From: Macrostomum lignano
Taxonomy: Eukaryota
NCBI GenBank assembly: GCA_002269645.1
Contig: NIVC01003100.1
Location: forward strand, 96,566-119,424
DNA length: 22,859 nt
Direction of reading: 5' to 3'
Below the pieces are notes generated by a model. The model was given only the letters and a program-made list of their open reading frames with translations. It did not search any database and had not been told where the DNA came from. The translations under genes and the position numbers were made by a program. Shown in pieces: positions 1 through 22,859 of this stretch. How positions within the stretch are numbered: the first letter of the stretch is position 1; each line of letters begins with the position of its first letter.

Positions 1-256
1 TACGTTTTGGGGACCGGGTTAGGTGGACCGCAAAAAAACAGTTGGTTTAGTTAGACCTCTTTCTTTGTAGAAAATTTATGAGTTTCAAACTGTTATTTTG
101 GGCTAATTAAACAGAAATTCTCAGAAACAGAAGATAAAAAAGGTTTACGATTCCATTTTATTAAAAAAACCCTGGTTCAAACGAATTTATTTAGCTTTAC
201 TAAAACTATGGGTTAAACTGCATTAGTTACGAAGAAAAACAACGCACACTCAGGGA

Positions 257-664
257 TACAAGAAGTTGAAGCATTTTTAAAACGGCAACAGTTATTAAAA
301 TGGAAATTGTATCAAACAGATATAAGAAATTGAAGCATTTTGAAAAATAAATACCGAATCATTTCGCTTGCCTTAACGCAAAAGATTTAAAACCTAATTA
401 AACTAACTGCAAAGTCATTGAAACTAATTTAAGTCCGGAAGTACATTCTTAAACTACACGTTTAACAAACTTAGGATTGCATTAGTTAAAAAAGTCATAG
501 GGAGTACAAGAAGTTGAAGCATTTTTAAAAGGGCAACAGTTATTAAAATGGAAATTGTATAAAACAGATACAAGAAATTGAAGCATTTTTAAAACGGCGA
601 CAGTTATTAAAATGGAAATTGTATCAAACAGATACAAGAAATTGAAGCATTTTTAAAACGGCGA
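257..664. repeat. 64-bp repeat, two blocks (257-~345, 505-664)
   Basis: Unit TACAAGAA(A/G)TTGAAGCATTTTTAAAACGGC(A/G)ACAGTTATTAAAATGGAAATTGTATCAAACAGA starts at 257, 321, 505, 569, 633. Confidence 0.9.
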
Positions 665-902
665 CTCGCATTCCCCCCCCCCTACACGTTTTTTGCACCC
701 CAGCTTAAAAATTGGCGCCCCTCATACTCAGTTTGGCGTCCCAAACTTGGACCGCCCCCAAAAGCCATCGCTATGCTATCGATAGTGAACAGGTATTTCT
801 TGTCAGCTAAACTAATAGATGCTTTTTAATCTTAGTGTTAGCAATCATAAAGCGTTTAGTCACAAAATGCCGCGTTTTTTCATTTCATTGAAAAACTTCG
901 TT

Positions 903-908
903 TTTATT
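903..908 (-). terminator. Possible polyadenylation signal of the YR gene
   Basis: AATAAA on the minus strand ~150 nt after the YR stop codon; the region is AT-rich so it may be chance. Confidence 0.3.
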
Positions 909-1056
909 TTATGGATCGATCGTGACTGGAGTGCAGGTTCGCGTGCTTTTAGCTCTCCAAGGGCTGCAAAACCAGGTACTTTGCCGTCTTCGATCTTTTC
1001 TATCGCGCGGTTAATTGCCTCATTTTCGTCTTTGTTCCACGCAATGTGCTCCTGAA

Positions 1057-3802
1057 TTAGTTTTTTCTTGACTTCTGAAATGGATTGAAGTAACTGAAAT
1101 CAACTTTGGTTTTTTTCTTCCCCCCAGTTCCCATTTTGTCCTTACCTTCCGAACTAGGAGCGCTTTTGTCCTTCTGTGGGTCCTCTTGTCCGGGTCCTGG
1201 CTCGCTTTTGTCCTTCTGTGGGTCCTCTTGTCCGGGTCCTGGCTCGCTTTTGTCCTTCTGTGGGTCCTCTTGTCCGGGTCCTGGCTCGCTTTTGTCCTTC
1301 TGTGGGTCCTCTTGTCCATGTCCTGGCTCGCTTTTGTTATTAGTCGTTGTTGCTGTCGCACCCTTTGGCTTAGTCGTCCTTCGAATCCGCCTTTCGTTTG
1401 CTCTAGCTTTCTGCACTTTTCTGGTTTTTTTCGTCGGTTGGTAGTCTGAATCGTCTTTGTCTACTTCGCTTTCATATTCATCTGAGTCGAGCACAGCTAA
1501 TCGATTCTTCTTTTTTTCGACTTGCTTGATGGACAGGGGGGCTCCGCGAAAGTCGACAGAACCTTCGTGATAAATTGACTCGTCCTCAAATTCCTTAGCT
1601 TGGATACGAGCTCCATTATTCTCAGGAGGTGCTTGACTCTTTTGGTCACCACGTTTTAATTCTCGAGCCTGTGAGCCTATTGAGGCTTCCACATCACCGG
1701 ATTCGTTCAAATCATCTTTTTTTGCATCTGACTTATCGTCAATGTCATAGTCAATTTCGATGTCGTTAACATCAATCTCTTCGATAGTTTTGCCTTTAAG
1801 CTGGTCGAATCTACCGGCCTCGATAGCCAGAAGTAGCTTGCCTACTTTAGCAAGCTCAATAGTGTTTTCATGCAATCGATAGAAATTATGGTGAACATTA
1901 AGGCTATGTCCAAGATGGTTGGAGAGCCATCCGAGCTCATTTTCTCTCATTTCAAGGATCTGAGAGACAGTGGCAATGTATTTTCGAAGGTTGGTCGAAG
2001 ATAGACGAGCAGGGAACTGGAGCCCTTGACAACTGGAGACAACATTTGTGCGCGCAACGAATGGGGATATATATCCCAAACTTCCACTACTGCAGAATAC
2101 GTAAGGACTTGAAGCGTGGTGTCTTGTGCGAATGAGCTCATCGATAATTTCAGCAATCTCATTCGAAACTAGCAGAGGAACCGGTCGCTGTGCTCTCTTA
2201 CCTCGAACATTAACGATAGTCAACCGGTAAAGCATTTGCTTTTCTAATTCACTTAGCGCAGATAATGTTGTATCATCAACATCTTTGCATGATCTTGCTT
2301 TCTGCCACGCCGAAACTCGCAGCTTGAAGGGCTCAGACGCCCGGCGCTTGTTGAAAATAGACAAACGAATCGCAACATATTCGGCCACCTCTTTCCAGTA
2401 AGAAGGGCTGCTTTTTAGCTTTTCCGTGTCGATGTGGCTTAAATATTCGTTAATGTGCTTCGTGATTAACTGAATGTCGCTAGTTAACGGCAATGTCTGA
2501 CCCTTGTCAATTTTTCTTTCTTTCAAGGACAAAAGTGCAATCGAAGATATTTTACGGCTCCATGATGTTTCATACAGAGTGATGAAGTTGCGTCGCTCCT
2601 GAGCTACTTCGGGCATTTCGCATTTCAGGGCACGTACTAACGACAGTTCAGCAGCCAGCTTCAGAGAAAACCCGCACTTAAGTGCCATCGAAGGAATAGA
2701 AAAAGAATCGCAAATCTGAGCATCTTCTTGGGCCGTAAATTTCGCTACATTTCGAGTCGCCTCAACAACTAAATCAAATGATGATGGCTTCAGCAAATCG
2801 TCAAGACAAGCGCTGGGATCGCCCATAATTTCACGAGCTGACATAAGTAATCTCGACATTTCACGCATTTTCGCAGTTACAATTTTCTTTCCTGTCTTTC
2901 CGGATGTAAAACCTTCATAGGCGTAGTAGCCAAGTTCCATTATAAGCTTGTCTGATTGAGCTACTTTGCTACATGAGTCTACCTTCATTTTATTAATAAG
3001 TTCAATAAATTTGGACGGATATTTCGCCGGAAAGCATGATGCAAGGAGAAGGCAGCGTCCTGCACTGACAGCTTCTGTGCGCCTGTTCAAATCGCTGACA
3101 TTTACGACAAAGCGGCAGCGCTGAACATGCCTGCTTAACTCAGTTTTACGAAAAAATCCAAAACAGTGAATGCACGGCAAATACGAAACTTCATTATCTT
3201 TCATGTCCGAAGAACTTCTTTCGCGACACACAATGATTCCTCCCTCCTTCTCCTGGGTCATAACTTTTATGTTATGTTCGTAATCTCCTCGAAAGCGCAA
3301 GCGATCAAATTCCTGGTCATATTCTGAAAAAAATATGAACAGATAATTATTTTCAGACAAACTAAATACTACTATGAGGACCTACATAAAAAACTTATTT
3401 CAAAAACTTACTATCAGACTTAGGATTAAATGCGAGGGCGCGCTGTACACACATTTCCTTCGAGTGTGCCCGAATAAGATGCCTTCTGATCTTCGAAAAC
3501 ATTTCTCCGCAAAAGAGGCAGCAATGCCTCTTCTTCTCATGCTTAAGTTTCGCTTGGGACGGAACTAAATCATCAGACCAGACTTCCTCCAAATAATAAT
3601 CTTCATCACCATCTTCTTCCTCGAGTTCAGCGTCCTCAGGTAGTATACTCGTATTTGCAATGTCCCTTAAAGCTGAGTGCAACCTTCCACCAAGAATATC
3701 GTCTACTACCGTAAGATTTTTGTCCACAAACGAATCATCATCTACTAAATCAAAAGCAACGTCTATCCTTGCTTTGGTAGCATCGCCGTCTCTATCGCAA
3801 AC
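1057..3802 (-). CDS. Tyrosine recombinase (Crypton-type metazoan family) with N-terminal Zn-binding motifs; exons 3802-3412 and 3323-1057 (885 codons), first exon not adjacent
   Basis: YR catalytic-type motifs IFNKRRASE (R), RGKR (K), STNLRKY (xxxR), NHLGHS (H), NFYR (Y). Cys/His motifs CLFC..RHLIRAH and CIHC..RHVQRC. The 88-nt intron 3411-3324 (GTAAGT..TTTTTCAG) joins the two ORF-track ORFs in frame. Acceptor TTTATTTTTCAG|GTT at 3802. Confidence 0.85.
1161..1335 (-). repeat. 42-bp coding tandem repeat (~4 copies, DKSEPGPGQEDPQK) in the YR C-terminal tail
   Basis: Directly visible; period 42. Confidence 0.95.
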
Positions 3803-3879
3803 CTGAAAAATAAACAGCAAGTTACATAGCTTAGATATACTCATTAGCTCATTTTTCCTGAAAAGTCAATAAGTCAATT

Positions 3880-4055
3880 CTCTGAAGCACTACAACGCGA
3901 TAATCTAAGTCAAAACGTTTAGACACCCTTCATTTAGACAGTGCAGACGTTCTGATCTCATGGTGGACCAGCTCGCTTTCTAAGAATCTGTTCTGATTGC
4001 ATTCCAAGAAACGGAAACATTCCCGCACTAAACTTTCAAGACAGCTCTGAGAGCC
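3880..4055. other. Module B' (diverged B copy directly upstream of YR)
   Basis: 3941-4055 essentially identical to the B modules; 3880-3940 diverged (TTCTCTGAAGCAC versus TTCTCTACAGCAC). Confidence 0.85.
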
Positions 4056-4304
4056 AAAGCCCCAAACAGACTGAGAGAGCTGCTTTAGTTGTGTCTGTAG
4101 GTTAGGTGGACCACCTTCCAAGAGTCAAAGCCCCAAACAGACTGAGAGAGCTGCTTCAGTTGTGTCTGTAGGTTAGGTGGACCACCTTTTAAGAGTCAAA
4201 GCCCCAAACAGACTGAGAGAGCTGCTTCAGTTGTGTCTGTTCTGTAGGTTAGGTGGACCAGCTTCTCTACAGCAATTGAGTTGCAGCTAGCTACTTTGAG
4301 ATCA

Positions 4305-4544
4305 TCAAGCGAAACTCACTTTTCTGGACTCGGTGTCGACGGATTTGCCAGTAGACCGACGATTTTCACCAGGCGATGCGGCCTTCTTCGAGGCTGGAGT
4401 AGCGCCTGCATCCGCGGTAGCGTTGTGCGACTGAGCGCCTTCATCAAGGCGTGATGCAGAGCGCGAACGGCTTCGCGATTTCCGCCCTCTTTTTGAGGCA
4501 CCAGTGCGTTCGATTTGGCGGGAACGAAATTCGACCTCAGGCTC
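4305..4544 (-). CDS. Cassette A1 (alpha type): ATG-less terminal exon, 79 codons, basic RS-rich peptide ending RKVSFA
   Basis: Acceptor TTTTTATTCTCTAACTTCCTAG|GAG; open frame EPEVEFRSRQIERTGASKRGRKSRSRSRSASRLDEGAQ...SPGENRRSTGKSVDTESRKVSFA*. Same frame as the DBF4 C-terminus. Not in the ORF track because it lacks a start codon. Confidence 0.6.
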   Translation of the reverse strand, partial: EPEVEFRSRQIERTGASKRGRKSRSRSRSASRLDEGAQSHNATADAGATPASKKAASPGENRRSTGKSVDTESRKVSFA

Positions 4545-4961
4545 CTAGGAAGTTAGAGAATAAAAAGACAAGTCAAAGTCGGAAGCTTAAATTCAAAACC
4601 GCTGCCGTGTATCCGTGTGACCCTCAAACAGACTGAGAGAGCTGCTTCAGTTGTGTCTGTAGGTTAGGTGGACCACCTTATAAAAGTCAAAGCCCCAAAC
4701 AGACTGAGAGAGCTGCTTCAGTTGTGTCTGTAGGTTAGGTGGACCACCTTCCAAGAGTCAAAGCCCCAAACAGACTGAGAGAGCTGCTTCAGTTGTGTCT
4801 GTAGGTTAGGTGGACCACCTTTTAAGAGTCAAAGCCCCAAACAGACTGAGAGAGCTGCTTCAGTTGATGTCTGTAGGTTAGGTGGACCACCTTTTAAGAG
4901 TCAAAGCCCCAAACAGACTGAGAGAGCTGCTTCAGTTGTGTCTGTAGGTTAGGTGGACCAC

Positions 4962-5140
4962 CTTCTCTACAGCACTACTAGGCGATAATCTGAGTCGGAA
5001 TGCCTTGAGACCATTCATTTACACAGTGCAGACGTTCTGATCTCATGGTGGACCAGCTCGCTTTCTAAGAATCTGTTCTGATTGCATTCCAAGAAACGGA
5101 AACATTCCCGCACTAAACTTTCAAGACAGCTCTGAGAGCC
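4962..5140. other. Module B1 (non-coding or micro-exon module)
   Basis: Begins CTTCTCTACAGCAC; near-identical to 8288-8468, 11602-11782 and 12845-13024. Confidence 0.85.
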
Positions 5141-5815
5141 AAAGCCCCAAACAGACTGAGAGAGCTGCTTCAGTTGTGTCTGTAGGTTAGGTGGACCACC
5201 TTATAAAAGTCAAAGCCCCAAACAGACTGAGAGAGCTGCTTCAGTTGTGTCTGTAGGTTAGGTGGACCACCTTTTAAGAGTCAAAGCCCCAAACAGACTG
5301 AGAGAGCTGCTTCAGTTGTGTCTGTAGGTTAGGTGGACCACCTTATAAAAGTCAAAGCCCCAAACAGACTGAGAGAGCTGCTTCAGTTGTGTCTGTAGGT
5401 TAGGTGGACCACCTTATAAAAGTCAAAGCCCCAAACAGACTGAGAGAGCTGCTTCAGTTGTGTCTGTAGGTTAGGTGGACCACCTTATAAAAGTCAAAGC
5501 CCCAAACAGACTGAGAGAGCTGCTTCAGTTGTGTCTGTAGGTTAGGTGGACCACCTTATAAAAGTCAAAGCCCCAAACAGACTGAGAAAGCTGCTTCAGT
5601 TGTGTCTGTAGGTTAGGTTGACCACCTTTTAAGAGTTAAAGCCCCAAACAGACTGAGAGAGCTGCTTCAGTTGTGTCTGTAGGTTAGGTGGACCACCTTC
5701 CAAGAGTCAAAGCCCCAAACAGACTGAGAGAGCTGCTTCAGTTGCGTCTGTTCTGTAGGTTAGGTGGACCAGCTTCTCTACAGCAATTGAGTTGCAGCTA
5801 GCTACTTTGAGATCA

Positions 5816-6055
5816 TCAAGCGAAACTCACTTTTCTGGACTCGGTGTCGACGTATTTGCGAGTAGACCGACGATTTTCACCAGGCGATGCGGCCTTCTTC
5901 GAGGCTGGAGTAGCGCCTGCATCCGCGGTAGCGTTGTGCGACTGAGCGCCTTCATCAAGGCGTGATGCAGAGCGCGAACGGCTTCGCGATTTCCGCCCTC
6001 TTTTTGAGGCACCAGTGCGTTCGATTTGGCGGGAACGAAATTCGACCTCAGGCTC
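5816..6055 (-). CDS. Cassette A2 (alpha type) terminal exon
   Basis: Near-identical to A1; acceptor and frame intact. Confidence 0.6.
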   Translation of the reverse strand, partial: EPEVEFRSRQIERTGASKRGRKSRSRSRSASRLDEGAQSHNATADAGATPASKKAASPGENRRSTRKYVDTESRKVSFA

Positions 6056-6386
6056 CTAGGAAATTAGAGAATAAAAAGACAAGTCAAAGTCGGAAGCTTA
6101 AATTCAAAACCGCTGCCGTGTATCCGTGTGACCCTCAAACAGACTGAGAGAGCTGCTTCAGTTGTGTCTGTAGGTTAGGTGGACCACCTTTTAAGAGTCA
6201 AAGCCCCAAACAGACTGAGAAAGCTGCTTCAGTTGTTTCTGTAGGTTAGGTGGACCACCTTATAAAAGTCAAAGCCCCAAACAGACTGAGAGAGCTGCTT
6301 CAGTTGTGTCTGTAGTTTAGGTGGACCACCTTTTAAGAACTTCTCTACAGCAATTGAGTTGCATGCAGCTAGCTATTTTGAGATCA

Positions 6387-7430
6387 TTAAACGAAACTCA
6401 CTTTTTTGGACTCGGTGTCGACGTATTTGCGAGCAGACTGACGATTTTCGCCAAGCGATGCGGCTTGGCGTCTATCACCGTCATTTTGCTGAAATATGTT
6501 AGGTAGTGCTTTCGAATCCGGTTTTTTCGTGTCATGATGTGTCATAGGAGCGGTAGCCTTTTGAGTCGCTTCATTTAGGGCGCTGTCTAGCGTCGGAAGA
6601 GTTGAAATGATTTGGTCGATTTCAGTAAAATTTTTTTTATTCGAAACGAAATCTTGGTGCTTTTGGCTTAATGTTATGTGCTGATTAAAGTCGTCGTAGG
6701 CTTCGCGACAGTTTTCACACCGACCTTTCCGTTTTTCTTTGCCGTCAGGCTTTTGACGATTTTTTTCATCGTTATTATTAGCCCTTGGGTTTGCAAAAAT
6801 GTCGACGACATCAATGTTATCTTTGAAGATTGGTCTCAGCAAATGCTGGGCATCCGTAACAACAACGGCCGGTGGGGTCAAATTCCGATCTTCTTCGGCA
6901 AACCTCCCTGAAGAAATAGTTTTCTGGCACAGCTCGTGTTGAGAAACTTGATCGCGAATTCGATCTCGAAATATTGCCGGAGTGTAGACAGGTATTTGCA
7001 GCAAGCGAGCTTTCGTCAAAATATCTTCGAATGTTTTGACAATTCTGCATTGCGAACTCGAAGTTTGCGTAACGGCTCTCTGCTGCATGGTGAAACCCCT
7101 AGAAAACTCCGAAAAAGATTGTTTAGCTTCAATGGAGACAGCGGAATCGTCAGCGATGATTAAATCAACCTGGAAAAGCAAAAAATACGAGCCCATAGCT
7201 ACAAAAAATCTATCAACGTCTCTAATCTGCCCTATTAACAAGCAACAAACAAAAACAACGAATGCATTGCAAAAACTACACACCTCATTTGAAAAAAACG
7301 AAGCAACGCTTCCGCCATAATAGACGACGGCAGATTCCAGCTTCTTTTGTCGCTTTTGACTTTCGCCGTACAGAAAAAAAACTCGCTTCCCTCGAAGAGA
7401 ATCCAATGTAAACTGCTCGACCAAACAGCC
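6387..7430 (-). CDS. DBF4: Compact DBF4-like protein (Cdc7 kinase regulatory subunit); exons 7430-7284 and 7169-6387, 309 codons, no own ATG
   Basis: N/BRCT-like motif LRGKRVFFLY..LESAVVYYGGSVASFFSNE|VDLII, restored by removing a 114-nt GT..CAG intron. M motif LTPPAVVVTDAQHLLRPIFK. C-motif zinc finger KGRCENCREAYDDFNQHITLSQKHQDF..IDQII. Acceptor TTTTATTTTAGTTTCTACAG|GGC. Recognised from memory of DBF4 motifs. Confidence 0.85.
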   Translation of the reverse strand, partial: GCLVEQFTLDSLRGKRVFFLYGESQKRQKKLESAVVYYGGSVASFFSNEVCSFCNAFVVFVCCLLIGQIRDVDRFFVAMGSYFLLFQVDLIIADDSAVSIEAKQSFSEFSRGFTMQQRAVTQTSSSQCRIVKTFEDILTKARLLQIPVYTPAIFRDRIRDQVSQHELCQKTISSGRFAEEDRNLTPPAVVVTDAQHLLRPIFKDNIDVVDIFANPRANNNDEKNRQKPDGKEKRKGRCENCREAYDDFNQHITLSQKHQDFVSNKKNFTEIDQIISTLPTLDSALNEATQKATAPMTHHDTKKPDSKALPNIFQQNDGDRRQAASLGENRQSARKYVDTESKKVSFV

Positions 7431-7924
7431 CTGTAGAAACTAAAATAAAAAAAATTTCTCACATATTACTCCATTACGGAAACGCCTAAACAGTACATAA
7501 GTTTTGACTGTAGGTTAGGTGGACCACCTTCTAAGAGTCAAAGCCCCAAACAGACTGAGAGAGCTGCTTCAGTTGTGTCTGTAGGTTAGGTGGACACCTT
7601 ATAAGAGTCAAAGCCCCAAACAGACTGAGAGAGCTGCTTCAGTTGTGTCTGCAGGTTAGGTGGACCACCTTATAAAAGTCAAAGCCCCAAACAGACTGAG
7701 AGAGCTGCTTCAGTTGTATCTGTAGGTTAGGTGGACCACCTTCCAAGAGTCAAAGCCCCAAACAGACTGAGAAAGCTGCTTCAGATGTGTCTGTAGGTTA
7801 GGTGGACCACCTTCCAAGATTCAAAGCCCCAAACAGACTGAGAGAGCTGCTTCAGTTGTGTCTGTAGGTTAGGTGGACCAGCTTCTCTACAGCAATTGAG
7901 TTGCAGCTAGCTACTTTGAGATCA

Positions 7925-8155
7925 TCAAGCGAAACTCACTTTTCTGGACTCGGTGTCGACGGATTTGCCAGTAGACCGACGATTTTCACCAGGCGATGCG
8001 GCCTTCTTCGAGGCTGGAGTAGCGCCTGCATCCGCGGTAGCGTTGTGCGACTGAGCGCCTTCATCAAGGCGTGATGCAGACGCAGAGCGCGATTTCAACT
8101 TTTTCGAAGCCTCAGACTGGTCGAGCTCAGGAGAACGAAATTCGACCTCGGGCTC
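7925..8155 (-). CDS. Cassette A3 (beta type) terminal exon, 76 codons
   Basis: Different middle segment (EPEVEFRSPELDQSEASKKLKSRSASASR) but the same acceptor, frame and tail. Confidence 0.6.
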   Translation of the reverse strand, partial: EPEVEFRSPELDQSEASKKLKSRSASASRLDEGAQSHNATADAGATPASKKAASPGENRRSTGKSVDTESRKVSFA

Positions 8156-8287
8156 CTAGGAAGTTAGAGAATAAAAAGACAAGTCAACGTCGGAAGCTTA
8201 AATTCAAAACCGCTGCAGTGTATCCGTGTGACCCTCAAACAGACTGAGAGAGCTGCTTCAGTTGTGTCTGTAGGTTAGGTGGACCAC

Positions 8288-8468
8288 CTTCTCTACAGCA
8301 CTACTAGGCGATAATCTGAGTCGGAATGCCTAGAGACCATTCATTTACACAGTGCAGACATTCTGATCTCATGATGGACCAGCTCGCTTTCTAAGAATCT
8401 GTTCTGATTGCATTCCAAGAAACGGAAACATTCCCGCACTAAACTTTCAAGACAGCTCTGACAGCCAA
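8288..8468. other. Module B2
   Basis: Copy of B1. Confidence 0.85.
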
Positions 8469-8578
8469 GGCCCCAAACAGACTGAGAGAGCTGCTTCAGT
8501 TGTGTCTGTAGGTTAGGTGGACCACCTTTTAAGAGCTTCTCTACAGCAATTGAGTTGCAGCTAGCTACTTTGAGATCA

Positions 8579-8809
8579 TCAAGCGAAACTCACTTTTCTG
8601 GACTCGGTGTCGACGTATTTGCGAGTAGACCGACGATTTTCACCAGGCGATGCGGCCTTCTTCGAGGCTGGAGTAGCGCCTGCATCCGCGGTAGCGTTGT
8701 GCAACTGAGAGCCTTCATCAAGGCGTGATGCAGACGCAGAGCGCGATTTCAACTTTTTCGAAGCCTCAGACTGGTCGAGCTCAGGAGAACGAAATTCGAC
8801 CTCGGGCTC
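8579..8809 (-). CDS. Cassette A4 (beta type) terminal exon
   Basis: Frame and acceptor intact. Confidence 0.6.
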   Translation of the reverse strand, partial: EPEVEFRSPELDQSEASKKLKSRSASASRLDEGSQLHNATADAGATPASKKAASPGENRRSTRKYVDTESRKVSFA

Positions 8810-9420
8810 CTAGGAAGTTAGAGAATAAAAAGACAAGTCAACGTCGGAAGCTTAAATTCAAAACCGCTGCCGTGTATCCGTGTGACCCTCAAACAGACTG
8901 AGAGAGCTGCTTCAGTTGTGTCTGTAGGTTAGGTGGACCACCTTCCAAGAGTCAAAGCCCCAAACAGACTGAGAGAGCTGCTTCAGTTGTGTCTGTAGGT
9001 TAGGTGGACCACCTTCCAAGAGTCAAAGCCCCAAACAGACTGAGAGAGCTGCTTTAGTTGTGTCTGTAGGTTAGGTGGACCACCTTTTAAGAGTCAAAGC
9101 CCCAAACAGACTGAGAGAGCTGCTTCAGTTGTGTCTGTAGGTTAGGTGGACCACCGTATAAAAGTCAAAGCCCCAAACAGACTGAGAAAGCTGCTTCAGT
9201 TGTGTCTGTAGGTTAGGTGGACCACCTTCCAAGAGTCAAAGCCCCAAACAGACTGAGAAAGCTGCTTCAGTTGTGTCTGTAGGTTAGGTGGACCACCTTA
9301 TAAGAGTCAAAGCCCCAAACAGACTGAGAGAGCTGCTTCAGTTGTGTCTGTAGGTTAGGTGGACCACCTTTTAAGAGCTTCTCTACAGCAATTGAGTTGC
9401 AGCTAGCTACTTTGAGATCA

Positions 9421-9651
9421 TCAAGCGAAACTCACTTTTCTGGACTCGGTGTCGACGTATTTGCGAGTAGACCGACGATTTTCACCAGGCGATGCGGCCT
9501 TCTTCGAGGCTGGAGTAGCGCCTGCATCCGCGGTAGCGTTGTGCAACTGAGAGCCTTCATCAAGGCGTGATGCAGACGCAGAGCGCGATTTCGACTTTTT
9601 CGAAGCGTCAGACTGGTCGAGCTCAGGAGAATGAAATTCGAACTCAGGCTC
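9421..9651 (-). CDS. Cassette A5 (beta type) terminal exon
   Basis: Frame and acceptor intact despite several substitutions. Confidence 0.6.
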   Translation of the reverse strand, partial: EPEFEFHSPELDQSDASKKSKSRSASASRLDEGSQLHNATADAGATPASKKAASPGENRRSTRKYVDTESRKVSFA

Positions 9652-9922
9652 CTAGGATGTTAGAGAATAAAAAGACAAGTCAACGTCGGAAGCTTAAATT
9701 CAAAACCGCTGCCGTGTATCCGTGTGACTAGGGATGTCGATTCCCCGGGGAATATTCTTATCGGGGACCCGGGGAATTTACTGTCATTCCCGGGGACCCC
9801 GGGGAAAATTAAAAATAAGTTAAAAACGGCGAATAACTTTGGCTTAGATCTTAAATGGCATTTTAAACTTTGATTTTAGCTTTAGACTACATGTTCAAGG
9901 CGCAAGGGTAAAAACTAAACAA

Positions 9923-10260
9923 TCTCTACCTATAAAAATGAAAACTCTGTCTGCGTGTGTGTCTGTGTACAAATTACTTTGCTATGGACTCCCAAGTCCC
10001 AAACCGCTCAACCAAATTACGATAACTTTTGCACCCGCCCTAAATTTACTACGGAGAATGTCTTAGGCTACCTTAAAATTTCCTAAACTCAAGTCTTCCT
10101 ACCTAAAAGTGCAAAAACTGCTCAAAATGCGCGATTTTTTACTAAATCCTCCATAGCGCCGCTCCACTTCTACCGATCCTTTCAACCGTGTAAAATTTCA
10201 AGTCTCAAAGTTAATCCTGAAAGGCGCTGTGCACTTTTAAAATTAACTGTTTTTTCAGCG
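9923..10260 (+). mobile_element. Possible non-autonomous Helitron-like fragment nested in the hAT; right end not defined
   Basis: A|TCTCTACCTATAAAAATGAAAAC followed by a (TG/TCTG) tract and CCGCTCAACCAAATTACGATAACTTTTGCAC resembles animal Helitron 5' ends from memory. No 3' hairpin/CTRR end found. Confidence 0.35.
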
Positions 10261-10944
10261 AGGCAACCACCCCAACCTCCGCCCGCCTGCCTCTCTTTCC
10301 CGATCTGGGCAAAGGAGTGTAAATAGGTTTAAAATGACTAACTTTCGGCTGTCATAAGCTTGCTCCACGTGAAGCGATTGACTTCAAATTTGACGCAATT
10401 CTTTATTGACTCATTCTCTATCTAAATGTAAAGTCTCAACTCTGTATCTCAATCAGGACAGAAACTGTAAGCATGTGAAGTTTGTCTGCTTTTTCTGTTG
10501 TTTGTGCCGCTCACTCATTCCACCAGCCCAGACCCCCAGACGAAGGGTCAGGCGATTGGGCTTAATGTACATAGCGAATGTACAGTGTTTTGGAATAACT
10601 TTTTAATAGCCTTCTCTGTACCCGCGAGTGGAGAGGCGCAGAGAGGAGAGACAGTTTAGCCAGAGATTCAAAACACTGTCCTCTGTATAGACAAGTCTTC
10701 AGGCTCAGTTATAACAGTAGATGGCAAATCAAGAGTCAAGACAACGTGGGATGGTTTGTAAAAATAGCGAAAAATTAATGAATAACTGATTACAATGCAA
10801 TCCTACTAAATTAGTTAGTTACAGCATGAAGCTTTTAACATTAAAATTCGCATAAGATCACTTTAAAATTTAAATGGCTCCTAAGAAATGCCTATATCCC
10901 TTGGTTGTAGTAGGGATGTCGACCCCGGGGAGCTTGTGTTTATT

Positions 10945-11064
10945 TAAAACTGTATTTGACAACGTGGCATCATCAAATCGTGCGTGCACCTTTGTCAGAA
11001 GGAGTCCAGACTGTGGTGTGGAGGCGGAAAATGCATGCTCAGCAGCTACGCTCGTGGGAGGATA
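10945..11064 (-). pseudogene. Remnant of hAT transposase C-terminal dimerisation domain
   Basis: YPPTSVAAEHAFSAS..GLLLTKVHARFDDATLSNTVL resembles the hAT PxTSxxxERxFS..GLxxTKxRxRL motif. Confidence 0.75.
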
Positions 11065-11601
11065 ATTAATGAATGAGACCGTTTTTATAATCAAAATTTT
11101 TATTTCTAGCAGACATTGTCCTTGTCTAATAGGGAGCATTTTGTTATTGTATGACACCCCCATGCGTCCGCAGGACGCAGCGCTGTGCCTGCGTCAAATT
11201 CCGTCAAGCCGTCAACGCAGACCAACACAGTAGTCAGTAAAGCTTCTTTTTCCTGACGGGTTTTTAGGTGAAATTTGCTTGATTGAAGGACTCGTAGTGA
11301 AAAAACATTCAAACGTGTGTTGCGTTTGAAATTTTACATTGAGATAAGCAGTTATGCGGTAAGAAAAGCATAGACAGAGTTTCAATCAGCTCTCTGTAAA
11401 TTATTTTCTTATTTTAATGGCAAAAATTAGGTTAAAAATGCATTTTTCTCCCGGGGTCCCCGGTTCAATTCCCCGGGGAATATTCCCCGACAAGCTCCCC
11501 GGGGCCCCGGGGAGCACTCCCCGGGGTCGACATCCCTACGTGTGACCCTCAAACAGACTGAGAGAGCTGCTCCAGTTGTGTTTGTAGGTTAGGTGGACCA
11601 C

Positions 11602-11782
11602 CTTCTCTACAGCACTACTAGGCGATAATCTGAGTCGGAATGCCTAGAGACCATTCATTTACACAGTGCAGACATTCTGATCTCATGGTGGACCAGCTCG
11701 CTTTCTAAGAATCTGTTCTGATTGCATTCCAAGAAACGGAAACATTCCCGCACTAAACTTTCAAGACAGCTCTGAGAGCCAA
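11602..11782. other. Module B3
   Basis: Copy of B1. Confidence 0.85.
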
Positions 11783-12003
11783 GGCCCCAAACAGACTGAG
11801 AAAGCTGCTTCAGTTGTGTCTGTAGGTTAGGTGGACCACCTTCCAAGATTCAAAGCCCCAAACAGACTGAGAGAGCTGCTTCAGTTGTGTCTGTAGGTTA
11901 GGTGGACCACCTTATAAAAGTCAAAGCCCCAAACAGACTGAGAAAGCTGCTTCAGTTGTGTCTGTAGGTTAGGTGGACCACCTTCCAAGATTCAAAGCCC
12001 CAA

Positions 12004-12301
12004 CATACATGCGCAACCTCCAAAATTCGGTCGGCCGTGCGACTTAGTTTTAACAAAAATGCGACGTAGTTTTTGGCCAAAAATGCGACTTACATGGAAA
12101 GAAACCCTAAAGCAAAATTAACGCAACTTCGGGTAAACGGCAGGAGTAACTATGACTGTCTTATTGAGCCAAAATGCCTCGTCAGCTACTTAGTACTACT
12201 ACTTCGGTGTTTTTTCGGGTGGGCATATTTGCGACTTCCTTGGTTGGCCGCCAAATCGGTCGGCCGGATCGGCCGACTCGGCCAACTGTTGCGCATGTAT
12301 G
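12004..12301. mobile_element. 298-bp MITE, probably hAT-type, inserted in one 71-bp repeat
   Basis: 14-bp TIR CATACATGCGCAAC / GTTGCGCATGTATG; 8-bp target duplication AGCCCCAA at 11996-12003 and 12302-12309. Confidence 0.93.
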
Positions 12302-12472
12302 AGCCCCAAACAGACTGAGAGAGCTGCTTCAGATGTGTCTGTAGGTTAGGTGGACCACCTTCCAAGATTCAAAGCCCCAAACAGACTGAGAGAGCTGCTT
12401 CAGTTGTGTCTGTAGGTTAGGTGGACCAGCTTCTCTACAGCAATTGAGTTGCAGCTAGCTACTTTGAGATCA

Positions 12473-12712
12473 TCAAGCGAAACTCACTTTTCTGGACTCG
12501 GTGTCGACGGATTTGCCAGTAGACCGACGATTTTCACCAGGCGATGCGGCCTTCTTCGAGGCTGGAGTAGCGCCTGCATCCGCGGTAGCGTTGTGCGACT
12601 GAGCGCCTTCATCAAGGCGTGATGCAGAGCGCGAACGGCTTCGCGATTTCCGCCCTCTTTTTGAGGCACCAGTGCGTTCGATTTGGCGGGAACGAAATTC
12701 GACCTCAGGCTC
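12473..12712 (-). CDS. Cassette A6 (alpha type) terminal exon
   Basis: Near-identical to A1. Confidence 0.6.
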   Translation of the reverse strand, partial: EPEVEFRSRQIERTGASKRGRKSRSRSRSASRLDEGAQSHNATADAGATPASKKAASPGENRRSTGKSVDTESRKVSFA

Positions 12713-12844
12713 CTAGGAAGTTAGAGAATAAAAAGACAAGTCAAAGTCGGAAGCTTAAATTCAAAACCGCTGCAGTGTATCCGTGTGACCCTCAAACAGA
12801 CTGAGAGAGCTGCTTCAGTTGTGTTTGTAGGTTAGGTGGACCAC

Positions 12845-13024
12845 CTTCTCTACAGCACTACTAGGCGATAATCTGAGTCGGAATGCCTAGAGGCCATTCA
12901 TTTACACAGTGCAGACATTCTGATCTCATGGTGGACCAGCTCGCTTTCTAAGAATCTGTTCTGATTGCATTCCAAGAAACGTAAGCATTCCTGCACTAAA
13001 CTTTCAAGACAGCTCTGTGAGCCA
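12845..13024. other. Module B4
   Basis: Slightly more diverged copy of B1. Confidence 0.85.
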
Positions 13025-13104
13025 AAGCCCCAAACAGACTGAGAGAGCTGCTTCAGTTGTGTCTGTAGGTTAGATAGGCCTTGCAATTAGCTATTTTGAG
13101 ATCA

Positions 13105-13278
13105 TCAAACGAAACTCACTTTTCTGGACTCGGTGTCGATGGTTTTGCGAGCAGACTGTCGGTTTTCACCAGGCGATGCGGCCTTCTTCGATTTTGCAGT
13201 GGCTTTTTGCGTCGCAGTTTTTTTAGGTTTTACCTTAGGCTTAGGCTTGGCGTCCTTTTTGTTTTTTTTTCGGGTCAT
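13105..13278 (-). CDS. Module H: short Lys/Ala/Pro-rich ORF (57 aa) with the shared tail
   Basis: MTRKKNKKDAKPKPKVKPKKTATQKATAKSKKAASPGENRQSARKTIDTESRKVSFV*; a candidate acceptor at 13307 is out of frame as assembled. Confidence 0.45.
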   Translation of the reverse strand: MTRKKNKKDAKPKPKVKPKKTATQKATAKSKKAASPGENRQSARKTIDTESRKVSFV

Positions 13279-13466
13279 TGTATCTTGCTTGGCACAATAA
13301 ATTTATCTATAGATGAAACTTAGAGTATGGAAAATAATGTTAGACCTAATAAGTGTGAATAGAATCAGTTCTAATTTATAAAACTGTCTGTGTGTGGTCT
13401 AACTACGCCATGGTTTACGGGGACCACCCGCTTAGACATTATATATCCCTCTCTCTACAGTCTTAC

Positions 13467-13511
13467 CTTCAGAACCCTTGCGGGTTTCCTATTGGCTGAG
13501 GTCGGTCCCAT
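13467..13511 (-). CDS. Putative shared first coding exon (MGPTSANRKPARVLK)
   Basis: Good start context CAACG-ATG-G, exactly 15 codons, then a strong phase-0 donor AAG|GTAAGA. TATAAT-like sequence ~40 nt upstream (13551-13556). Confidence 0.5.
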
Positions 13512-14378
13512 CGTTGGGGTTGATCTTTCCTCCTAAGTGTTAACCAGCCAATTATAGAAAGGGAGGTCTGTCTGTCTGTCTGTTCCAACCCTATACTCCT
13601 GCACATGTGTTTACGTGGACCAAACAGACAGTTAGTGTTAGGCTGACTGTTAATGCGTTCTTAGTTTTACTGGGACCGCAATCAAGTCGATCTTTTGCTA
13701 GAGATTCAGAGACCCAATTTCTAGCTAAAAGGCCCTTCTTAATTGCGTCCTCTTGATTTTGCATGTACATGTATGAATGGCCCTTTTCAATTAGGTAAAT
13801 TGCATCTTCAACTTTGCACTTAAAAGGCTGCAGCTTAGGATCTTCTTCTTCAAGATATCCCATAGTGTTTGCGATAGAGTTGGCAAGCACTTAATTTATG
13901 AAGTTGCTATTAATTTTTTCTTGTGTAATGGTAGAGCCTCAGAAATTTTCATTTACACAGTGTGGCTATCAAGGACCACTGGGAGTTCTTGAGAAGTCAT
14001 TGAAGAATATTGTTTAAGCTTCACTTAAATATCTTTCTTGTCTCGGAGTCTTTATCGCTTGATCTGGTTAGTAAATTGGATTTCTTTACATTGGTGTCTT
14101 ACTCTGTGAGTCTCTGCTCAGAGTACGATACCGGAATTGCTGGAACTGAGCTAATTAAATGGAGTTTAAAGTTTACTATATAAAATTCATTTCGCATACG
14201 AGGTTGTCAGAATTTTAAATTAACCTGCGTACCTACTTGAATGTCAAAGAATTTTAACGCATATTGTTTTAAGGCCAGTGGCGGTCATAATATGATGTTA
14301 ACATAGCCATTTGTTCGTAAGGTAATGATATGTAAAAAATTCAGTTTTGCATCGAATCTATGCTTAATAACTGCTATA

Positions 14379-14720
14379 CACAAACAGACACAAACAGACA
14401 CAAACAGACACAAACAGACGATTTTCGAAAAATTTTCTGAAATTTTTCGGTTTACGTGGACCAGACTCGCTCGGTTTAGGTAGACCAGGCTGGAGGTCCA
14501 GCTAAACTGAAATGCGAATAACTTTGGAAAAAACCATGCTAGACATTCCAAAATTGCTAGAGCCCTTCTTGACCCGCCTGACATTAATTTGAGATCCTCA
14601 TCAACGTCTTAACCCCACCAGAGACAAAATTATTTGGTGGTCCACCTAAGTGGTCTACCTACACCGGGTGGTCCAGCTAACGAGGCTACTGAACTTCCAA
14701 AAAGTCCACGTAAACACACA
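14379..14720. repeat. Cluster of repeat-derived motifs: 4x CAAACAGACA plus forward and inverted TTA(C/G)(G/C)T(G/A)GACCA boxes
   Basis: Forward boxes at ~14450-14490; inverted boxes at ~14497, 14636-14650, 14652-14662, 14669-14681, 14704-14718. Confidence 0.75.
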
Positions 14721-14734
14721 GACAGTAGAACAGG

Positions 14735-14735
14735 C

Positions 14736-14788
<53 letters not shown>

Positions 14789-14789
14789 G
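14735..14789. repeat. (GACA)n microsatellite
   Basis: Directly visible. Confidence 0.97.
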
Positions 14790-14831
14790 GCAATGATGGC
14801 AAACATGCCACACAGACAGACAGCACCCCAG

Positions 14832-15212
14832 AAACCCTGGCCCCGCACCAGATACCTGGCCTTAAATGGCTCGCTAATCCTGGCTGTGCTGGAGCCGGTC
14901 AGCCAGAAGCGCACCCTGCCATCAGCCATCGTTATCGTCCGCGGCCCCTTCGGCCGCCAGGTCTGGCAGGCGGAGATGCGCGACGCGCCCAGACAGCAGC
15001 GGCCCCCGGCAGCGCCGCAGTCGGCCAGGCGGCCGCCACCCGATCCGTCTCTGCTGCCCTATTGGTGCTACACTGAGGGGCGCCGGGCGCCGCCGTATTT
15101 TCCTGCCGAGCCGCCTGGCCTGCCGGCTGTGCGCGCCGACGCCTCGGTGCCGACGCTGGCTTCGGTGACGCCAAATAGCGCCGAGGTGCTGCGGCTGATG
15201 GCGCAGGCGCGC
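14832..15212 (+). CDS. RALGAPB: RalGAP subunit beta-like host gene, internal exon; both splice boundaries uncertain
   Basis: RYLALNGSLILAVLEP..PSAIVIVRGPFGRQVW..ADASVPTL resembles RALGAPB RYFVLDNSVILAMLEQ..PSVTVLVRGMSGRLAW..ADLSIPDL as remembered; GC-rich. Confidence 0.75.
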
Positions 15213-15304
15213 GTGCCAAAGCGGCTACCCTGTGAGCGATTGATTTCTATTCGATTCCAGCATGCCTGAGTAGCTTCAATAGAAAGAGCATTGAGTTTTC
15301 AGTG

Positions 15305-15905
15305 TTTCCTATGGAAACTACTGTGCTTCCTATGGAAACTACTGTGCTTCCTATGGAAACTACTGTGCTTCCTATGGAAACTACTGTGCTTCCTATGGAA
15401 ACTACTGTGCTTCCTATGGAAACTACTGTGCTTCCTATGGAAACTACTGTGCTTCCTATGGAAACTACTGTGCTTCCTATGGAAACTACTGTGCTTCCTA
15501 TGGAAACTACTGTGCTTCCTATGGAAACTACTGTGCTTCCTATGGAAACTACTGTGCTTCCTATGGAAACTACTGTGCTTCCTATGGAAACTACTGTGCT
15601 TCCTATGGAAACTACTGTGCTTCCTATGGAAACTACTGTGCTTCCTATGGAAACTACTGTGCTTCCTATGGAAACTACTGTGCTTCCTATGGAAACTACT
15701 GTGCTTCCTATGGAAACTACTGTGCTTCCTATGGAAACTACTGTGCTTCCTATGGAAACTACTGTGCTTCCTATGGAAACTACTGTGCTTCCTATGGAAA
15801 CTATTGTGCTTCCTATGGAAACTACTGTACTTCCTATGGAAACTACTGTACTTCCTACGGAAACTACTGTGCTTCCTATGGAAACTGATGTGCTTCCTAT
15901 GGAAA
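15305..15905. repeat. 21-bp intronic minisatellite (CTATGGAAACTACTGTGCTTC), ~28 copies
   Basis: Directly visible. Confidence 0.97.
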
Positions 15906-15968
15906 AACCCCTGCATCCTATGGCCTGGATTTGGGCCATTTCTAGTCACGTGACGATTGGTTAATCAG

Positions 15969-16505
15969 CCCTGTCCGATTCCTCCGCCCGAAGGCCCCGA
16001 AACGCCGCAGTGCCGTCCACCCGCCTCGGCCAAAGAGTTCCAACCGGCCAGGCTCATCCTCACCCAGCTCGGCCTGCTGGACATCGCCTGCACTTTGGAC
16101 TCTTCTACCCAGGAGTTCTTCGACCAGCTGAGCGAACTCGACGGCCTCCCAGTGCGCAGCCTGCACCCGGCCGCGCTGTACTTTGTGCCCCGCGGAGCCT
16201 GCGCCAGCGACCCCGACCGCCTGCTGGCTGTTAGCTCCGCCGCCGCCGCCGCGTCCGCCGATTTCACCAGCTTCTGCCACGGCCTCGGCTGGGCCCCGGC
16301 CAATCTGCCCGGCAATGTCGCCTACTGGTCGGACGCCGTGGCCGAGGTTGTGTTTCACAGGCCGAGCGGCCGTCCGCTTGAGCAGAGCCAGCCGGTGCTG
16401 GTCTGGCTGGAGGACGCCGAGGACCGGGCCGCTTTTCCCACCGATGCGCTGTGCCCGCGAGCCGATCCGCTGGTGTTCGTGGCCTGCCGAGACCGCCTGC
16501 TCAAG
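15969..16505 (+). CDS. RALGAPB: RalGAP subunit beta-like, penultimate exon
   Basis: CRPPASAKEFQPARLILTQLG..LDSSTQEFFDQLSELDGLP..FCHGLGW..YWSDAVAEVVF..LVWLE matches RALGAPB [65 protein letters not shown]| acceptor, AAG|GTGAGC donor, 179 codons. Confidence 0.85.
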
Positions 16506-16552
16506 GTGAGCTGCTCTGGCGTGCGGCCTTTGTTTGATCTTTATCTATGCAG

Positions 16553-17350
16553 GCTAGATTAGCAATCCATTCTCATGTTAGCTAGATTAGCAATCCATTC
16601 TATGTTAGATAGATTAGCAATCCATTCTATTTCTGCATCCATGATGGGCTAGATTAGCAATCCATTCTATTTCTGCATCCATGATGGGCTAGATTAGCAA
16701 TCCATTCTATTTCTGAATCCATGATGGGCTAGATTAGCAATCCATTCTATTTCTGAATCCATGATGGGCTAGATTAGCAATCCAGTCTATTCCTCCATCC
16801 ATGATGGGCTAGATTAGCAATCCATTCTATTTCTGCATCCATGATGGGCTAGATTAGCAATCCATTCTATTTCTGCATCCATGATGGGCTAGATTAGCAA
16901 TCCATTCTATTTCTGCATCCATGATGGGCTAGATTAGCAATCCATTCTATTTCTGCATCCATGATGGGCTAGATTAGCAATCCATTCTATTTCTGCATCC
17001 ATGATGGGCTAGATTAGCAATCCATTCTATTCCTCCATCCATGATGGGCTAGATTAGCAATCCAGTCTATTCCTGCATCCATGATGGGGTAGATTAGCAA
17101 TCCAGTCTATTCCTCCATCCATGATGGGCTAGATTAGCAATCCATTCTATTTCTGCATCCGTGATTGGCTAGATTAGCAATCCATTCTATTTCTGCATCC
17201 GTGATGGGCTAGATTAGCAATCCAGTCTATTCCTCCATCCATGATGGGCTAGATTAGCAATCCATTCTATTTCTGCATCCATGATGGGCTAGATTAGCAA
17301 TCCATTCTATTTCTGCATCCATGATGGGCTAGATTAGCAATCCATTCTAA
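16553..17350. repeat. 40-bp intronic minisatellite (GCTAGATTAGCAATCCATTCTATTTCTGCATCCATGATGG), ~19 copies
   Basis: Directly visible. Confidence 0.97.
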
Positions 17351-17372
17351 TTAACCAGTCCCAATCCCTCAG

Positions 17373-17726
17373 GTACTAGAGGTGTCCATGGGCCCGAACG
17401 CGAACTGCAAGCCGGCCGCTCCGCTGGACTTCGCTCCGCCACTGCTCAAAGGCCTGGTTGTGCCGCTGCGCACCGCGCCCTGCTTGGTCCGACAGGCCAT
17501 CCTGAACTGGTCAGCCCGGAGGCGCCTTCACATGGCGTACGCGGCCTCTGGCCACGGCAAGTCCAGCACGGGCAGCCCAGACCCAGGCGAGCCGTTTCCG
17601 CACACAATCCGGCAGCGCAAGATCCAGGAGATTCAGCGCAGCGGTGAATCTGTTAGAGGCGACTCGCTGCTGCTCATGCTAATGCGGGCGCCGGACTCCG
17701 CAGCTGAGCGGGCTCTGGCGCACTGA
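17373..17726 (+). CDS. RALGAPB: RalGAP subunit beta-like, last coding exon
   Basis: CCCTCAG|GTA phase-0 acceptor; PLLKGLVVP..LVRQAILNWSARRRL..PHTIRQRKIQEI matches RALGAPB PLVDGMIVS..LVRQTVINICRRKRL..PHVRRKQKITDI; stop at 17724-17726. Confidence 0.85.
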   Translation, partial: VLEVSMGPNANCKPAAPLDFAPPLLKGLVVPLRTAPCLVRQAILNWSARRRLHMAYAASGHGKSSTGSPDPGEPFPHTIRQRKIQEIQRSGESVRGDSLLLMLMRAPDSAAERALAH

Positions 17727-18049
17727 TTGATTCTCCTGATCATTTTATAGCTCTAGTTTTACTACGCCCGCCCCCGCATTCCGCACTAATCACTCTGATG
17801 ATGATTAACGCGCTCAGGGTCTGAATTTGTTGCTCTATTTTTATCATTTAACAATCCCCACTGATGGTTGATGATTCCCGCCTGTACGCTTTGTTGGCTA
17901 ACCATATCATTATTCATCTAAGAAGTCGCTGCTCTTACTGATGGCTGATTGCCTAATTTTAACCGTCTATTGAGGTTCAATCGGTTTATTAGGTTGTTGC
18001 CTTCAGCTAACATTCGATATTCACTACTATGTGTCTGGTGTTGTTTTCT

Positions 18050-18930
18050 TTGACTGATTGACATTTGTGCGTCAAATCTGATTGATTGATTGATTGATTG
18101 GCATTTGTGCGTCAATTCTGATTGATTGATTGATTGATTGGCATTTGTGCGTCAATTCTGATTGATTGATTGATTGGCATTTGTGCGTCAATTCTGATTG
18201 ATTGATTGATTGATTGGCATTTGTGCGTCAATTCTGATTGATTGATTGATTGGCATTTGTGCGTCAATTCTGATTGATTGATTGGCATTTGTGCGTCAAT
18301 TCTGATTGATTGATTGATTGGCATTTGTGCGTCAATTCTGATTGATTGATTGATTGGCATTTGTGCGTCAATTCTGATTGATTGATTGATTGGCATTTGT
18401 GCGTCAATTCTGATTGATTGATTGATTGATTGGCATTTGTGCGTCAATTCTGATTGATTGATTGATTGGCATTTGTGCGTCAATTCTGATTGATTGATTG
18501 GCATTTGTGCGTCAATTCTGATTGATTGATTGATTGGCATTTGTGCGTCAATTCTGATTGATTGATTGATTGGCATTTGTGCGTCAATTCTGATTGATTG
18601 ATTGATTGATTGGCATTTGTGCGTCAATTCTGATTGATTGATTGATTGGCATTTGTGCGTCAATTCTGATTGATTGATTGATTGATTGATTGGCATTTGT
18701 GCGTCAATTCTGATTGATTGATTGATTGATTGGCATTTGTGCGTCAATTCTGATTGATTGATTGATTGGCATTTGTGCGTCAATTCTGATTGATTGATTG
18801 ATTGATTGGCATTTGTGCGTCAATTCTGATTGATTGATTGATTGGCATTTGTGCGTCAATTCTGATTGATTGATTGGTTGATTGGACTTTGTGCGTAAAT
18901 GTTGATTGATTGATTGATTGATTGATTGAC
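18050..18930. repeat. Composite repeat GCATTTGTGCGTCAATTCT plus a variable (GATT)n tract
   Basis: Directly visible; period varies in 4-bp steps. Confidence 0.97.
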
Positions 18931-19347
18931 ATGTCGTGTTTGACAAATGCTTTTTGCTTGCTGCATCAGGTGCCAGTCTATCAGCCAGCGCTGAGTATTT
19001 TCGGGTGTTTCGCTTCGTCCTTAGCCAGTTAACCAGTGCCGCTGCTAGTCTCTGCTGCAATTAATCACCCCGCTCAACAGTCCAATAGCTATTGATATAT
19101 TATCTGGTTTCCTGTGCTTATATTCAAGTCTAATTGGCTGTTTTTATATTTTGTTATGCGCGAATATGCGTGTATTCAGATCTGTATGTACGAGCGTACT
19201 TGTGTATAAATACGGCGGAATTATGATATTTATTTATTGTTCATTGTCACAGGATGCGAATCTTTCTGTTTTATATAATTTGCTGCAGTTTGTGTTCAAA
19301 TTAGTCATTGTTCATGCTGATGGTCGATCTGATTTCTGTTTGTCTGC

Positions 19348-19348
<1 letters not shown>

Positions 19349-19429
<81 letters not shown>

Positions 19430-20026
19430 GTGTCTGACTGACTGACTGACTGACTGACTGACTGACTGACTGACTGACTGACTGACTGACTGACTGACTG
19501 ACTGACTGACTGACTGACTGACTGACTGACTGACTGACTGACTGACTGACTGACTGACTGACTGACTGACTGACTGACTGACTGACTGACTGACTGACTG
19601 ACTGACTGACTGACTGACTGACTGACTGACTGACTGACTGACTGACTGACTGACTGACTGACTGACTGACTGACTGACTGACTGACTGACTGACTGACTG
19701 ACTGACTGACTGACTGACTGACTGACTGACTGACTGACTGACTGACTGACTGACTGACTGACTGACTGACTGACTGACTGACTGACTGACTGACTGACTG
19801 ACTGACTGACTGACTGACTGACTGACTGACTGACTGACTGACTGACTGACTGACTGACTGACTGACTGACTGACTGACTGACTGACTGACTGACTGACTG
19901 ACTGACTGACTGACTGACTGACTGACTGACTGACTGACTGACTGACTGACTGACTGACTGACTGACTGACTGACTGACTGACTGACTGACTGACTGACTG
20001 ACTGACTGACTGACTGACTGACTGAC
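19349..20026. repeat. (TCTG)n followed by a long (GACT)n microsatellite (~590 bp)
   Basis: Directly visible. Confidence 0.98.
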
Positions 20027-20106
20027 CAGGCAGTAACTAATGCTTCTCTATTTTTTATGTTGGTTGGTCAGCAATGCTCGGATAGTGACACGGCCGCCTT
20101 ACTCAC

Positions 20107-20198
20107 ACTCGCACTATCGCAACGCGCCTGCCCGTGCCATGGTCCAGTGCTTGGCACTCAAACTCCAAGTACCGCCGGATCCGACCATATATCTTTAA
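20107..20198 (-). other. Possible small exon of an unidentified convergent gene
   Basis: GC-richer island with TTTCTATTTGCACAG| acceptor and |GTGAGT donor; one open frame (LKIYGRIRRYLEFECQALDHGTGRRVAIVR), not recognised. Confidence 0.2.
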
Positions 20199-20469
20199 CT
20201 GTGCAAATAGAAACAGCTTTTGTTAACGTTTGTTATTTCAGATTTAGAGTTTCTGTTTCTGCGTTTGATTTAATATTTATATGTGATCATTGCAGAGTGA
20301 AAATGCTTTGCCGTTTTTAACTTAAATCTTTGCTTGCTTGTCTTTTTTCTGAATGCATATGTAGAAGTTGCTGTAGAAGTGTATTGAGATGAGGTAAAGG
20401 GTTGGCTTCAATCTCTTTTAAAGAGTTGTGTTGAAGTTCTTCGTTGAAAGGTTTGAATTTTTCAGTTGA

Positions 20470-22056
20470 AGGTCTCTGCTGAAGTGTGGATTTGAAGGTC
20501 TTTGTTGAAGGGTGGAGTTGAAGGTCTCTGTTGAAGGGTGGAGTTGAAGGTCTCTGTTGAAGGGTGGAGTTGAAGGTCTCTGTTGAAGGGTGGAGTTGAA
20601 GGTCTCTGTTGAAGGGTGGAGCTGAAGGTCTTTGTTGAAGGGTGGAGTTGAAGGTCTCTGTTGAAGGGTGGAGCTGAAGGTCTCTGTTGAAGGGTGGAGT
20701 TGAAGGTCTCTGTTGAAGGGTGGAGCTGAAGGTCTCTGTTGAAGGGTGGAGTTGAAGGTCTCTGTTGAAGGGTGGAGTTGAAGGTCTCTGTTGAAGGGTG
20801 GAGTTGAAGGTCTCTGTTGAAGGGTGGAGCTGAAGTTCTCTGTTGAAGGGTGGAGTTGAAGGTCTCTGTTGAAGGGTGGATTTGAAGGGTGGAGCTGAAG
20901 GTCTCTGTTGAAGGGTGGAGTTGAAGGTCTCTGTTGAAGGGTGGAGTTGAAGGTCTCTGTTGAAGGGTGGAGTTGAAGGTCTCTATTGAAGGGTGGAGTT
21001 GAAGGTCTCTGTTGAAGGGTGGAGTTGAAGGTCTCTGCTGAAGGGTGGAGTTGAAGGTCTCTGTTGAAGGGTGGAGCTGAAGGTCTCTGCTGAAGGGTGG
21101 AGTTGAAGGTCTCTGCTGAAGGGTGGAGTTGAAGGTCTCTGTTGAAGGGTGGAGCTGAAGGTCTCTGTTGAAGGGTGGAGTTGAAGGTCTCTGTCGAAGG
21201 GTGGAGTTGAAGGTCTCTGTTGAAGGGTGGAGTTGACGGTATTTGTTGAAGGGTGGAGTTGAAGGTCTCTGTTGAAGGGTGGAGCTAAAGGTCTCTGTTG
21301 AAGGGTGGAGCTGAAGGTCTCTGTTGAAGGGTGGAGCTGAAGGTCTCTGTTGAAGGGTGAAGTTGAAGGTCTCTGTTGAAGGGTGGAGTTGAAGGTCTCT
21401 GTTGAAGGGTGGAGCTGAAGGTCTCTGTTGAAGGGTGGAGCTGAAGGTCTCTGTTGAAGGGTGGAGTTGAAGGGTGGAGCTGAAGGTCTCTGTTGAAGGG
21501 TGGAGTTGAAGGGTGGAGTTGAAGGTCTCTGTTGAAGGGTGGAGTTGAAGGTCTCTGTTGAAGGGTGGAGTTGAAGGTCTCTGTTGAAGGGTGGAGCTGA
21601 AGGTCTCTGTTGAAGGGTGGAGTTGAAGGTCTCTGTTGAAGGGTGGAGTTGAAGGTCTCTGTTGAAGGGTGGAGCTGAAGTTTTCTGTTGAAGGGTGGAG
21701 TTGAAGGTCTCTGTTGAAGGGTGGATTTGAAGGGTGGAGCTGAAGGTCTCTGTTGAAGGGTGGAGTTGAAGGTCTCTGTTGAAGGGTGGAGTTGAAGGTC
21801 TCTGTTGAAGGGTGGAGTTGAAGGTCTCTATTGAAGGGTGGAGTTGAAGGTCTCTGTTGAAGGGTGGAGTTGAAGGTCTCTGCTGAAGGGTGGAGTTGAA
21901 GGTCTCTGTTGAAGGGTGGAGCTGAAGGTCTCTGCTGAAGGGTGGAGTTGAAGGTCTCTGTTGAAGGGTGGAGTTGAAGGTCTCTGCTGAAGGGTGGAGT
22001 TGAAGGTCTCTGTTGAAGGGTGGAGTGAAGGTCTCTGCTGAAGGGTGGAGTTGAAG
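20470..22056. repeat. 26-bp minisatellite made of two related 13-mers (GAAGGTCTCTGTT / GAAGGGTGGAGTT), ~60 copies
   Basis: Directly visible. Confidence 0.97.
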
Positions 22057-22859
22057 CTAATATTCCAAATCCCTATGCTAATATTCAAATCCAAGGCTAA
22101 TATTCCAAATATTGCTAACATTCCGATCCCTATGCTAATATTCCCAATCCCAAGGCTAATATTCCAAATCCCAAGGCTAATATTCCAAATCCCTATGCTA
22201 ATATTCTAAATCCCAAGGCTAATATTCCAAATCCCTATGCTAACATTCCGAATCCCTATGCTAATATTCCAAATCCCAATGCTAATATTCCAAATCCAAT
22301 GCTAATATTCCAAATCCCAATGCTAATATTCCAAATCCCAATGCTAATATTCCAAATCCAATGCTAATATTCCAAATCCCTATGCTAATATTCCAAATCC
22401 CAAGGCTAATATTCAAATCCCTATGCTAATATTCCAAATCCCAAGGCTAATATTCCAAATCCCTATGCTAACATTCCAAATCCCTATGCTAATATTCCAA
22501 ATCTCAATGCTAATATTCCAAATCCAATGCTAATATTCCAAATCCCAATGCTAATTTAAATCTTAATGCTAATATTCCAAATCCCAATGCTAATATTCCA
22601 AATCCCAATGCTAATATTCCAAATCCCAAGGCTAATATTCCAAATCCCAAGGCTAATATTCCAAATCCCAAGGCTAATATTCCAAATCCCTGTGCTAATA
22701 TCCAAATCCCTGTGCTAATATTCCAAATCCCTATGCTAATATTCCAAATCCCAAGGCTAATATTCAAAATCCGCGATGGTAATATTCCACATCCCTATGC
22801 TAACATTCCAAATCCCTATGTAACATTCCGAATCCTATGCTAACATTCCGAATCCCTAT
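22056..22859. repeat. 21-bp minisatellite (GCTAATATTCCAAATCCC(A/T)A(T/G)), runs off the window end
   Basis: Directly visible. Confidence 0.97.

What the first reader, a model, noticed from the sequence alone, without database searches (positions are those of the whole stretch)
1057..13520. Tyrosine recombinase linked to a repeat-delimited gene-cassette array: an integron- or shufflon-like system in a eukaryote
Seen: a spliced YR gene next to ~43 direct 71-bp repeats separating modules in irregular order (+ strand: YR, B', R3, A-alpha, R5, B, R9, A-alpha, R3, DBF4, R5, A-beta, R, B, R, A-beta, R7, A-beta, [hAT], R, B, R5, A-alpha, R, B, R, H). All coding modules are on the YR strand, and every A, B and D module starts with the same junction CTTCTCTACAGCA next to the repeat's GGTGGACCA(C/G) end. 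Known: YRs excise and integrate circles between direct repeats. Inference: the YR may excise, reorder or acquire cassettes at R sites. I know of no described Crypton-type element with such an array, but I could not search.
Basis: partly seen in the sequence, partly recalled or inferred. Interest (0 to 1): 0.92.

Follow-up and report, generated by a model that had tools for sequence, protein, structure and literature searches.

The report
Recombinase transposon with hypervariable exon-repeat array
The window holds most of a ~16-kb mobile element of the flatworm Macrostomum lignano whose only enzyme is a tyrosine recombinase; its introns are filled with tandem copies of the element's own end-sequence, between which coding exons have been amplified. 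It is therefore a new kind of eukaryotic recombinase transposon rather than an integron.

Summary
There are 43 direct 71-bp repeats (R), the module order is as described, and CTTCTCTACAGCA lies at all 11 junctions.

Corrections:
- All coding is on the minus strand.
- The A modules are phase-0 exons of 216 or 225 nt with splice sites. RNA-seq-derived gene models splice them onto the recombinase.
- B is non-coding intron DNA.
- R lies in the introns.

The organism is Macrostomum lignano. The recombinase has a tyrosine-recombinase fold and catalytic residues. It has no Pfam model and no detectable similarity to published Crypton cores.

New findings:
- Every R unit carries a 14-nt site, GGTTTAnnTGGACC.
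- The same site clusters at both ends of the locus, in imperfect terminal inverted repeats that abut (TGTC)n.
- It has 0 hits in 63 kb of flanking DNA.
- A paralogous element (50% protein identity) has homologous ends and the same site layout. It has an unrelated 83-85-bp intronic repeat that carries the same site between a duplicated exon.
- That paralog occurs at three loci with unrelated flanks and 3, 10 or 25 exon copies.
- Two copies of the main element also differ in array content and in their left flank.

Verdict: this is a mobile recombinase element with a hypervariable internal array. The link between the recombinase and R is supported. The integron and shufflon readings are not.

The parts
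16..57 (+). Two right-subterminal copies of the 14-nt site (16-29, 44-57). The right terminal inverted repeat itself lies about 120-190 bp beyond window position 1 (L001 18149-18222).
860..1074 (-). Recombinase exon 3: SANT/Myb-like C-terminus and stop codon. It is conserved with the paralog's C-terminus.
1146..3323 (-). Recombinase exon 2: second zinc finger, tyrosine-recombinase core (R339/R340, K388, R459, H485, Y494 in the 767-aa ORF numbering) and an acidic tail with a 42-bp x4 coding repeat.
3412..3802 (-). Recombinase exon 1: acidic region plus a C2H2-like finger. It starts at a phase-0 acceptor (tttttcag|GTTTGC).
3861..4062 (.). B': the intron segment upstream of recombinase exon 1 and the source of the B copies.
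4063..4264 (+). R array, 2.8 units
4320..4544 (-). A-alpha exon (225 nt, phase 0-0)
4625..4964 (+). R array, 4.8 units
4975..5147 (.). B copy (non-coding)
5148..5775 (+). R array, 8.8 units
5831..6055 (-). A-alpha exon (225 nt)
6136..6338 (+). R array, 2.9 units
6402..7430 (-). DBF4-like part: exon D1 7284-7430 and exon D2 6402-7169, both phase 0. D2 carries a zf-DBF domain. The D2 tail and its donor are homologous to the H and A exon ends.
7500..7884 (+). R array, 5.4 units
7940..8155 (-). A-beta exon (216 nt)
8236..8535 (+). R part-unit (8236-8290), B copy (8301-8473), R part-unit (8474-8535)
8594..8809 (-). A-beta exon (216 nt)
8890..9377 (+). R array, 6.9 units
9436..9651 (-). A-beta exon (216 nt)
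9730..11538 (.). Secondary insertion INS1: inverted ends TAGGGATGTCGA..., 8-bp target duplication CGTGTGAC (hAT-like, non-autonomous). Present in both copies of the element.
11550..12000 (+). R part-unit (11550-11604), B copy (11615-11787), R array of 3 units (11788-12000)
12001..12306 (.). Secondary insertion INS2 inside an R array: inverted ends CATACATGCGCAAC, 8-bp duplication AGCCCCAA. Present only in the window copy.
12307..12432 (+). R array, 1.8 units
12488..12712 (-). A-alpha exon (225 nt). The same position holds A-beta in L001.
12793..13073 (+). R part-unit (12793-12847), B copy (12858-13030), R part-unit (13031-13073)
13120..13278 (-). H: exon 1 with the ATG (159 nt of coding sequence, phase 0, GTGAGT donor)
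13412..13621 (+). Two promoter-proximal copies of the site (13412-13425, 13608-13621), at -147 and -340 from the ATG. Their positions are conserved in the paralog (-124 and -312).
14449..14508 (.). Left subterminal sites, including an inverted pair with an 8-bp spacer (14473-14508: GGTTTAGGTAGACC AGGCTGGA GGTCCAGCTAAACT). The pair is conserved in position and spacing in the paralog and is a candidate core site.
14639..14729 (-). Left terminal inverted repeat (TTCTACTGTCTGTGTGTTTACGTGGACT...) with three to four sites in the opposite orientation to all the others.
14736..14789 (-). (TGTC)13 abutting the left end. Homology with the second copy (L001) stops here.

Best explanation
The window holds most of a ~16-kb DNA transposon of Macrostomum lignano.

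The gene. Its only enzyme is a zinc-finger / tyrosine-recombinase / SANT-like protein. This protein is the 3' part of one long spliced gene on the minus strand. The exon order is H, four A exons, the DBF4-like exons, two A exons, then the recombinase exons. There are 12 exons, and every junction upstream of the recombinase is phase 0. Together they make a 1726-codon open reading frame.

The ends. The element ends in imperfect inverted repeats with clusters of a 14-nt site, GGTTTAnnTGGACC. Both ends abut (TGTC)n.

Mobility (inferred). The element's protein binds these sites. The element then moves, Crypton-like, by recombination across the TGTC repeats into other (TGTC)n microsatellites.

The array. 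The 71-bp R unit is a copy of the right-end site plus neighbouring sequence. It has expanded as a minisatellite in the introns. Exchange between R arrays has duplicated and deleted what lies between them. I take this exchange to be homology-driven and unequal, possibly helped by protein bound at the sites. The pieces between R arrays are an in-frame exon (A, derived from the 3' part of exon 1) and a non-coding intron piece (B, derived from B'). The result is a hypervariable array of exon plus repeat, not a set of acquired gene cassettes. DBF4 in this element and a chromodomain in the paralog are N-terminal domains captured into the element's gene.

Shown: the exon structure, the ends, the multiple insertion sites, the site sharing and the array variation.
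Inferred: protein binding to the site, the circle and TGTC crossover, and any role of the recombinase in array change.
For: Exons and transcript:
- Splice sites, phases and one open 5181-nt reading frame.
- The GenBank model P0001 joins the D2 tail, four A-alpha exons and the recombinase. Models of that assembly are RNA-seq derived (PMC5730564).

Recombinase:
- R, K, R, H and Y are conserved in 25 homologues.
- The AF2 core is confident. The top Foldseek hits are XerA and the integron integrase, probability about 1.0.

Ends:
- Left and right ends are inverted copies of each other.
- The ends of the two paralogous elements align only at the sites.
- An inverted pair with an 8-bp spacer sits at the same distance from the left end in both.

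Mobility:
- The paralog sits on three contigs at 97-99% identity, and no flank shares homology with any other. Homology stops in the (TGTC)n.
- The window and L001 have unrelated left flanks.
- No other long ORF lies in the paralog element.

Site specificity:
- 52 hits in the window against 1.3 expected.
- 0 hits at two or fewer mismatches in 63,038 bp of nine flanks.
- The site is in every R unit and in every unit of the paralog's unrelated 83-85-bp repeat, always in right-end orientation.
- The site holds 4 of 127 variant counts among 59 R units, against about 23 expected by length.

Array dynamics:
- Different maps in the window and L001.
- 3, 10 and 25 open module exons in the paralog copies.
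- A MITE with a target duplication occurs only in the window copy, so the copies are distinct DNA.
Against: - No protein-DNA binding, circle junction or empty site has been seen.
- Inverted ends with subterminal repeats are classically a feature of DDE transposons, not of Cryptons.
- The right end of the main element is outside the window, so only one flank of that element could be compared.
- The background for the site is 63 kb, not the genome.
- R units have a single site without an inverted partner, so they are poor candidates for a complete recombination core.
- It is unknown whether the long H-to-recombinase reading frame is ever made as one protein. The database models are partial or messy.
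- DBF4 may be the host's only copy, which would sit oddly inside a mobile element.
Confidence: 0.6

Rival explanations
1. One reading: an integron-like system. The recombinase excises circles between two R sites and re-inserts them at other R sites, so that it reorders, amplifies and acquires cassettes.
For: - R carries the element's terminal site.
- Arrays differ in number and order between copies.
- A exons are mosaics of alpha/beta and GKS/RKY patches. The first A is alpha in the window but beta in L001.
- The R-B junction is a 31-nt imperfect palindrome, z = -3.1.
- An active Crypton recombinase causes rearrangements between its copies and target-like sites in Chlamydomonas (PMC9977147).
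Against: - Cassettes are exons or intron pieces of local origin.
- R alone has no unusual fold, z about 0, and no inverted partner site.
- Junctions lie at more than one position in R.
- Module and first-R-unit blocks are duplicated together, as in unequal exchange.
- No foreign cassette is seen apart from DBF4, whose upstream junction with R lies elsewhere in the unit (position 33) than those of the A and B modules.
Confidence: 0.13
2. A passive satellite. R and the exon array are an ordinary intronic minisatellite or macrosatellite that evolves by slippage and unequal crossing-over. The recombinase next to it is irrelevant. The site is in R only because R happened to arise from subterminal sequence.
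For: - Tandem and simple repeats make up 15% of this genome (PMC5730564). The window and all the loci are full of other minisatellites.
- All differences between copies are whole-unit and in register.
Against: - Two unrelated repeat units (71 bp and 83-85 bp) in two diverged elements both carry the site in the same orientation. The chance of this is roughly 3e-4 per unit, by my own estimate.
- None of the other minisatellites in 63 kb of flanks carries the site.
- The site is the least variable part of R.
Confidence: 0.17
3. The unit is mobilised in trans by an unidentified DDE transposase that recognises the inverted ends and subterminal repeats. The recombinase-like gene is cargo or a domesticated gene.
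For: - Inverted ends with clustered subterminal sites resemble CACTA, hAT and P-type ends.
- A 4- or 8-bp target duplication would be hidden inside (TGTC)n.
Against: - The recombinase gene is the only long ORF shared by the two diverged elements.
- Its catalytic residues are intact.
- Flanking direct repeats of one short sequence on both sides fit the recombinase-type integration model (PMC3212892; PMC9977147).
Confidence: 0.08
4. Assembly artefact: the arrays and their differences come from mis-assembly of repeats.
For: Long arrays of near-identical 1.2-kb units are hard to assemble. The assembly is known to be redundant.
Against: - The architecture recurs on five independent sequences.
- Units differ by 1-4% from one another.
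- A MITE with its target duplication distinguishes the window from L001.
- Arrays next to DBF4 are identical in both copies.
Confidence: 0.02

Closest known systems
Crypton DNA transposons (tyrosine-recombinase-only elements; Goodwin 2003, Kojima & Jurka 2011)
   Same: - No reverse transcriptase.
- A single recombinase gene, sometimes with introns and fused host domains.
- The same short sequence on both sides of the element, here (TGTC)n, as expected if integration is a crossover between an element sequence and an identical target.
- Prone to fusion with host exons.
   Different: - Described Cryptons have no inverted ends and only 4-6-bp direct repeats. This element has about 25-70-bp inverted ends with site clusters.
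- The family profile does not match published CryptonA, I, F or S cores (scores at or below 0 bits) or Pfam DUF3504.
- The protein has N-terminal zinc fingers and a C-terminal SANT-like domain.
- Internal site-bearing arrays are not described for Cryptons.
Bacterial integrons (IntI, attI, attC cassettes)
   Same: - A tyrosine recombinase sits next to a one-orientation array of modules separated by repeats that carry a recombinase-type site.
- Array content varies between copies.
- The integron integrase is among the best structural matches.
   Different: - Modules are exons or intron pieces of one spliced gene, not promoterless genes.
- The repeats are tandem arrays without an attC-like hairpin.
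- There is no attI/Pc arrangement.
- All modules are of local origin.
Transposons whose end or subterminal binding-site repeats expand into internal tandem arrays (Drosophila foldback and Galileo elements, CACTA/En-Spm subterminal repeats). This comparison rests on my own knowledge.
   Same: Short protein-binding motifs of the ends are multiplied into variable tandem arrays inside the element.
   Different: Those elements use DDE transposases, and their arrays are not interleaved with amplified coding exons.
Starship elements of fungi (tyrosine-recombinase 'captain' plus cargo)
   Same: - Recombinase-mobilised and cargo-carrying.
- Some have inverted ends.
- They move through a circular intermediate, according to a 2026 preprint abstract.
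   Different: - Fungal, and tens to hundreds of kb long.
- They use a DUF3435 recombinase placed at the 5' end.
- Cargo consists of separate genes rather than exons spliced to the recombinase.
Crypton-derived host genes (ZMYM2-4, QRICH1, KCTD1, WOC)
   Same: A recombinase-derived domain is fused by splicing to unrelated N-terminal domains. Compare DBF4 or the chromodomain here.
   Different: Those genes have lost the catalytic residues and their mobility. Here the residues are intact and the copies sit at different loci.

Membership tests
Integron | Each cassette ends in an attC site, an imperfect palindrome that folds as single-stranded DNA | tested here: not met
   The R unit folded as DNA on either strand gives z = -0.04 and -0.49 against shuffles. 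Only the R-B junction is palindromic, z = -3.1.
Integron | Cassettes are independent, usually promoterless genes | tested here: not met
   A is an internal phase-0 exon with acceptor and donor sites. B has stops in all six frames. Transcript-based models splice A to the recombinase.
Integron | An IntI-type integrase with attI and the Pc promoter next to the first cassette | tested here: inconclusive
   The fold matches tyrosine recombinases in general, including IntI (2a3v, E about 2e-2). No IntI-specific feature was tested. The recombinase is at the 3' end of the same transcript as the array.
Shufflon | Inverted repeat sites that allow segments to invert | tested here: not met
   All 43 R copies are on one strand. 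All internal sites in five element copies have one orientation.
Tyrosine recombinase superfamily | Catalytic R-K-(H)-R-H/W-Y residues and the two-domain fold | tested here: met
   R339/R340 in 25 of 25 sequences, K388 in 23 of 25, R459 in 22, H485 in 21, Y494 in 22 of 22 ungapped. Foldseek hits are XerA and IntI with probability 0.99-1.00. The first His of HxxR is not conserved. The Pfam Phage_integrase model matches only 1 of 25 members, at E = 0.02.
Crypton | A recombinase-encoding DNA element without reverse transcriptase | tested here: met
   No other long ORF in the element. No RT domain was found.
Crypton | The recombinase groups with the CryptonF, S, A or I clades, or with DUF3504 | tested here: not met
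   The family HMM against 12 published Crypton cores gives best scores at or below 0.1 bits. No DUF3504 hit. The cores came from a machine-read PDF and are short, so distant kinship is not excluded.
Crypton | No inverted ends; short (4-6 bp) direct repeats at both termini that equal the target | tested here: inconclusive
   Inverted ends are present, which differs from Cryptons. Direct (TGTC)n on both sides of all copies fits the direct-repeat/target idea.
Mobile element (any) | Near-identical copies at different loci with sharp common boundaries | tested here: met
   The paralog element has three contigs, 97-99% identity inside, no flank homology, and boundaries in (TGTC)n next to the inverted ends. 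The main element has unrelated left flanks; its right flank was not available.
DDE-type TIR transposon | A DDE transposase and a fixed-length target-site duplication | tested here: inconclusive
   No second long ORF. A duplication cannot be read inside (TGTC)n. A transposase acting in trans could not be searched for genome-wide.
Tandem array evolving by unequal exchange | Head-to-tail units; copies differ by whole units in register; concerted evolution and mosaicism | tested here: met
   Unit periods differ by multiples of about 83 bp in the paralog. A exons are mosaic.

The most novel reading that the evidence does not exclude
The element's recombinase really does use the intronic R sites, which are copies of its own end. 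With them it excises, amplifies and re-inserts exon-plus-repeat units and captures host domains (DBF4, chromodomain) into its own gene. That would be an intron-embedded eukaryotic counterpart of cassette recombination that diversifies the recombinase's N-terminal region.
Probability: 0.15. Interest if true: 0.92.

Novelty: new variant of a known kind. Interest (0 to 1): 0.7.

Why it matters
- It gives exact ends, a candidate binding site, a candidate core site and a candidate target, (TGTC)n, for a very large animal protein family. That family has about 15,700 clusters at 50% identity, occurs in molluscs, echinoderms, fishes and insects, and has no Pfam model or name.
- As far as I could search, recombinase-only DNA transposons in animals have no described terminal structure.
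- The element multiplies its own end-site inside its introns and co-amplifies in-frame exons up to eight-fold between near-identical copies. This is a concrete case for how transposon-borne sites drive exon duplication, domain capture and gene-structure instability.
- M. lignano is a transgenic laboratory model. Binding, circle formation and array instability are therefore directly testable there.

Tried and rejected
1. attC-like hairpins in R: the fold energies are ordinary.
2. Naming the protein by sequence:
   - Pfam gave nothing for the window protein and only stray weak hits among 25 homologues.
   - A profile against PDB sequences gave only zinc-finger noise.
   - The structure search did work.
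3. Crypton membership by profile against the published cores: no significant match.
4. Homology between the 71-bp and the 83-85-bp repeat units: none beyond the 14-nt site.
5. Terminal repeats in homologues from other organisms:
   - The apparent 170-bp direct repeats in L003 are copies of a dispersed short repeat that occurs three times in the locus.
   - L007 and L008 share a block that starts in LINE-like sequence.
   - No inverted ends were found in L003, L006 or L007.
6. Sampling random M. lignano DNA through hAT relatives of INS1: the search returned nothing and used the last protein search. The background therefore rests on nine flanks, 63 kb in all.
7. RNA genes in the window: none in Rfam and no tRNA.
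8. Small ORFs in the left subterminal region (13591-13890, 14285-14584): no family match.
9. Telling recombinase-catalysed from homology-driven exchange using the repeat-variant strings: both predict the same in-register products.

Full report
**1. Observation**

- Tandem Repeats Finder reports eleven arrays of period 71 between 4050 and 12433.
- BLAST with one unit finds 43 copies or part-copies between 4063 and 13073, all on the + strand.
- CTTCTCTACAGCA occurs 11 times, each time directly after an R end.

The description is therefore accurate.

**2. What the modules are**

All long ORFs in 1-14500 that matter lie on the minus strand.

- On that strand each A module is an exon. It has the acceptor ...cttcctag|GAGCC and the donor AAAAG|GTGAGT.
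- A exons are 225 nt (alpha) or 216 nt (beta) long. They are open only in frame 0.
- H is a first exon with an ATG at 13278 and the same donor.
- The DBF4-like part has two phase-0 exons, 7430-7284 and 7169-6402. It carries a zf-DBF domain, E = 5e-16.
- The first recombinase exon starts at a phase-0 acceptor at 3802.
- Joining all 12 exons gives one open frame of 5181 nt, or 1726 codons.
- B has stop codons in all six frames in every copy. It is a copy of B', the intron piece just upstream of the first recombinase exon.
- R therefore fills the introns.
- H, A and the end of D2 share a block of about 130 bp that includes the donor. A is therefore of local origin.

**3. Organism and transcripts**

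- The recombinase ORF is 99-100% identical to Macrostomum lignano proteins.
- The GenBank model P0001 is the D2 tail, four A-alpha exons and the recombinase.
- GenBank models of that assembly were built from RNA-seq with StringTie, TACO and TBONE (PMC5730564). Splicing of A exons onto the recombinase therefore has transcript support.
- A WormBase-derived model (P0035) strings together H, three A-beta exons, DBF4 and the recombinase, though messily.
- No other DBF4 of this species was retrieved. The search method would miss a diverged one.

**4. The enzyme**

- Pfam finds nothing.
- Twenty-five homologues, from bivalves, beetles, an M. lignano paralog and metagenomes, share four boxes: NKRR, GKR, LRKY and HLGHxxxVHxxFY.
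- The candidate catalytic R, K, R, H and Y are nearly invariant.
- An AlphaFold model built on that alignment is confident in the core.
- Its best PDB matches are the XerA recombinase and the Vibrio integron integrase, probability about 1.0, E from 5e-3 to 3e-2.
- The family also has N-terminal C2H2-like fingers and a C-terminal SANT/Myb-like box.
- A profile search of 1.84 billion representatives finds 15,676 clusters at E <= 1e-3. The best ones are unnamed proteins of a sea slug, a sea cucumber, teleosts, a weevil and a mayfly.
- The family profile does not match published CryptonA, I, F or S cores.

**5. The key site**

- Every R unit contains AGGTTAGGTGGACC.
- Searching GGTTTAGGTGGACC with up to 3 mismatches gives 52 hits in the window against 1.3 expected.
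- Ten of those hits lie outside the arrays. Two are at 16-57, downstream of the recombinase. Eight are at 13412-14716, upstream of H.
- The outermost four of the upstream eight have the opposite orientation to the rest.

**6. A second copy, a paralog and their ends**

- L001 (NIVC01000029.1) is a second copy of this element. It has the same layout and shows the right end, which lies just outside the window.
- L002 holds a paralog with 50% protein identity and an N-terminal chromodomain.
- Its gene has three arrays of an 83-85-bp repeat between copies of a 390-nt exon.
- That repeat is not alignable to R. Even so, every unit carries GGTTTAGCTGGACC in the same orientation relative to the gene.
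- The site also clusters just upstream and downstream of that gene.
- The ends of the two elements align with each other only at these sites.
- Left and right ends are inverted copies: ACTGTCTGTGTGTTTAsswGGAC in the main element and TAGTGTATGTGTGkTTrCrTAGAC in the paralog.
- An inverted pair of sites with an 8-bp spacer lies about 220-260 bp from the left end in both.
- Two sites lie 120-340 bp upstream of the start codon in both.
- (TGTC)n abuts both ends in the same orientation.

**7. Mobility**

- The paralog's 90% cluster has three annotated genes on three contigs.
- The three loci (L002, L010, L009) are 97-99% identical inside the element.
- Homology ends in the flanking (TGTC)n.
- None of the flanks matches any other flank.
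- The window and L001 likewise have unrelated sequence beyond the left (TGTC)n.
- The recombinase gene is the only long ORF in the paralog element.
- In 63,038 bp of nine flanks the site has no match at two or fewer mismatches.

These are therefore mobile units with defined ends, and the site is specific to them.

**8. Array dynamics**

Maps in gene orientation (r is a part-unit of R, Rn is n units):

- Window: H r B r Aa R1.8 [INS2] R3 B r [INS1] Ab R6.9 Ab r B r Ab R5.4 D R2.9 Aa R8.8 B R4.8 Aa R2.8 B' YR.
- L001: H r B r Ab R2.8 B r [INS1] Ab R3.9 B r Ab R5.8 B r Ab R5.4 D R2.9 Aa R4.8 Aa R6.8 B r Aa R4.8 Aa R5.8 B R1.8 B' YR.

Other points:

- Coding each R unit by its variable linker shows that a module and the first units that follow it are copied together. 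The arrays next to DBF4 are identical in both copies.
- A exons are mosaics of two variable patches.
- INS2, with its own 8-bp target duplication, is present only in the window. The two copies are therefore different DNA, not assembly noise.
- The paralog has 3, 10 and 25 copies of its module exon, all open. Unit periods differ by multiples of about 83 bp.
- In L009 the promoter and chromodomain exons are also duplicated into the array.

**9. Reading**

What is shown:
- A spliced recombinase gene.
- Exons amplified together with an intronic repeat.
- A repeat that carries the element's end-site.
- Conserved inverted ends next to (TGTC)n.
- Several insertion sites.
- Strongly variable arrays.

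What is inferred:
- The element's protein binds the 14-nt site.
- Movement is by a Crypton-like crossover in TGTC repeats. The short-direct-repeat model is in PMC3212892. Observed Crypton activity and Crypton-linked rearrangements are in PMC9977147.
- The arrays grow and shrink by exchange between R arrays.

Whether that exchange is catalysed by the recombinase cannot be told from sequence, because both routes give in-register products.

Against a true cassette system:
- R lacks an attC-like fold and an inverted partner site.
- Junctions lie at two positions in R.
- B is non-coding.
- A and B are local sequence.

Against a purely passive satellite:
- Two unrelated repeats in two diverged elements carry the same site in the same orientation.
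- None of the many other minisatellites nearby does.
- The site is the least variable part of R: 4 of 127 variant counts, against about 23 expected by length.

**10. Comparison with known systems**

- Described Cryptons have no inverted ends and only 4-6-bp direct repeats.
- Some fungal Starships have inverted ends and cargo, but a different recombinase.
- Integrons and shufflons fail their defining tests here.
- From my own knowledge, expansion of end-site repeats into internal arrays is known from DDE elements (foldback, Galileo, CACTA), but not interleaved with coding exons.

I therefore file this as a new variant of the recombinase DNA-transposon kind.

**11. Limits**

- The right end of the main element is outside the window.
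- The site background is 63 kb, not the genome.
- There is no read-level, expression-level or biochemical evidence.
- Homologues from other species gave no clear ends.
- There are no RNA genes in the window.

Noticed in passing
window 9730-11538: A 1.8-kb insertion inside the array. It has inverted ends TAGGGATGTCGAyyCCSGGGG, an 8-bp target duplication CGTGTGAC and a degenerate hAT-like ORF remnant (10870-11163, minus strand). It is present in both copies of the element, so it is older than their split.
   Followed up: partly
window 12001-12306: A 306-bp MITE-like insertion inside an R array. It has inverted ends CATACATGCGCAAC / GTTGCGCATGTATG and an 8-bp duplication AGCCCCAA. It is absent from L001, so it is a recent insertion and shows that the two copies are distinct.
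   Followed up: partly
window 1161-1337: A 42-bp tandem repeat (4.2 copies, 98% identical) inside the recombinase coding sequence. It encodes KSEPGPGQEDPQKD repeats in the disordered tail.
   Followed up: no
window 255-665: A 64-bp tandem repeat (505-665), with further copies at about 255-330, downstream of the recombinase stop and inside the element's right part. It does not carry the 14-nt site.
   Followed up: no
window 15302-22856: The flank outside the element is almost wholly satellites: 21 bp x29, 40 bp x18.5, 36/76 bp x23, (CTGA)169, 26 bp x61 and 21 bp x39. None carries the site.
   Followed up: partly
window 13591-13890 (minus strand): A 99-aa ORF with a protein-like sequence in the left subterminal region, between two copies of the site. 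It has no Pfam match and its role is unknown.
   Followed up: partly
L009 10500-43300 (NIVC01001364.1): In this copy of the paralog element the unit of exon plus 83-bp array is present 25 times (about 33 kb). A block holding the promoter and chromodomain exons (L002 9372-10912) is duplicated into the array at 15423-16961.
   Followed up: yes
L002 1331-26587: The annotation places the paralog element inside a large Ank/ARM-repeat gene in the same orientation. In L009 a different Ank-repeat gene starts about 200 bp after the element's right (TGTC)n. The flanks share no DNA homology.
   Followed up: partly
window 4946-4976, 8272-8302, 11586-11616, 12829-12859: Each R-to-B junction forms a 31-nt imperfect palindrome, CTGTAGGTTAGGTGGACCACCTTCTCTACAG, centred in the 14-nt site. 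As DNA it folds better than 199 of 200 shuffles. Its meaning is unknown.
   Followed up: partly
proteins P0036-P0177: The recombinase family is very large (15,676 clusters at 50% identity; 4,197 at E <= 1e-30). It is spread over molluscs, echinoderms, teleosts and insects, and every named member is 'uncharacterized' or mis-named. It has no Pfam model.
   Followed up: partly
L003 8817-8890, 9485-9658, 14830-14994: A GC-rich dispersed repeat (GGCTGGGGCTCTGCCCCAGACCCCGCTGGGGGAGCTTACAGCGCTCCCCCAGACCCCCTAGCTGG...) flanks an intronless homologue in a metagenome contig. It first looked like terminal direct repeats, but it occurs three times in the locus.
   Followed up: partly

What the first reader, a model, noticed from the sequence alone, without database searches (positions are those of the whole stretch)
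3802..13511. One ATG exon with a phase-0 donor and eight ATG-less payloads that all begin at phase-0 acceptors
Seen: YR (TTTTTCAG|GTT, 3802), DBF4 (TTTCTACAG|GGC, 7430) and all six A copies (CTAACTTCCTAG|GAG) begin at a polypyrimidine/AG acceptor exactly on a codon boundary and have no start codon there. At the 5' end of the array is ATG + 14 codons + AAG|GTAAGA (13511-13467), also phase 0. Inference: a common N-terminus (MGPTSANRKPARVLK) is spliced to alternative terminal exons, giving ~94/91-aa A proteins, a ~324-aa DBF4 and a ~900-aa recombinase. The choice could be made by splicing or by DNA deletion between repeats; the recombinase is the most distal option.
Basis: partly seen in the sequence, partly recalled or inferred. 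Interest (0 to 1): 0.88.

Follow-up and report, generated by a model that had tools for sequence, protein, structure and literature searches.

The report
Transposon recombinase gene with repeated exons
A flatworm jumping gene appears to encode one long recombinase whose front part comes from a tandem, copy-number-variable array of interchangeable in-frame exons, rather than from alternative end-exons sharing a tiny start exon as first proposed.

Summary
The window is Macrostomum lignano DNA and the gene lies on the minus strand.

Three points change the picture:
- Every A copy and the DBF4 block ends in one conserved 22-24-codon tail.
- A better ATG exon (E1, 13278-13120) carries the same tail and donor.
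- No poly(A) signal follows any cassette.

The payloads are therefore symmetric internal exons. Spliced in series, the 12 exons give an uninterrupted 1,726-aa ORF: basic E1, four A, a Dbf4-like module, two A, then a zinc-finger tyrosine recombinase. Public gene predictions chain the exons the same way.

Its pattern appears in 16% of shuffles.

A 50%-identical paralogue occurs at three unrelated genomic sites, each bounded by (TGTC)n. It has the same design, with 2, 9 and about 25 tandem exon copies. This marks a Crypton-like transposon.

A 13-bp motif heads the intronic minisatellites and clusters at the element ends.

No transcript data were available. SL trans-splicing, whose leader ends in AUG, remains a rival start mechanism.

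The parts
14714..14789 (-). (CTGT)n, equivalent to (TGTC)n, on the gene strand: inferred 5' boundary of the element
   Evidence: Tandem repeat finder. In the paralogue copies, homology between copies starts and ends in (TGTC)n. The same microsatellite-then-GTGTTTRCGTRGAC junction aligns between the window and L001.
14440..14713 (-). 5' terminal motif cluster. Inverted copies of the 13-bp motif start at 14703, 14652, 14639 and 14495; direct copies start at 14486 and 14462.
   Evidence: Alignable with the 5' end of the paralogue element (L001 8880-9150), although no other non-coding similarity exists.
14474..14507 (.). lox/FRT-like arrangement: GTTTAGCTGGACC - 8-nt spacer TCCAGCCT - GGTCTACCTAAAC
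   Evidence: The arms are conserved in the paralogue (GTTTACAAGGACC-TTTAACAC-AGTCCACCCAAAC) while the spacer differs. A role as a recombination site is inferred, not shown.
13467..13511 (-). Probably promoter sequence or a short uORF, not the shared first exon.
   Evidence: It contains CAGCCAATAGG (CCAAT at 13495) and lies upstream of TATATAA (13445). The pattern appears in 16% of shuffles. Unspliced, it stops after 18 codons (sequence).
13413..13425 (-). Promoter-proximal motif copy GGTCCCCGTAAAC, 147 nt upstream of the E1 ATG
   Evidence: The paralogue has GGTCAACGTAAAC 124 nt upstream of its ATG (L001 9877).
13120..13278 (-). E1: ATG exon of 53 codons, lysine-rich, ending in the shared tail ...GENRQSARKTIDTESRK | GTGAGT (phase 0)
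   Evidence: The E1 tail joined to an A exon is seen in the public model P0004.
12488..12712 (-). A1 cassette exon (225 nt, phase 0-0, 'long' variant)
9436..9651 (-). A2 cassette exon (216 nt, phase 0-0, 'short' variant)
8594..8809 (-). A3 cassette exon (216 nt, phase 0-0)
7940..8155 (-). A4 cassette exon (216 nt, phase 0-0; mosaic of a short-type 5' half and a long-type 3' half)
7284..7430 (-). Dbf4-like module, exon 1 (BRCT-like motif N region), phase 0-0
   Evidence: (BRCT 20.1 bits, just under the 21.3-bit cut-off)
6402..7169 (-). Dbf4-like module, exon 2 (zf-DBF), ending in the shared tail + GTGAGT, phase 0-0
   Evidence: Pfam zf-DBF E=4.4e-16. Yeast and human Dbf4 motif C, E=2e-6..
5831..6055 (-). 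A5 cassette exon (225 nt, phase 0-0)
   Evidence: Spliced directly after DBF4 in the public models P0002 and P0005.
4320..4544 (-). A6 cassette exon (225 nt, phase 0-0; identical to A1)
3803..13119 (-). The eight cassette introns. Each is built from I5 (58 nt after the donor) + n copies of a 71-bp minisatellite R71 (sometimes with a 176-bp B unit) + I3 (86 nt before A acceptors).
   Evidence: Module map; tandem repeats. R71 starts with the motif GGTCCACCTAACC, with 46 copies on the gene strand and 1 on the other.
3412..3802 (-). YR exon 1 (acidic region + first C2H2-like finger). Phase-0 acceptor, phase-1 donor.
   Evidence: The intron position and phase are conserved in the paralogue.
1146..3323 (-). 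YR exon 2: second zinc finger and the tyrosine-recombinase core (R-E-K-T..R-H-Y), then a 14-aa x4 acidic repeat
860..1074 (-). YR exon 3: C-terminal tail homologous to the paralogue's C-terminus. Stop at 862-860; ATTAAA at 830.
17..57 (-). 3' terminal motif copies (GGTCTAACTAAAC, GGTCCACCTAACC), cut by the window edge
   Evidence: The paralogue has the equivalent cluster 0.8-1.0 kb after its stop, just before the right-hand (TGTC)n.

Best explanation
Window 1-14713 (minus strand) is nearly all of a roughly 14.7-kb Crypton-like tyrosine-recombinase (YR) transposon of Macrostomum lignano. It carries one long gene.

Proposed expression (inferred, not shown):
- Transcription starts downstream of the CCAAT and TATA boxes (13495, 13445).
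- Translation starts at the E1 ATG (13278).
- Ordinary cis-splicing joins E1 to A1-A4, to the two Dbf4-like exons, to A5-A6 and to three YR exons.
- With every exon included, the product has 1,726 aa: a lysine-rich head, S/R/K-rich A repeats, a BRCT-like plus zf-DBF module, two zinc fingers, the YR catalytic core and a C-terminal tail.

Why the array tolerates change:
- E1, every A exon and both Dbf4-like exons end in phase 0, and all but Dbf4-like exon 1 end with the same tail and donor.
- Every downstream acceptor is phase 0.
- Exon skipping, or gain and loss of cassettes, therefore never breaks the frame, and the same tail peptide always precedes whichever exon follows.

Origin of the array: it arose, and changes copy number, by unequal recombination or slippage in the 71-bp intronic minisatellite.

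Shown here: the exon anatomy, the phases, the open reading frame, the homology relations, the copy-number differences and the mobility of the paralogue. Inferred: the promoter, the actual splice pattern and expression.
For: - Eight identical phase-0 GTGAGT donors sit at the end of a conserved tail. They are 8 of the 9 GTGAGT on the strand.
- E1 shares its last 72 nt with the A exons at 90% identity.
- The 12-exon concatenation is one ORF of 1,726 aa. Its C-terminus matches the paralogue's.
- No poly(A) signal follows any A tail. ATTAAA lies 30 nt after the final stop.
- The long and short A variants differ by an in-frame 9-nt indel, with pN/pS about 0.5 (pS 0.22, pN 0.12).
- Public M. lignano gene models join DBF4 to A5, and the E1 tail to A, A, A, then DBF4 and on to YR.
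- The donors fit the species' cis motif GT[G/A]AG.
- The 50%-identical paralogue (L001, L004, L005) has the same design. Its 387-nt phase-0/0 exons have identical acceptors and donors and are separated by an 83-85-bp minisatellite. Its NCBI (GenBank) protein model P0155 reads three modules in series.
- The YR intron position and phase are conserved between the two genes.
Against: - No RNA evidence of any kind was available.
- The public models are predictions: partial, and one with frame errors.
- No Mlig_3_7 protein for this gene turned up in the protein clusters, so expression is unproven.
- A acceptors end in TAG, not the preferred CAG.
- An in-frame ATG at 3844 could start a YR-only protein.
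- The paralogue's annotated proteins hold fewer modules than the genome copies do (1-3 against 3-26). Either skipping is extensive or transcript assemblies collapsed the repeats.
- Long tandem arrays can be mis-assembled.
Confidence: 0.6

Rival explanations
1. Spliced-leader trans-splicing supplies the start codon. The M. lignano SL ends in ...TTGCATG. Trans-splicing it to a phase-0 acceptor (YR 3802, DBF4 7430 or an A exon) would create an AUG-initiated ORF without any upstream cis exon, giving N-terminally shorter proteins. This could coexist with the cis-spliced long form.
For: - The SL sequence ends in ATG, and 30% of the species' genes are trans-spliced.
- All flatworm SLs carry a 3' AUG that can serve as initiator, and internal SL acceptor sites are reported.
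- The YR (TTTCAG) and DBF4 (CTACAG) acceptors fit the trans-acceptor motif [T/C]TNCAG.
- All the acceptors are exactly phase 0.
- In the paralogue each module exon begins ATG right at the acceptor.
Against: - Trans-splicing is favoured when no cis donor lies upstream. Here a strong donor precedes every acceptor.
- A acceptors are TAG.
- Phase 0 is equally required by the cis model.
- No SL-containing reads could be examined.
Confidence: 0.15
2. A 15-codon exon (13511-13467) is the common first exon and is spliced to alternative terminal exons. This would give separate small A proteins, a 324-aa DBF4 protein and a 900-aa recombinase.
For: The ATG, the open 15 codons and an AAG|GTAAGA donor are present, and the phase is compatible.
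Against: - The pattern occurs in 16% of shuffles.
- It overlaps a CCAAT box upstream of a TATA box.
- It shares no homology with the array, whereas E1 does.
- The cassettes end in conserved donors and lack poly(A) signals.
- No conserved coding similarity was found in the 5' region of the paralogue.
Confidence: 0.04
3. DNA-level cassette choice. The element's own recombinase acts on the 13-bp motif that heads every intronic minisatellite unit. It deletes, amplifies or reorders exon cassettes, in the manner of an integron or shufflon. On this view copy number differs between copies for that reason.
For: - The motif GGTC-NN-SS-TAA-[AC]-C is strictly on the gene strand in the arrays: 46/1 in the window and 19/0, 49/0 and 187/0 in the paralogue loci, against 0.05 expected.
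- The same motif forms conserved clusters at both element ends, including a 13-8-13 inverted pair.
- The two genes' minisatellites share little beyond this motif.
- Cassette numbers vary: 2, 9 and about 25 in the paralogue, and 3+(4 or more) against 4+2 in this gene.
Against: - Unequal homologous recombination or slippage in a minisatellite explains the copy-number variation without any enzyme.
- Motif counts in the arrays are inflated by amplification.
- Array units carry single direct half-sites, not inverted pairs with a spacer.
- Binding of the protein to the motif is untested.
- Long higher-order duplications of 770-860 bp look like ordinary segmental duplication.
Confidence: 0.08
4. The cassette array is evolutionary debris. 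Only the YR part is expressed, from the ATG at 3844 as in the UniProt model, and the A and DBF4 exons are non-functional duplicated pseudo-exons.
For: - UniProt A0A1I8J1L2 starts at 3844.
- No transcript-based protein for this gene was found.
- Two transposon insertions sit in the A1-A2 intron.
Against: - All eight cassettes keep open frames, splice sites and phase.
- pN/pS is below 1 and the indel is in-frame.
- The Dbf4-like module keeps an intact zf-DBF.
- The MSISKLCNLLFIFQ extension is just the translated polypyrimidine tract.
- The insertions are intronic.
- The paralogue's N-terminal modules are part of its annotated protein.
Confidence: 0.1

Closest known systems
Crypton DNA transposons (tyrosine-recombinase elements; Goodwin et al. 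2003; Kojima & Jurka 2011, PMC3212892)
   Same: - One intron-containing gene encodes a YR with no reverse transcriptase.
- There are no TIRs or LTRs.
- Short direct repeats lie at both ends and are thought to be the crossover substrate. Here these are TGTC units of a microsatellite, seen on both sides of the three paralogue copies and on the 5' side in the window.
- Copies sit at unrelated sites (definition).
   Different: - No DUF3504, GCR1_C or Phage_integrase Pfam hit for this protein.
- Two N-terminal C2H2-like fingers and a large conserved region precede the catalytic domain.
- N-terminal accessory modules are present: Dbf4-like here, and Chromo or SET in relatives.
- An internal exon-plus-minisatellite array of variable copy number.
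- Multi-copy 13-bp motif clusters at both ends.
- I found no published description of this family.
Tandem exon duplication and cassette-exon arrays in animal genes (textbook knowledge; for example the Dscam exon clusters)
   Same: Adjacent homologous exons have conserved splice sites and symmetric phase, so inclusion or skipping keeps the frame.
   Different: - The copies are nearly identical (84-100%), so little protein diversity is gained.
- They are embedded in a minisatellite.
- Copy number differs several-fold between element copies.
- No docking or selector RNA structure was detected. The R71 fold has z = 0.08.
Flatworm spliced-leader trans-splicing with the SL 3' AUG as initiator (Cheng et al. 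2006, cited in PMC12582326; M. lignano SL in PMC8629364)
   Same: ATG-less ORFs begin exactly at phase-0 acceptors, and two of the acceptors fit the trans-acceptor motif.
   Different: Each acceptor has a strong cis donor upstream, which is the situation that normally favours cis-splicing. No SL reads were available.
Bacterial integrons and shufflons (mechanistic analogy only)
   Same: A tyrosine recombinase gene lies next to an array of short coding cassettes, each flanked by a repeated sequence element.
   Different: - This is a eukaryote, and the cassettes are exons joined by splicing.
- The repeats are single-orientation half-site-like motifs inside minisatellites.
- No evidence shows that the recombinase acts on them.
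Dbf4/ASK, the regulatory subunit of Cdc7 kinase
   Same: A BRCT-like N region is followed by a DBF4-type zinc finger (motif C), in the same order as in Dbf4.
   Different: - Only 305 aa.
- Motif M was not detected.
- The BRCT score is just under the Pfam cut-off.
- It is an internal module of a transposon protein, flanked by the array's tail and acceptor.

Membership tests
Crypton (YR DNA transposon) | Encodes a tyrosine recombinase with the catalytic R...(H)xxR...H/W...Y set | tested here: met
   R327, E330, K375, T443-x-x-R446, H472 and Y481 (numbering of window:1330-3321:-) are invariant or nearly so across 10-25 family members, and all are present in the window protein. One of 25 members hits Pfam Phage_integrase at E=1e-3. 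From my own knowledge of XerD, the spacing R446-H472-Y481 (26, 9) resembles it. The usual His before the second Arg is Thr.
Crypton (YR DNA transposon) | Catalytic domain has the tyrosine-recombinase fold | tested here: inconclusive
   AF2 models reached pLDDT 70 and 74. The Foldseek top PDB hit was the XerA recombinase both times, but at E=0.89 and 0.16. Sequence and profile searches of the PDB found no recombinase.
Crypton (YR DNA transposon) | No reverse transcriptase, RNase H or methyltransferase (this separates it from DIRS, Ngaro and PAT) | tested here: met
   No other long ORF lies in window 1-14713 apart from the gene's own exons and a hAT remnant. The paralogue element holds only the one gene.
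Crypton (YR DNA transposon) | Short (4-6 bp) direct repeats at both termini, with no TIRs or LTRs | tested here: met
   The paralogue copies are homologous exactly from a left (TGTC)n to a right (TGTC)n. In the window only the 5' (CTGT)n at 14714-14789 is visible, because the 3' end runs off the window.
Crypton (YR DNA transposon) | Several copies at non-homologous genomic sites | tested here: met
   For the paralogue, three copies are 97-99% identical and their flanks are unrelated. For the window's own element there are only protein-level signs of at least 2-3 loci (P0001 n=2, P0004, and P0002 against P0005). Its flanks are unknown.
Crypton (YR DNA transposon) | YR groups with described Crypton YRs / DUF3504 | tested here: not met
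   No DUF3504 (or GCR1_C) Pfam hit at E<=0.1 for the window protein, or at E<=0.01 for any of the 25 relatives. No phylogeny with reference Cryptons could be built. It is therefore best called Crypton-like.
Cassette-exon array within one gene | Each unit has a canonical acceptor and donor, symmetric phase and an open frame | tested here: met
   The full concatenation is open for 1,726 codons.
Cassette-exon array within one gene | Exon-exon junctions observed in transcripts | not testable with these tools
   Only gene predictions were available. No RNA-seq or cDNA could be reached.
SL trans-spliced ORF using the SL AUG | Acceptor fits the trans-acceptor motif and is in phase with the SL AUG | tested here: met
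   YR TTTCAG and DBF4 CTACAG fit [T/C]TNCAG and are phase 0. A acceptors (CCTAG) do not fit.
SL trans-spliced ORF using the SL AUG | No cis donor upstream (an outron), and SL-bearing reads at the site | tested here: not met
   A strong cis donor lies upstream of every acceptor. SL reads are not testable here.
Integron/shufflon-like recombination cassette array | Each cassette is bounded by a complete recombination site (inverted binding arms around a spacer) on which the adjacent recombinase acts | tested here: not met
   The array units carry one direct copy of the 13-bp motif each. The only 13-8-13 inverted pair is in the 5' terminal cluster. Recombinase activity is not testable here.
Dbf4 | Motifs N (BRCT-like), M and C (DBF4-type zinc finger) | tested here: inconclusive
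   Motif C is met: zf-DBF E=4.4e-16, and yeast Dbf4 E=2e-6. Motif N is borderline, with BRCT at 20.1 bits against a 21.3-bit cut-off. Motif M was not detected.

The most novel reading that the evidence does not exclude
The 13-bp motif that heads every intronic minisatellite unit is the binding or recombination site of the element's own zinc-finger tyrosine recombinase. The same motif also forms the conserved clusters at both element ends. On this reading the transposon excises, amplifies and reshuffles its own N-terminal exon cassettes at the DNA level. That would be a eukaryotic, intron-embedded analogue of an integron or shufflon, and it would explain the 2, 9 and about 25 copy states.
Probability: 0.07. 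Interest if true: 0.9.

Novelty: new variant of a known kind. Interest (0 to 1): 0.55.

Why it matters
Cryptons are the least understood class of eukaryotic DNA transposons. Their ends, target sites and recombination sites are mostly undefined. These loci offer several things that can be tested directly:
- clear element boundaries inside a (TGTC)n microsatellite;
- a candidate 13-bp protein-binding motif at both ends, including a lox-like pair;
- a large, metazoan-wide, unnamed family of zinc-finger YR proteins (5,291 cluster representatives) that repeatedly acquired chromatin- or replication-linked N-terminal modules (Chromo, SET, and here Dbf4-like);
- a clean natural example of a frame-neutral exon array whose copy number varies more than ten-fold between copies in one genome.

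There is also a practical use. The analysis shows how the public gene models at these loci are wrong: truncated starts, frame-shifted chains and a fused neighbouring gene.

Tried and rejected
- C/D snoRNA idea. TGATGA lies just after each donor and CTGA in R71. Rfam at E<=1 found no snoRNA or other relevant family, so I dropped it.
- Selector or docking RNA structure in the minisatellite. R71 folds no better than shuffles (z=0.08), and I5+R71 gives z=1.34.
- Fold confirmation of the recombinase. Two AF2 models and two Foldseek/PDB searches gave XerA as top hit, but not significantly. Three PDB sequence or profile searches found nothing relevant.
- DNA of other copies of this exact gene. No contig is on record for P0001 or P0002.
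- The word-indexed protein search missed even the 50%-identical paralogue. The exhaustive search was needed.
- Upstream ORF 13591-13890 as a possible extra exon or second gene. It has no Pfam hit and no conserved coding similarity in the paralogue's 5' region.
- An SL RNA gene in the window: absent.
- A literature name for the family. Searches for Crypton with flatworm, for CryptonV, and for Crypton with SET or chromodomain gave no description of it.
- Promoter alignment between the two genes. Only CCAAT and the motif recur, with different spacing.

Full report
ORGANISM AND STRAND
The recombinase ORF is 100% identical to UniRef A0A1I8J1L2 of Macrostomum lignano. Everything relevant reads on the minus strand. 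Coordinates are + strand.

1. OBSERVATION
- TTTTTCAG|GTT at 3802.
- TTTCTACAG|GGC at 7430, with an in-frame TAG four codons upstream.
- Six A copies starting ...CCTAG|GAG at 12712, 9651, 8809, 8155, 6055 and 4544. The preceding codon is TAG, and no A exon holds an ATG.
- ATG + 14 codons + AAG|GTAAGA at 13511-13467.

Two qualifications apply.
- The YR exon has an in-frame ATG at 3844, which the UniProt model uses.
- The six A acceptors are copies of one sequence.

An 'ATG, at least 5 codons, phase-0 GTRAG' pattern turns up in 16% of shuffles of the upstream 820 nt.

2. WHAT WAS MISSED
- Each A copy and the DBF4 block ends in the same 22-24-codon tail (KKAASPGENRRST[RG]K[YS]VDTESRK). A GTGAGT follows it exactly on a codon boundary.
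- Eight of the nine GTGAGT hexamers on this strand of the whole window are these donors. They match the species' cis-donor motif GT[G/A]AG.
- A 53-codon ATG exon, E1 (13278-13120), ends in the same tail and donor. It is 90% identical to the A exons over 72 nt.
- The A exons (225 or 216 nt) and both DBF4 exons are phase 0-0.
- The introns are modular. Each has 58 nt after the donor, then n copies of a 71-bp minisatellite (R71), sometimes a 176-bp unit, then 86 nt before the A acceptors.
- No AATAAA or ATTAAA follows any A tail. The well-placed signal is ATTAAA at 830, just after the final stop at 862-860.
- Joined in series, the 12 exons give one ORF of 1,726 aa.
- The long and short A variants differ by an in-frame 9-nt indel. 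Synonymous change exceeds non-synonymous change (pS 0.22, pN 0.12).

3. INDEPENDENT GENE MODELS
- UniRef A0A1I8HXN8 and A0A1I8FWK5 splice DBF4 exon 1, exon 2 and A5 at exactly these sites.
- A0A1I8JFG5, from another locus, chains the E1 tail, A, A, A, DBF4 and, after frame errors, several A exons, the YR and a fused neighbouring gene.
- That locus has three A exons before DBF4 and at least four after it. The window has four and two. Copy number therefore varies.
- These are predictions, not transcripts.

- It contains a CCAAT box (13495) and lies upstream of TATATAA (13445).
- It has no homology link to the array.
- Unspliced, it is an 18-codon uORF.
- I read it as promoter sequence. This is an inference.

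5. THE PROTEIN
- The DBF4 block has zf-DBF (E=4e-16), a borderline BRCT match, and matches Dbf4 motif C in the PDB.
- The YR part has no Pfam hit.
- An exhaustive search finds 5,291 cluster representatives (811 at E<=1e-30). Named members come from fish, echinoderms, corals, beetles and nemerteans.
- R327, E330, K375, T443xxR446, H472 and Y481 are invariant or nearly so, and all are present here.
- The fold test was inconclusive. XerA was the top hit twice but was not significant.
- Relatives carry SET or Chromo N-termini.

6. THE PARALOGUE
- PAA76011 (50% identity; Chromo + repeats + ZnF-YR) was recovered with DNA at three loci of GCA_002269645.1.
- It has the same design. Its 387-nt phase-0/0 exons have identical acceptors (TGTGCAG|ATGGGC) and donors (GAATCG|GTGAGC). 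An 83-85-bp minisatellite separates them.
- Free exon copies number 2, 9 and about 25.
- One NCBI (GenBank) protein model for this gene, P0155, reads three modules in series.
- The three copies are 97-99% identical from a left (TGTC)n to a right (TGTC)n. Their flanks are unrelated. The element is therefore mobile, with Crypton-style short direct repeats at its ends (definition).
- The window shows the same 5' junction, (CTGT)n at 14714-14789 followed by an alignable terminal block. Its 3' end lies just beyond position 1.

7. A SHARED MOTIF
- GGTC-NN-SS-TAA-[AC]-C heads both minisatellites.
- It is strictly on the gene strand: 46/1 in the window and 19/0, 49/0 and 187/0 in the paralogue loci, against 0.05 expected.
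- Ten non-array copies (up to 2 mismatches) lie inside the element and none in the 8 kb of flank, against 0.3 expected.
- The 5' cluster includes a 13-8-13 inverted pair. Its arms are conserved in the paralogue but its spacer is not.
- Function is untested.

8. MECHANISM AND RIVALS
- Best reading (0.6): one cis-spliced gene with frame-neutral cassettes, whose number drifts by recombination in the minisatellite.
- Main rival or complement (0.15): SL trans-splicing, because the M. lignano leader ends in AUG.
- Recombinase-driven cassette shuffling is possible but unsupported (0.08).
- A dead cassette array with a YR-only protein from the ATG at 3844 is rated 0.1.

9. VERDICT
The exon observations are real. 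The 'shared mini-exon plus alternative terminal exons' reading is largely wrong. What is there is a Crypton-like element with an unusual exon array of variable copy number and a captured Dbf4-like module. I rate it a new variant of a known kind, of moderate interest.

Noticed in passing
window 9729-11538 (TSD copies 11546-11539 and 9728-9721): A hAT-like non-autonomous insertion sits in the A1-A2 intron. It has TIR TAGGGATGTCGACCCCGGGG, an 8-bp TSD GTCACACG, an internal extra TIR copy near 10910-10930, and an ORF remnant (10870-11163) that by eye resembles a hAT dimerisation domain; no domain search was run on it. It is 77-81% similar to L001 24827-25862.
   Followed up: partly
window 12004-12301 (TSD copies 12309-12302 and 12003-11996): A 298-bp MITE with TIR CATACATGCGCAAC and 8-bp TSD TTGGGGCT is inserted inside an R71 unit. 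It carries a stretch resembling conserved 28S rRNA (12085-12196, Rfam LSU E=0.58, weak).
   Followed up: no
window 1161-1337: A 42-bp x4.2 tandem repeat inside YR exon 2 encodes KSEPGPGQEDPQKD x4, a second in-frame coding repeat in the same gene.
   Followed up: no
window 14790-22859: The flank outside the element is almost entirely satellites: 21-bp x29 (15302-15905), 40-bp x18.5 (16610-17349), 36/76-bp (18050-18920), (CTGA)169 (19350-20026), 26-bp x61 (20464-22056) and 21-bp x39 (22056-22856). It also holds a GC-rich (55-57%) block at 14500-17500 containing a 201-aa ORF (15957-16562, +) with no Pfam hit.
   Followed up: partly
L005 10001-46224 (NIVC01001364.1): This paralogue copy has a second copy of the chromodomain first exon at 16052, in the middle of its array (4 modules, then chromo exon 1 again, then about 21 modules). 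That implies a larger internal duplication or an assembly join. The annotated 1,184-aa protein skips nearly all of the modules.
   Followed up: partly
window 860-1074 and public models P0001 / P0004: Both UniProt models end or splice away after ...IEKIEDGK. The open frame actually continues (VPGFAALGELKAREPALQSRSIHKIKTKFFNEMKKRGIL*) and matches the paralogue's C-terminus. P0004 is in addition fused to a neighbouring gene that I judged TBC-like by eye, without a domain search.
   Followed up: yes
window 13621, 14462 and L001 9877: The variant GGTCCACGTAAAC / GGTCAACGTAAAC (CG core) occurs only in the 5' non-coding region of both elements. The minisatellite copies have CC or GC cores. This may mark a distinct class of site.
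   Followed up: no

Follow-up and report, generated by a model that had tools for sequence, protein, structure and literature searches.

Does the compact DBF4 gene that lies between tandem repeats in the genome of the flatworm Macrostomum lignano travel as the cargo of a mobile element, or is it a part of some larger gene? The gene was found within a stretch of 22,859 nucleotides, the whole of which is called the window here. A sequence-only reading of the window had taken it for a DBF4 captured as a cassette in a mobile element. In our preferred reading, to which we give a probability of roughly 0.45, a DBF4 paralogue is instead spliced in frame into a Crypton-like tyrosine recombinase gene and the two are carried on one mRNA. 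The DBF4 block and its surroundings are as follows.

7431..7499, minus strand: unique leader (the end of an outron or intron), read directly as a T-rich tract followed by a CTACAG acceptor
7284..7430, minus strand: DBF4 exon a, 49 codons, phase 0, with the start of the BRCT-like motif N; from the ORF and public models
7170..7283, minus strand: DBF4 intron, 114 nt, GT..AG, in frame and stop-free; read directly, and spliced out in the public models
6402..7169, minus strand: DBF4 exon b, 256 codons; from Pfam, alignments, structural model and fold search
Within exon b, minus strand: the rest of motif N to ~6909, motif M at ~6881..6795, motif C at ~6734..6597, then the tail
6340..6470, minus strand: segment common to the A modules and the putative first exon (both given below); from BLAST and alignment

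Read without splicing, the minus-strand ORF runs over 7424..6387 (345 codons) and closes with a TAA at 6389..6387. With the intron removed, as it is in the public models (FFSNE|VDLII), the DBF4 has 305 codons (7430..6402, minus strand) and carries motif N, a probable motif M and motif C, in canonical order. The frame is intact and the gene is a genuine DBF4, as the sequence-only reading had it. Of the two profile searches proposed with that reading, the one with Pfam zf-DBF matched motif C at E=5.4e-16 (58.8 bits, cut-off 24.8), and the one with Dfp1_Him1_M gave no match in the DBF4 block. A sequence search of the PDB returned yeast and human DBF4 chains. In alignments with other DBF4 proteins the CCHH ligands C200, C203, H213 and H220 of the finger are invariant and all zinc ligands are kept, and the AlphaFold model superposes on human DBF4 (6ya8_B) at 1.4 A over 45 columns in Foldseek. 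Motif N is matched weakly by Pfam BRCT (E=0.0012, under the cut-off), and residues 9-136 form a confident BRCT-like fold in the model (pLDDT 75-88). The best Foldseek match of the model is yeast Dbf4 in the DDK-MCM complex (7p5z_G, E=5.5e-6), and the crystal structures of Dbf4 BRCT/motif N 5t2f, 3qbz and 3oq4 are matched as well. The candidate motif M reads LTPPAVVVTDAQHLLRPIF against the consensus L.PPFIKVED.S..YRP when aligned with 10-14 other DBF4 proteins; the invariant D155 and the nearly invariant P149 and P162 are kept. The model is of low confidence in this region, and motif M is assigned from sequence alone.

A redundant DBF4 drifting towards a pseudogene in a repeat-rich intron, with its open frame and the gene models that join it to its neighbours being incidental, is a most improbable explanation. 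It could draw on the near-identical copy of the locus in a public assembly (L001), in which the A-run matching 6638 is shorter by 1 nt and the frame is shifted, on the public model P0169, which differs from the window at the same run, and on P0002, where an isoform lacks the zinc finger and goes out of frame. However, no stop interrupts the 915-nt coding sequence, either in the window or in two UniRef models, and the zinc ligands, D155, P149 and P162 have all been kept. The window and L001 copies differ at homopolymers only, and homopolymer errors are a plausible source of 1-nt differences in long-read assemblies.

The window does not hold the only DBF4 of its host. A second gene (Mlig017237) encodes a DBF4 of 594 aa that is ~30% identical and lies among ordinary host genes. 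Its intron (locus L003) interrupts the coding sequence at the same position and in the same phase (FFSKQ|VD, FFSNE|VD in the window), and the two paralogues were therefore duplicated at the DNA level; the earlier proposal of a copy made as DNA, not as a processed retrocopy, agrees with this. The zf-DBF score of the other paralogue is 46.3 bits. The window DBF4 (58.8 bits) is thus the more family-typical of the two, so that either could be the ancestral copy and the word 'captured' calls for caution. With ~30% identity the divergence was long ago, and a score above that of the paralogue after such a time is not what decay would leave. GC3 is 0.42 in the DBF4 block, 0.40-0.43 in the recombinase and 0.64 in the other DBF4 paralogue, which favours a fusion. 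Compact DBF4 proteins of 216-322 aa, ending soon after motif C, also occur in other organisms, and the long DBF4-related proteins (P0076 and seven others) have DBF4 domains only; no further fusion of DBF4 with a recombinase was present among 129 DBF4-related representatives, which weighs against a fusion here. It may also be observed that so family-typical a sequence suits an essential host DDK activator better than an accessory domain of a transposon, which speaks against a fusion.

Both ends of the DBF4 block are splice sites. The ORF has no ATG of its own and starts exactly at a 3' splice site (7430), in phase 0, an in-frame TAG at 7442..7440 closing the frame upstream of exon a. Three public models (P0001, P0002 and P0169) start exactly there, with GCLVEQ, and the 594-aa paralogue likewise lacks an ATG and is preceded by a TTGCAG acceptor. 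The spliced leader of M. lignano ends in ATG and is joined at acceptors of the form [T/C]TNCAG (PMC8629364), with which the CTACAG before exon a agrees. The 3' end of the ORF is a consensus 5' splice site, and the stop at 6387 is reached only if this site is not used; in that case four further codons give a free DBF4 of 309 aa. The shared segment 6340..6470 takes in the last 23 DBF4 codons (AASLGENRQSARKYVDTESKK; 69 nt) and, beyond 6402, 62 nt of intron that open with the GTGAGT donor, and it recurs in a repeated exon module; by BLAST it is 88-90% identical to 4262-4382, 5773-5893, 7882-8002, 8536-8656, 9378-9498, 12430-12550 and 13082-13182. The start at a 3' splice site without an ATG, the end at a 5' splice site and the shared tail had all been overlooked in the sequence-only reading. 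DBF4 ends in the donor and tail of repeated linker exons, and the frame continues beyond. Probably it is not a self-contained cassette but lies inside the transcription unit of the recombinase, as an in-frame fusion or at least for co-expression.

The array in which the block is set contains six copies of one exon of 72 or 75 codons (A), five copies of a non-coding module (B) and two transposons with terminal inverted repeats (TIRs), separated by a 71-bp repeat (R); DBF4 is the only distinct gene-like unit within it.

13120..13278, minus strand: putative first exon with its own ATG, 53 codons, basic, with the same tail and GTGAGT donor
12488..12712, minus strand: linker exon A6, 75 codons
9436..9651, minus strand: linker exon A5, 72 codons
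8594..8809, minus strand: linker exon A4, 72 codons
7940..8155, minus strand: linker exon A3, upstream of DBF4, variant of 72 codons, donor phase matching that of the DBF4 acceptor
7500..7886, no strand: repeat R, 71 bp, 5.5 copies, in the intron upstream of the DBF4 block
6136..6338, no strand: repeat R, 71 bp, 2.9 copies, in the intron downstream of the DBF4 block
5831..6055, minus strand: linker exon A2, 75 codons, phase 0-0, joined to the DBF4 exon in P0001 and P0169
4320..4544, minus strand: linker exon A1, 75 codons, followed in P0003 by the recombinase ORF
3878..4050, minus strand: non-coding module B, the copy adjoining the recombinase exon
4963-5139, 8289-8465, 11603-11779 and 12846-13022: other copies of module B

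The six A exons are all open (225 or 216 nt), with a dN/dS of 0.4-0.5 between the two variants. A TATA-like GGGATATATAATG lies ~160 nt upstream of the putative first exon and could be part of a promoter. Rfam, run on the whole window, gave no match to an RNA family, which means that neither R nor B is a known RNA gene, and Pfam gave no match for a GC-rich ORF at 15957-16562 or for the other window ORFs that were searched.

The R repeats do flank DBF4 on either side, as had been described. A reading that builds on this would make the locus an active integron-like element, with R as recombination site and DBF4 as a promoterless captured host gene that might push S phase or help to replicate excised circles. 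In bacterial integrons a tyrosine recombinase gene stands next to an array of repeats and unique segments, and here too a recombinase gene, with intact catalytic motifs, adjoins one end of a one-orientation array in which repeats alternate with unique segments. DBF4 has linker exons of a single family on either side, as if it had been inserted, and this fits an insertion into a pre-existing array. The number of modules differs between the two copies of the locus, and the motif GGTCCAC[CG]TAA(A)C of R is also present at both flanks of the recombinase loci. Nevertheless, we consider such an element improbable. A, B and DBF4 meet R at points that differ in phase within the R unit: the left junctions come after GTCTGTTTG in A, after GGGCTTTG in B and after CCTACAG in DBF4, and the right junctions differ too. 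Copies of one module family have identical junctions, and are duplicates rather than independent captures; the modules have splice sites and preserve the reading frame. Two other stretches that separate R arrays turned out to be ordinary TIR transposons, with target-site duplications of 8 bp. The M. lignano genome is rich in tandem arrays within introns, and the other DBF4 gene is no exception. Unlike an integron, the locus has no attC-like sites or constant junctions, and its segments are exons with introns or transposons, the repeated ones being duplicates. The idea of integron-like cassettes bounded by R sites is not supported. Of the broader claim, a cassette in a mobile element, one part is retained, namely that DBF4 is embedded in the transcription unit of a transposon-type recombinase; the cassette is not, the segments being exons with introns whose junctions vary in phase. 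As a candidate recombinase site R was rejected in its own right: it contains just an 11-nt palindrome (GGTGGTCCACC) of 5-1-5 form, unlike the paired arms around a spacer of recombinase-type sites, and its junction positions vary. We would instead regard the 71-bp R arrays as intronic tandem repeats that may drive unequal crossing-over of exon-plus-intron modules, and not as recombination sites bounding cassettes.

The recombinase gene occupies the end of the array.

3412..3802, minus strand: recombinase exon 1, acidic region and first zinc finger, after an TTTTTCAG acceptor, phase 0
1146..3323, minus strand: recombinase exon 2, second zinc finger, tyrosine-recombinase core (R, K, R, H, Y) and a 14-aa coding repeat
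860..1074, minus strand: last recombinase exon, Myb-like C-terminal tail, stop TGA at 862..860

By sequence, whether as a single sequence or as a profile of 19 sequences, the recombinase matched nothing in Pfam or the PDB, and its identification is thus by fold comparison only: the top five PDB matches in Foldseek are XerA (5hxy) and the S. aureus integrase 3nkh, with probability 1.0. The residues R472, K520, R591, H614 and Y626 are conserved in the family, with the histidine of HxxR replaced by S/T throughout, and the motifs FNKRRxGE, GKRxRxVP, LRKYIAT, HLGH and YYR are kept in 18 of 19 homologues. Pfam searches of the recombinase ORFs, the gene models and the window ORFs that were tested revealed no reverse transcriptase, RNase H or methyltransferase nearby. 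The family occurs in bivalves, beetles and flatworm, a patchy spread among animals. M. lignano itself has only two paralogue groups, each at apparently one syntenic locus. The window and L001 loci have the same flanks, and among the M. lignano copies found there was no empty site, second genomic context, circle junction or terminal structure for the unit, which also counts against an active element. In another organism, a 5.2-kb unit with the homologue P0009 has two different right flanks (L005 and L006), and this difference is what an active element would lead one to expect. The 125-nt direct repeats that flank the distant homologue L005 were considered as element ends and set aside; they look like a dispersed repeat, with a third copy nearby.

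Canonical splicing of the window yields one open frame of 1,382 codons, with no stop, in the order DBF4, two linker exons, two zinc fingers, Crypton-like tyrosine recombinase and Myb-like tail; adding the putative first exon and A6-A3 extends it to 1,726 codons. The public gene models cover parts of this frame. P0001 and P0169 are 100% and ~99.7% identical to the window protein, continue from ...DTESKK into exon A and end at the end of exon A2. The NCBI model PAA93368.1 (P0003) runs in frame from the DBF4 tail through four A exons into the recombinase ORF; that it begins at MTHHD is due to a 1-nt homopolymer difference in that copy. The WormBase model P0170 joins the first exon and A exons to DBF4 exon a at the junction ...DTESRK|GCLVEQ; it is evidently a chimera, and a garbled one. 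P0004 covers only the recombinase. That public models are truncated or chimeric at this locus is due to homopolymer differences and to the repetition of exons, and those models that join the parts were produced by automated annotation of a genome that is polyploid and rich in repeats. On the minus strand between 6402 and the recombinase stop, AATAAA occurs only inside the recombinase coding sequence, at 2989-2994 and at 908..903, the latter ~45 nt before the stop; its absence between DBF4 and the recombinase is weak evidence, only about one being expected there by chance.

An operon-like arrangement without fusion could also account for these observations, though we hold it to be somewhat unlikely. 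Trans-splicing of a single pre-mRNA at 7430 and at 3802 would then produce one mRNA for DBF4, with or without linker, and a separate one for the recombinase. DBF4 would be a normal, possibly the main, activator of Cdc7 in dividing stem and germ cells, and the downstream recombinase gene, transposon or domesticated, would borrow its expression. Both exons start in phase 0 after [T/C]TNCAG-type acceptors, so that the AUG of the leader would work for each, and the missing ATG and TTGCAG acceptor of the other DBF4 paralogue follow the same pattern. Trans-splicing affects 30% of M. lignano genes and as many as 85% of neoblast genes, and 15% of genes belong to operons (PMC8629364). Three models begin exactly at the DBF4 acceptor, P0004 has the recombinase alone, and the window DBF4 is the better conserved of the two paralogues. 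On the other hand, once spliced, the DBF4 frame stays open as far as the recombinase, no canonical poly(A) signal separates the two, P0003 links A exons in frame to the recombinase ORF, and the DBF4 exon has the donor and tail of internal linker exons. Two further observations speak against a fusion: the recombinase exon at 3802 follows its spliced-leader-type acceptor TTTTTCAG in phase 0, so that two cistrons are possible; and P0001 and P0169 stop at the end of A2, P0004 holds the recombinase alone, and the models that do join the parts are automated, P0170 among them garbled.

In the preferred reading, that of an in-frame fusion, the two-exon DBF4 block would lie within a minus-strand transcription unit of ~12.5 kb (from ~13.3 kb down to 0.86 kb), whose 3' half would encode the Crypton-like tyrosine recombinase. 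A spliced leader joined at the DBF4 acceptor would supply the AUG, and the GTGAG donor common to the repeated linker exons would splice DBF4 into two disordered linker exons and then into the recombinase. The fusion may be the main product. Through motifs M and C the DBF4 module would bind Cdc7, and its BRCT-like motif N may dock on chromatin or MCM; the recombinase might thereby be tied to licensed or firing replication origins, or gated to S phase. The paralogue P0005 has a chromodomain at the place that corresponds to DBF4, followed by repeated exons, zinc fingers and recombinase in a complete ORF from Met; its repeated exons are separated by intronic arrays of 83-85 bp, and the last recombinase exon of the window is homologous to its C-terminus. 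This Chromo paralogue adjoins or sits within an ankyrin-repeat gene on two contigs. Its chromodomain may be a different chromatin-targeting module at the same place. More speculatively, and in our view rather unlikely, a catalytically competent Crypton-type recombinase and a complete Dbf4 module would form one polypeptide tethered to Cdc7 and to MCM-loaded origins, with an N-terminal module (DBF4 or chromodomain) made interchangeable in this flatworm lineage by exon shuffling in intronic repeat arrays, and would carry out replication-coupled or origin-targeted recombination.

With Dbf4/ASK, the regulatory subunit of Cdc7 (DDK), of which second paralogues such as vertebrate DBF4B/DRF1 exist, the window DBF4 shares the order N, putative M, CCHH zf-DBF C and the fold. 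It differs in having no start codon of its own, a 3' end replaced by the linker-exon tail and donor, a frame that reads into a recombinase gene, and, as counted on alignments, a finger spaced H-x6-H and not H-x5-H. A search of the literature brought up nothing relevant on DBF4 together with a recombinase or transposon, on a recombinase element of Macrostomum or under the gene identifier. The integrases of chromoviruses, which are of the DDE class, carry a C-terminal chromodomain as a targeting module; this would be a functional analogy only, of a chromatin-reading module that chooses the place or time of integration, the enzyme class being different and their module C-terminal. Starships, the fungal cargo-carrying tyrosine-recombinase transposons, span tens to hundreds of kb between defined termini and bear a DUF3435 'captain' at one end (PMC10104507). 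They are the nearest precedent for host-type gene cargo on a eukaryotic tyrosine-recombinase element, but neither their size nor a DUF3435 captain or defined termini were seen at the M. lignano locus. Cryptons are DNA transposons with a tyrosine recombinase only and no reverse transcriptase, and those of animals have no terminal repeats (Kojima & Jurka 2011, PMC3212892). The window recombinase resembles them in its long ORF, its fold, the residues R, K, R, H and Y, the lack of a reverse transcriptase found nearby and the patchy occurrence in animals; unlike them, it has no sequence match in Pfam or the PDB, S/T for the HxxR histidine, two N-terminal zinc fingers and a Myb-like tail, and occurs as two paralogue groups, each at apparently one syntenic locus. 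Crypton-derived host genes, in which DUF3504 is fused to other domains (KCTD1 isoform b, ZMYM2/3/4, QRICH1), have lost most of the catalytic tetrad (PMC3212892). As in those genes, exon shuffling would here have linked a Crypton-type recombinase domain with domains of host proteins, at a locus that is fixed and of low copy number, but the catalytic residues are kept and the partner is DBF4.

To our knowledge, when and where transposon recombinases act is understood in a few systems only, for instance through chromodomains and the host tethering factors of integrases. For annotators, the locus is one where public models are truncated or chimeric. If DBF4 and the recombinase are only co-transcribed, a transposon-type gene would be making use of a proliferation gene's spliced-leader and operon machinery. 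If the fusion is real, exon shuffling would have brought together a core cell-cycle gene and a gene of a transposon with both of them still intact, which is rare, and a recombinase with its own Dbf4 module would link transposition or recombination directly to origin firing, a link that would be testable in a regenerating animal with manipulable stem cells.

A minus-strand open reading frame at 7424..6387 belongs to a DBF4 paralogue, which lies between two arrays of a 71-bp repeat (R):

7500-7886, R array, 5.5 copies of the 71-bp repeat, on one side of the DBF4 block
7430..7284, minus strand, DBF4 exon a, read in context
between 7284 and 7169, minus strand, DBF4 intron of 114 nt (GT..AG), which stays in frame by chance
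7169..6402, minus strand, DBF4 exon b, read in context
6136-6338, R array, 2.9 copies of the same repeat, on the other side

The product has 305 codons and carries three DBF4 features. A zf-DBF zinc finger is detected by Pfam (E=5.4e-16, 58.8 bits) and can be aligned to the yeast and human DBF4 chains. The BRCT-like N-terminal domain is weak by Pfam (E=0.0012); the AlphaFold model is confident across it, and its best fold matches are 7p5z_G (yeast Dbf4 in the DDK-MCM complex, E=5.5e-6), Dbf4 BRCT/motif-N crystals and human DBF4. In the motif-M stretch, the family alignment shows that D155, which is invariant, is kept, as are P149 and P162, which are nearly so. The sequence-only reading had described DBF4 motifs N, M and C in about 310 codons flanked by R repeats, and that observation is confirmed as written.

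The protein is 100% identical to the Macrostomum lignano UniRef entry P0001. It is not the only DBF4 of its host, since an exhaustive HMMER search found a second (P0031 and P0158, 594 and 597 aa), with about 30% identity to it overall and 41% across motifs M and C, encoded at locus L003 between a ferlin-like and an Ariadne-type gene. The intron falls at exactly the same codon boundary in both genes (FFSKQ|VDCLI in the second DBF4, FFSNE|VDLII in the window), and the duplication was therefore DNA-based, as had been proposed from the retained intron. Derived features in common, for example CENC..AY.DFN.H and NF.EID, make the two copies look like lineage-specific paralogues. Judged by sequence scores, the window's DBF4 is, unexpectedly, the more family-typical of the two: its zf-DBF score is 58.8 bits vs 46.3, and across the aligned core it outscores the second DBF4 against 9 of 9 outgroups, which had themselves been retrieved by searching with the window's protein. 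A 29-30-bp tandem repeat (GCTGACTGTTTGAGCATCATGAGGTGAAT) fills the intron of the second gene (L003 10178-11054), so introns full of repeats may be widespread in this genome and not a speciality of the recombinase locus.

The DBF4 reading frame has no ATG and an in-frame TAG upstream, and starts in phase 0 directly after ...TTTTATTTTAGTTTCTACAG. The spliced leader of M. lignano ends in ATG, and the trans-splice acceptor motif is [T/C]TNCAG (PMC8629364). Three public models start exactly at the DBF4 acceptor, and the second DBF4 gene has the same start architecture, with no ATG of its own and an acceptor directly before it. The frame ends ...ESKK|GTGAGT, the consensus donor of the species, and translation would meet the stop at 6387 only after four codons of unspliced intron. 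The linker-exon module A, of which the window has six, shares 88-90% identity at its 3' end with a segment made up of the last 69 nt of the DBF4 exon, its donor and 62 nt of the intron that follows; this segment also matches a putative first exon at 13278..13120. Every A module contains one exon, of 75 or 72 codons, that is open with phase 0-0 boundaries, and dN/dS between the two A-exon variants is 0.4-0.5.

Public models P0001 and P0169 join the DBF4 exon to exon A2, P0170 runs from exon 1 through A exons to DBF4 exon a, and P0003 (NCBI PAA93368.1) links the DBF4 tail, by way of four A exons, to the large ORF downstream. The start of P0003 inside the DBF4 tail is explained by an A-run 1 nt shorter in L001, the other copy of this locus, which gives a stop just upstream. 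We spliced the window manually at such junctions:

7430..7284, 7169..6402, 6055..5831, 4544..4320, 3802..3412, 3323..1146 and 1074..860, minus strand, exons of the manual splice
2989-2994 and 908..903, minus strand, AATAAA, both in recombinase coding sequence, the latter about 45 nt ahead of the stop at 862..860

The splice yields 1,382 codons with zero stops (1,726 with exon 1 and A6-A3). From the DBF4 exon to the stop, minus-strand AATAAA does not occur outside recombinase coding sequence, which is weak evidence. As far as these junctions can be read from DNA, the DBF4 block is wired into a larger gene, and the best reading is a leader-capped mRNA encoding a DBF4-linker-zinc finger-recombinase fusion (probability about 0.45). 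The main rival is an operon-like unit giving DBF4 and recombinase as separate proteins; the recombinase exon at 3802 is also in phase 0 after a leader-type acceptor, and the window's DBF4 resembles a well-kept host gene, and we regard this rival as possible, if rather unlikely. Less likely than either, and highly improbable, is a decaying DBF4 duplicate.

Model P0002 (window 6485-6725) uses an alternative donor just ahead of the zinc finger (KRKGR|) and the acceptor ...ATATTTCAG|CAAAATG, so that the finger is omitted and both the tail and the A exon after it are read in a shifted frame; the model may represent an isoform that is either regulated or non-productive.

L001 (NIVC01000029.1, a 27-kb stretch of the public assembly) is 99.6-99.9% identical to the window, repeat-module numbers excepted. 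The coding parts of DBF4 and recombinase differ only by 1-nt homopolymer length changes (6638, 1066, 1125) and one substitution. In L001 the homopolymer changes break the DBF4 frame and alter the recombinase C-terminus, and they account for the unusual N-terminal (MTHHD) and C-terminal (TNSGAHCVEQRRK) sequences of PAA93368.1.

On the minus strand, from 13.3 to 3.8 kb, the window reads exon1-B-A-U2-B-U1-A'-A'-B-A'-DBF4-A-B-A-B-recombinase, with R arrays between and B a non-coding module; L001 reads exon1-B-A'-B-U1-A'-B-A'-B-A'-DBF4-A-A-B-A-A-B-B-recombinase. Modules of one type have identical junctions and so are duplicates, the phase at which a module joins R varies between types, U1 and U2 are ordinary TIR transposons with 8-bp target-site duplications, and intronic tandem arrays are also present in the second DBF4 gene. 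On these grounds an integron-like cassette array is rejected; the array behaves as a higher-order tandem repeat of exon-plus-intron units, altered by unequal crossing-over. DBF4 occurs in it once, as a stable unit with the A' subfamily on one side and the A subfamily on the other, and the linker exons on both sides with the borrowed 3' end suggest that it entered a pre-existing array. Of the proposed cassette captured in a mobile element, the integron-like form thus falls to the junction and transposon evidence, and "capture" in a loose sense is plausible. An active element carrying DBF4 as cargo is improbable, less so than a decaying duplicate, and ranks behind both the fusion and the operon-like unit. 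GC3 is 0.42 in the DBF4 block, 0.40-0.43 in the recombinase and 0.64 in the second DBF4, a codon composition that agrees with long co-residence of DBF4 and recombinase.

The two transposons and a recurrent motif were also recorded:

9729-11538, U1, 1.8 kb, TIRs TAGGGATGTCGA..., rich in CCCCGGGG, 8-bp target duplication GTCACACG, in the intron part of module A5
12004-12301, U2, 298-bp MITE-like, TIRs CATACATGCGCAAC..., 8-bp target duplication TTGGGGCT, inside an R unit
window 29, 13621, 14462-14495 and 14670; L001 18003 and 18149; L002 9135, 17463 and 17595, GGTCCAC[CG]TAA(A)C at recombinase-gene flanks

U1 is also in L001 and no transposase ORF was recognised in it; U2 is missing from the otherwise 99.6%-identical L001 and is thus an insertion difference between the copies. 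Relatives of both lie in L002, a locus of the recombinase paralogue P0005 (U1, 24779-25862, 77-81%; U2, 7741-8037, 90% identity). The R unit and the 83-bp L002 repeat both have this motif as their core. Single copies also stand on either flank of the recombinase genes, nearly always oriented like the gene and in many cases beside (GTCT)n or GTCTGTTTG microsatellites; in the control locus L003 (22.7 kb) there is only one. The motif may be a dispersed repeat or a site bound by a protein.

The downstream ORF has no Pfam or PDB sequence match. Its AlphaFold model is confident at residues 100-660, and all five of the best PDB fold matches are tyrosine recombinases, namely XerA (5hxy) and an S. aureus integrase (3nkh). 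Homologues of 550-940 aa occur in bivalves, beetles and further assemblies, some in many near-identical copies, and conserve FNKRRxGE, GKRxRxVP, (S/T)TxLRKYIAT, HLGH and (F/Y)YR. These motifs supply the catalytic Arg, Lys, Arg and His and the nucleophilic Tyr, while S/T stands where the classical tetrad has its first His. Pfam finds no reverse transcriptase in the recombinase ORFs, the gene models or the other window ORFs scanned, and Cryptons (PMC3212892), which also lack one, are therefore its closest known kind. In another organism a 5.2-kb recombinase unit has two different right-hand contexts, so the family is or was mobile.

The last recombinase exon (860-1074, minus strand), absent from public models P0003, P0004 and P0170, encodes ...WNKDENEAINRAIEKIEDGKVPGFAALGELKAREPALQSRSIHKIKTKFFNEMKKRGIL; it is homologous to the P0005 C-terminus and to the family consensus W-x3-E...PGK, and resembles a Myb/SANT-type tail, though one with no Pfam match. 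A 42-bp tandem repeat in the ORF (1161-1337, minus strand; 4.2 copies, 98% matches) encodes SEPGPGQEDPQKDK x4. The intronless homologue P0009, at L005 in another organism, has a direct repeat of about 125 nt on each side (7539-7663 and 12874-12999; 90% identity, 5.3 kb apart); with a weaker third copy close by, a dispersed repeat seems likelier than element termini.

The upstream third (14378-22856) is almost all unrelated tandem arrays:

15302-15905, 21 bp x29
16610-17349, 40 bp x18.5
18050-18920, 36/76 bp
19350-20026, (CTGA)169
20464-22056, 26 bp x61, strong G-over-C skew
22056-22856, 21 bp x39

Between arrays, a 201-codon ORF (15957-16562, plus strand, about 57% GC) without a Pfam match is a candidate exon of an adjacent host gene on the opposite strand.

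Only two recombinase paralogue groups were found in M. lignano. P0005, 50% identical to the window's recombinase, is a complete ORF with a chromodomain, two repeated exons, zinc fingers, recombinase and Myb-like tail, and its exons are also separated by intronic tandem arrays (83-85-bp units). Two of its genomic copies, L002 and L004, are located next to or inside an ankyrin-repeat gene, and their placements look syntenic. The chromodomain takes the position held by DBF4 in the window gene.

In the literature searched, DBF4 is nowhere described as fused to a transposon recombinase or as carried alongside one, and no second DBF4-recombinase fusion was seen among the DBF4 relatives examined. Crypton domains joined to host domains are known in the Crypton-derived host fusions KCTD1, ZMYM2-4 and QRICH1, which, unlike the window's recombinase, have lost the catalytic residues. 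In the fusion, the DBF4 module would recruit Cdc7 or dock on MCM/chromatin and would in this way couple the recombinase to replication, and the chromodomain of P0005 may likewise couple the recombinase paralogue to marked chromatin.
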